A DNA stretch of 50,397 nt, filler included, from Jimgerdemannia flammicorona (taxonomy: Eukaryota): NCBI GenBank assembly GCA_003990765.1. It is 2 parts of 2 records of this genome, joined end to end, with 100 filler letters (N's around TTAATTAATTAA, not from the genome) between each part and the next. Parts side by side here need not be neighbours in the genome. Positions count along the whole stretch, not along the records: positions 25,252 to 50,397 come from RBNJ01000877.1; 1 more part is not named here. One strand, given 5' to 3'. This document shows positions 1 to 50,397 of the stretch, one piece after another. Positions within the stretch are counted from its first letter, which is position 1, and each line of letters begins with the position of its first letter. Both the position numbers and the translations under genes were made by a program. The notes below the pieces were generated by a model that saw only the letters and a list, made by a program, of their open reading frames with translations, made no database searches and was not told where the DNA came from.

Positions 1-445
1 ACCCCCATCAGCAGTCCCACCCCCAGCCACAGCTCCTCCAGACCCTACGCTCACACCTCCAACCTGAGGACCACCCCCCCTCCCAAGGCTCGCCTTGCCC
101 TTCCCCACAGCAGCACCAGCCCTGTCGGCAGCCCTGTCTCCAACTGGCCATCCACTCCCCTTCACCTTGTCAGCAAAGCTGGAGGGACCAGCCCTTCCCC
201 TGTTACCACCCAGCACTGGTTCTCCTCCAGAGCCCTCTCCGCCTTTTGACCCTCCAAAGGCCCCCATCCCCAGGCCAAAACCCCTCCCCACCTCCTGCCA
301 GCCGAAAGCCCCAGCTCCCCCCGACCCAGTATGCCTGTCAGAACTCTTGCTCGAAGATATGTTGATAGTACCTTTTCTCCTAGTAGTGTCAAAAACTGTT
401 GCTTGAAGTCTTGTGTAACGCAAATTGTACTGGAGAAAGGTGGGG
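1..445 (-). mobile_element. 5' end (5' UTR + ORF1 N-terminus) of an L1/Tx1-like LINE; the rest lies upstream of the window
   Basis: Homologous to the LINE A 5' end: accttgtcagcaaag (164 vs 22134), ccccacctcctgccagccgaaagc vs ccccacctgctgccagccaaaggc, and gtcttgtgtaacgcaaattgtactggagaaagg vs gtcttgtgtcatccaaatgttactagtgaaaga. Confidence 0.8.
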
Positions 446-456
446 TGGTAATAACT

Positions 457-474
457 TAGTGTCTATTAACTGGT
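457..474 (+). promoter_or_regulatory. Putative primer-binding site of E1 (decayed TGGTGTCTATTGGCTGGT)
   Basis: ataac-t-tagtgtctattaactggt matches ataac-t-tggtgtctattggctggt, which directly follows the E2 5' LTR (36931). The priming tRNA was not identified. Confidence 0.5.
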
Positions 475-567
475 GATTCAAGATAAATCTCTCACTTTCA
501 AACTAAAAAATAAACGATCATCACTATCTGAACAACTATACAACTGAAATATCAAGACAGGATAGAT

Positions 568-1900
568 ATGAGACCATCAGTATTCTATAGTTATACTTCA
601 GATGAGTCAATCATTACCTTCATTGATGATTTCAAGCAATATACTACTATAAGGGGTCTGACCACAAGATAGCAAGTAAACCTCATGCTCTTCAGTCTTC
701 AAGGACCAGCAAGAGCAGCATTTACAGCTGAAATCTATATAGAAAATGATGATAATACTATGCTAGCAGTACAGAAGATCTGGCTCTGAGCTATATACTA
801 TATAGATAAGATCAAGCAGATACTGAAGGATTAGCTTAACATAACATATCAAGGAATGAGTAAGGATTCAAACACATTCTACACTAGAATTTAATATTAG
901 ATAATCCTTATAGATTATGCTGCTGCCATCAGAGATCAAGTAGCTAAAGCAATCTTCATGAAAGGAATCTATCTAGAGATAGTCCTGGCTATCTGCTCAT
1001 CACTAATAGTTCTGAATCTGATACAGAAGATCACCTATACTCAGTGATACTGGATAGCCAGATATCAACAAAACTATACAATAGAGAGAGTTACTAGAGT
1101 CAGAATCAAAGTATCTAAGGTAAATAGCATAATCTCTACTATAGTGATCAATTGAAACACACCTCAACCAAGAGCTACTAAATAATAGAGAAATAGTGAC
1201 CCTATAGAGGAACTTGCTGAGAAGTTTGCCAAAATGACAGCCTACCTAGGAGATATAGTAAAGGAAATTAAAGGAAGAGACTACTGCCCAGTTCAGAAAT
1301 TTTTTGCCATCTTAGACAAGAAGAGAGATACCTGCTATATTTGTAGAGAAGAAGGCTACTACTTAAATAAATGGATGAGTAAAACCAAGTACAAGATACA
1401 GCCAAGAAATACTACTTGAAATAAAAAATAGGCCAATATTATTATCTTCAAAAAGATTGGGGAATCAGATGAAGAAAAATGGAAGACCTATCCTACACAG
1501 ACCACTAAAAAGGATGTTCACAAAGAACTCTACAAGAGATCACCAGAGAGATCTAAGAAGAACCTTGTAGAAAAGCAGATAGAGACTACTATAGAAAGTC
1601 AAGGTAAAGAAATAGATCAAGATATGGAGCTAGAACAGGCTGTTCAAGATATCATATGAGGAACTACTCCAGCCAGTAAAGGAGAGAAGAAGAAGAAGCT
1701 TTGCAAAACCAAGACCTTCAAGTATGATATCTTCAAGGATCTCAGTCAACAAAAGATCAATGCAACCTTTGGCCAGCTGGCAGAAATATCTACATTTAGA
1801 TAACAAATGAGATATGGACTTGCTGAAATAACTAAGGAGCAAGGATGGAAGATAACAGAGGCCAACAATATTCAAGAAGACTCAAGAGAAGAAAGTGAAG
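568..1900 (+). pseudogene. gag: E1 gag with degenerate CCHC zinc knuckle
   Basis: CYICREEGYYLNKW at about 1333-1375 is a decayed CxxCxxxxHxxxxC. The N-terminus is homologous to E2 37054 onward. Many stops. Confidence 0.75.
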
Positions 1901-2330
1901 ACAACTGTAAGACCTCTGCCTATGTAATCTGTCAAATCAAGGACAGAGTCTTGAGGCTATTATTGATACAGAAGCAAGAGGATGCCTTCTCAGCAAGAAA
2001 GCAATAGACTGCCTAGGTTGGGAAGTTGAAGAAGCAACCAAATTAGTATTCATCACAGCAGATGGCATAAGAGCCATATCTCTGGAAAAGATCTGAGATG
2101 TTTCCATCAAGTTTGGAGGAGCAACCATTCCAGTAGATGTAATTATAATCAATGCAACCAACTATGACATCTTTATTAGCAATCAATGGCTTCACAAAGT
2201 CAAGACAATAATTGATCTGAATGTCTAGAAGATGCTGATCATCTACTATAGACAGAAGATGCAAATTTCTATTAATATCAACAAAGGAGTTCTGCCTGAG
2301 ATGAAGGAAGAAAAGAGTGAACAAGAGGAA
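1900..2330 (+). pseudogene. E1 aspartic protease
   Basis: IIDTEAR (decayed IIDTGAG) at about 1960; YDIFISNQWL (D-h-h-h-G-x-x-W motif) at about 2163. Confidence 0.75.
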
Positions 2331-2629
2331 GCCTATATGGTGACAACTTAGAAAAAGAAGAAGAAAATCAGATGTATGAGTAAAGAAGACTGGTGTAAGA
2401 AGATTATAGAAGGATATGCACTACAAGGAGTCTGTCCCCATGGAATCTGAATGTACTATAGGGAGCACATTAATGAGTATTATCAGTGCACCAGCAAAAT
2501 CAAGGAGATCTACTACCAGAGAAGAGAGAAGGTCCTCAAGAAACAGGCAAGAGAAGAAAAGAAAATAAAAGAAGAAGAGAATGATGAACCACCAGCTCTC
2601 CTCAAAGATAGTAATGATGAAGAGAAAAT

Positions 2630-3050
2630 CAAGATTAAGATTCAGAAGATTCATTCTGATGCAGTCTTATCAGAATATAAGTTAGAAAATATAGCTGGAA
2701 TGGATATTACCACAGTGGAGAAAACTGTACTTAAACCTCTGACAACTACTCTACTTGTAACTGGTCTGGAGATGACCATTCCAAAGGACTATGTTGGAAT
2801 CCTCATGACAAGAAGCAGCCTGGCTAGGAGTGAAATCACAATTGAAGGAGAAGTTATTAATTCAGATTATATTGGAGAAATACTACTTATTATCAGAAAC
2901 CACAATCCTACAATTCCATTTCCAATTAAGAAGAAGAATCAACTGGTATAGATATTGATCTTTCCAGTTCTTCAGTTAAGAATTATAGAAGTCAAGAAGT
3001 TGGAGAAAATAGAAAGAGAAAAAAAAAGGATTCAGATCTACAGAAAGAGG
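2630..3050 (+). pseudogene. dut: E1 dUTPase domain
   Basis: AGMDI (motif 1), TGL..IPKDYVG, RSSLA (motif 2), GEVINSDYIGE (motif 3, GVIDxDYxGE), QLV*ILI (motif 4), and decayed RxxxGFGSTG at about 3016-3045. Confidence 0.92.
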
Positions 3051-3109
3051 AGTATTTATCAGTACTAAGATTACTGAGCTGAAGCACAAGAAGGAAGAAA
3101 CTACAAACA

Positions 3110-4478
3110 AGCACAGCTACACTATTGGAAATGAATTCTTACTCAAAATAGAGCTCAAGAAAATACTCTATAAATTTGAGAATATTCTTACCATAGACTT
3201 CAAGAATATCAAAGGAAAGACTCCACACTACTATTATAATATAGATACTAGAGATATCAAACCAATTTACTAGAAGGCAAGACCTGTCCCACTAGTCTAC
3301 CAAGAGTGGCTCAGAGAAGAAATTAAGCAGATGGAAGAAGTTGGTATCATCAAAGAGGTCAGTAGTCCCTGGTCTTCACCAGTTGTATTAGTCTTAAAGA
3401 AAGGAAGCAAGCCTGGAGAATTTGCCCCAAGACTCTGTATTGATTACAGAAAGCTCAATATAGTCACCAAGAAGGATTGCTAACTACTATCCCTCATCAA
3501 TGATATTCTTATAACTCTGGAAGATGAAGCACAGTACTATAGTATCTTGGATCTATACTCCAGATTCCACCAAATCAGACTCACAGAAACAACAAGTGAG
3601 AAATCAGCCTTTATCACTCCAGATAGAATCTATATCTACCTGTGAATGTTATTTGGAATATGCAATACCCCTATGAGCTTCTAGTAAATAATGAACAAAA
3701 TCTTCTACTATAATATGAGAAGATAGATGATGATTTATATAGATGACATTATTATCTACAGTAAGACAGCTGAGGAATATCTACTATATATCTATTAGAT
3801 AATAGAAAAGCTGAGACAGTATGGTCTTCACATCAAGCCCAAGAAGTGCAAATTTGCAGAAATTGAGATTATCTATCTTGGCCACATCATTAATCAAGAT
3901 GAAACACATATAGATCCTCTTAAGATTCAAGCAGTAGCAGTATATCCAAGGTTTACCACAGTTACTGAAGCCCAAGCCTTCATGAGACTCATCTCATACT
4001 ACCACCAATTTATCAGAGGTTTCTTTAACATCACAGGTCCAATTTATGAACTCAATAAGAAGGATATCAAGTTTCAATAGACTGGTAGGTAAAAAAAAAC
4101 ATTTGATGAGCTTAAGGTCAGACTGACCTAGGCACCTATTCTCAGAAGACCTGATTAGACTCAAGAATTTATCCTATAGACAGATATAAGTACCTAAGAA
4201 CTAGGAGTAGTTCTAGCTCAAAAGAAAGATAAAGTGAAATATATCATTACATACCTAAGTCAAGGAATCTGAGGAGCTGAAAAAGAATATGAATTCTATA
4301 AGTTAGAATGTCTTACAGTTATCTGGACTATAAAAAAGTTCCACTACTACCTCACTGGAAGATACTTCACTATTTAGACAGATCACTCAGCCCTCACTTA
4401 GCTACTGATCACTGGACAACTCAAAGGAATCTATGTCAGATGGATTATGAAGTTGCAAGTATATATTGTAACCATTAT
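3110..4478 (+). pseudogene. pol: E1 reverse transcriptase + RNase H (resumes at 10291-10386 after the hAT)
   Basis: SSPWSSPVVLV, RLCIDYRKLN, LDLYSRFHQI, YIDD, YLGHII, LECLTVIW, TDHSAL, RWIMKLQ. After the insertion it continues TIMHHLGRTNANADVLS. Confidence 0.92.
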
Positions 4479-4529
4479 TAGTGCTCTACAAACCTGATCT
4501 AATTAACTTGAAACCTGACCTATAAAACA

Positions 4530-4790
4530 GCCAACCCAGAATTATATATCACCTATCTTTAACCTAACCTAGAATTATATGTCTTCCATCTTTAATCCAA
4601 CTCAGAATTATATGTCACCCATCTTTAACCTAATCTGGAAAGATATATTATCCATCTTTAACCTGACCCAGAAATATATATCACCTGACCTGTTATTTAC
4701 CCTTAACCCAAACCTAAACCTGATCCCTGAACCTGACCCTGAACCCAATTCCTAAACTCAATTCTGAACCCAACCCTCTGAACTTTGCCT
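4530..4790 (+). repeat. Left subterminal array of the hAT (33-bp unit) plus short aaccct/aacctg repeats
   Basis: atcttt recurs at 4555, 4588, 4621 and 4654. The unit is approximately aacccagaattatatgtcacccatctttaacct. Confidence 0.9.
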
Positions 4791-4859
4791 TGAAAAAATT
4801 ATTCAGATAATATTTAGATAATATTCAAAGTAATTAGAAGTGAAAAATATCTGAAGACT

Positions 4860-7177
4860 ACTAAGAATCCAAATATATATATGTACAAATTGTATTTACA
4901 TATAAGCTATTTTGATATTCAGTTATTAGTTCACTAGTAATAGAAAAAATACATTCAGATAGAACAGATATTGCCAAAATAGCAAGATAATCATGAGCCA
5001 TTCATAAAAGATTAGGATATACTGACCGATTTCACTATTACAAATCTAGTATATCTATATGAGGATTAGCTGGATTCTCTGACAAATAACTGAAACAGAG
5101 AAATATAAGTGAAAATCAACCAAGTCAACTAAAAAATATAAAAACAACACCTATTATTCAAGCTCATCATCCATATAATTATACTATTTCTTCTCATATA
5201 TTGAGTTAATAAAATCATTGATATCATAAGATATTAAGAGTATAATAATAGCATTAACAGGCTTATACACCTTTTCTCAGATATATTCAATCTGATACTT
5301 CCATTCATCAATTAAGGATTTTTTCCATTACTTATAATGGAAATAATATATATTGATATATAGATCTAAGGCCAAAGCTATGTTGTATAATGGTATCATC
5401 TTGTAGTAATATATACTTTAGAAGTTTTATATATTTATTCTCAGCAGCAGTAAGCATTATCTATAAAAAATAAAAAATAAATAGAAATATATACATATTA
5501 CTTCCCAATTACTTACTAAATTAGTTCCTAAATTTACAAATAAAATTACTTTCAAAATCATATATATACTTGATTAAAATTTTCACCAGTTTGATATATA
5601 TTGATAACATCTTGAAAGTGATCACATAGCTTATTAAATAGTGAAATAACAGCCACTATTGTAAGATACTTCAAAGCTAATATCATGGTTGTCACTTTGG
5701 CAAAAAGCTTGAAAAATTGGCAAATTAATTCAAATTATTGCCATATATCTTCAGATATATCACTCATTTACTTATCTATAGCATACAATATATCTAAGCC
5801 CTATTTGGATATAATATTAATTTATTTAGTACCAAAATACTTCTGAATTATATTCTAAAATCTATATAAATAGATTCAAAATCTTATCTTATAAATCTCT
5901 AGAGTATATACTAATATTTCATATATAGAACTCCATCTCATCATAACATCTAAGAGAGGATTCACAGACTTTCACCAGTTATGCTTATCATTGTACTGAA
6001 TTTTTGATCTTCTTTATCAACTCTCATAGCTTTTCAATGAGCTCACTAAGAGAACTAAGAGTATTATGAATGACAAGATTCAACATATATCTGAAATAGT
6101 ATATATAAGTGAGTGAATGATAGAGATTCCCAAACAGAGTATCATTATTACTGGTATTGTCACATACAATAGCAATAGTTTGATTATCACTGGATAATAA
6201 ATCATCTATTATCAGTTCTAGACATTTCACAAGATTAGTACCCATGTATATTATTTCACTAATATTTACAAAGTCTAAGATAATGTTATATATTTTCCAA
6301 TCACTGTCAATCCAATGAGCTGTTATTTCAAGAAAGGCCTTAATATTAATATCTAATGTCCAACAATCAAGTATAAGTGACATCTTTGACTTAAGCTCTG
6401 TTAGTTTTACTTTTACTTGAGTCTGTAATAGTTTGAATTTCTTTCAAATAACTTGCAAAATTATATCAGCCAATGGAAGGGCCAGATCAGGGTGTAATAT
6501 ATAAAGGAGATACTTGAAGTTAGCATTTTTGATAGTAGAGAATAGCTAATATCTAGTGATAATGAAGTTGGTAATTAATTGATAGAAATTTTCATCACTT
6601 AAAGTTTTGCTAGTATGTTCCTATTTGTAATAATAAAATTTGATAAATTATTTTTCTAATAATCTCCTAAGTACTTCCTAAATTCCATTCTATCCATACT
6701 CATACATAATATCATCTTTCTTAGACCAGCAAGGATTCTCAGCACACTAGAGGTAAGAGTATAATATTGTGATGCTTCCAGAGATGTCATTTAAGACTGT
6801 CCTTCAATATATAGCTCCAAGTTATGCAATAGTTGCAACTGATGAGCTTACTTTGTAAATTCTATTTGGATAGAGAGATATGAGATTATATTAGAACCTC
6901 AACTGCTTACAACCAATTACTCTTATAATCAACCACTCTTATGACTGATGAGACAAACTACCCCTATAAATGCAACTATTAATACAATATATAAAACTAC
7001 CTTTGTGATATAATTCTACACTCAGCTATCACCAGGTTTTGTTTTTATTTTTATTCTTATACTTATTAGTGATAATGAATCAGTAGAGATATCTAATATA
7101 TTCTCTGATATATTCTCTGATATATTATCTAACAGTTCTGAGATTTCTCCTAAATGTACTTCTTGATCTTTAGACAT
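4860..7177 (-). pseudogene. hAT transposase (BED-like finger, catalytic core, C-terminal dimerisation domain), intron-containing, decayed
   Basis: SCNYC...LK*HLWKHH at about 6770-6845; SLILDCWT...FLEITAHWIDSDW...IVCDN in ORF 6024-6383; MAHDYLAILAISVLSECIFS...LDS* (decayed MARDYLAIPATSVPSERIFS) at about 4860-5005. Confidence 0.9.
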
Positions 7178-7527
7178 TTCTAAAAATGTTTGATGATAGC
7201 AGAGACTGAGAGCTTGAGTGAGAGGCTGAGAGCTAGAAAGTGACTAGGAAGTGGTGAGCTAGGGAGTGGTGAACTGGGGAATGAGCTGGAAGAGCAGTGA
7301 ACTAGGGAGGGACAGTGAGCAGCAGGGAAAGCCAGAAAATATGGGGCCTGGAACAGGAGTCAGCAAGCTGGGGAGCAGTAAGATAGAGAGCAGTGAGATA
7401 GTGGTATAAGATATGATAGCCAAAGATTAATTGTGGACAGAGAATGGATGAATAAATATATACAGATAGTGAACTGATACTCATCATGTAACTGCAAACA
7501 ACATACTTTGGATATTCAGCATGTTCT

Positions 7528-8206
7528 GTATAATTCAGTATATTCTACATAAGCTCCAATTGAGTGAGATTTGTAATGATGTTTAAGCAAGGTTTATAGT
7601 ATATTTGAGAGAGATTTGCAAGCAATATTAAAGTGAGATTTGCAAGTGATGTTTGAGCAAGATTTGTATAAATCAGGCTTTATAAGCCTTGCACTTGTAA
7701 GCCTGAACAAGTAAGCTGATACATATGACATATATATAAACTGATATCACATAATATCAGCTATCAGCTAAGTAGAGCAAAGCTTATGCTTATGCTTATG
7801 CTTACACTTGCAATTCAGAGCTTTTCTCACTGTGTTCCACTCCTCTCTATATAATTCAGTATGTTCTGTATAAGTCCTGATTGAGTGAGGTTTGTAATAA
7901 TGTTTGAGTGAGATTTGTGATGCATTTGAGCAAGGTTTATAGTGCATTTAAGTGAGACTTACAAGCAATGTTTGAGTGAAATTTGTGATATATTTGAGTA
8001 AGGTTTGTAGTGCATTTGAGTGAGATTTGCATAAGCCAGGCTTTGCAAGCCTTGTACTTATAAGCCTGGACAAGCTCAGTCTGACAAGTTGATAATAAGC
8101 TGATATTATATAATATTAGCTATTAGCTAAGTTGAGCAAAGCTTATACTTATGCTTATACTTACACTTGCAATCTGGAGCTTTTCTTACTACATTCCACT
8201 CCTCTT
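7528..8206. repeat. Tandem duplication (about 320-355 bp x2) with internal ~21-bp subrepeats, between the two divergent hAT ORFs
   Basis: Both units start tataattcagta and end ttccactcctct. They share tttgagtgagatttg subrepeats and agcaaagcttat. Confidence 0.85.
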
Positions 8207-8492
8207 GCATTCCACTCCTCTTGCACAACTCTCACATATTCTTCTACCTCCCTCACTCTCATTTCTCAGATTGCAAACAATATACAATTTAGAAAGGAGT
8301 TTTGAAAGAGATTTTGAAGAGATTTCAAAAGAGCTTCTGAAAGAGATTTCAGAGAGATTCTGAAAGAGCTTCTGAAAGATATTATAGCTTTTGAATATTT
8401 AAGATTTCAAAAGCTTACTTTTGTCTCTTATTCTTTTCACTTTGTCTATTGTTTTGCCTTATCCTTCACTTTACCTCACTTAATTCACCACT

Positions 8493-8767
8493 ATGTTGAG
8501 AATACATAGATATGACCACCCAGTCAATAAGTATTTACTTGGTCCCCCCTAAGTACAATGTACTTCAGCTCACCATTCCAAAGCTCAGTACTCTAAAGAT
8601 ATCCAGCTTGCTGACACCCAGCCTGCTAAGCTTACCAATACCCAGGTTGTTGAGCTTACCAACTTCCAGCTTACTAACCCTCAGCTCTCTGATCTCCAGC
8701 TTGACTGCCAGCTCACCATCAGTCTGCAAGCACAAGGTCTATCCCAATAATGTAGCTTGAAGAAGTT

Positions 8768-8817
<50 letters not shown>

Positions 8818-9798
8818 TTTTTTTTTTTTTTTTTTTTTTTCTTTTTAAATCAATGTCCAAATTTTTTTTCTAATAATATTTGAAATATACATATTCTTCA
8901 GCTTCTACATAAGCCTGGGCTAGAGTACAAATCTTACTACAATTACAATTTTTGCCATCAAGTTTGCCCAAGCACTATCTGGAAGTATTGTCAAACCAAT
9001 TTCTCAGATATCCCAAACCTCATAGAGAAAAGAGCTTATAAATCAGACATTAGACATCTTTTGCTACAGCCAATAAATGCATTAAGAAAGTACATAATGA
9101 CCAACTGAGGCAAGAAGTCATAAGAGCAATAAAAAACTGTGCAAAAATTATAGAATATTTATCATACTATACTGGCTTCAAGGTAAATACCAAAGCATAG
9201 AACAAGTGAGGTTGTCCAGATGGAATTGTTATCATAGATGAACATAAAAAACTGCTGACCATATTTGAATGAGTACTGGTGAAGAATGACAAAATTCTCT
9301 ATAATGTAACTGATGGATAGCAGGCTTATACATTTTGTTAAGAGGGGTGGTGGTAGAGAAGATGGAGAGGTAGGAGAGATCAGTACTGGTAGAGAGATCA
9401 GTGCTAGTAGAGAGATCAGTGGAGAGGTTAGTGTGGGGGAGGTCAGTACAGGGGAGGTCAGCACAGGAGAGGTTGGTATAGGAGAGGTTGATATGGAAGA
9501 GGTCAGTATAGAGGAACATGAGGAGATCAGCATGGGGGAGGTTGGCACAGAGGAACATAGAGAGGTTGGCACAGGGGAGGTCAGCATGGAGGAATATGGA
9601 GAGGTTGGCATAGAGGACAAAATGAAGGTTGGTATAGAGGAGGTTAATATAGAGGAAAATATAAAGAAGAAGGATATAGAGAAAAGCAGTTTGGAATATA
9701 TGAAGGAAGATGGTTTGGAATATAAGAAAGAGGAGAATCAGTTGGTTTATAGCAATGAAGAGGAGGAGGATCAGTTAGTTTATAGTGATGAAGAGTAA
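8493..9798 (+). pseudogene. Second (accessory) gene inside the hAT; probable intron 8765-8901; acidic repeat C-terminus
   Basis: GTTAGT donor, poly-T, CTAAT branch site and CAG acceptor. Splicing gives a continuous frame (AWARVQILLQLQFLPSSLPKHYLEVLSNQF...SFATANKCIKKVHNDQLRQEVIRAIKNCAK...) broken by transition-type stops. Ends in E(V/I)STG-type 15-bp repeats (ORF 9313-9798). Two frameshifts have to be inferred. Confidence 0.55.
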
Positions 9799-9954
9799 GA
9801 TCTGTTTATACTAATAAGTTTTTATTTTCCTGATTTATTTCCTATTTATTTACAATCTTATTTTGATTTCTGATTTCTAATTATATTTCTGTTTGTTTAT
9901 TCTAAATATATATCTTAGATGTGCAATATATATTTTTTTGATACCTTGTAGCTT

Positions 9955-10270
9955 AAAGGCAGATTAAAGATGAGTCTGTATTAGGTTAAATATAGGTCAG
10001 AGTTGGATTACATATATTTCTTGGGTTAGGTCATATATATTGCTTGGGTTAGGTTAAAGATGGGTTATGTATAATTCTGGGTTGGGTTAAAGATAGTAAT
10101 ATATATTTCCAGATTGAGTTAAAGATAGGTAACATTTAATTCTGGGTCAGGTTAAAGATGGGTGACATATAAGTCTGGGTCAGATTAAAGATAGGTGATA
10201 TATATTTCAAGATTAGGTTAAAGATGAGTGACATATAATTCCAGATTGGGTTAAATATGTACATGGGTTG
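9955..10270 (-). repeat. Right subterminal array of the hAT (inverted copies of the 33-bp unit)
   Basis: ttaaagatg recurs about every 33 bp and is the reverse complement of the left array. Confidence 0.9.
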
Positions 10271-10378
10271 GCTCAGGTTGTGATGCACTAACCATCATGC
10301 ACCACCTAGGAAGAACTAATGCCAATGCAGATGTTCTCTCATGGATACTCCAAAGGACTCCCAAACAGTAAATCAATC

Positions 10379-11560
10379 ATGAATAAAGAGCTCTACTATA
10401 GAATGATCACCTATCTAGAATAGTGAAAGATGCCCCAAAATCTGAAAGAATAGACACAAATGATTATCAATAGCATATGGAAATAATTTGAAATCAATGG
10501 AGAAATATTGAAAAAAGAAAAGCTACTAGTTATACCAGAATACAAAAAGGAGTAAGCAATGAAATCAGTACATGAACTTGGCCATCTGGGAGGAACAAAC
10601 ACATATGATAAAGTAAGAAGAACAATATAGTAGCCAGGAATGGAAGAAGATATCAGATGATTTGTCAAGACCTGTAACAAATGCTAGAAATAGAAAAAAA
10701 ATCAACAAAATCAAGCTCCAGGATTAGTACTCATAAAACCAGTACTATTTGCCTACATTGTAATAGATGTGATTGGCCCCCTACCCTGGCAACCAATATA
10801 TCATTGTTATCATAGATCTTTTCATGAAATGGATAGAGACAGGACTCCTTAAGAAAGCCAATACACAGTCAATTGCTGATTTCTTTCACAAAGAAATCAT
10901 CTGCTAGTTCAAGACCCCAACACAAGTAACTACAGATAGAGGAACAGAATTCATGAACCAGTTCTTTGAGATTCTCTATAAGAAGTATAAGATCCAGCAC
11001 ATTCAGACTACAGCATACTATTCTCAAGAAAATGGACAGGCAGAAAGGACCAACAAGACCCTCAAAAATATTATTGTTAAGATCTATAATAACTACAAAA
11101 ACTGGGATCACTATCTGCCAATAGTATTATCTACTCTTCAAGATATTCAATCATAAAGCACCCATTTCACCCCTTGGAAAATACTGTTCAGAGAAGAAGG
11201 TTCTCAAGAAACTCTATCATTCAATAGAGATGCTGTATGGAAACATATAGATAGAGAAATATGGAGACTATATCAAATCAGGAAGAAGGCTGAGGATTAT
11301 ATAACCATGGCACAGACACTATAATGGAATAATGCAGAAAAGGTTCACAAGCCCCTGGAGATTATCAAAATAGAAGACAAAGCTCTGGTATATCAGAATA
11401 TAATAGAAGTTTCATGATCACAAAACCTAGAGCCTAAGTGAGAAGGACCTTACCTTGTGCAAGATATAAAAGAAACTACCTTTTGGCTATAAAAACTCTC
11501 AGGCATAATCATCCTCACTACTATTCACCAAAACTGACCCAAGAAGTATTATAGCTAGTC
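10379..11560 (+). pseudogene. int: E1 integrase, in a separate ORF starting MNKELYYRMITYL
   Basis: HELGHLGGTNTY...CNKC (HHCC), IVIDVIGPLP, TTDRGTEF, YSQENGQAERTNKTLK, and *EGPYLV (GPY/F). Confidence 0.9.
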
Positions 11561-11568
11561 AACAAAGT

Positions 11569-11983
11569 ATGACCACAGCTCTCAAAATCACTAGTGCTAC
11601 ACAATGACATAGAAAGACAATAGTATACTACCAAGCTACTCATAATAGAGAAATTCTTCAATAGTATCCAAAGTATAGTACAGATATATCTGTTATGAAT
11701 TTCATGCTTCAAGGCCTACCAGAATTAGACAGAGCTTCAAGAATACTTCAAGTTAAGATAGCTACTGAATTCATAGTCAGAAATGGAAAAAGAAGACTGG
11801 ATCAGAGAGTGCCAGCTCTCTCACTCTCAGATCATGATTGTCAAATAAGTTAATAAGCTATTCAAAGATAACAAGACAGCTCTAGCCCATTTCTGAGAAG
11901 TAGTTCTAGGAGATTTTGGACATATTAAGAGATATTATTCAGAGAATATAATGATACAAATTGCATAGTATAAGGAGATATAA
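11569..11983 (+). pseudogene. E1 ORF3: small accessory ORF between integrase and PPT
   Basis: From 11690 one frame reads ...ELQEYFKLR*LLNS*SEMEKEDWIRECQLSHSQIMIVK*VNKLFKDNKTALAHF*EVVLGDFGHI... The stops are all one transition from sense codons. One frameshift near 11688. Confidence 0.6.
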
Positions 11984-12051
11984 ATTGTAGAAGCTTGGGA
12001 GTTCAAGTGAATAGGATGTTTTAGAGACAAATTATCTATTCAGGAGGAAGT

Positions 12052-12462
12052 TATGATAGTTGATCCAAATTAGAGGGAAATTAGATATTTGATCATAGTA
12101 CCGGAACTCAATTCCCAATATAGTATAGTCTTACAAATAGCAGTCATTTCACAAATGTTAAACTCTTCACAAATGTCAAGAATTAACATTTATGAAAAGT
12201 AACTCATAACATAGTTATACATAACTTAGCCACCTTATAGCTAGAAAACTTATATAAATATCCCCAGTATCTAGAGTGAATAAACCTCAGATCAAAATAG
12301 TTCAAAGTAAAGAGAAAGTAAAGAACTAGTAAGCCTGTGGGCAGATACACTTCAAACTCATCCACTCCTGCATCCTGAGAACTCTGTGGAGTCAAAAAAG
12401 ATCAAGTTTTCAAGATACAGAAATCCAATGTACTTCCAAGATTAAGTATCTGCTATGTTACA
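12052..12462 (+). repeat. E1 3' LTR (about 411 bp), preceded by PPT caggaggaag (12041-12050)
   Basis: Same PPT as E2. Starts tatgatag (decayed TGTGACGG) and ends TGTTACA. TATAAA at 12253, AATAAA at 12279. Confidence 0.8.
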
Positions 12463-15400
12463 ATAGATATTATAGAAAATATCTAGTATATAGTGGACTT
12501 TATCAATTTTTTCCAGAATTTGATAGGGCTCAATTCTTCTAGCTCAGAGCTCTTTTAATAATTTTTATACTAGAGTATTTGGATATAAGTGATCTGTTTT
12601 GAGTATGATCTGATCTTTAATATTATAGAAGACTTCTCTCTACTTCTGGTTGGTATACTTAGTCTGGTAGTCTTGTACTTCTATATGAATATCTCAGATT
12701 ATTCATATAAGATCATAAATGATCTCAGCTAAGCTCTGTACTATAGAGACTATTGATTTTATAGTTGTACTAAGTATTCTTAGATATTGACTATAATTCA
12801 GAAAGAACAAGATCTTCTTTGTTAAGATCTATTGATTGTTGTTGTAGATAAATTTTACATAAGCTAGATACTTATCTCAGTTATTCTGTTTATAGTAATA
12901 AAGATACTGAGTATCTGTTTGAGAGTTCTGTTAGTATGCTTAGTCTGATCATTTATCTAAGAGTAATAAGCTGTAGAGAATGTCAGATTTATCCTATAGA
13001 GAAAAAAAATGTCTTTTAGAAATTACTAGTAAATTTAGTATCTTAGTTAGAGACAATAGTACTTGGTATATCATATAGTCTAAATATCTAGTTTAGAAAT
13101 ATTTTAGCTACCTTAAGAGCTATTACAGTAGTCTTAGTAGCTGTAAAGTAGATATACTTACTGAGATAGTTTACAAATATCACTATAGCATCTCATTTTG
13201 TCTGAGTCTTTAGTAGCTAGATAATAGAATCTATTACAATTTGGTTCTAGTTATAGGTAGAGATTGGTAGATGTTATAGAAGCCCAACTGATAGCTTGTT
13301 ATTACTTTTGAATTTTTAGTATATATTATATAATACTACAAAGGTCTTGATATCTTTAGTTATTTTTAGCTAGAAGAATTCTCTAGAGATAAGATTATAG
13401 GTCTTCTTGAATCCAAAGTAGTCTGCTGCAGGAGTATTATGGAGTTCTCATATATATAATATTGAGATAGAGTATATTATTCTTAGATACTACTACTCTT
13501 TTGTAGTTCTGGTAGATAAGTCTATTTTGGTAGATAAATTTCTTGATCATTCTTTTCATTAATTCAAATGTCTTAGTTTCAGAATCTTGATAGTACTAGA
13601 GGAAATATAATAGTGGGCTATCTTGCTGGTAGCTATTCTTAATTAGTTGGGTGAGAGTACTGATCTTGACTATAAAAATAATCTCATCTTCTATGTATAT
13701 ATCTTGAGAAATCATCAGTCACTTAATTGGTTTTATCTAAAATATAATAATGATTTCTATTTATTATACTTATTTATAGATTAGTATTAGCTGAGTATAG
13801 ATATACCTAAGTATATAGTAGTCTATATAGCCTACAAAAAACTATCTCAGTAGAAAGTTAGAGGATAGTTACTATTGTCAGAAGTTCCTTTTATGAGTAG
13901 TATAATATATTTCTACTAGCTTGAGCTTCTGAAATAGATAGACTACTGAATAGTTCTCTTTGACTGAGTATAGTTCTAATGATAATATCTAATACATCTG
14001 TAATCAATATGAAAGACCTGGTGAAGTCTGGTGCAATTAGTACAGAGATCTTAGTAAGCAGCCTCTTGGGATATTCTATAGCTACAGTATAGGCAGAGAT
14101 CTATTTAATCTTAATATTGACTCTTTTTCATATTAGACTAGTAAGTGAGATAGTAATTACAGAGTATCTCTAGATAAACTAGTAGTTGTAACTTATAATC
14201 TCTAGAAAGTATTGAAGAAGCTTGAGAGTAGTGATCCTATAGAGCTGATATCTTTTAGAGATCTATATTGATACTATTAGATGAAATTATATATCTCAGA
14301 TACTTGATCTGATTCTGGTAGAACTTATACTTACTTTTCTTGACATAGTACTAATATTCTCACAATAAGACCAGTATACTTCAAAGATGAGTATAATATA
14401 ACTCAACTATTTTACTATAGATTAGAATATTATTGATATAATCTAGAATATATATATTGAGTAATAGTCTAAAAATATTATTTATAAGATTCTAGAAGAT
14501 TGCTAGAGTATTAGTTAGATCAAAATATATAATCTAGAATTGGTAATATCTAAACTACATTCTAAAGACTATCTTTTTCACATCTTTCTCATCAATGAGA
14601 ATTAGTAATACCCATTTTGTAGATCTAACAGAAAGAATATCTTAGCCTTAAAAATCTGATAGAGTAGCTCATCAATATCTAAGAAGGTATATTAGTTCTT
14701 TATAGTGATCTTTTTGAGAACTTAGTAGTCAATGTATATTTACAATGAGTCATCCTTCTTCTTGATAAATAAGATAGATATACTAAAGAGTAATCTGCTT
14801 AGTTTTATATATTCTTAAGTTAGTAGTATAGTCAGTTCCTTCTTGAGAACTTTGAGCTTAAGTTAGGCTAATTGGTAGATATCTTTGTAAAATGGTTCAG
14901 CTTCTAAGATAAGGTCAATCCTATATTGAATTTGGTACTTTGGTAGAAGACTTATAGATTTCTGAAAAATGTCTCTGAATTTTTTGAATAGTTTTTAGAC
15001 TTTTGATAAAACTAAACTAGTAGGGGTTTTTACCACTTCTTCTATCATACAGATATAGTATATATTCTTCTTGTATAATAATATCTTCATTTGAATGATA
15101 GAGATAAGTTTGATTCTCTACTATTAGCTTTCTACTTACTATAGCATTAGGGTGATTTTCTCTCCTCATATACTAGATCTACTTCATTAGTCTTCTAATT
15201 AATATCAGGGTTATGCTTGGTTAGCTATATTATTCTGAAAATAATATCATAGCCTAGGAGATCTATAATACTAAAGTCTATCTTTTCATGATATTTACCA
15301 ATTTTGAGTAGTAGATTTTTTCAGATTCAGATCAATGGCTGAGTTTTACTATTACCAAAGATTACTTATTTCCTTTCAGCTACTGGTTTACTTTAGACTA

Positions 15401-16669
15401 CAATCTTCTTAGCAGTCTTAGTACTGATGAAATTTCCTATAGTACTACTATCTAGTAGAACTACTACTTTTTGCTTATTGACTTATTCTTTAAAATTAAT
15501 ACAACTGTCCTCTATTTTGATAGTATTGAGTATGAAATTATTGTCCCAATTACTTTCATCTTTCTCAAAGTCATTATCATCCTATTTTCTATAAGTAGTG
15601 TGGTCTGATTTGAGCTCTATTATTATCTTCTTAGCTTGATATCTTATAGTTTAGATCTTAAAAACTTCAGAGAAACATATATAATATTTACTAATATATT
15701 CTATATAGTACATTTAGATAGAATGAGAGTATTGTCCATATAGTGCAAAACTATCTATAATTTTCTAGCACCAGATTTTATTGCTATTCTCTTTTTTATA
15801 TTGATTCTTTGCTTGCTAAAAGTTTGATCAGTAGAGCTAAATCCTCTCTTGCCTCAGTTAGACTTATCTAGTTCAGAGATTTCTTTAATAGTGAGATCTT
15901 TATAGATCTCTTCAATAATAGCTTAGACAATTCTTTGACCTACTTTTATATTAAAGAATATATTATCAAAGTTTGTAAAATAATATAAATCTCTCCTATA
16001 AAGTCTTAATTAATAACTTTTCTCCTTAGGCCAATGTTAAACTCCTTGACCAGACTACTTTGTTCAGCTAGGTAAATGTAGGTTTCTTTAGAAGCTTATA
16101 TTCTAATATCTGTCTATACTATTATATTTAAGTCTGGTAAAATAGTAAGATCTAGGCTACTATAGAGATTATAGTTTGCATTAGTTAGATATATCTTAGT
16201 AGCTTTATCAAATATTCTTTATATATATCTTAATGATGTTTTCAAGACTTCTCTTATCTGGTCCTTCTCTAATTACAGTAATACTATATTATCTTGAGTT
16301 ACTAGAAGAGTATTTATTCTTCTTTTCTAGATAGTCATAGAATATATATCTTTTCTTCTTATATGTAGATAAAGTATAGGTTCTTTTCTCAAAGCTATTG
16401 TAACAAACCAAAACATACCATCTGAATTATACCTTAGCCAGATTATATGAATATATAGCATAGTAACCAGTAATCATTGCTATGGAAAACTATATAAATA
16501 GCCAGATATACTAGAACAGATCTGTTTACCTATATAGACTCTATACCCCATACAGACTCTGTATACTATACAGGTCCTGTACACTGTACAGACTCTGTAT
16601 ACCTGCCATAAGTAGCAAACCTATAGTTAGCCACATAGCAACCAGATAGCAACCAACTTGTATAAATTA

Positions 16670-16671
<2 letters not shown>
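12463..16671 (-). mobile_element. E3: heavily decayed Ty3/gypsy of a different (Tf/chromovirus-like) lineage; partial 5' LTR at about 16399-16671
   Basis: Minus strand: VVLLDSSTIGNFIS (PR, about 15450), ILFIKKKDDSL*IYIDY*VLKKITIKN (RT, about 14740), ELHNTPAADYFGFKKTY (IN, about 13420), EPYQILEKI (GPY, about 12520). TGTAACA at 16399 and ~18-bp repeats at 16530-16605. Confidence 0.85.
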
Positions 16672-16709
<38 letters not shown>

Positions 16710-16715
16710 CTTTTG

Positions 16716-16747
<32 letters not shown>

Positions 16748-16849
16748 GTCCCTTAGACTGCTCTTTATTATCAATATCTATAATTCTAACAATACAACAT
16801 CACCCCACCCTCAACCAATGCCCTATGGACCCAATCCTCTGCAGTTCTC

Positions 16850-19800
16850 CCCACCCAGCCCCCAACCTCACCACCAGCTATTCAAAATGTCCAATGGCAA
16901 CCATTCCCAATGTGCTACCTTGTCCCCAACCCCAACCCACTGCCCCTCCTCAAAGACATGAACCCAATGCCCAGCCAACCTAACCCACATAGCCAAAGTC
17001 CAACCAAGTATCAGCCATTCATCCCTAACTCCACCCACTAGTCACCAGCGGAGCTCTCCCCATCTCCCCCCTCTCTCTCCCTCCAAGGCACCCAGCCCTA
17101 CCTGGTCCATAATATATCTCCAAAATTCCTCCAAAACTTCACACTCACTAAGCCAATGTTCAGGTATTTGTACCACCCCTCCCTCCTGACCAATGCCGAA
17201 ACACTCCTCACACTCAAATACCCCACCAGCCACCAAGTGCCCAGACCAATAGTTCAACATCACATTCCACTGTAGGACATACCACCACACCACCCAGAAC
17301 TTGGGGGGCAGCCACTGTCTCACCCTTTTGCTCCAAAGCCAGAGTCTATTTCAATCCCACTCCTCACCAATTCCAACCCTCTGCCAGGCTTCGGGCCACA
17401 GGTCTCCACCTAGGCCTCGCAGATACTCCAGATTCTCGCCAAGTTGAAAGTTCTCCACTGGAACACCACCCAGTAGAAGTCTGTCCCACCACCACATCCG
17501 TGGTCCCCAATCCTCCTTGGCTTCATCACCTTGCCATCAAAGTCTAATTTTCTTTGCACCATCCACCACCCTCCACCAGAAGCCCATAAACTGCATCCTC
17601 CTGCTCCCATCCATGGCCACCATCGCGAGCAGGTCACCCAAGTCACTATGTGGGGAGTACTGAACCTCCCACAACCTCTGCATGAGTGGCACCCACTCCT
17701 GACCCCTAAGCTCACTTGCCCTCTGCAACCACCAAGCTCTCAAACATAGAAGCTGCTTAGTAAAGTCCACTAAGCCCAGCCCACCTCTTTCCAAGGGCAG
17801 TGTGAGTACCTCCCAACCCACTTGGCTTTGCCACCCTCCCCAGATCCATGTTCTCACTATCTTCAACAACCCCTTGACCACCCAGGTTGGGAAATCCAAA
17901 TAATATCCCACATACCACAGCTTTGGCATCCAATACACATTCAGCACCATTACCCTGCCAGCTAGGGACATATGCCAACCTCCCCATTACAGCAGAACAC
18001 TTCCCCACTCCAGAAGTTTTCAATCCCACCATGCCTGGGGAAGAAGGGATCTGAACACCAAGAAGTAGATCTCTAAATAACACACTGGCTCACCAGCTGG
18101 TACTACTATCCCAATGACATCACCACCTACAATTCCAGCACCCAGCACCAGAGTCTCGCATTTGTGCCAGTTTAGTTTAGCACCAAAACCCTCTCATACC
18201 ATTCCACAGACTGCTGTAACTCCCCCACATCTACCAAGGAGCCCAGCCCGACCACTATATCATCAGCAAAGGCCCCCACCTTCCAATTAATCTCTAAAAT
18301 GTCCAAACCCCCAATCTGATGCTAAATTCTATCCAGTAGGGGCTCCAGAGAAAGGGTATACAATATGGGCAACAAGGGGTCCCCCTGCGGTACCCCATGT
18401 CCCAGAGGAAAGGTCACCCCCCTGTGGCCATTAATGACCAATGCCATCTGACTGTCCTCCAAGAGGCTGATCAATGATCCTCGGAACCCTGGGGGGATAC
18501 CAATCCGTTTCAGCACTCCCTCTAGCCAAATCCTCCACACTCTATCATAAGTCTTCTCTTGGTCCAGAAACACCAATCTGCCATTCACCTCTGTTGCCCA
18601 GGCACCTTCAATCACTCCATGTACCCAAGCTGTCCCATCTTGAATCAACCGGCCACCAACAAACCCATGCTGCTCCACACCAAGTACCTGCTGAATGATT
18701 CCTTGTAGCCTCATCACCAGGATCTTCGTCACCAGTTTGTGGTCTATATCAAGAAGTATGATTGGCTGCCAGTTCTTCCAGTTCTCTTGCCTCCCCTTAT
18801 TCTTGTAGAGCAAGGAGACTAGCCCTAAACACTGTCCCCTGATCTAAGCACCAGATCGAAGAACTCCATCACACATAGCAGTCATTTCCTCTAGCACCTC
18901 ACTCACCCCAGTCATCTTCTGCCAAAAATCCCAGGGAAGTCTATCCTCTCTCAGAGCCATCCCCTTATTCATCAAGGCCACAACCTTGCAAATTTCCTTG
19001 CCATGCACCAGGTCCCCCAATGCCCCAAGTCCCATTGCAGGGTTTAGGTACCAATCTCCCAGCTGCCTTTCAACATCCAGAGCATCCATTCCTCCTTCCT
19101 CCTTACTCCATAGATTCTCCCAACTGGTTCTCAATAGGCCCAGAATTTCTGGAGTCCCCACCACCAGCTCGCCATTCATGTCCAGAACTCCCTCCCACTG
19201 CTGCTTCATTCGTCACACTTGTAACAACCATGACAAAAACCTAGTAGGCCTCTCCCCCTCCTCAAGCCCCTGCCACCGCAGTTGGGCCACCATTCCCTGC
19301 AGCTTCACCTCCTCCTCCCTTTGTAACACTCCTTTAAGCTCCTCTACCTCCTGTCAGATTCTCACAATATGCCAATCAGTCACATCCCCATCTTCCAGCA
19401 CATCTGCCCATTGCTCCATGAGTGCTGCCAGATGCCTCGAGGCCCACAGCACCCTCTGCCTTTGCTGGGCACCCTTTCCTTTCCCAGCTTCCCTCCAATA
19501 CCCCTGAGCATTTGCCTTCAGTCTTCTCCAGCAGTCCCCAATCCCAAGGCCTTGTTCCTGCCACCTACTGATATTTCCAACCACCTCCTTTTCCCAATCC
19601 TCCCACAATACCCTATCCTCTAACAAGAAAGAATTTAGCTGCCAATGTCCAGGCCCATCCTCATTTCCCCCAAACCTCCCCCCTCCAAGCAGCCCCCAGT
19701 GATCTGACCACAGACACCAAACTACCTCCAGCCTCAACCAGACATCTGCTCCCCAACACTCCGCTGTCAAAACCCAGTCAATCCTGGAGCCCAGCCCTGC

Positions 19801-20409
19801 CACCCAGTGGATGTATACCTGCCGATTGGCCCAAAAAAGCCTTCCTGAGTCCACTAAAGAACTCAACCTCTCTGTCTCCAACCAGTCACCCAACCCACCA
19901 CTTTTGCCCCATATATCTCTCTCTCCATCTGTTCTATCTATCTCCTTATCCCATATCATGTTGAAGTCACCCCCCATACAGTCCAGCCCAACTTCTCCCA
20001 ATACTCCAGCCTCCTTCAATCTGCGAATCCAATCCATCCTCTCCCCTCTCTCAGCTGGGCAGTAACAAGACCCAACCATCAATGAGCCCCATCTAGGCCT
20101 CTTCTACATTCTCCACACCACCCAAGATCCCCAATGTCCAATGTCCTCAATGTCCCCCATCTCTTTCCAAACAAGAATACACACTTTCTCCCTCCATATT
20201 ACTGCACTCTCCCATTCCTTAGTCCAATCCTGTAAGTCCACATCTGCCTCATAGTGAACATCCTGTAACAAGAAGAGGTCCACATCCAGTCCCTTAAGCC
20301 ATCCAAATATATACTTCCTCCTAGCCACCCCCTGTAACCCATTAACATTCAATGAGAATATCCTAGTTATATTGTTCATATTGAAAGAATGTTGCAATAG
20401 AGACCCCAT
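16850..20409 (-). pseudogene. LINE A ORF2: AP endonuclease + reverse transcriptase + C-terminal Cys finger
   Basis: SLNVNGL, LLQDVH, GGDFN, SRIDW, WSDH, WQLNSFLL, NWQPIILL, DQEKTYDRV, GVPQGDPL, AFADD (about 18260-18275), SLAGRVMVLN, LPLERGGLGL, CEEC. Several stops and frameshifts. Confidence 0.93.
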
Positions 20410-20410
20410 C

Positions 20411-22330
20411 CTAGAATTCCATGCTCATCTCATCCCCAGCCAGATCCAAGTGCCTTTCAGCTTCCAAGTCACCCTCTGCATTAGCCTGAGCATCTAGTGC
20501 CTTTAAGATTTCCTGACATTCTACCCCATCCACTACCTCCATCTCCGACTGATAGTCTAAGCAGACCATGCACCACTTCTCCAGTCCCTTTCTTGAGTTC
20601 CACAAGAATCGTGCCCTATCACTCACAATCCTCCTAAGTTCCTCCTCTCTCTGATCATTAACTTGATATTCAACCAACTCCAGGAGGACAGCCAGGATCT
20701 CGTTCCTAATCTTTCTCAGCACCTCCTCCCCCTGTAGGATCTCCTCCCAATGCCTCTCTTCCATCACCCTGAAATCCTCACCCTCCAGCTCTTCTGCCAC
20801 TACCCCTTCTAGAGTCTTCCACATTCACTTCTCCTCATCCACCACCTCTGCCACACTCTGAGTGATTTGTCCCCCATCTACCTCAGGGTCCACCAATGCA
20901 CTCCTCCTTACTGACTCATCCCACTCCTCATCTGGCACATCCAGCAGCTCCTCCTCTCCCTCAGCTCCACCTGGGACACTATACTGGGGGCACACACCTT
21001 CGCTTATATCCACATCTGCCTCTATATTGCCTTCCCTCTCCACCTCTACTCCCAGCTGAGTCCCGCTCTGAGCCCTTTCACCCCTCTCAGCCCAGGCACT
21101 CTCCTGCAATCCTGCACCCCTCTCCCCTGAGCCTCCACTAGCCCTACCCCCACCCAATCTTGCCAGTAGCTCCTTCTGGATTTTCCTCCCCTATAACTTC
21201 TCCCAGGCCCCCTTCTCCATCCAGACCCTCTTCCCATCCACCTTCCACACTACTATCCAGGCCTCAAACTCCTTCCATGCCAATCTCCTCCTTGCAACTG
21301 CCCCTTCCAGATCCTCCAGAGCCTCCAACAGGTCTTCCTCCTCCTCCTGGGTCCCCTTCACCCTCATGACCTTGCACTCCACCAGTCCCCACCTCAGCAT
21401 TGCCAACCAGTCCCTCAACTTCCCCGTACTCTCCCTCTCAGCCAGCCTCACCTTGACATTGATGTCACTAGTCTGAAGCTCCATACCCTCCCAGACCTTG
21501 AACCCAATATCTACAATCTCTCCATACTCCCTGATCACCTCTGCAACCAACTCCCTGGTCCTCTCCTTCGATACCATAGGAAGATCCAATACCATCAACT
21601 GCACCACTTGGGGGTCCCAGCACATGCACCTGGCCATAGGGACCACAACCCCACCAACTGTCACCCCCTTCTCCAAGGCTGCCAGCAAGGCATCTTCCTC
21701 CTTGAACCCCACCTTGACCCCTTCCTTCCTTTTCAAAAACTTCACCGATGCTGCTCCCTTTGCCTCCTGCGCCACCAGCCCCAAAATCATCCTTGTCGTC
21801 ACCGCTAAGCCCCAGAAATACATTGTGACTGCGAATTCCGACCTCAACTTCTTAAGTAACAGGGCTGACACCATGCCCATCACCCCATCTGCCAGGTCCC
21901 CAGACCTCGTGCCCACTCCCTGTCCTGAATTATCAACCGCCATCACATCTGGATTTTTTGCCAGATCCCTAGTCACAGCCCCATCACCAGTCACATCTCC
22001 AGCCCCTACTCCTGCTCCTTCCCTACCATCAGAAACTCCCCTGGGTACACCTCTCTGTCCCCCAGCAGCAGCTGTTGATGCCTTCCCCAGGCCCAGCCAA
22101 TCATCTAGACCTGAGGCCATCTTCCCCATTCTGACCTTGTCAGCAAAGATCAACCTATCCCCTCCTCTCTGCCTCAGACTGCCCCTCTCTCCACCACCAG
22201 GACCTCAGCTAGCCATTGAGGCCCCTGGCATCCCCAAACTATCTCCCCTCCTCCCCACCTGCTGCCAGCCAAAGGCACCATCACCCCCCTGGCCAGTACA
22301 CTCACTAGTTCATTCATTGCCATCCATATC
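20411..22330 (-). pseudogene. LINE A ORF1 (putative RRM-like core, acidic C-terminus)
   Basis: ORF fragments 21191-22153, 20825-21157 and 20411-20824 lie directly 5' of ORF2. The ORF1 stop is 1 nt before the ORF2 ATG. Confidence 0.75.
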
Positions 22331-22410
22331 AATAGTTGTCAAACACTAAAAACATAGTAAAAGTGTTATCTGAGTCTTGTGTCATCCAAATGTTACTAGT
22401 GAAAGATAAA

Positions 22411-25137
22411 TAGTTTCCAGACCACCTCCCCCATCTTCAGCCCAGTGAGCCTTCCTCTCAGCCATACCAACAAAGGCTCCAAGAATAGGATGTAGAGTAG
22501 GGGTGAGAGAGGATCCCCCTGTGGCATGCCTCTCCCCAAGACAAACTCTGGGCCACTCCACCCATTCATTAGTACCACAGTCTGACAGTCTCACACCAGA
22601 CCCATCAGTTTTCAAGCCTCCAACACACCAAATCCTGTCTTCTGCAGAACTGCCTCCAGATAGTCCCACCTTACTCTATCATATGCCTTTTTCTGATCCA
22701 AGAACACCATTCTCCCATCTACTTGTCAGCTTTGACAGCCCTCCAAGATGTTTTGCACCCAGGCTGTGCTGTCTTGGATCTGTCTCCCTTTTACAAATCC
22801 TCACTGTTCTTCACCCACCAATTGGCCAATCCAACATTGCATCCTCCCAGCCAGGATCTTGGATACCAACTTCCTGTCCACATTCAGTAGCATAATGGGC
22901 CGCCAGTTCCACTACATATGGTGATCCCCTTTCTCCTTATAGAGCAGAGAGACTAATCCTAAGGAGCCATTGCTGATCCAGCAGCCTTCACCTAACACAA
23001 AGTTTGCCATTTCAACAAGCCATCCCCCAAACTTGACTTGGAATTTCTTCCAGAACTCCCAAGGCAGCCCATCCTCTCCTGGTGATGAACCAGCCTGCAC
23101 TTTCCACAGAACCTCCAAAACCTCTTCAAGGGCCACCATATCCATTACCACCCCACCTATCTCAGGCACTGCCACCACTGGCCAGCTGCTAACAAGATTG
23201 TCATTATTCTCTAGTGGAGACACTCTCTCTACCAGACCTCCTCCATCTTGCCATAGAGCATGCCATTGCCCCGAGATCTCTCCAAACATATCAGTAATAC
23301 CAGTAACCTCAACATCATCCTCCCACAACACTGAAGCCCAGCTGTGCCACACTCTTGTGGCCTTCAAGATTCCAGACAAATACCTAGTGGGTCGCTCTCC
23401 TTCCTCCAACTGCCTTGCCTGTAACCTCACCAGTAGCCCATCTACCACCCTATCTTCTGCTGCCTTCAAATCATGCTGCAATTCAGCCACCTCCTTAGCC
23501 AACTGGGAGCATCTCTCTCCAGATAAATTCTCTCCCTCCAGGGATTTCAGCCACCAATATAGCCCCTGTTCAACTCTCCTTTCTCTATCCTTCTGCTCCC
23601 TTCCAGCTACCCCCCCCACATCCTGCCAGTAAGCATGTGCCAAATTCTTGAATTTCCCCCACCACTGTGCTATTGACTGTCTACTGTCTTTCCACCACAC
23701 CACTTTCTGCCTTGCAATTTCTACAAATTGGTCCCTTTCTACCTGCCTTTTGAGTAGTGCCACATTGAGTCGCCATCTACCCCCACCTCTACTGAACATC
23801 TGGAATCTCCTGCACACCTCAACTCTCCAGTGATCTGACCAAGAACACCACTGTACTCCTGTTGAATCCAATATATTGCCTCAGCATTCTACCACTAGAA
23901 TCCAATCAATCCTTGTTCCAACCAAGTCCTCACCAACTAGGTGCCACCTATTAAATGGCCCTGGCCTTTCTCCTTGATGCTGTTGAACCCCATCAACCAA
24001 TCCCATATCTCTCTCTATCTGGAGCCACCATGAGAGCCCAGTAGATACAGCCACACCAACTTCACCATTAGATCTATCTAATGTTCTATCACATACCATG
24101 TTAAAGTCCCCCCCCAGAATGTCCAACCCCACCTCATCCCAGTCTCTCCAAGCCAGCCAGCCTTTTACCCATTGATTCTGCTCTCTGCCAACCACTGGTA
24201 GATAAGTGGAGCCAACCACTAGTCCATCTCCAGCTCCATCTTTCAACCTCCCCCAGACCAATTGATCACCATATACTGTAACTTCCATCAGCTCACCTCT
24301 CCCCAAGCCAACCAAAATGCCCACCTGCTCATTCCAACCTGTACTTCCATACCATTCCCTACTCCAATCCTCATAATCTTGCTCCCCATATACCTGAATG
24401 TCCTGTAGCAATACAACATCATATCTCCTGACCTTTAGCCAATAAAATAGATGCCTTCTCTTCACTCCATTACACAAACCATTAACATTTAATAATAAGA
24501 TATGTAGACTGTTCATCATCATAAATAAAAATGTTTAAAGCTCCACTGGAATCACCACCACCTTCTCTGCCTGACTACAGATTATCACCTTCTATTTCTC
24601 ACAAATTGCCCTCCAGATACTGGCTCCATTTACTCCACTGTAGAATATATTCACTTGCTCAGATACCACCTTCCTGATGTCAGCCATATGGTCCTCATCT
24701 ACCTCATATCCTTCATCATCCAGAAGTGCCACTACCATTGCTGTCACCAACTTCAGTCTCTGTAATGCTATATTGAGGAACCCTTCCCAGACCTCTTGAG
24801 ACTCATTAAATACATCCACTTCCTTGATATCCTCCTCTGCCAGTTCCTCAAGCACTGCCTGATACAAGTCATCAGCCGTCATCACCAAGGGCCCAGGAGT
24901 GGCAGGCCTTGGGGTCCTGCTCAGCTTCTGTAACATCTCTCTGTCTGCCAATATATTAGAGGCCACATCCACCAGGTCATCCTCCTCCATACTCTTCTCT
25001 AGCCTCACCACTTCGCTGGTCTCTGGACACTCCCAATGAATATTTGCAGCTCCTGCCATCTGAATATCCTCCAACTGAGTCTCAGGCACCACCTTGACAA
25101 CCTCCTCGAAACCCCCTACATTTGTCTCCTCCTTATC
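22411..25137 (-). mobile_element. LINE B: related L1/Tx1-like element (ORF1 C-terminus, APE, RT N-half), truncated at both ends
   Basis: LLNVNGL, LLQDIQ, GGDFN, TRIDW, WSDH, EEGERPTRY, SSPGEDGLPWEFW, GMPQGDPLSPLLY. It breaks just before FADD at about 22411. Confidence 0.9.
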
Positions 25138-27222
25138 TTTTTTTTTTTTTTNNNNNNNNNNNNNNNNNNNNNNNNNNNNNNNNNNNNNNNNNNNNTTAAT
25201 TAATTAANNNNNNNNNNNNNNNNNNNNNNNNNNNNNNNNNNNNNNNNNNNNCCACCTTATCATCTACTACTTCAACCCTCCCCCCACTCTGCTGATAAAT
25301 CTTCCCCACTAAGTAATATTGATAACTCTCTTGCAGACTCTATCCCAGCCACCAACCCATCAAGACATCTACTATTCACCCTTCTCACCTTGTCAGTCAC
25401 TCTCCTAAACTCAATTATCTCTCCTCCTCAAAAACAAATAAGCAGTGTCTAGCTAGCCCTACCTATATAGCTAGAGCCCATCTAATTATAAGCCACTCAT
25501 TTCCAATTTCCCCTACCAATCTATCTCTCAAATCTCCCCATCTATCTCACTCATCAACCTCCCTTTTCATCACTCTCAATCAAGTCCCAACTGCTAACTA
25601 AAAGTCTCCAAGTACCTCACACTCTACAAGCCAATATTCTGGTATCTGAATAAAACACCCTTCCTGTTCTACATTATAACACTCCTTATACTCAAATTGT
25701 CCCCCCTCTATAAGATGGCCTGAGCAAAAGTTGAGTATGATATACCTTCTTAGCAAATGCTACCATACCACCTAGAACTTAGATAGCAGCCAATGCTATA
25801 CCTCTGTAATCCAGATCCAAATTCCATTTCAGTCTCACTCTTCTCTAATACCTACTATCTGCCAGCTACTGGGCTATGCATCCTGTCCTAATCCTCTCTA
25901 GTACTCCACTCTATCACTAATATCAAAGTCAATCAGCAGTATACCCCCCAATAACATTCAGTCACATCTCTACATTGCCAGGCCCATAGTATCTCTCTAT
26001 TATTCTCTTACTAGCAAAGACCAATGTGATGTGCCCCATCAACTACCTCCCACCAGAAGCCCTTATACTACATACACCCACTACTCTTAAGCTCAATCAA
26101 GAACAATAGATCTCTAGTAGAGCCTCTTGGTAGAAACTACATCTTTCAGACCTTTTGCATCAGAGAAACCCAACCACCCCCTCTTAGTTCTATAGCTCTC
26201 TTCAGCCATCATATTCTCAGACAATAAAATCTCTTCAGAAAGTCCACTAGCCCATGACCTCCTCTATCTACTAATAATGACAGAATCTCCCAGCTAATCT
26301 GACTTCTTCTCTCAGCTCAGATCCAGTCTTTGACTAGCTTCAAAAGCCTCTTCACTACTCCGATCAGAAAGTCTAAATGATATGCCAAATACCACAGCTT
26401 CAAAAGCCAATAAATATTCAGGATTGAGACACAGCCCACTAAAGAGATGTAGTAGCCTCTCCAGTTCTATAGAGCCTCTCCCCAAATAGCCACCCTCTGC
26501 TCCCACCAAATTCTAGACAGAACAGATCTATAGACTAAGAGAAAAATGTCCAAGATCCACACAGTATCTCCAGCAGAGACAATTGTTCCAATGATATCTT
26601 CTCCCATCAGACTATTACCTAACACTATTGTCTCATACTTGTACCAGTTTAGTTTCACTCCAGAGTATATCTCATATCACTCTACTGTATCCTGAAGAGC
26701 TTCTATATCTGCAATTGACCCAAGGCCCACCACTATGCAATCTGCAAAGGCCCCAACCTTCTAGACAATTTCAAACATAGAAAGCCCCACCATCTTGCAC
26801 TAAATCCTATTCATCAATGGCTCTAAGAATAGAGCATATAAGATAAGAGACAGTGGGTCCCCCTGGGAAATACCTCTATCTAGAGAGAATATTACCCCCT
26901 GATAACTATTATATATGAACACCACTCTACTTCCTTCCAGTAGACTGATTATTGGCACTCAGAACTGCCAGAAGACTCCAATCCTATCCAGCATCTTTAC
27001 TAATCAGATCTACTGGACATAGTCATAGGTCTTCTCCTGATCTATGAAGATCAATCTCTCATCTAGCTCACAGGCTTAAGCTTCTTCAATAATACCATAA
27101 ACCCAAGCTATACCATCTCTGATAAGCCAGCCCCCAACAAAGCCTCTCTACTCCTCACCCAGAACTTGCTGGGCCACCTTCTACAGTCTTGCCACAAAAT
27201 CTTAGTAACTATCTTTCTGTTC
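25138..27222 (-). mobile_element. LINE C: 3' half of a third L1/Tx1-like LINE; poly-T 25138-25151 is its probable tail, across the gap
   Basis: DQEKTYD (about 27030), GISQGDPLS (about 26860), KVGAFAD (about 26745), KLNWYKYE (26658). The C-terminal region is homologous to 17200-17400. Confidence 0.85.
25152..25251. other. Artificial 100-nt scaffold gap with six-frame stop linker
   Basis: N44-TTAATTAATTAA (25196-25207)-N44. Confidence 0.97.
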
Positions 27223-27265
27223 ATATTTCTTCTCAAATATAAGGACTAAGTTATATAACTCTATC

Positions 27266-27569
27266 TAGTGCTCTCAATGAATTAAATTGAATTAAATTTA
27301 ACTCAAATTCAATTTGATTCAATTGAATCAAAGGTCAAATTCATTTCTATTCAAAATTCAATTTGAATCCTATTTTTCAAATATAATAATTTGATAAATA
27401 TATATCCAAATTCAAAGAACTTTAGCTTGTTAGATTCTCTTATATAAGATGAATATAACAAGCTAAAGATTATTAAATTTGGACATATTTTTGTCAAGTT
27501 ATTACATTTCTAAAAATAGGATTCAAATTAAACCTTTGATTTGAAAATTTAATTTATTTGAGAGCATTA
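27266..27569. mobile_element. hAT-type MITE (TAGTGC-ended family), copy 1
   Basis: TIRs tagtgctctcaatgaattaaatt / aatttaatttatttgagagcatta. 8-bp TSD actctatc / gttctatc. Central palindrome. Confidence 0.88.
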
Positions 27570-28149
27570 GTTCTATCATCTCTACCAAGACCCTTGGGAC
27601 TTCTACTATTCTTTCAAAAGTCCCAAAGCAGATCATCCTCACTGGGAGCTGTGCTCAGTTTTGTAGCTGACAAGATACTTAAAATTTTATCCTCCTAAAC
27701 TAGCTGAACCAAGTTCTCAAAACTATCAATCTGTAGAGAGTATCAATTCTCCAGAGAGTACTCAATTGTCTTCTCATTTTATAATCAAACCTAAAACCAT
27801 CTTGACAGTCACTACTAGCTTCTAGAAATACAAAGTGATGACAAATTCCAAGATTGATTTTTTGAGTAATAGGGCTACTGCTAACTCTATTACACTATTA
27901 GTCAGATCATCTATCTCTATATACTCCATCTGCTCAATCCTACCATCAGTTATTAAATTTAGATTTTTTCCAGATTCATCATTATACTACTATCAGTAGT
28001 TACTTCTCAGTTCTCAGCAATAACTCTCTCAGTCCTTACACTAGTCCTATTAGGTAGAATTCCTCTAGCCCTCCCAGTATTTGACTTTCTCTCCCTTTTT
28101 TTGTTTTGTTTTACAGACTCAGAGTCTCATAGATTTTTATTAAAAGGGA

Positions 28150-29130
28150 ACCTAGACTATATAGGCCAAAACTCTCCCCCACCACCCACCCATCAAGCAC
28201 TGTCCCCCCATTAACCTAGGCTAGCTATTGTCCAGTAGCTTGACTATGCTAGATGCAGTAGAGCCTATAGTGGCCCATACCTCATTCTGCACACCATACT
28301 CTCCCTACTATCAGAGAGAACTCAGCCATATGCCAATGACCAAAAGTGCATGCCCAAAACCCCAATGTATGTATAAGGCCATGCTCAAGCTAAATATAAT
28401 AGCCCCTGCCACCCCAAGGAGGATAACAGACAAAGAAAAAACTCTCATCAAAGTATATTACAGTAAATAGGACCTGGTTCTCCCAGATGAAGTGAGTAGA
28501 GGACTTATATATAAGGCAGGAGAAGACCTTCAATACTCCACTACTCAAGCCTGTAGGCCTCAATCACATTTCTATATCAGCTTCTAGTTCTTAGTTAAGT
28601 ATAGCCAAGATGCCTGAAATGGGTAGTCTTGGGCCCCCCAACCCCCCCAAATGACCAGGGCTAACTCTATGAATTACCAAAAGAAGCTAAGAGTGACACC
28701 TACTATCTAACCACTCTGCATCAATCAAAAGACCCTACTGAAGTAGTACTCACTCTAGCTCTGATGACTACCTCTAGCCTGGTATCCTACTAGTTTACCA
28801 TAATTGTCCTTCCTCCTATCTGTGATGGCCATCTCCTCTCCCAATCTGATATCACCTGAGAAACAGTTACTTATACCAGAACTATGCTCACTGAGAAGCT
28901 CACTAAAGCAAGAGGACTCCACCATAGGTACCAAGGATCTGTAGATAACCTATAATGAGCACTTGATGCTCAAGATCAGCTGACTTCCTACATAATCCAT
29001 GATATACCAAGATGATATCTTATTGGTAATGGCAAAAGAAAGAAGGTGCCACACCAAAACAGATATACTCCAGATACAGCCAAAGGCACTAGAAACTACA
29101 AAAATGTAAAGAAGACACCAATCTAACACT
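28150..29130 (+). pseudogene. Unidentified decayed coding sequence, probably TE-borne
   Basis: CpG-free, with protein-like stretches: ORF 28228-28470 continues past its stop, and VTYTRTMLTEKLTKARGLHHRYQGSVDNL... occupies about 28865-29125. No family recognised. Confidence 0.3.
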
Positions 29131-29499
29131 GATAAAGGGGCAACTTATCACCATTGTCTCCCTCCCACTATCCAGTAATAGGTATAGTAAACTAACCTGA
29201 GATAGAGAGGGTATTAGTTAGAGAAGTGGATTCAGAAGGTTGTCTACCAAACCATTGTGACCAGTAAGGTAGTGGAGAAAGGAATAGACTGACTTTCTCT
29301 TCTCCTTCTACTATCTATCTCTAGTATCTTCAGACCAGCTATCTATCTTTATCTTATCAGCAAAGCTCATCAGCCCAGATCTCTTACTGTCTATACTGTA
29401 CTGTAGATCCTCTTCAGCTCTCCTCTATCTGTCAGCACTGTTAAAGAAGCCCATTCTCCTACTATAATTTCTCCTGATATATAGTTAGTCAAATGCTTA

Positions 29500-31448
29500 A
29501 GATCTCTCCAACTTAGCATATCTATTAAAACTCTCATTTATTGATATATTATTAATACCTTTTTCTAGTAAATAGTATGAAAAGTATTGTAAGTTATTTG
29601 TATAATATAAATTATATATATCTATCATACTTATCTTTCCATAATAATTAGTTATATCTAAATATATTGTAGAGCATAATGGTTTATCTATATGGTAAAT
29701 TTCTTATAAGAAGAAAATATCTCTATAATTGCAGAGATCAGATGATTGTGAGGAGTTTCTTATCTTATATTGTATGTTTTTTTTATACTCATTCAGCTTC
29801 TGGAATAGATATGTGACTGAGTGTTTATACTGAGTCAATATAGCTCTAATGATGATATTTAAGACATCTATAGTAATAGTAAAGGATATGGTAAAGTCTG
29901 GGCTAATCAGGATTAGTATATTACTTAGTATTTTCTTAAGAGTATTCATTGCTATAGTACATTCTTCTGTCTATTCTTTTTGATATTGGTCCCCTCCTTG
30001 TAAAGACTTATAAGTAGAGAGATAATTGCTGACAACTTTTGAATAAATCTTTAATAATATCCAGCTAATCCATTGAATTCTTATAAAGACTTGAGGGTCT
30101 TTGGAATAGGTTAGTTGCAGATTGATTTAGTCTTTTTGAGATCAATGACAATACTATTTACTAAGACAATATATTCTAAATATTTGATTTTCTTCTTAAA
30201 GAAGTAGTTCTTTTTCTTTTTTACTAAGAGCTTATATTCTCAGTAGTACTCTTAATAAATAAAATTAAATTGAATTTGATACAAATTCAATTCAATTCAA
30301 AATTTTATTTAAACCCTATTTTCAAAATATAATAACTTGATAAATATATATCTAAATTTAATAAACTTTTACCTGTTAGATTTTCTTATATAAAGTAAAT
30401 TTAATAAGTTAAATATTATTAAATTTGGAAATATTTTTATTGAGTTATTAAATTTCTAAAATAAGGGTTTAAATCAGACTCTTGATTCAAATTTATTCAA
30501 ATTGAAAAATCCCCAATTCAATTTGATTTAAACAATCCTCAATTTAATTCAATTTGAATTAATTTTATTTGTTTAGAAGTACTAGTTCTCAGAGTATATT
30601 AAAAATCATTTATAGATATTATCAGTAGATAGTATTACTTATGCTATATACTAGAATATCATCCAAGTATACTAAAATTAATACTTTAAGATATTTTCAA
30701 AATATATTATTCATTAGTATCTAAAGCTTGCTAGTATATTAGAGAGTTTAAAAAATATTATACAGAATTCATAATGTCTAAATATTGTTCAAAATACTGT
30801 TTTGGAGATATCTTCTTTAATATAAATTTAGTAATATTCAGATACAAGATTGATGAGTGAAAAGATCTTAGTATAGTTAAGTAGTTCATCAATTAATGAG
30901 AGTATATATCAATTCTTAATAGATATTATATTATATATATGTACTCAATAATTAATATATATTAGAGACTATTATTCTTCTTACAGATAAAGAGAATTAA
31001 TATACTAAATAATAATTTCAACAGATATTTGAGGTCTTTATTTTATAGGTCTGCTAGCTATTCCTTGAGAGTCTCTAGCTTGAACTAAGTCAGTTAATAG
31101 ATTTTATAGTAGAAAGGGTCTGCTTCTGAAGTAGTTTTGATATTATATTACTGCTTGGGTAGATAGTAGTTCTTGGAGTTCTTGAAAGACATCTTTATAG
31201 TCTTTGAGTAGTTTCTAGAGGCTTTCTTCTTTATTGTCTTTATCTTTCATTAGTTCAGAAGATTATTATCATCATTATCATCTTCTACTGATAGCTTTTT
31301 GATAGTATATATATATAAATATACTGCTCTGATTTCTAAATTAGCTTCTTTATTTAAATGGTAGAGATATCACACTTGGGTTTTACTTTCTTCTTAGCCT
31401 GTTTTAGTTATAGTCTGATATATTCTAAAGAGATTATATTGATTCATC
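29500..31448 (-). mobile_element. E4: decayed Ty3/gypsy pol fragment (RT-RNaseH) related to E3
   Basis: LILISPDFTISFTITIDVLNIIIRAILTQ (decayed RNase H TDAS region, 29704-29949). ILVYLDDILVYS at about 30650-30680. Confidence 0.8.
30244..30584. mobile_element. hAT-type MITE, copy 2, inserted in E4 RT
   Basis: TIRs tagtactcttaataaataaaatt / aattttatttgtttagaagtacta. 8-bp TSD attctcag / gttctcag. Internal homology to copy 1. Confidence 0.88.
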
Positions 31449-31640
31449 TAGTGCCCAGAATAAATTGAATTAAATTGAATTTATCTCTAATTCAATTAAA
31501 TTTAAATTAAGACTCAATTCAATTTGATTTAAATCAAATTAAGGTCTAATTTAATTTCAAATCTAATTTTTCAAAATTCAATAACTCAATCAAAATATAT
31601 TCAAATTTAATAAATTTTAGCTTGTTTAATATATCTTATG
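31449..31640. mobile_element. hAT-type MITE, copy 3 (one half only)
   Basis: Starts tagtgcccagaataaattgaattaaatt and has one arm of the central palindrome. No right TIR found. Confidence 0.7.
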
Positions 31641-32036
31641 ATAGATTAACTTAGAATATAAGTATGGTCTTCTCACTAGTACAAAAACTCAAAAGTGATA
31701 ACTAAACTCTACAACAATAGGTAATTAGAACTCAGAACTTAGAGCCAATAGTCACTATTGATTATCTATAATATATTAATTCTATTGATATATATATAGT
31801 TTTATTACAATATTGATAGTATCTTATTTCAATTTTCTTAATTATAGAATATATATAAAACTAGTTAAACTGAGTATAAATTTTTATTTCTGAACCTACA
31901 ATTCTATACAATAAGTCTCAGTTACTGGATAATAAGTATCTAGTATTGTTATCAAAGTAAGAGTATATCATTTGTTACTTTTTATATAGTATTATTATTT
32001 ATATAAATGCTTAAAACATATCTATTATTATAAAAC

Positions 32037-32288
32037 TAGAGATCCCAATAACTAGCCATATGGCCAATGGCTGGCCAGAGTGGCTCAGCCTTAAATTTAC
32101 AGCCAACTGACCTTAAATTTAGCCTGGTCAGCTAGCCAATTCTGTCTCAACCTTAAATTTACAGTCAACTAGTCAAGTAGCATTTACAGACCTTTTATTT
32201 AATTTGGAAAATTTGGAAATCAAAACAGTTTAAGGCTGAGCCACCCTGGCCAGCCATTGGCCATATGGCCAGCTATCTGAGATCTCTA
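32037..32288. mobile_element. Second hAT-type MITE family (TAGAGATC ends, about 58-bp TIRs)
   Basis: tagagatcccaataactagccatatggccaatggctggccagagtggctcagccttaaa and its near-perfect inverse. Perfect 8-bp TSD tataaaac (32029-32036 / 32289-32296). Confidence 0.93.
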
Positions 32289-32419
32289 TATAAAACAACC
32301 TTTGTCAATCCAGAGTATGTATGCTTCTCTAACTTGGATAACTTTATGATGGCCGTTTCATTGAGAAGGGCATAAAATACAAAGGTGTAAATTTCTCTAT
32401 ATTTATTTACTTATTTATT

Positions 32420-33400
32420 TTTGCAACAAGGTTGTGGCGAGAACATAGGATCGCGTCGGATTGGATACGTCACAAGAAATTTGGTTGTGAAAACCCATCA
32501 ACCAGTATTTGCGTCTACATATACTTCAGCAGATGCAAATTTTCCATTAATCCCAAATGTTTTTGGTTGCAGATTCCATAAAGTGGGAGTTGTGTTTTCG
32601 AGAAGGGTAAACTTTAAATTTTTTCTGAGGTTCTCAGCTTGTGTTGTGTAAAAAAAAAACGTGGGCCCGTGCTTAGTGCATGGTATACCGAATAATCGTG
32701 CAAAACGAGATGTCCAGTTCCATTCTCTTTTGTGTTTACTGGAATGATGGCTTTGCGTAAATCGCGAAAATGGTTGATTATGTAATTGCTGAAACCCAAA
32801 TAGCACAAGCTGCTTGAACCCGGTCTTTGTATTTTCGATGCACTTGTGGTAATTGTCAAACACATATCTGCGTCTCATAGTTGACGTACTGCTCATTCGC
32901 CATGTTGAACCTTTAGGCTATGCATTGATGGGAAAAGTCTCATTTTTGTCGGGATACCCGATGCGCCTTGACAACTACCGTGGATAGACAGAATTTTAGG
33001 TGGCTCTATTAAAACCTTTTTTAAAATGACAATTCTTTCCAATATTTTCCATATTTCGCTAATAACGGAAGCAAGTCCAATACAATGTTGCTGATGATAT
33101 TGCTACGCTTTAATAGTGTGCAGCCGAGCTAATTATATCCGCTACAATATGTTTTTTCCACTATTCTATAGTAAATAATAATTTAAATACATCTCAGAAA
33201 TGATTTGGATCGCGTCCTCGTTTTTTACGCTACACCTTACCTTATCAGAAAGGACCCCTAACGATGCGAGTTGGTTGGAACCGGTTTTCGTTTTCGCCCT
33301 TGCTCAAGGATTCGTCAGTTGGCTCTAAATGCAACCAAGGCCGGCGAACGCCAACGGCAAAAATACCTCAGCGAAAGGTCGTAGAGTAACGGAGATGGAA
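32420..33400 (-). pseudogene. Possible frameshifted gene or pseudogene of unknown function
   Basis: Overlapping ORFs 32498-32896 and 32614-32865 can be joined at an A-run (about 32650). There is an upstream GTAAGG...CTATAG intron-like segment (about 33165-33240). No family recognised. Confidence 0.3.
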
Positions 33401-33490
33401 GGATAGCCAAAAAGAAAAAAAAAAAGAATATTTAATTCTGTTGTGGAATTCTCAGCATAAAGAGGATTGTTTTTATTGATTTGCATACAG

Positions 33491-33550
33491 CACGTCAAGA
33501 TCAGTGACGTAACCGGATGACGTCCCGAAGGATGACGTCACAGTCACGTG
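33491..33550. promoter_or_regulatory. Cluster of ATF/CRE-type (TGACGT) and E-box (CACGTG) motifs
   Basis: ACGTCA 33492, TGACGTAA 33505, TGACGTC 33518, TGACGTCA 33533 and GTCACGTG 33543: five ACGT cores in 60 bp. Confidence 0.65.
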
Positions 33551-34627
33551 TACAAGCCACAGGTGGTGTATTTTATGAACAGAAGAGAGATTGAGGCCCA
33601 ACCCCTTAGGAGCTCCCAATAGCTAGTGCAATTCGTGGTACCTCCTGTAGACCAAGTACGGCTTCTCACGACATAGGGCTGAAGGTGCTGCGCAATTTTC
33701 CTACACAAAGAAGGGAATACCTGTCGTATGCACAGTAAATAGATGAGGCGATGACGGGGGTGCGAAAACTAGCTGGCCTCTTCTTGACATCCCCACACCG
33801 ACGAATGTGGCATTAGGGGATAACAGGGTGGTGGCGGGATAGGAGATGTGATGGCAAAAAAAAAAAAAAAAAGCTTTTAAACGTTTGCCACATCCCCCAC
33901 ATCCCCCACGCCTCGAAAGAAAATATATTTAGTTGAGAGTTCCATCAAAAGCCCAAGCAATCACATCACGTCATATTCATGCCACACGATCTTTGCCATG
34001 TGTCAAAAATGAACGTCATTGTCCCTTACACCGCTCGTTTTCCCGCTGAAACTTGGCGCTTCAAATGATTGTCGGATTTAATGGTGATTCAATGGATGTA
34101 TTACACAACAGGGTGGTATGTGCAGATTTGGCGACAGTTGGGGGTTTAAAATTGACAATCAGAGAACCAGGACAGCTGCTATGCGAATTATACAGAAAAT
34201 AGAATGACGTTCTCTGACACGAAGTCCCGTGCATGGCATAAGTTTGCGCGGTGGTGTTTCGCCCATCTATTAGTAAAATTTCCGAATCACCGCTCAGATG
34301 TGTGAAGACCGACTAGAACGCCGAACCATCAGGCTAACGGTACCAGGTGCTCAAAATTTTCTGGAAAAAACGCCTCGTGCATCAGAGTAGGATATTGTCT
34401 CGACCATGTTTATCACATGGATTACGTTCATCACATGCATGACTGCAATTATGCTGTGAGTATATCGCATCATCCCTTTTTGTTAACAATATTGTCACAT
34501 TATGACAACGCGTTGGATACTAATATATAAACCACCTCTTTCCACAAGACAACTTCTGCACTACTTCCTGACAAATCAATCCACTCAACTCATTCCAACT
34601 ACTCAAAAGCACCCATTCCCCATCGCT

Positions 34628-35068
34628 ATGCCATCAAACAATATTAACCAACAGATCGTGAAATGCTTGGACGACCGGGATTCCATTCCCGTAAACCAAA
34701 ATGTTTTACATTTGATTCCCGGAGTCACAATCGTATGCGTTTTCATATATGGCTGCTTTACCTGCAGCCGCTTCTCCTCTACACTTCCTCCAATCACTTT
34801 ATCTCTACCACTCCAACTTTAGGGAAACCTCATCATGCGGATCACCCGCTTTAGAATAATTGTCGACAGGAGAGTGACGCCCCCGATTTCCGGAGACGGT
34901 AAGTTTTTTAATTTGTCTTTGTTGTTCCACTTCCATTCGTCACGACCCTCTTGTGTCTTCGAATTTGCTGCAACATCTTTGCGATACTTTATATTCTTGC
35001 CCAATTTCACAGCGGAGCCTCCCCCGCACCTGCCCTGGCTCTCGCTCCCGCCCCGCCTCTGCTCATAG
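34628..35068 (+). CDS. Small 3-exon hypothetical gene (exons 34628-34732, 34823-34898, 35013-35068; about 78 aa)
   Basis: TATATAAA at about 34524, C/A-rich leader, ATG at 34628. Introns GTATGC...TTTAG and GTAAGT...CACAG have compatible phases. Product: MPSNNINQQIVKCLDDRDSIPVNQNVLHLIPGVTI-GNLIMRITRFRIIVDRRVTPPISGD-AEPPPHLPWLSLPPRLCS. Confidence 0.5.
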
Positions 35069-35072
35069 TCAT

Positions 35073-35212
35073 GACCCCGCTCTCGGTCCTGCACCCGTCC
35101 CCGGTTCCAACCTTGTTCCTGCTCGTGGCGCCTGATCCAGCTCTCGGTCCTGCACCCGTCCCCGGCTCCAACCTTGTTCCTGCTCGTGGCGCCTGATCCC
35201 GCCCCCGGCCCT
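35073..35212 (+). repeat. 61-bp tandem repeat (2.3 copies)
   Basis: Units start at 35073, 35134 and 35195 (gacccc/gatcca gctctcggtcctgcacccgtccccgg...gctcgtggcgcct). Confidence 0.92.
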
Positions 35213-35618
35213 AACTCTTTTCCTGCGTATCTGTTCATTCAATGGTATTCATGCGTGCGCAACGGCGGAGCTGCTGCAGGAGTGGCGCCGCCGTGGGATC
35301 ACGACATTGACGGCGGACGCCAATATGAAATGGGGGTGAGCTTCTGTTAGTAATTTGGAGTTCTGGAAGAAGGGGATTGTTTATTTTGATATTCTTGTAA
35401 TGCATTCCAGAAATTATTGATGACGTAAAGATTGATGACTTTTGAAGACGTTTACATTTAAACATAAGCTATTCAAATTTCCGTTACTCAAGATATAACG
35501 AATGTAAGCAAAGAAGGAATGACAAACGAACTACATGTAAGCAAAAGAAGAACCATCTGATTCATATAATATAGGAAATGTAGTGAAAATGTAGAATGTA
35601 GATATATATTGAATATAT

Positions 35619-36927
35619 TGTAATGGTGACCTCAGAATGGTGACCATATGGCATGAGCATGACTTATTCAGGCTATAAGATAAGTAATGATGATTAATTA
35701 TGAGTTGTAATGACCACAAGATAGATATCTTGAGAAATATAAAAGAAGGATAAGAAACTGCAGTAGCAGCAATTCAAACAAGATTCACAAAATCCCTAAA
35801 TAGTTCAAAAGACTTATTATAAACAAAATACTTGCTGTTTATTAAATCATAAGATCTTGAAATTATTAAAGCTTTTTAGTTTAAGAAAGGATATTCCAAG
35901 ACATCAGGAAAGCTATGAGGACTTACACCAGAAGAATTTCTAGCTTCAACCTGAGTACTGGTGACTTTTATCACTTTACTCTCTACTGTTGTAAAATAGA
36001 GATAAGGATAACTACTGCTATGAAATGCTTCTGGATGTAGCAGGAATATGAAATAAGAAACCTTCTCTGCCAGGTGAATTCTCTTAGGTCAGTTCTCAAG
36101 AGATATAAGATATCACTTTTATAAATATATATAAATTGAGAGTAGCCAAAAATATCTATCAAGTTTTCAGATATGTATATATCTTGATCAATCTCCAACT
36201 TGGAGCTCACTAGAGTCTCAGACTTCAAAGAATTGTCAGCTCACTACACAGATACACTGGAGGCTATAGTGTCCACAGAAGCTCAATCTGCCATCATTCT
36301 CAAAAGTGATGAGATAGAAGAGTTTTGAAATCTCATCCTTAAGAATAATCCAGATTAATTCTTATAAGAATTAATCTTAATATTCCAAGGCTCCAGTATC
36401 CAGGTCAGACTCTCTCAAGATCTTACCTTTGTCTCCTACTTTATGGAGGAAAATATAATAGATTGAAGAATCCCTGATCTTCTTACTGTCATTGAACATG
36501 ATGATGTCACTGTTGATAACATCATCTCACTAATTGATACATATGAAATAAATAAAACAGAAATATTTACTGACCTTATTTCCTTCAAAGACATTCTGTC
36601 TCTAACCTCTAGCCTTGATGACAGTGATGAAGACAAAGTCTCCAGAATTTTGAACATTCTACTCTGATTTATTTATATAATCATTTATTTGAATACTTGA
36701 ATGTTCTGGCATTCTGACTTCATGCAACTATCAGAAATTATTCCAGTCTTCTACTCAATTCTATGCAAGTAAATCTAAGAGACAACAAAACAGTTTAAAT
36801 ATAAGAAGTTTGAGGACTATAAGATCTTAAGAAGGTACTTCAATAGAACTTACTTATAAGAAATTTAAAGTTGGTCTAAGAGATATATCTTCATATACTT
36901 GGAGAACTCAGTACTTACTATATGATA
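35619..36927 (+). repeat. E2 5' LTR (1309 bp; lacks the distal TATA/AATAAA segment)
   Basis: Starts TGTAATGGTGACCTCAGAATGG and ends tatgata (decayed TGTGACA). Homologous to 42542-44095. Confidence 0.93.
35828..36667 (+). pseudogene. LTR-encoded ORF, 5' LTR copy
   Basis: Colinear with the ORFs at 42780-43591 and 44347-45191. TATAAAA at 35738. Confidence 0.75.
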
Positions 36928-37053
36928 ACTTGGTGTCTATTGGCTGGTAATATCATTAGGATATCTCACTTTCAAGCTGAGTAATGAACAATTACCAAAA
37001 CAACTACTCTGACTACAAGAGTTATTTTTACAAAAATTCAAGATAAGATAGAA

Positions 37054-40000
37054 ATGTGTCCTCCTACATTCTATAGATTTACTACTAAAGAATCAATCTT
37101 AACCTTCATTGAAGACTTTGAACAATTTGCTACTATATAAGCTCTTAATATTGAAACACAATTGGCCCTTCTATCTATCAGCCCCAGAGGACCTGTCAGA
37201 GACAAGTTCAATACAGCTACCATTACTAACAATAGTATAGCCAAACTCACTAATATGAAGAACTTCTTCAGAACTATATACATATTATACTGAAGAGATC
37301 AAGCAAGCTCTCAAAGATCAACTCAATACTATCTGCTAAGAACTCAATAAAGACCCCAACTTATTCTATACTTGAATCTACCAACAGATTGTCTTGGCTG
37401 TCTATGATGATACTCTCAAGGAATAGATAGCTGATTCAATCCTAAAAAATATCTACTATGAAATTGCCCTAGCAATCTGGTCTACTCCAGTTGCTCTAAC
37501 TCTTAACTAGAAAGTGGTCTTTGTATAGAGATATTAGACTACCAGACACTCTGCTGAACACTCAATGGAAAGGATAACTGGCATCAAGATAGAGCTACTA
37601 AAGCCAATTAGTATCATACTTACTATAGCTCTCAATAGATAACTATCTCCACCTACTCCCAAGATGGCCAAAGCTGACCCAGTAGAGAAACTCATCCAGC
37701 AGTTTGTCAAGATGTCTACATACCTTGATGATATTATTAGATACATAAGTATGAAGTACTAATAAGAGACCAGTATAGAGAAGAAGACCACTATGCAAGT
37801 AATTGTATAACTAAAACAAGATACAGAGTTCAACCAAGTAATGCTACCAGAACTAGAGAACAAATCAATATGGTAGTTATCAAGAAGATTAGTAACACTG
37901 ATGATGAAGAATACTATGAGGAGTCTAAATTCTATCCTGTTACTGAAGATACCAGAACTCAGTCTAAGCCCTATGACAAGAAGAGCAACAGCAAGCCAGT
38001 TGGAAGACTAAAAAAGACTCCAACCATCACTATTCAAAGTAAGATCCAATCTGAGGAGTTTGATTAAGACATGGAGTTAGATAAAGCTGCTTATCAAATT
38101 ATTGAAGATACTACTCTAGTCTCAGAAAAAAGTGAAAGCAAGAAAGAACAGAAGCTATATAAGACCAAGGTCTATCAGTATGATATCTATAAGATCTCAA
38201 GGAACAGAAGATCAATGCTACTTTTGAACAACTAGCAGAAGTCTCTGTCTTCAGATAGCAGTTGAGAGCAGAACTTGTAACCACTATTAAGAACTAAGAA
38301 TACAAGATCATAGAAGCTTACAATATACAAGAAGATGAATAAGAAGACTTAGGCAAAGAATCTGAAGATCAGTACAAGACCTCAGCCTATACCCAATGTC
38401 AGATTGAAGATTGTATCTTTAATACTATCATTGATATCAGAGCTAGAGAATATCTTATAAGCAAGAAGACAATTGGCTGCCTAGGCTGGAATATTGAAGA
38501 ATCTATCAAAATGATCTATATCACAGTAAATGATATATAAGCTACCCCTCTAGGTAAGATCTGAGAAGTCTTCATCAAGATCAAAAAAGCTACCATCTCA
38601 GTAGATTTAATTATTATGAGTACCACTAACTATGACATCCTCATTAGTAACTAATGGCTTCACAAGACCAAGACTATTATTGACCTCAATGCTCAGAAGA
38701 TACAGATCAACTATAAAGGAAGAAAGGTATGAGTCTCTATCAATATCTACAAAGGAGTACTACCAGATATAGAGAAAGGAGATGAAGAGAATACAGAAGT
38801 CTTCATATACTTAGTATATAAGAACAAGAGCAAAACAACTAAGCTCATAGATGTGCAGTGATATAACAAGATTATTGATGACTATGTCTCTTAAGAAAGA
38901 TGCTCTCATGGTACTAAAATATACTGCTCTGAACACCTAAATAACTGCTGGTTCTATATCAGTGAAGTTAGAAAAATCTGTTAAAAAAAGTATAAGCAAG
39001 AAGTAGCTAAAGCAAAAAAGAAAGCCAAAGAAGATGACCAGCCCCCAGAGCATTAAGCTGATAGTAATAATGAGGAGGAACAAGAACCAGACATCACTCT
39101 CAAGATCAAGAAGTTTCACCTTAAAGCTAAGATCCCAGAATACAAAACTGAAGGAGCTATAGAAATAGACCTTATCAGTATCCAAGATACTATCCTTGAA
39201 CCACAGACCACTACTCTACTTAGTACTGGTATTAGAGTTAAGTTATCAGAGAGTCATGCCAGAATTATCAAGACCAGGAGCTATTTGGCCAAGAGTGAAA
39301 TCTCAGTTGAAGGAGGAGTCATTGACTCTGATTACACTAGTGAGATCTTCCTTATAGTCAGGAATCACAACCCCACCACTCCATTTGAAGTCAAGAAGCA
39401 TGACAGGATTGATCAGATACTGATCCATAAAGTTAAGAAGTCTAAGATCACTGAAGCCATTAAACTCATCAAGACTAAGAGAGAAAAACAAGACTTTGGA
39501 TCTACTAGAAGAGGAGTCTATACTACTACTAAGATTACCAAACACAAGCACAAGAAAGTCAAGGATCAGAATAAGCATATATATATATACCATTGGAGAA
39601 AACTTTCTCCTAAAAGAACAACTTCTCAAGATCCTGCACTAGAATAAAAGAGTACTCACTACAGACTTCAGGAAGAACTCAAGTACTACCACAAAGTTGA
39701 CACCAGTAATACTAAGCCCATCTACTAGAAAGCCAGACCCATACTACCTACCTACAGAGAATGGCTGCAAGCAGAACTCAAAGAAATAGAAGAAGCTGAT
39801 ATCATCAGGCAAGCTATTAGTCTCTGTGCTTCACCCATTGTCCTCATCTCAAAGAAAGAAAGCAAGCCTGGAGAGTTTGCCCTAAGACTCTGTAATGATT
39901 ACAGAAAGCTCAATGCAATTACCAAGAAGGATAGGCAGCTCTTGCCAAATATTCAAGAAATCCTTACTACTCTTAGAAGTGAAGCCAATTACTATACTAC

Positions 40001-40999
40001 CTTGGATCTGTTCTCAGGCTTCCATCAGATTGGTCTCATTCAAGATGCCAGTGAGAAATCAGCCTTTATCATACCTGATACTATCTATATCTACCTATGA
40101 ATACTATTTGGAATATGCAATACCCTAGCAGGTTTTCAGCAAATGATGAATAGAGTCTTTAGTAATGAAATTGAAAAATGGCTCTTTGTCTATATTGATG
40201 ATGTGATCATCAGTAATACTACACAGAAATATATCAACTATATACAGTTAGCCCTTAAGAAGCTCAAGGAGTATGGCCTCTATATCAAGCCCAAGAAGTA
40301 CAAGTTTGCAGCTTAAGAAATTACCTACCTAGGACATATCATCAACTAGAGTAGAATTCATATAGACCCCATAAAGATTGAGACTATCACAGCCTACCCA
40401 AGACCCAGAACAACTACAGAAGTCCATGTCTTCCTTGGACTGGCCTCCTACTATAGAAGATTCATCAAAAGATACTCCAACATTATAGTATCTATCTATG
40501 AGCTACTGAAGAAGAAGATCAAATCTAGAAATATCAAGAAATCTTCAACAAACTCAAGACTAAGTTGACCCAAGCACCCATTTTCAGAAGACCAGATTGG
40601 AACCTAGAGTTCATCCTCAGACAGATATAAGTACTATAGAACTTGGAGTAGTACTAGCTCAGAAGAAAGATGGATATGAATATGTCATCTTCTATGCAAG
40701 CTGAGGTATCCACAGAGCAGAACAGAACTACAAGTTATGTAAGCTTAAATACTTAGCAATAGTCTGGGCAGTAGACAAGTTCCACTACTACTTAGCTGGG
40801 AAATACTTCATAGACTATTCTGCTCTTACCTAGCTATTCCACACTCTGAATCCTAAAATAATATATGCCAGATAGATCTACAGACTGCAAGAGTATAACT
40901 ATACTATCAAATACTACTCAGGAAGAACCAATGCCAATACTGATGCACTTTTTAAAGATACCCCAAAACACTCCCATCAAGACTATTCAACATGAATAA
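37054..40999 (+). pseudogene. pol: E2 gag-pol (gag, protease about 38400-38760, Cys/His module 38901-38957, dUTPase about 39100-39510, RT-RNaseH about 39600-40999)
   Basis: IIDIRAR (PR), RSYLAKSEISVEGGVIDSDYTSE and REKQDFGSTR (dUTPase), LDLFSGFHQI, YIDD (40191-40202), YLGHII, FLGLASYYRRFI, GRTNANTDAL. Confidence 0.92.
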
Positions 41000-42175
41000 G
41001 AAGCTATACTATAGATTAATCAGCTATCTTAGGCAGCAGAAAATGCCCAACTACCTCAAACCCTGGACTATCACTATTATAAACCAGACTTGGAAAAAAT
41101 TTGAACTAGACAACACCACACTCAGAAAAAGAGAAAAACTCATTATATCTAAATACAAGAAGTATCAAATAATGATGGAAGTATATATAAGGACACCTAG
41201 GAGGAACCAATATATATAACAAGGCAAAAAGAACCATATGGTGGTCTAAGATAGAAGAAGACCTACATCAATTTATCAAAGGGTATGACAAGTGCCAAAA
41301 ACAGAAATAACATCAGCAAAACCAGATACCTGGATCATCAAGAATCAAATCTATCCCCTTCCACCATATTACAATGGACATCATTGGACCACTATTAGTA
41401 ACTCTATCAGAAAACCACTATTGTAGATCTCTTTATCAAATAGATAGAAGCAAGAGTATTACAAGAAGTCAATGCTCTCTCTATTGCTGACTTTTTATAC
41501 TGAGAAATCATCTACCACTACAAGACACTAAGAGAAATCACCACAGACTATGGTACAGAATTTTTCAACAGATTCTATGAGATAATATATCAGAAATATA
41601 AGATTCAGTATATCAAGACTACTGTGTATCACTCTCAAGGAAATGGACAAATAGAAAGAATAAACAAGACCCTCAAGAACATTCTGACCAAGATCTCAAA
41701 TACATATGAGAATTGGGATAACTACCTCCTAACTGCCCTCTCTATTCTACAAGATATATAGTTACAGAGTACACATTTTACCTCAAGAGAACTGCTTTTC
41801 AGAGAAGAAGATTCTGATGAAACCTCAGCTACAAATCTAGATCTAACTTAGTAACAGATTAACTCAGAAATCTGGAGACTACACCAAATCAGGAAGAAGG
41901 TAGAAGATTACATCATCAAGTTACAAGCAATAATAAGGAAGAATGTGGAAAAGAATCACAAGACCCTAGAACTTATTCAAATTGGAGAAAAGGTTCTACT
42001 ATATCAAAATATAATAGAAGCCTCATAGTTACAAAAACTGAAGCCCAAATGGGAAGAACCCTTCTATGTACAAGATATCAAGAGAACTACCTTCTGGCTT
42101 AGAAAACTCTTAGGGACCATACTGCCTACCATAGTATATAGAAATAGACTTAAGAAGTACTATGAACCTATATAA
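40992..42175 (+). pseudogene. int: E2 integrase, in a separate ORF starting MNKKLYYRLISYL
   Basis: GHLGG, DKCQK, MDIIGPL, TTDYGTEF, HSQGNGQIERINKTLK, KWEEPFYV. Confidence 0.9.
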
Positions 42176-42187
42176 GAGAAACAAAAT

Positions 42188-42498
42188 ATGATGACTACCT
42201 GTAAGGTTCTAGTCCATAAATCATAACAGCATATCCTATGACCAGCAGGTAATCTGTCTGGATCATTCTCTAAGGAATATGGTATAAGTAACTACTCATC
42301 TATGAGATTTTCAAAGCTAGAGAAGTTCAAACTATCAACTGATTGATCAAGATCAGAATCAGACACTTACTCTATATGAAGGAAGCTATCCTTCACCATT
42401 ATATCAAAATATATAAAGAAGACACCAGTCTATAAATATCACTTTTCAACTCCTTGCCAGAGGTTATGGAATTAGAAAATGTTTTCAAACTGGACTAA
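42188..42498 (+). pseudogene. E2 ORF3: small accessory ORF between integrase and PPT
   Basis: ...LLIYEIFKAREVQTIN*LIKIRIRHLLYMKEAILHHYIKIYKEDTSL*ISLFNSLPEVMELENVFKLD*. Same position as E1 ORF3. Confidence 0.5.
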
Positions 42499-42541
42499 TG
42501 AATAAGAACATTCAGGAGAAGATCCTTATTCAGGAGGAAGA

Positions 42542-44095
42542 TGTAACAGTGACCTCAGAATGGTGACATCATTACAGGAGACAGCCTTTTCTTACAAGCT
42601 ATTAGATTAGAGTATAAGAAGATTATATGGTATAACTCACCCAGGCTATAAGATAAGCAATGATGACCAACCATGAGTCATGACAACTATAAGATAGATA
42701 TCTCAAGGAATATAAAAGAAGGACTAAGAAACTGCAGCAGTAGTAACTCAAACAAGACTCACAAAATTCTACAAACAAAATACCTACTGCTTGCCAAACT
42801 GCAAGGTCCAGAAATCACTAAGGCTTCTCAGTTCAAGAAAGGATATTCCAAGACATCAGGAGAGCCATAAGGATCTGTACTAGAAGGATTCCTAGCCTCA
42901 ATCTGGATACTAGTGACTCTTATCACTTTACCCTCTACTGCTATAAAATAGTAACAAGGATCACTACCACTACTGAATATCTCTAGATGTGACAGGAATA
43001 CAAAATAGGAAACTTCCTCTATCAGAAATTCCCTCAGACCAGTCCCCAAGAGATATAAGATGCCACTCCTATAGATGCATATAAATTGAGGGTAGCCAAA
43101 AAGATCCATCAGGTCTTCAGATATATATCTTGGTCAATCTCCAACTTGGAGTATACCAGAGTCTCAGACTTCAAGAAATTGTCAGCCTGCTATACAGATA
43201 CACTAGAGGCCATAGTGGTCACAGAAGTCCAATCTACTATCACTCTCAAAAGTGATGAGGTAAAAGAGTTCTAGAATTCCATCCTCAAGGATTAATCTCA
43301 GTATTCTAAGGCTCCAGTATCCAGGTCAGACTCTCTCAAAATTCCACCTTTGTTTCTTACTTTGTAGAAGAAAAAGTCATAGATTGGAGAGCCCCTGATC
43401 TCCTTCCTACTGCCATCAAACATGATGATATTACTGGTGATAATATCATCCTGCTAATTAACACATATGAAACAAATGAAACAGAAATATTCACTGATCT
43501 TATTTTCTTCAAAGATATCCTATCTCCAACCTTTAGCCTTGATAATAGTGACAAAGACAAAGCCCTCAGTAGTTTGAACATTCTACTCTGATTTGTTTAT
43601 ATAACTATTTGTTTAAATACTTAAATGTTCTGGCATTCTGACTTTATGCAACTGTCAGAAATTATTCCAGCATTCTGATCTTGTTTAACCAATTGTATGA
43701 GCACTTGAATTTATACTTACAACCTGAAGTTTTCTATATTCAAATATATTATTTAGTTATTGGATTTTATATTTAGCTTTATATCTTAATAACTATTAAA
43801 TTACATTTTGTATAAATACTCCTCTCATTTTCTTTGAAATAAAGTCAGTATTAAAACACTCAAGTATTCAAGTATCCAACTACTCAAGAGTACAGAAGTT
43901 CTGGTCCTCTACTTAATTCCATACAAGTAAATCTAAGAGACAACAGAATATTTAAAGATAAGAAGTTTGAGGACTATAAGATCTTAGAAAGGCACTCCAA
44001 TAGAACTTACTTATAAGAAACTTATAGTTGGTCTAAGAGATATATCTTGAAGAGAATCTAATATACTCAGAGAACTTAGTACCTACTATATGACA
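42542..44095 (+). repeat. E2 3' LTR (1554 bp)
   Basis: Runs TGTAACAGTGACC...TATGACA. TATAAAA at 42711, TATAAA at 43811, AATAAA at 43838. Confidence 0.95.
42780..43591 (+). pseudogene. LTR-encoded ORF, 3' LTR copy
   Basis: Reads through, in frame, both junctions that are frameshifted in the solo LTR: ...DATPIDAYKLRVAKKIHQVFR... and ...QVRLSQNSTFVSYFVEEKVIDWRAPDLLP... Confidence 0.78.
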
Positions 44096-44346
44096 ATATA
44101 TATATTGTAACGGTGACTCCAGAATGATGACATTAGTACAGGAGACAGTCCTTCCTTGCAAGCCACCAGATCAGAGCACAAGAAGATTATATGGCATATG
44201 AGATGAGCAATGGTGACCAACTGTGAGTCATTGTGACCACAGTATAGTATCTCAAGGAATATAAAAGAAGGATCAAGGAACTGCAGTAGCAGCAACCAAC
44301 AAGACCCACCAATCCCAAAATAGCTCAAAGACTTACCACAAATGAA

Positions 44347-45191
44347 ATGCCTGCCACTTGCCAAACCTCAAGATCAAGGAACCACCAAGGCACCTCAGTT
44401 GAAGAAAGAATGTTCCAAGACATCAGGAGAGCTATGAGGACCTGCTTAAGAAGGACTCCTAGTGTTGACCTGGGTACTGCAGACCTATATCACTTCATTC
44501 TCTACTGCTGTGAAATGGAAATGAGGATCACCATTGCTACCAAATGCCTCCAAATATGGCAAGAGTACAAAATAGGAAACCTCCTCTGCTGGGAGTTCCC
44601 ACAGACCAGCTCTCAAGAGCAACAAGATGCCACTCTCATGGATATATGTATGCGAGACAAGAATAGCTAAGAAGATCCATCAGATCTTCAGGCATGCACC
44701 ATGGTTGATCCCCAACTTGAAGTATGTCAGAGTCTCAGACTTCAGAGACCTGTCATCCTGCGATATCAATGCACTAGAAGCCAGGGTGGCTACAGAAGCT
44801 CAGTCCACAATCACCCTCAATAGTGATGAAGTAGAAGACTTCTGGCACCCCATCCTCCAGAACAACCCAGACCAATTCCTGCAAGGATTGATCTCAGTAT
44901 TCCAAGGCCCAAGCATCCAGGTTAGACCTCTCCAAGACCCTCTATTTTGTGGAAGAGAACCTCATAGACTGGAGAGCTCCAGATCTCCTTCCCGATTTCT
45001 CTACCACCAAACATAATGATGTCATCGGTGATGATGTCATCCTGCACAACTTCGAAGTATGCGAAACACATGACCTACATGATGAATTCATGGACCTCAT
45101 CTCCTTCAAAGATATTCTGACCTCTGATGATGAGGATGAAGCCCCCATAGTTCTGAACTTTCTGCTCCAAGTTCTTTGTTACACTGAATAA
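44347..45191 (+). pseudogene. LTR-encoded ORF of about 280 aa, best-preserved copy (two frameshifts)
   Basis: ORF-track pieces 44347-44670, 44627-45016 and 44949-45191 join into one protein. TATAAAA at 44260 is upstream and AATAAA at 45472 is downstream. Confidence 0.8.
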
Positions 45192-45345
45192 TGCCAGCAC
45201 TGGCATTCTGAGATGATGCAGAATTGTTCCAGCACCGGTATTCTGAGGTGATGCAGAATTGTTTCAGCACTGGTATTTTGATGTAATACTAAATAATGCC
45301 AGCACCAGTATTCTGATATAATACTGAATTATACCAGCATCCTGA
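45185..45345 (+). repeat. 35-bp tandem array (about 4.5 copies) in the solo LTR
   Basis: cagca(c/t) recurs at 45195, 45230, 45265, 45300 and 45335. Confidence 0.92.
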
Positions 45346-45762
45346 ACCTATACAACCATCAGTACCGACCCTGGAACTTAGTAGTTTTAGTTATTGGAAT
45401 TTATATTTAGCTTTATATCTTAGCAAACATTGAATTATATTTTGTATAAATACCCCTCTTATTTCCTCTGAAATAAAGTCAGTTCCTCTCAGTACAATAT
45501 ACATACTTCCTTGCAAGCAATCTAAAAGATAACAAGATAGTTTAAAGATAAGAAGTTTGAGGACTATAAGACCTTAGGAAGGCACTCCAATAAGAACTTG
45601 CTTATATCAAACTTGAGTTAGTCTAAGAGATACACCTTGAAGCGAATCTGGTGTATTTGAAGGACTCAGTGACCACTATGTGACAATATATATAATATTT
45701 AAAATATAGAAAGACTTTTTAAGGATCTGAAAAATAGTTATATTAATATAGAGATTATATAA

Positions 45763-47260
45763 TATTGGAATGGTAACTTGATATACCAGTATATGACTTA
45801 TGCTATCTCATCAATTTTATATTATTTATTAATAATGTGTAAAATATATAACCTATATAACTTTAATAAAATTGATCTCTTTTACAACAAAGGTTATAAG
45901 CCTTGCTAGTGCTAAGTACATAGCTATAGTAATCCATCTCTTTAATATATATAAAAATATTAAGTGAAGATCAGCCTAGCTACTCTAGCTATATAGATAT
46001 ACTAATTGAAAGTATTTTAGCAATATTATAAGAAAAACAGTCTCAGTTATTAGTGTAAATATATATGATCAAGAGGTCTATCCCAGTCTTTAATAGGAAA
46101 GATTATACTATTTAGACATTTAGTATGATGAATCTTTTGAAAAAATGCAGCTTGGTAGAGTATATAAAGTTACAGGTACAAATTCAAGATTAAGATACTG
46201 TAAATAATTATTAAGCATTATATGAGATCACTTTTATTCTTTCAAACTCACAAATGAAGCTTGTAATATATATTACAATAGTATATAATATGTGAGAAGC
46301 TCTATACAATTATTATATATAGGTATCTATATATATTAAATTATTTTAACCTAAAATCTCAGTTATTTAATATTCAAATAAAATACAAAAGGAGATTATT
46401 TACAAATATACTGATTATGTTTATAATTTAGTAAATTAAGTGAATTCTCTCAATATATCTGCAGATTATATTGATGATAAAGATAAGATCTTAATACTTT
46501 CAAGAGGTCTCTTAGAAGTATATATATAATATTATTATTACAGCTATACATAAAAGCAGTAAGTTGGCAGATTATACCTATATAATAATGAGTATTATGA
46601 ATGAGAATATATACTAAGAAAACAGTATTGATGATAATGATAATATCTTATATAAGTTCTGCAGACATAATAGTAAATAAGACCAAAGCTAGCATAGATA
46701 GAGTCAATGATATAAATAATAATAATAATAGCAAGACCAGTGAACCCAAATTCAAAATCAATATAATATTAGTCATTAATTAAGTATAATGGTTATTATG
46801 AATACTATAGCAAATATAGATATAAGAAGTACTGTTATTATTACTGAGAAAATAATATGAAGAGTAATAAAAATAAGCAATAATATAGAGACTGGTATTG
46901 ATAATATAGAGATAGCAAAAAAAATTATTAAGGTAAAGAGAAGTATAATAATACAAATACTGCTAAAACTGATAATAATAGTAGTATATTCATTATAAAA
47001 GCAATATATATAAAAGACCTTGAGAATATATCTACTACTAAATTCACTAACTCATTATTTACTACTAGTACTAGTTCTGCAAATATAAGATCTATAAGCA
47101 ACTCTACTATCAACCTAATATCTATAACTAGTTAGTAAAGTACTTTTAGACTAATGAAAAGTAGTAATATTATTGAAATTTCTATTATTTTGATAACTTA
47201 ATAATGTGGCTTATATATAACTATATTATCTTTAAGCTATATCATTCAATATATAAATAT
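45763..47260 (+). mobile_element. Ty1/copia remnant 1 (short LTR about 45763-45889, PBS, gag), truncated near protease
   Basis: tattgga...acaaca followed by aggttataagcc, a decayed GGTTATGAGCC half-tRNAiMet PBS as in copia/Ty5. gag is homologous to remnant 2. Confidence 0.65.
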
Positions 47261-47264
47261 ACAC

Positions 47265-49285
47265 TATTTGAAATATATAAAAAATAAAGCTCCTCTTCTC
47301 CCTACTTTATATTTCCAATTAAGATATAATAAAGGTTATAAGTCCTGTTTAGTGACTAATAAGAAATATCTCTCTAAAACTATATATTACTCTATATTAA
47401 AATATTAGTATAGATAAAATAAGAAGTTAGTATAAGTATATCAGCCATAGCAAGCATGAGTATCTCTGGAATAAATACAATCATTACAGCCTCTATAGTA
47501 AATATAAATGTAGTTAAGAGATCAATTTCTATCTTTGATGATAAGAATTATATTATTTGAGTACTCTATAAGAGCAATTTCTTAAAGAAGTATAGCTTGA
47601 TAGAGTATATAAAACTATAGGTATAGATTTAAGATTATAATACTATAAATAATTAATAAGTATTATAAGAGATTATCTTTATATTATTGAACTAGCAAAA
47701 AAAAGCTTATAATATATGCTACAATAGCTCTTAATATATAGAAGACTCTATGTAATTGTCATATATAAGCATTTTTGTCAAATTAATTTTATCTAAAATC
47801 TCAATTATTCAATCTATAAATGAAATACAAAAAGAGTATCTATAAATATGCTAATCATATTGATAATCTAACAAATTAACTAAATTTTCTAAGTATATCA
47901 GTAGAGTATATCAGTAATGAAGACAAGGTTCTAATCCTTATAAGAGGCCTCTCTGAGGCATATAATATCATAGTGGTAGCTATACATAAGAGTAAAAAAC
48001 TCATAGACTATTCCTATATAATAATGAGCCTCATTAATAAAGATATATATTAAGAAAACAGTAGCAATGGTAATAATGAAAAAGAATTCTATAAGTTATG
48101 TAGATGAGATAATAAATGCTAATAAGGTTAGAAATATGGGTTCACCAAGTTTGACAGAAACTGCCATTACTATAACAAGTATAGATATATATATATATAA
48201 TATCTACTATCATAAGAATAAGAAGAATAATGAAAATAAGTATAGAAGTCAGCATTAGTAATATCAGAGTAGTGGAAAGAATATGATGACAAAGAGCAAT
48301 ATAATATAAATACTGCTAAAACCAATAAAAATCAGAATAGAGATATATTCTATATATAAGTAGTATATATATGTCAAGCATTTGAAGAAGACATTATCTA
48401 TATCTATGCTTAAGCTATATACTTTTGAGCTAGTGAAGATAATGATATTAATATAAGTAAAGTATATATATACTAATACAGTTAATAATAATAATATATA
48501 GCTTATAGATTCAGGTATTATACAATATATGTCAGTTTACTAAAAAAATAGTTCTCTATCTATAAGTCCTTTAAGTATTTAATGCTAATTAAATTAAGTA
48601 ATAACAATATTATATACTCAATAAAGAGAAAATATCAGTATATATCTCTATGAAAATATTATAGACTCTGCTGATACTTTCTAGGATATACTATATACTT
48701 TGAAGATACATAGAAAAGAATCTCTTTTTAATTAGCAAAACAATGGCCTGCAGTAATAAAGAAATATATATTCACTTAATGAGAGTAATGATATATAGTT
48801 TGAAGAATAAAAAGGAGATTATAATGATATCAAAATGAGGTAATCTTTATATAATCAATAGTATATTGAGTGGTATAAAACCTCTATATATATAATAACT
48901 ATGTCTGATATATTCAATATATGATATCAATACATAAAATATATAGACAAATTGAGCTTAAAAAGAATGATCAGAAATGGATCCATATGAAGATTACTGA
49001 CAATATATCTCAATAACAACTTCTATAAGGATTGTATAGCAAATAAAACATTTCAGCATCTATTTATAGAATTAATGAAACATGTATCTAGTATACTCAA
49101 TTTAATCTATACAGATATATGTAGACTAACATATACTACTTTTTATAGTAGAAAGAGATATTTCATTATATTTATTAATAATTATATATGTATAAAGTAT
49201 ATGTATACATCTTATAAATAAAGAATAAAGCCTTAGAGAAATTTAAAGAGTTCAAACTGATTACAGAGAACAAAACAAGATATAG
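47265..49285 (+). mobile_element. Ty1/copia remnant 2 (PBS, gag, protease, integrase N-half)
   Basis: aaaggttataagtcc at 47331; LIDSGIIQYM (DSGAxxHM) at about 48500; I*YQYIKYI (WHxRxGH) at about 48920; YKDCIANK; LIYTDICRL (HTDICGP); LEKFKEFK. PR-IN order. Confidence 0.8.
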
Positions 49286-49286
49286 A

Positions 49287-49318
<32 letters not shown>

Positions 49319-50078
49319 CATTTAGACTTCTGTATTTATTACCAACTAGTCTATATTATACTATTATAGAGTAACTCTTCACTTAATTCCACAGGGGGCT
49401 CTTCTTCTCTCTCCATCTTTTCAAAAAGATACTACTCCCTCCACTACTCTAATTCTTCTCCCACTCTACTTGCAAATCTTCTCTATAAGTCTCTGATAGA
49501 GACTCCCTCAAGAGCTCTATTCTCTCTACCATCTATTTAAAAGCTCCAACACCAGCCACTTCTATCTAGCTACCTATACCCCTAGTGTTAACTTTTGGCC
49601 ATCCTCAAAAACATATAGCTAATATCCAGCAAACTCAACCCAAATAGCTAGAGCCCACTCAACTATTAAATACTCATCACTAACCCCCTCCCACCAATCT
49701 TGCCTAAAGGGTAGCCCATCTTCCTTCCACCCTCTGCTCAAGAGAGTACATCTCTAGCTAGCCCTTAATTGCTCTCCAGAAGTCCTCCAATATCTCATAC
49801 TCTTCTAGTTAGTGTTCAGAGATCTGAACTACCCCCCCCCCTCTCTTGCCCAATATTAAAGCACTTCTTACACTCTAAGGCACCACCTTTAACCAGATAT
49901 CCTGACTGAAAGTTCAAAATCACATTATACCACAGAAGTCTCCACCATACTATCCAAAACTTGAGTGGAAGCTACCATACCACTAACTTACTCTATGACT
50001 AGATATTAGTTTAGTCTCACTCTTTACTAATTCTCACTACCTATCAAGCCTCTTACAGATTTCCCCCTTACTCTTATA
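49287..50078 (-). mobile_element. LINE D: 3' fragment of the same L1/Tx1-like group, ending at an (AT)13 tract
   Basis: Its 3' end ttatagtcatttagact matches LINE A ttatagtcccttagact. 49900-50040 is homologous to 17250-17370. Confidence 0.8.
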
Positions 50079-50397
50079 TAGTGCTCCGAACGAGTCAATC
50101 CGGATCAACTCGGATGGGATTCGAATCCCATCCGGATGGATTCGAATCGGATTCGAATCAACCCTTGTTTTGATTTCCAAATTAGACAATTAAATGTTTA
50201 CATCAATAACTTGATGAATAATCATCCAAATTTGATGATCTTGGTGTCATTTGAAAGCCCTTAATAAAGCCTTTCTAATGATACCAAGAACATTAAAATC
50301 GGATTACGTGTTGCCGAGATATTAAGGAAAACGTTCCATTTGACGAAATTTCCAAAATCGGCAAATCAAAGAATTTCCAAAATCGGCGATTCAGACG
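50079..50397. mobile_element. One end of a young, CpG-intact hAT-type element (TAGTGCTC end) inserted in LINE D; runs out of the window
   Basis: Starts tagtgctccgaacgagtcaatccggatc, has GGATTCGAATC subterminal repeats and an internal palindrome like the decayed MITEs. Predicted TSD ctcttata. Confidence 0.8.

Follow-up and report, generated by a model that had tools for sequence, protein, structure and literature searches.

The window analysed here, a stretch of 50,397 nucleotides (filler included) joined from two records of the Jimgerdemannia flammicorona assembly GCA_003990765.1, holds two degraded LTR retrotransposons, E1 and E2, which are identified as Ty3/gypsy elements by the order of Pfam domains found in both of them: RVP_2, dUTPase, RVT_1, RT_RNaseH, Integrase_H2C2, and rve (Table 1). 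The gene order of this lineage is gag, PR, dUTPase, RT, RNase H, and IN. Pfam finds no chromo domain after the integrase of E1 or E2, which sets them outside the chromoviruses, and pol ends 6–46 residues past a conserved HRNR[LI].. motif in all seven related loci. At this motif, one related locus (L005) has YN where the others have YH. The integrases of E1 and E2 are 57% identical at the amino-acid level, and the identity holds up to the last residues. In addition to the natural pol stop, E1 has an earlier premature stop at 11556–11558.

E2 is flanked by LTRs of 1.56 kb and carries a PPT and, at about 36941 after the 5′ LTR, a PBS-like TGGTGTCTATTGG (this LTR end and the PBS were read from the sequence). 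Its 3′ LTR is followed by a third LTR copy, the least mutated of the three, with a GC content of 0.44. The PBS and the PPT are the sole clear features of this kind in E1, whose LTRs are cut by the window edge or too mutated for alignment; its 3′ LTR begins at about 12052 and is heavily mutated. Self-BLAST homology between E1 and E2 ends at 4369 and restarts at 10308, on either side of an insertion with inverted terminal repeats at about 4531–4690 and 10024–10258. C>T/G>A changes make up 80% and 57% of the substitutions, with a CpG > CpA preference. An alternative genetic code with TAA/TAG read as Q was rejected: in the sister element, the codons facing the stops are those for W, Q, and R, and both the C>T/G>A bias and the frameshifts also contradict it. 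Among the sequencing runs listed as sharing sequence words, one soil-metagenome DNA run contains a small share of them, and no RNA run appears.

Table 1. Features of E1 and E2 in the window (positions along the whole stretch).
Feature	Position	Strand	Basis
Unrelated insertion, ~5.9 kb, between E1 RNase H and integrase	4370..10307	.	Self-BLAST
E1 integrase: core plus C-terminal part with GPY/F-type module; chromodomain absent	10788..11594	+	Pfam rve, Integrase_H2C2
E1 natural pol stop	11592-11594	+	Taken from intact relative L002 (end of pol: ...YHGKSTEYSHSPQDH and stop)
Dead ORF3 copy, E1 family	11551..12010	+	Collinear with intact ORF L002:4743-5201; contains 11569-11983
E1 polypurine tract TATTCAGGAGGAAG	12037..12050	+	Exact 14-mer also at 42527-42540, L001 1722-1735, and L002 5231-5244
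E2 5′ LTR	35569..36937	+	Repeat families and self-BLAST; start approximate, alignable with other copies from ~35659
LTR-ORF copy, 5′ LTR	35831..36664	+	LTR-protein HMM 358.8 bits; alignment A10
E2 spacer, without ORF3	42227..42526	+	From pol stop 42224-42226 to PPT; holds the "E2 ORF3" of the first-pass annotation
E2 polypurine tract (same sequence as in E1)	42527..42540	+	14-mer search
E2 3′ LTR	42542..44105	+	Repeat families, self-BLAST
LTR-ORF copy, 3′ LTR	42780..43588	+	LTR-protein HMM matches 42954-43295 and 43286-43588
Third LTR copy, head-to-tail against 3′ LTR	44106..45694	+	Repeat families, self-BLAST
LTR-ORF copy, third LTR	44347..45167	+	ORF list, HMM matches; homologue of P0035
Tandem repeat, 35 nt x 4.4, just 3′ of third-LTR ORF	45186..45339	+	
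TATA-like TGTATAAATAC	45443-45453	+	Conserved in 3′ LTR at 43809-43819
AATAAA-containing GAAATAAAGTCAGT	45470-45483	+	Conserved in 3′ LTR at 43836-43849

At the end of E1 pol lies a dead copy of an additional gene, here called ORF3. The window copy has lost the start codon and contains 10 premature stops and a 2-nt deletion near 11607 that shifts the frame; its natural stop is at 12008–12010. An undamaged copy of the E1 family, L002, which is 75% identical in nucleotides over 1866 nt, shows 166 open codons in exact collinearity with this region, the other frames being closed. ORF3 is intact in three relatives, with 153–168 codons (153 in the E1 family): its ATG is placed in the +1 frame, 17–44 nt upstream of the pol stop, and the frame extends to the PPT. 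The same arrangement, a +1-frame start in the last codons of pol and an end at the PPT, is found in the window E1, L002, L004, L005, and L007. With the broad ORF3 HMM, the window copy reaches 106.8 bits over 11603–12004. L005 and L004, whose integrase is 46% identical to that of E2, harbor ORF3 homologues at the same place and in the same frame (29.8 and 16.9 bits, respectively), and the homologue of L007 at this place is weak (19.9 bits with the broad profile).

ORF3 is under purifying selection. Between L004 and L005, pN/pS is 0.30 in the ORF3 frame; the remaining two frames give 0.98 and 1.08, and the integrase gives 0.10. The length of 153 residues is kept without gaps in 10 database proteins with 65–96% identity. 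The possibility that 11569–11983 is a non-coding 3′ UTR was rejected by the collinear open frame, the kept length, and pN/pS. An exhaustive profile search with the ORF3 alignment A7 gave 14 proteins at E ≤ 0.001 among 1.84 billion representatives. The 10 ORF3-family proteins that were looked up, together with their cluster members, all come from metagenome contigs, and none is informatively named. The retrotransposon-borne state of the family is established for the four loci with context and for the window; most of the other members are on short contigs, and scans of viral contigs for their context gave no match.

The situation is different in E2. A weaker member of the same family had been proposed at 42188–42498, between pol and the PPT, and this proposal has to be given up: in L001, an intact relative of the E2 family, this frame contains no ORF as long as 30 codons, neither of the ORF3 profiles matches the spacer of E2 or that of L001, and HHalign gives the putative ORF a probability of 0.07%. 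A lone BLASTP match of 21 residues between degraded E1 and E2 frames (10/21 identities, E 0.019) was rejected as an ORF3 remnant, no profile supporting it. Since ORF3 is found neither in the E2 spacer nor in L001, E2 carries its copy of the accessory gene only in the LTR, apparently in U3.

This LTR ORF is present in all three LTR copies. In the 5′ LTR, its 278 codons remain in one frame, interrupted by 13 premature stops; the copy of the 3′ LTR has seven premature stops and one frameshift near 43290. The third-LTR copy keeps the start codon and has no premature stops; two frameshifts divide it into the pieces 44347–44643, 44654–44950, and 44949–45167. The ORF is intact in metagenome proteins P0035 (271 residues) and P0036 (247 residues). 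The intact protein of 271 codons opens with about 170 residues that are homologous to, though diverged from, the entire ORF3, as argued below, and ends in an acidic tail. The ORF does not share the ORF3 arrangement: its start codon is 241 nt inside the LTR in the window and 253 nt inside it in L001, 3′ of the PPT and LTR start and 5′ of a conserved TATA-like box and AATAAA. Because these two motifs stand 3′ of the ORF, it would lie in U3, 5′ of the likely transcription start, U3, R, and U5 of the E2 LTR being assigned from motifs only. The 35-nt tandem repeat that follows the ORF may be an enhancer-like U3 sequence.

The first-pass annotation had proposed, from the window alone, that ORF3 and the LTR protein are one accessory family that has changed position. 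The strings on which this was based are present: EYFKLR from 11741 and VVLGDF from 11900, both in the frame of 11570, and IAKKIHQIF from 44663 and VRVSDF from 44726 in the LTR. The upstream motif of the LTR protein, EYKIGNLL (44563), is in a different frame from IAKKIHQIF in the third LTR copy; reading across this frameshift is nevertheless justified, because motifs of the two types share one frame in the 5′ and 3′ LTR copies and in P0001. The gap-free alignment also exists, with 6/27 identical residues and a BLOSUM62 score of 29 (4/23 identities and a score of 21 over the last 23 residues), but it is not above chance on window sequences. When the E1 frame was shuffled 300 times and compared with the three LTR frames, 31% of the shuffles scored 29 or more (p about 0.3), and the two other E1 frames score 34 and 31; with the 129-residue ORF as the only target, the proportion among 1000 shuffles was 2.1%. 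Smith-Waterman scores of all frame pairs range from 25 to 52, the claimed pair having 34. For the claimed match, BLASTP gives nothing at E ≤ 100, HHalign on window sequences gives a probability of 0.1% in another register, the LTR-protein HMM over six frames of the window is at chance level for E1 ORF3, and sensitive blastn finds no DNA similarity between the region after E1 pol and each LTR copy.

The homology is invisible in the C→T-mutated window copies and is seen only via undamaged relatives. When the ORF3 family (alignment A9) was compared by HHalign with the LTR-protein family (A12), neither profile containing a window sequence, the match was significant, with a probability of 95.1% and, over 97 columns, E 3.3e-8. 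The observed score of 56.8 compares with 13.6 and 14.6 for reversed alignments, and none of 160 column shuffles reaches it (maximum 27.1). The register is that of the earlier annotation: Y-[FY]-x-[IL]-G-x-[AL]-L, followed by I-A-x-[RK]-I-[YH]-x-[LIV]-F and D-[FW]. Furthermore, the signal grows with the diversity added to the ORF3 alignment, always in the same register, from A6 (P 0.0044, probability 7.9%) to A7 (P 9.9e-5, 58%; 0/260 shuffles reaching the score, reversed alignments 13.3 and 13.5 vs. 34.9) and A9 (P 1.2e-7, 94%). All these HHalign values are to be read with the shallowness of both profiles in mind (Neff 1.3–4.0, the range of poorest HH-suite calibration). Identity in these alignments of the LTR protein with ORF3 is 14–20%. 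The shared unit is not the small domain that had been supposed, as nearly the whole ORF3 is shared: against the full-length LTR protein, 148 columns are aligned with a probability of 93%.

Searches with single profiles point in the same direction. The ORF3 profile finds the LTR proteins P0001 (36.8 bits) and P0002 (24.5 bits), and the LTR-protein profile finds P0023 (28.2 bits) and, at about 1e-5, P0006, P0022, and P0010. Over 66 six-frame translations, the window LTR copies rank next after the ORF3 loci, with 22.7 and 17.9 bits (i-E 2.4e-7 and 7e-6) against the broad ORF3 HMM, which was built without any LTR protein; the former match covers 42834–43232. The exhaustive search with the narrower alignment A7 finds no LTR protein at E ≤ 0.001, and an intact ORF3 compared one-to-one with an intact LTR protein has 12/44 identities and E 0.41. 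Four of the five predicted helices are in register in the two proteins (both models of low confidence). On the profile–profile comparison, the shuffles, and the reciprocal HMM matches, the central claim of the first-pass annotation stands: the post-integrase ORF3 and the LTR ORF form one family in two positions. It is likely that 11569–11983 is part of a dead ORF3 and that the LTR ORF is its diverged homologue across the PPT, in U3. Judged by sequence, ORF3 and the LTR protein are a real, previously undescribed gene family. The case also serves as a caution on method, as C→T-mutated genomic copies can hide homology that undamaged relatives reveal.

How the two positions arose can be considered from the junction of PPT and LTR. 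Because four lineages have the gene after pol, some of them further from E2 than E1 is, the post-pol place is probably the ancestral one. In the E2 lineage, the gene stands across the PPT from ORF3, about 240 nt into the LTR and upstream of the TATA-like box, which would put it in U3 and have it copied into both LTRs at every round of retrotransposition. The order on the genomic RNA would then be the same in both lineages, namely gag, pol, accessory gene, and R, and the lineages would differ in the site of the plus-strand primer, which would lie after the gene in E1 and before it in E2. Duplication and capture into U3, as first proposed, is one of several possible routes. E1 and E2 share a conserved stretch made up of the PPT and the first 35–40 nt of the LTR (78% over 64 nt); therefore, the junction itself did not move. 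A model in which a new PPT arose 5′ of ORF3 and thereby made it part of U3 is not supported, given the conserved junction and the lack of a relic PPT 3′ of the LTR ORF.

The conserved junction and the missing relic are also what would be expected if E2 had lost its own ORF3 and taken a distant homologue, from another retrotransposon or a host gene, by recombination into U3. The LTR protein and the E1-family ORF3 are 14–20% identical vs. 57% for the integrases, and the best match of the LTR protein is P0023 of another branch (28.2 bits), the ORF3 of L002, from the branch of its nearest pol relative, reaching 1.2 bits. According to a study of bdelloid rotifers, ORF3 types are exchangeable between elements there and are shared among unrelated retroelements (PMC5408684). 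The family tree indeed groups the LTR protein with P0023 at 78/88, but the branches joined are long and the support falls short of a trustworthy level, and a protein that evolved rapidly once its position had changed would produce the same pattern. Members encoded by host genes outside transposons are not known, the 10 proteins looked up being all metagenomic. Independent acquisition is a possibility that we regard as rather unlikely.

A second alternative to a working gene that changed position is that the E2 LTR received a fragment of ORF3 in the past, which now persists as an untranslated passenger. All three window copies are broken (13 stops; seven stops and a frameshift; two frameshifts), and the U3 ORF of the 5′ LTR stands upstream of the element's own promoter. 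However, the C→T decay that broke the window copies also destroyed pol, and on separate metagenome contigs the ORF is intact with 271, 247, 215, and 174 residues at 70–80% mutual identity. The start codon and a C-terminal ...LN[FI]LL are conserved, and the length and order of the conserved blocks are kept over 148 columns vs. ORF3. A fossil of this kind is improbable. Finally, that unrelated ORFs resemble each other through amphipathic-helix periodicity and a few shared residues is hardly credible, for although every window-only test is at chance level, the intact pair has E 0.41, both proteins are predicted helical, and the pair was picked by eye among many possible ones, the E of 3.3e-8 and the probability of 95% come from sequences independent of the window, reversed alignments that keep composition and periodicity score 13–15 vs. 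35–57 observed, 0/540 column shuffles in all reach the observed scores, reciprocal HMM matches of 28–37 bits are in a single register, and the signal rises steadily as diverse members join.

As for the protein of this family in two positions, ORF3 encodes a small, mostly acidic, and predicted all-helical product. ORF3 has neither a signal peptide nor a transmembrane segment, and the maximum 19-residue Kyte-Doolittle mean is 1.24, all 13 proteins being below the usual 1.6; the first-pass judgement that it is unlikely to be an Env holds. Pfam gives no family at E ≤ 1 other than noise for either protein; HTH_Tnp_Mu_2 is touched by 2 of 16 members (best E 0.031), the models being too poor for a fold call. 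AlphaFold pLDDT is 55 for ORF3 and 34 for the LTR protein, too poor for fold comparison. A PDB sequence search shows no relative (best E 0.42), Foldseek against PDB with these low-confidence models has no match at E ≤ 0.001, and the best hit of a wide fold search with VIA-align is generic helical (Z 5.4). The ESM Atlas has no named family for either protein; several of the nearest unnamed clusters are common to both, a weak lead. Tentatively, and by analogy with retroviral 3′ accessory genes, the product may be a non-enzymatic factor that acts in trans for the element and is made from a 3′-terminal subgenomic or spliced RNA; with the same reserve, its candidate roles are the regulation of LTR transcription, the handling of RNA, and the weakening of host silencing. 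An undescribed class of retrotransposon accessory genes that occupies both sides of the PPT in sister lineages, and that encodes a new trans-acting regulator, for instance of LTR transcription, RNA export, or host silencing, on which these dUTPase-bearing elements depend for replication, is likewise conceivable, with considerable doubt.

Extra genes of LTR retrotransposons are a known phenomenon; they are mostly orphans of obscure origin and fixed position. In the present family, a conserved and selected accessory gene, for which no relatives are known, has two arrangements: at least four lineages carry it behind pol, and one carries it within the LTR. The family was missed by annotation pipelines, every member found being an unnamed ORF on a metagenome contig. 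Word searches of the literature gave no description of the ORF3 family or of an LTR-borne homologue, a result of a kind that cannot prove absence.

Several known systems resemble parts of this organization. In the rotifer study (PMC5408684), Ty3/gypsy-type elements have a third sense-strand ORF 3′ of pol, as in E1, and likewise a GPY/F integrase without a chromodomain; a dUTPase between PR and RT occurs in rotifer lineages as well as in basidiomycete elements such as PosPlaTy3-5. The rotifer ORF3s described in it are Env-like, GDSL esterase, DEDDy exonuclease, or coiled-coil/TM proteins, whereas the present ORF3 has no TM or enzyme signature, and the rotifer LTRs are 159–551 bp long, whereas the E2 LTR measures 1.56 kb and bears a gene. 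The brtn gene of Boty-like elements in Botrytis cinerea, also an extra gene of a fungal gypsy element with no known function, is described as antisense (PMC8365987), unlike ORF3 and the LTR ORF, which are on the sense strand. The Env-like ORF3 of errantiviruses and of Athila/Tat lies between pol and the 3′ LTR like the E1-type ORF3; the latter differs in having about 153–170 residues and in matching no Env family.

The arrangement in E2 would resemble that of retroviral accessory genes. MMTV sag and HIV/SIV nef are accessory genes located in, or running into, U3 of the 3′ LTR. As with these, the LTR ORF would be a non-structural gene 3′ of the PPT, in U3, duplicated into both LTRs and placed at the 3′ end of the genomic RNA. 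The likeness is one of arrangement only, as there is no sequence relationship (Pfam is blank for both families here), and the host is not a vertebrate. For sag and nef, we know of no sister lineage with a homologue between pol and the PPT, unlike the case of E1 and E2. The two lineages offer a comparative system for how genes enter U3 and for the effect of this on expression and copy number. If the reading of one gene family on both sides of the PPT is true, they would be a natural before-and-after pair for a retroelement gene joining U3, as sag and nef did.

ORF3, the third gene of the Ty3/gypsy element E1, located after pol, and the ORF carried in the LTRs of the related element E2 (LTR ORF) very probably encode homologous proteins. 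The two elements are located in the same orientation in an AT-rich, repeat-dense window, with Pfam domains in one order: protease, dUTPase, reverse transcriptase, RNase H, integrase zinc-finger and integrase core. Their pol regions are 67–69% identical at the DNA level, and their integrases are 57% identical as proteins up to the last residues. Both elements are dead. Against undamaged relatives, C>T or G>A changes account for 277 of 348 substitutions in E2 and 257 of 450 in E1, most commonly at CpG and CpA sites. Because the sister element has W, Q or R codons where the premature stops occur, a variant genetic code was rejected. One integrase codon is a premature stop in both elements (column 210 of the integrase alignment A4, context ...IIE[AV]SX...) and W in intact relatives (EASWS in L001 and L002, related loci on metagenome contigs); apparently a case of repeated G>A decay at one TGG rather than common ancestry.

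Features of the window, with the state of each copy
Feature	Position	Strand	Remarks
E1	left window edge to ~12050	+	split by an unrelated ~5.9 kb insertion
Part of expected E1 5′ LTR	1-455		its last 455 nt; GC 0.45
Insertion in E1	4370-10307		inverted terminal repeats ~4531-4690 vs 10024-10258, 77-84% identity
Poly-T tract in E1 insertion	8770-8850		few interruptions
E1 integrase shared stop	~11413-11415		
Poly-T tract beside LINE-like region end	16670-16745		few interruptions
LINE-like copies	17000-25100	-	degraded
LINE-like copies	25606-27171		degraded
E2 5′ LTR	~35569-36937	+	LTR ORF: single frame, 13 stops
E2 integrase shared stop	~42024-42026		
E2 pol stop	42224-42226		set by L001
E2 spacer	E2 pol stop to polypurine tract		300 nt; holds 42188-42498
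Head-to-tail LTR pair	42542-45694		
E2 3′ LTR	42542-44105	+	LTR ORF: one frameshift, 7 stops
Third LTR copy	44106-45694	+	adjoins E2 3′ LTR; LTR ORF: two frameshifts, 0 stops
LTR ORF, third copy	44347-45167		

The inverted terminal repeats of the insertion in E1 suggest a foldback or TIR-type element, and a Pfam family was found in none of the three ORFs tested. Very long poly-T tracts (~70–80 nt) are present at two places, one within this insertion. The sequence at the left window edge has no detectable similarity to the E2 LTR or to the E1 sequence after the polypurine tract (PPT; 12052 onward, GC ~0.28–0.30), and the 3′ LTR of E1 has been either mutated beyond recognition or replaced. Furthermore, the window contains degraded copies of a non-LTR (LINE-like) retrotransposon matching RVT_1 (E 2.6e-14) and, weakly, Exo_endo_phos (E 0.0023), with a diverged second copy at 63% match. 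GC of this region is ~0.5 in the AT-rich window and GC skew is near -0.5 on the + strand. This makes for a very G-rich coding strand; W, G and V are abundant in the proteins.

The peptides from which the first-pass annotation derived one family in two positions (EYFKLR..VVLGDF in E1, EYKIGNLL..VRVSDF in the LTR) are present in the window. Both LTR motifs, there read as one peptide, exist, but the frames of EYKIGNLL and IAKKIHQIF...VRVSDF differ in the third LTR copy. The ungapped 27-residue alignment has 6 identities, 4 of them in the last 23 residues, and a BLOSUM62 score of 29, a value reached by 31% of 300 shuffles compared with the three LTR frames; both remaining E1 frames outscored the claimed one (34 and 31). 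Smith-Waterman comparison of all frame pairs from the window gave scores of 25–52, with the claimed match not beyond chance. The LTR-protein HMM matched only the LTR copies in the window, HHalign of the degraded E1 frame against the LTR-protein alignment A3 gave a probability of 0.1% (E 0.54) in a different register, BLASTP found nothing for this pair, and the post-pol region of E1 had no DNA-level similarity to the LTR copies. The chance resemblance to which these window-only tests pointed was overturned once undamaged relatives were compared.

Metagenome contigs scanned with the integrase C-terminus yielded 10 loci. Of the copies found, L001 belongs to the E2 family (82% identity over 2107 nt, GC 0.46, integrase match free of stops) and L002 to the E1 family (75% over 1866 nt, GC 0.46, one stop inside the integrase match). 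In L002, the region collinear with window 11551–12010 is open for 166 codons from stop to stop, giving 153 residues from ATG, and the other frames are closed; 10 database proteins with 65–96% identity to this ORF3 align gap-free. Homologues of 154 and 168 residues are found at the same place in L005 and L004, respectively, whose integrases are 46% identical to that of E2, and a weaker one in L007 (19.9 bits with a broad profile). The ORF3 frame is +1 relative to pol in window E1, L002, L004, L005 and L007, and the start codon precedes the end of the pol ORF by 44 nt (L002), 35 nt (L005) or 17 nt (L004). Between L004 and L005, pN/pS is 0.30 in the ORF3 frame, where synonymous sites are saturated, against 0.98 and 1.08 for the remaining frames; for integrase it is 0.10. 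ORF3 is thus a gene that encodes a protein. In the window, the start codon of the copy is lost, and it has a 2-nt deletion and 10 premature stops.

In L005, the PPT and the LTR start are located directly 3′ of the ORF3 stop. The LTR of L002 enters a perfect short tandem repeat, translated ...VEILADVEILAD..., ~90 nt past its start, at the end of the contig stretch (5328–5427). In L004 (1713–2700), ORF3 is followed after ~0.9 kb by a gag-like ORF (PMTFIEDFEQY...), and the contig order is therefore IN, ORF3, LTR, gag; it represents either two tandem elements with a common LTR or an assembly collapsed across LTRs. No ORF3-like ORF was found in the L004 LTR.

The three LTR copies of the window share one collinear reading of the LTR ORF, which is intact in a single frame in the metagenome proteins P0001–P0004, P0035, P0036 and P0037; P0035 has 271 residues (MPA... 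to ...LNFLL). The L001 LTR ORF has the same start, 253 nt into the LTR. In the head-to-tail pair, only a short AT run separates the two LTR copies, without an internal region. The third LTR is only 70% identical to the 3′ LTR and thus not its recent duplicate; it may instead derive from another family member, as a solo LTR that E2 hit or recombined with. An "E2 ORF3" (42188–42498), previously regarded as a weaker family member, had to be abandoned: intact L001 has no ORF of at least 30 codons in this frame, ORF3 profiles gave zero matches on the E2 and L001 spacers, and HHalign gave 0.07%. BLASTP aligned one 21-residue stretch of the degraded E1 and E2 frames, a match that no profile supports. 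With neither ORF nor profile match in the spacer, the LTR is the sole site of the gene family in E2-type elements.

Homology was tested by comparing profiles, as the first-pass annotation had proposed. Against A3, intact L002 ORF3 alone gave E 0.2, still in another register. The E1-family alignment A6 gave P 0.0044 (probability 7.9%), A7, to which L004 and L005 were added, P 9.9e-5 (58%, 71 columns), and A9, with 16 sequences, P 1.2e-7 (94.2%, 87 columns), all in the originally proposed register. With the full-length LTR-protein alignment A10, A9 aligned over 148 columns (93.0%), pairing ORF3 9–153 with LTR protein 18–173. This clear rise reached 95.1% (E 3.3e-8, 97 columns) for A9 against A12, made of metagenome proteins only, with zero window sequences in either profile; the matches to A10 and A12 keep the proposed register too. 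A9 derives from an exhaustive profile search (14 proteins at E ≤ 0.001); it omits the tandem-repeat proteins P0021 and P0025, the 49-residue fragment P0019, P0015 (nearly identical to L005), P0011 (107 residues), and the close E1-family relatives P0005, P0008, P0013 and P0014 from an earlier search. Reversed alignments scored 13.3–14.9, whereas the real ones scored 24.6, 34.9 and 56.8, values that column shuffles, including shuffling confined to 8-column blocks, reached in 0/120, 0/260 and 0/160 cases (maxima 21.8, 23.5 and 27.1).

Profile-to-sequence hits were obtained in both directions. The ORF3 profile, built without any LTR protein, matches P0001 (36.8 bits) and P0002 (24.5 bits), and the LTR-protein profile matches P0023 (28.2 bits), with several further matches around 1e-5. 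When the window and the loci were translated in six frames (66 translations), the window LTR copies rank next after the ORF3 loci with the ORF3 profile (i-E 2.4e-7 and 7e-6). The trend, controls and reciprocal hits together support one family in two positions. Weighing against it, both sets of profiles are shallow, intact ORF3 and intact LTR protein compared one-to-one share 12 of 44 residues (E 0.41), and no LTR protein surfaced in the whole-database search with the narrower ORF3 profile. Four of five predicted helices are in register, in models too poor for a fold test (pLDDT 55 and 34).

E1, E2, L001 and L002 share the PPT 14-mer TATTCAGGAGGAAG exactly, and the first 35–40 nt of the LTR are alignable across lineages (64 nt at 78%). 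ORF3 of the E1 type is located between pol and the PPT, and the LTR ORF in the third copy begins 241 nt past the LTR start. It is followed by a 35-nt tandem repeat (4.4 copies), a TATA-like TGTATAAATAC ~275 nt beyond the ORF and AATAAA ~300 nt beyond, both kept in the 3′ LTR copy. From this layout we infer that the E2 LTR ORF lies in U3; the genomic RNA of either lineage reads pol, accessory gene, R in that order. A search downstream of the LTR ORF found no relic PPT, so there is no support for the priming site having simply shifted upstream. Entry of the accessory gene into U3 by insertion or recombination, after which the post-pol copy would have been lost, fits better. Of the earlier proposal, the two positions hold; duplication and capture into U3 is one candidate route. 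In the family tree, the LTR protein groups only tentatively with P0023 (78/88, long branches).

None of 13 family proteins has a hydrophobic segment, bearing out the view that they are not Env. Twelve of them are acidic (pI 4.1–6.8; P0026, 9.1), and the protein is predicted to be all-helical. Searches gave neither a Pfam family nor a relative among PDB sequences; Foldseek returned nothing at E ≤ 0.001, VIA-align nothing above Z 5.4 and the ESM Atlas no named family. All 10 family proteins examined and all their cluster members come from metagenome collections and are named "hypothetical protein" at most; E1/E2-type elements recur in soil metagenomes, and their C>T decay pattern suggests a fungal host. 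By analogy, one might guess at a non-enzymatic trans-acting accessory factor produced from a 3′-terminal RNA.

Retroviral genes in or overlapping U3 include MMTV sag and HIV nef. Literature word searches, by which absence is not provable, returned no account of the ORF3 family or of a retrotransposon accessory gene whose homologues flank the PPT on either side. Extra ORF3s are already well documented. Bdelloid rotifer retroelements are described as having many ORF3 types, with ORF3s also shared between elements, a dUTPase between PR and RT, and GPY/F without a chromodomain (PMC5408684), and an antisense extra gene, brtn, is described in Botrytis Boty elements (PMC8365987).

Follow-up and report, generated by a model that had tools for sequence, protein, structure and literature searches.

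Can the LTR of a Ty3/gypsy retrotransposon carry a protein gene of its own? Retrotransposon LTRs are regarded as non-coding control regions and are masked ahead of gene prediction, so that any conserved protein gene within an LTR would systematically escape notice. The question is raised by a stretch of 50,397 nucleotides from Jimgerdemannia flammicorona (GenBank assembly GCA_003990765.1; positions 25,252 to 50,397 from RBNJ01000877.1), hereafter the window, for which a preliminary description had proposed a self-contained gene cassette in the LTRs of a Ty3/gypsy family. Among open-access papers and preprints no report was found of a protein ORF within the LTR of an LTR retrotransposon, Ty3/gypsy elements included. 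In the present study the frame in question, termed LTR-ORF, is considered very probably to be a real LTR-borne gene. With less assurance, though still as the favoured reading, it is regarded as a genuine accessory gene situated between a TATAAAA of its own and the core pair of the LTR in a dUTPase-bearing Ty3/gypsy lineage.

The LTRs, their carrier elements and the decayed frame

Three long LTRs, at positions 35619-36927 (LTR_A, 1309 bp), 42542-44095 (LTR_B, 1554 bp) and 44106-45685 (LTR_C, 1580 bp, 42% GC), can be aligned end to end with a mean column identity of 77% and possess TG..CA ends; these and all features given below lie on the plus strand. The terminal CA of LTR_A has mutated to TA. 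According to the alignment and to sequence reading, LTR_A and LTR_B are the 5' and 3' LTR of one element, E2, in which the distal TATA/AATAAA part of LTR_A has been deleted. A PBS-like sequence (TTGGTG...) at about 36930 follows directly 3' of LTR_A. The decayed internal region (36928..42541) gave Pfam matches to a dUTPase (39057-39644; dUTPase, 4.8e-22), an RT (39729-40313; RVT_1, 6.5e-07 and 7.6e-08), an RNase H (40564-40830; RT_RNaseH, 1.2e-08) and an integrase (41191-41758; Integrase_H2C2, 4.3e-09), and terminates in a purine tract (42532-42541) that abuts LTR_B on its 5' side. E2 thus combines paired direct LTRs, a PBS and a purine tract with the order RT-RNase H-integrase, as is expected of Ty3/gypsy elements (Metaviridae).

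LTR_C represents a second subfamily, is the least decayed of the three and is regarded as a solo LTR, since no PBS follows it in the window sequence. In the soil-metagenome run X1, ends of the LTR_C type run on into a PBS-like sequence in eight contigs, and this sequence is the same as that following LTR_A.

For comparison a related element, E1, was available in the window, with dUTPase preceding RT as in E2 and with an internal region 67-69% identical to that of E2. Its 3' LTR (12052..12462) measures only 411 bp and, as had been described beforehand, displays the distal pair only (TATAAATA at 12253, AATAAA at 12279) and no ORF. No 5' LTR matching it could be recognised, positions 1-453 being unrelated C-rich sequence. 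Pfam searches of 30 further window ORFs yielded a single RVT_1 match, from a LINE. No RNA family was found by Rfam in 35000-46500 and no tRNA in the whole window.

LTR-ORF was located by tblastn with the family protein P0004 at 35828..36667 in LTR_A (residues 9-268 of P0004, E 1.7e-77), at 42780..43591 in LTR_B (E 7.3e-87, two frames) and at 44347..45191 in LTR_C (E 1e-97, three frames). When five family members were used on the 50-kb window, the frame was met in the three LTRs only and was absent from the internal region; all other matches had E 0.02 or worse. Alignment, tblastn and motif positions place LTR-ORF wholly inside the LTR, upstream of the distal TATA/AATAAA pair, and it is therefore present in two copies per element and in one per solo LTR.

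All three window copies are dead. In LTR_A the ATG has become ATA, and the frame contains 12-13 stop codons and two small insertions; LTR_B shows the same loss of the start, has lost 25 nt near 43290 and contains six stop codons among the 215 codons compared. LTR_C retains its ATG and has no in-frame stop. It is interrupted by two frame breaks (about 44645-44650, and at 44940, where other LTR copies carry 11 extra letters), and, the usual stop of the family being lost, its frame extends eight codons beyond that point. Both breaks are read through in frame by LTR_B, just as the preliminary description had it. Its ORF of about 280 codons corresponds to a frame of roughly 270 codons, which is present but open in none of the three copies; likewise, two copies per provirus and one per solo LTR are indeed found, but the LTRs of this window, all of them broken, do not qualify as live expression units. 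C>T changes in the decayed copies are distributed evenly across CpA, CpC and CpT, for which reason classical RIP was rejected as the sole cause of decay.

Intact homologues of 247-342 aa are encoded on soil-metagenome contigs. Two protein searches retrieved three intact LTR-ORF proteins among 11 candidates and seven among 382, and the relatives form 10 clusters with 21 members among those listed, of up to 342 aa. A search of 1.84 billion representative proteins gave five matches with identities down to 34%, all of them family members and all from short metagenome contigs. The relatives are annotated only as 'hypothetical protein', the family is unnamed in any source, and several members begin with MPA... 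or MPP..., as does LTR_C. Related contigs, which carry no start, end or strand information, were also contained in the runs X6 and X13 (guessed to be RNA). The sole outside DNA locus recovered, one from 380 metagenome pattern matches, is the contig L001, whose protein is about 55% identical to the window lineage: TATAAAA at position 4 is followed by an ATG at 69, an intact 323-codon ORF to 1040, TATAAATA at 1218 and AATAAA at 1244. As L001 starts at the TATA box and ends before the LTR end, its status as an LTR is derived from collinearity. A scan of viral contigs yielded no further locus (0 of 19).

Signals around the frame and a proposed transcript

In agreement with the preliminary description, the frame is preceded by TATAAAA in all three long LTRs, namely at 35738..35744 in LTR_A (90 nt before the start codon position, 35828), at 42711..42717 in LTR_B (69 nt before 42780) and at 44260..44266 in LTR_C (87 nt before the ATG at 44347); including L001, the distance amounts to 65-90 nt in all four sequences. 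Within the block around this proximal motif 18-19 of 21 positions are the same among the three decayed LTRs (86-90%), compared to 45-75% in the flanks, and in the distant L001 11 of 11 positions are identical. The second TATAAATA and an AATAAA 27 nt later were likewise recovered in two LTRs, LTR_B (43811..43843; 43811 and 43838) and LTR_C (45445..45477; 45445 and 45472). With a spacing of 26-27 nt the pair is common to LTR_B, LTR_C, L001 and the ORF-less LTR of E1, and the distal block is 82% identical between LTR_C and LTR_B. From these motifs we infer that the distal pair represents core promoter and poly(A) signal, that U3 passes into R at this point and that R is very short; with the border so drawn, LTR-ORF would lie in U3. 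In LTR_C, Tandem Repeats Finder detected 4.4 copies of a 35-nt tandem repeat (45186..45339), possibly an enhancer-like U3 repeat, in the stretch that leads from the end of the frame to the distal TATA.

Under the favoured reading, transcription would start about 30 nt past the proximal TATAAAA and end at the poly(A) signal of the LTR, the use of which is consistent with the arrangement of the motifs, and an mRNA of about 1.2 kb would come from any intact LTR, solo or paired. The chances that the proximal TATAAAA is indeed a promoter belonging to LTR-ORF are judged to be even.

A competing explanation, to which we assign a minor share of the probability, accepts a real and LTR-borne gene but not a self-contained one. 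In its first version a sag-like spliced mRNA would derive from the main promoter of the element, with an acceptor just 5' of the ORF in the 3' LTR. For MMTV, Sag is reported to be made from two spliced transcripts with an acceptor in this very position (PMC3026287). Moreover, U3 belongs to the 3' end of every genomic RNA, so that the ORF would be transcribed regardless, and the alignment of the three window LTRs contains a conserved CTGCAG..AG stretch between TATA and ATG. Against this explanation, no clear pyrimidine tract could be read from the alignment ahead of this AG, and a TATAAAA is kept at the above distance from the ATG in four sequences, one of them from a lineage whose protein is only about 55% identical. 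In the second version the ORF would be the first cistron in a very long R, and the proximal TATA would be the genomic promoter; against this, the distal TATAAATA/AATAAA pair also occurs in the ORF-less LTR of E1, where it fits a genomic promoter and consequently a short R.

Selection on the frame and an orphan protein family

Four sequences in total were compared over codons 1-215, and pN/pS was calculated in frame and in two shifted frames. Between L001 and LTR_C it amounted to 0.345 in frame versus 1.03 and 1.32 in the shifted frames (206 codons used, none with stops), values to be read as approximate, as synonymous sites compared between L001 and the window sequence are almost saturated with changes (pS 0.73). 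LTR_C and LTR_B gave 0.357 versus 0.92 and 1.04, and the two LTRs of E2, LTR_A and LTR_B, 0.46 versus 0.67 and 0.55. Differences at the three codon positions were 0.23, 0.16 and 0.37 between LTR_C and LTR_B (chi-square p = 2.6e-6) and 0.21, 0.16 and 0.24 between LTR_B and LTR_A (p = 0.17). Between lineages, LTR-ORF evolves under purifying selection; after insertion it decays neutrally, the paired LTRs of E2 having diverged in an almost neutral manner. The peptide conservation between subfamilies that had been read from the sequence is borne out by a pN/pS of 0.35 in this frame, compared to 0.9-1.3 in the shifted ones, and the peptide is kept in a much more distant lineage as well. Because intact homologues exist elsewhere and the constraint is specific to the frame, a chance frame is excluded, and on the same two grounds the claim of a genuine protein-coding gene holds.

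The N-terminus of the protein is rich in Arg, its core is helical, and its tail, in which acidic-hydrophobic motifs recur, is strongly acidic; P0004 has a net charge of +8 over its first 60 residues and of -14 over its last 61, and five members gave a calculated pI of 4.5-4.9. None of 14 members matched a Pfam family at E of 0.01 or better, a TE domain among them, or a retroviral accessory family at E up to 1. ATG5_HBR (two members, best E 0.088) and GAE_BBS1 (one member, E 0.23) were taken as noise, and DUF3557, met when window pieces were run against Pfam, remained sub-threshold (20.6 bits versus a cut-off of 26.2). By tblastn against the internal regions of E1 and E2 and the LINE region nothing was found below E 0.02. 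As neither a tblastn match nor a TE domain was obtained, the possibility raised beforehand that LTR-ORF is a fragment of known gag/pol or a nested transposon was rejected.

Structural comparisons were similarly negative. The family profile matched no PDB sequence at E up to 1, and in the ESM Atlas the best feature score was 0.83 (lead level 0.9) with a structure TM of at most 0.33 by query. The combination of AlphaFold and Foldseek, suggested earlier as a check, was run and produced two poor models (mean pLDDT 44.7 and 48.6; in the second, only 61 of the 323 residues reached 70) and no match to PDB at E of 0.001 or better. VIA-align reached its best Z, 6.1, on a helical hairpin, with six of 48,161 chains at Z of at least 5, which is below the noise level for helical models; rows of TetR type at Z 4-5 were not accepted as evidence of relatedness. 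Judged from sequence, LTR-ORF constitutes an orphan family of proteins, about 250-340 residues long, without a detectable relative among known families.

That LTR-ORF is a passenger, captured as a fragment from a host gene or another mobile element and of no use to the LTR, is improbable. Capture of foreign ORFs by LTR retrotransposons is known (PMC5408684), and E1 transposed without LTR-ORF. A passenger is, however, difficult to reconcile with frame-specific purifying selection across lineages whose proteins are only 28-56% identical, with the lack of any host-like or TE-like relative in the 1.84 billion representatives beyond the family's own five, with the absence of Pfam families in the 14 members, and with L001, in which the ORF is complete and both the context of its start and the TATA ahead of it are preserved. 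LTR-ORF appears to be an optional extra, given that the related E1 exists without it. The notion of no gene at all, in which nucleotide conservation of a regulatory LTR or misplaced LTR borders enclosing an internal-region frame would mimic a peptide, draws on the fact that all three frames in the window are interrupted and retains hardly any probability, being refuted by intact frames of 247-342 codons in other DNA, by the layout of L001, by a third-position excess and a pN/pS of 0.35 in this frame only, and by the position of the frame, which precedes the PBS in the 5' LTR and is also found within a solo LTR.

If LTR-ORF is an accessory gene, its protein might serve the element as a nuclear regulator, be it a transactivator or anti-silencing factor or else an RNA-handling factor. 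This role is suggested by the make-up of the protein, i.e., Arg-rich N-terminus, helical core and acidic tail, and we consider it doubtful. A similarly tentative extension is that promoter, ORF and poly(A) signal would make each LTR an autonomous unit, the many solo LTRs left by recombination included, and that a nuclear factor acting in trans would thus be supplied from hundreds of loci. Such a supply, whether of a factor that transactivates the LTRs of the family or of one that antagonises silencing by the host, could outlast the loss of gag and pol.

Counterparts in other elements

The closest analogue would be sag of MMTV, an ORF of about 300 codons that likewise lies inside the LTR and is present in every LTR copy; MMTV is a vertebrate betaretrovirus and stands outside Ty3/gypsy, and Pfam includes a Sag family. 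The foamy-virus gene tas/bel1, situated near the 3' end and driven by an internal promoter of its own, encodes an accessory regulator of about 300 aa with an acidic activation region. It is retroviral, is located before U3, overlaps U3 only partly, and no similarity of LTR-ORF to it was detected. In the Cassandra TRIM a 5S RNA gene with its own promoter resides in each LTR, is duplicated with the LTR and is kept in solo LTRs; this is a Pol III RNA gene, whereas LTR-ORF is a protein gene without any Rfam family in its surroundings (35000-46500). According to PMC3026287 the LTR of MMTV measures about 1.3 kb, compared to 1.3-1.6 kb here, both being unusually long on account of the ORF, and Sag is expressed from spliced mRNAs, whereas LTR-ORF has a TATA box directly upstream. 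In both types the ORF lies upstream of core promoter and poly(A) pair, with the U3 border set by motifs in the present case.

Lineage-specific extra genes, mostly of unknown function, have been described in Ty3/gypsy-type elements as plant aORFs, bdelloid rotifer ORF3s and the CERV of Cer1 (PMC7264820, PMC5408684, PMC10309623; accessible parts). With the aORF/ORF3 class LTR-ORF shares that it is lineage-specific, being absent from E1, and conserved as a protein. In those same parts the extra genes are placed in the internal region between the LTRs, in contrast to LTR-ORF within the LTR, and the wording 'in/within/inside the LTR' occurs zero times in the accessible text of PMC7264820.

LTR-ORF would offer a parallel to MMTV sag outside the retroviruses and, in a soil eukaryote, a defined candidate for a regulator that the element itself encodes. 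If the cassette is self-transcribed, solo LTRs would be a distributed source of retroelement protein instead of inert scars, which would change how LTR copy number, recombination and silencing in the host are read. Should each LTR even prove to be an autonomous unit, LTR retrotransposons would have a novel means of carrying an accessory function and of keeping it preserved, and the protein would represent a new orphan fold.

A dUTPase ahead of RT, as in E1 and E2, was described for basidiomycete elements and for Juno, Vesta and TelKA of rotifers, and the accessible parts of these reports describe no LTR-internal ORF (PMC2864245, PMC5408684). The closest named relative found for the carrier elements of the window is a gag+dUTPase protein of Geosiphon pyriformis, with 32% identity.

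The LTRs of E2 and the state of their frames

A three-way alignment revealed one repeat in three copies with TG..CA ends and a mean column identity of 77%: the 5' LTR (LTR_A, 35619-36927) and the 3' LTR (LTR_B, 42542-44095) of E2, the dUTPase-bearing Ty3/gypsy element, and LTR_C (44106-45685), which starts 10 nt past the end of LTR_B and has no PBS behind it. As a solo LTR, LTR_C represents a second subfamily and is less decayed (GC 42% vs 32-34%). The decayed internal region between LTR_A and LTR_B displays dUTPase (39057-39644, Pfam E 4.8e-22), RT, RNase H and integrase in Ty3/gypsy order, with a PBS-like TTGGTG... 3' of LTR_A and a purine tract immediately 5' of LTR_B. A dUTPase ahead of RT is known from fungal and bdelloid elements, as described in parts of two papers (PMC2864245, PMC5408684), and the nearest named pol relative came from Geosiphon pyriformis with 32% identity. 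One soil-metagenome run contained 1970 related contigs, 260 of them at least 99% alike; since PBS-like sequence continues from the LTR_C-type end in eight contigs, LTRs of this type also occupy the 5' position in other copies.

The LTR-borne frames noticed in the preliminary description (here LTR-ORF, about 270 codons) are real, and the reported motifs were all found in place. The proximal TATAAAA lies at 35738 in LTR_A, 42711 in LTR_B and 44260 in LTR_C, which is 90, 69 and 87 nt ahead of the start at 35828 (ATA), 42780 (ATA) and 44347 (ATG), respectively. Downstream of the frame follows a distal pair of TATAAATA and AATAAA, at 43811 and 43838 in LTR_B and at 45445 and 45472 in LTR_C, lost by deletion in LTR_A. 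An ORF of about 280 codons in each LTR, as had been claimed, does not exist, as none of the three copies has an open frame. LTR_C retains its ATG and has no in-frame stops. Its frame is broken near 44645-44650 and again at 44940, and it runs beyond the usual stop of the family; an intact homologue used as tblastn query matched it across three frames, and other copies on soil-metagenome contigs carry 11 extra letters at the 44940 break. In LTR_B, where both breaks of LTR_C are read through as proposed, the ATG is changed to ATA, 25 nt are deleted and six stop codons occur among 215 compared codons, while in LTR_A the frame has an ATA start, 12-13 stops and two small insertions, and the distal promoter part of the LTR is deleted. 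Between the end of the frame and the distal TATA, LTR_C has a 35-nt tandem repeat (45186-45339, 4.4 copies; fewer copies in LTR_B) with short inverted words of the TGCCAG..CTGGCA type, which may be an enhancer-like U3 repeat.

Intact relatives and constraint on the frame

Protein searches with one piece of the window retrieved three relatives among 11 candidates, those with an intact 247-aa match seven among 382, and HMMER, run exhaustively against 1.84 billion representatives, returned five with identities down to 34%. Across the 10 clusters of the family, 21 members are listed, the longest with 342 aa, all from short JGI or ENA metagenome contigs. Several begin with MPA... or MPP..., as in LTR_C, and in the alignment about 215 residues form a conserved core, followed by an acidic tail that varies but ends in a conserved P..LNF. 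The one outside DNA locus compared (L001, soil metagenome, 1345 nt) matches the window LTRs in layout: its TATAAAA lies at 4 and its ATG at 69, the 323-codon ORF is intact and ends at 1040, and TATAAATA and AATAAA follow at 1218 and 1244. Past these it aligns collinearly with their U5-like part.

pN/pS was calculated for four DNA sequences in all, over codons 1-215 and leaving out any codon that had a gap or stop. L001 vs LTR_C gave 0.345 in frame and 1.03 and 1.32 in the shifted frames (206 codons, none with stops), with pS between L001 and the window near saturation (0.73). Between subfamilies, where a dN/dS below 1 had been proposed as a check, LTR_C vs LTR_B gave 0.357 in frame and 0.92 and 1.04 shifted (191 codons, six stop codons skipped), with differences at codon positions 1/2/3 of 0.23/0.16/0.37 (p = 2.6e-6). 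For the post-insertion differences between LTR_B and LTR_A the values were 0.46 in frame, 0.67 and 0.55 shifted, and 0.21/0.16/0.24 by codon position (p = 0.17). These frame-specific substitutions thus argue for constraint during subfamily divergence and neutral decay after insertion of the present copies. Together with the intact relatives and the layout of L001, they make it well supported that LTR-ORF is a protein-coding gene.

The preliminary description had considered a fragment of gag/pol or a nested TE as refuting; of such a known protein in disguise there was no sign by tblastn, Pfam, PDB or fold search. Outside the three LTRs, tblastn gave no similarity to the E1/E2 internal or LINE regions and otherwise only matches with E >= 0.02. 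No Pfam family was assigned at E <= 0.01 to any of 14 members, the family profile had zero matches among PDB sequences, and the ESM Atlas search yielded nothing over noise level. Two AlphaFold models, as suggested earlier, were poor (mean pLDDT 44.7 and 48.6), both with a mainly helical core, two short strands at the conserved YFVEEN.IDWR motif and a disordered tail, and found no fold match above noise. Neither Rfam families nor tRNAs were detected inside the LTRs.

Possible expression and role

The distal pair of TATAAATA and AATAAA, spaced 26-27 nt, is common to LTR_B, LTR_C, L001 and the LTR of the related element E1 (411 bp), which, as previously described, possesses this pair only; it has no ORF. 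In the simplest reading the pair would be the core promoter and poly(A) signal of the family; given its spacing, R would be very short and everything upstream, LTR-ORF included, would belong to U3. In a 21-nt block around the proximal TATAAAA the three decayed LTRs share 86-90% identity, compared with 45-75% in the flanks, and the core of the block is identical in L001 (11/11). From the conserved proximal TATAAAA and the distal pair a transcript of LTR-ORF is predicted, which would start about 30 nt past the proximal TATA and end at the LTR poly(A) signal, and a self-contained expression unit of gene and own promoter appears plausible. A spliced mRNA, as in MMTV, where the transcripts for Sag are spliced to an acceptor immediately 5' of the ORF of the 3' LTR (PMC3026287, in part), or a long R region, rather than the very short one suggested by the distal pair, with LTR-ORF as first cistron, is a possible, less likely alternative.

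Searches of open-access papers and preprints uncovered no earlier description of protein genes located in retrotransposon LTRs. As an LTR-borne accessory gene, LTR-ORF has functional analogies in foamy-virus tas and the 5S gene in Cassandra LTRs. Closest in architecture is MMTV sag, an ORF within a 1.3-kb LTR (PMC3026287, in part), whereas here the carrier is Ty3/gypsy and membership in the family is not seen by sequence (Pfam). Where plant and rotifer elements have additional ORFs, these lie, in the parts consulted (PMC5408684, PMC7264820), between the LTRs, not inside them.

The family member P0004 has a net charge of +8 in its first 60 residues (with runs such as RRAMRTRTRR) and -14 in its last 61, and acidic-hydrophobic motifs (DLISF.D type) are repeated in the tails of all long members, with P..LNF at the end. 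Such a layout would be in keeping with a nuclear protein that combines a putative signal for nucleic-acid binding or import with an acidic effector tail. Judging from composition, our preferred, albeit doubtful, guess is a product that regulates the element's own transcription or silencing, and an RNA-export or packaging helper might be ranked next. The lack of LTR-ORF in E1 suggests that the gene is not needed for basic transposition.

E1 and other features of the window

E1 (Ty3/gypsy, 454-12462; dUTPase 2451-2948) shares 67-69% identity with E2 across the internal region. Its 3' LTR (12052-12462, 411 bp) is without LTR-ORF and its 5' LTR was not recognisable, positions 1-453 being unrelated C-rich sequence. 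E1 is split by an insertion of about 5.9 kb (4370-10307) bordered by inverted arrays of 33-nt units (4531-4686 and 10045-10259), mutual reverse complements that resemble the subterminal repeats of some DNA transposons; the four ORFs scanned from it had no Pfam match. A 77-nt T run within it (8770-8846) could be a poly(A) tail left by a further retroposed sequence on the minus strand.

The minus strand of 16672-25200 contains LINE-like non-LTR sequence with RVT_1 (18325-18843, E 3.3e-14) and endonuclease-like ORFs, two similar stretches of which suggest two copies. Its GC is about 50% with a strong C skew on the plus strand, the rest of the window being AT-rich, and a T73 run (16672-16744) has the appearance of its poly(A) tail. 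The adjoining N run (about 25150-25200), which shows up as X when 24592-25203(-) is translated, was taken as an assembly gap. Just upstream of E2 lies a GC-rich patch with a 61-nt tandem repeat (35072-35199, 2.1 copies, 95% matches), overlapped by a 139-codon minus-strand ORF without Pfam match. Post-insertion changes in LTR_A (60 C>T vs 25 G>A) do not match the classical RIP context, the C>T excess being strand-biased and evenly spread over CpA, CpC and CpT. CpG is strongly depleted, with an observed/expected ratio of 0.15 in the window and 0.03 across E2 and LTR_C.
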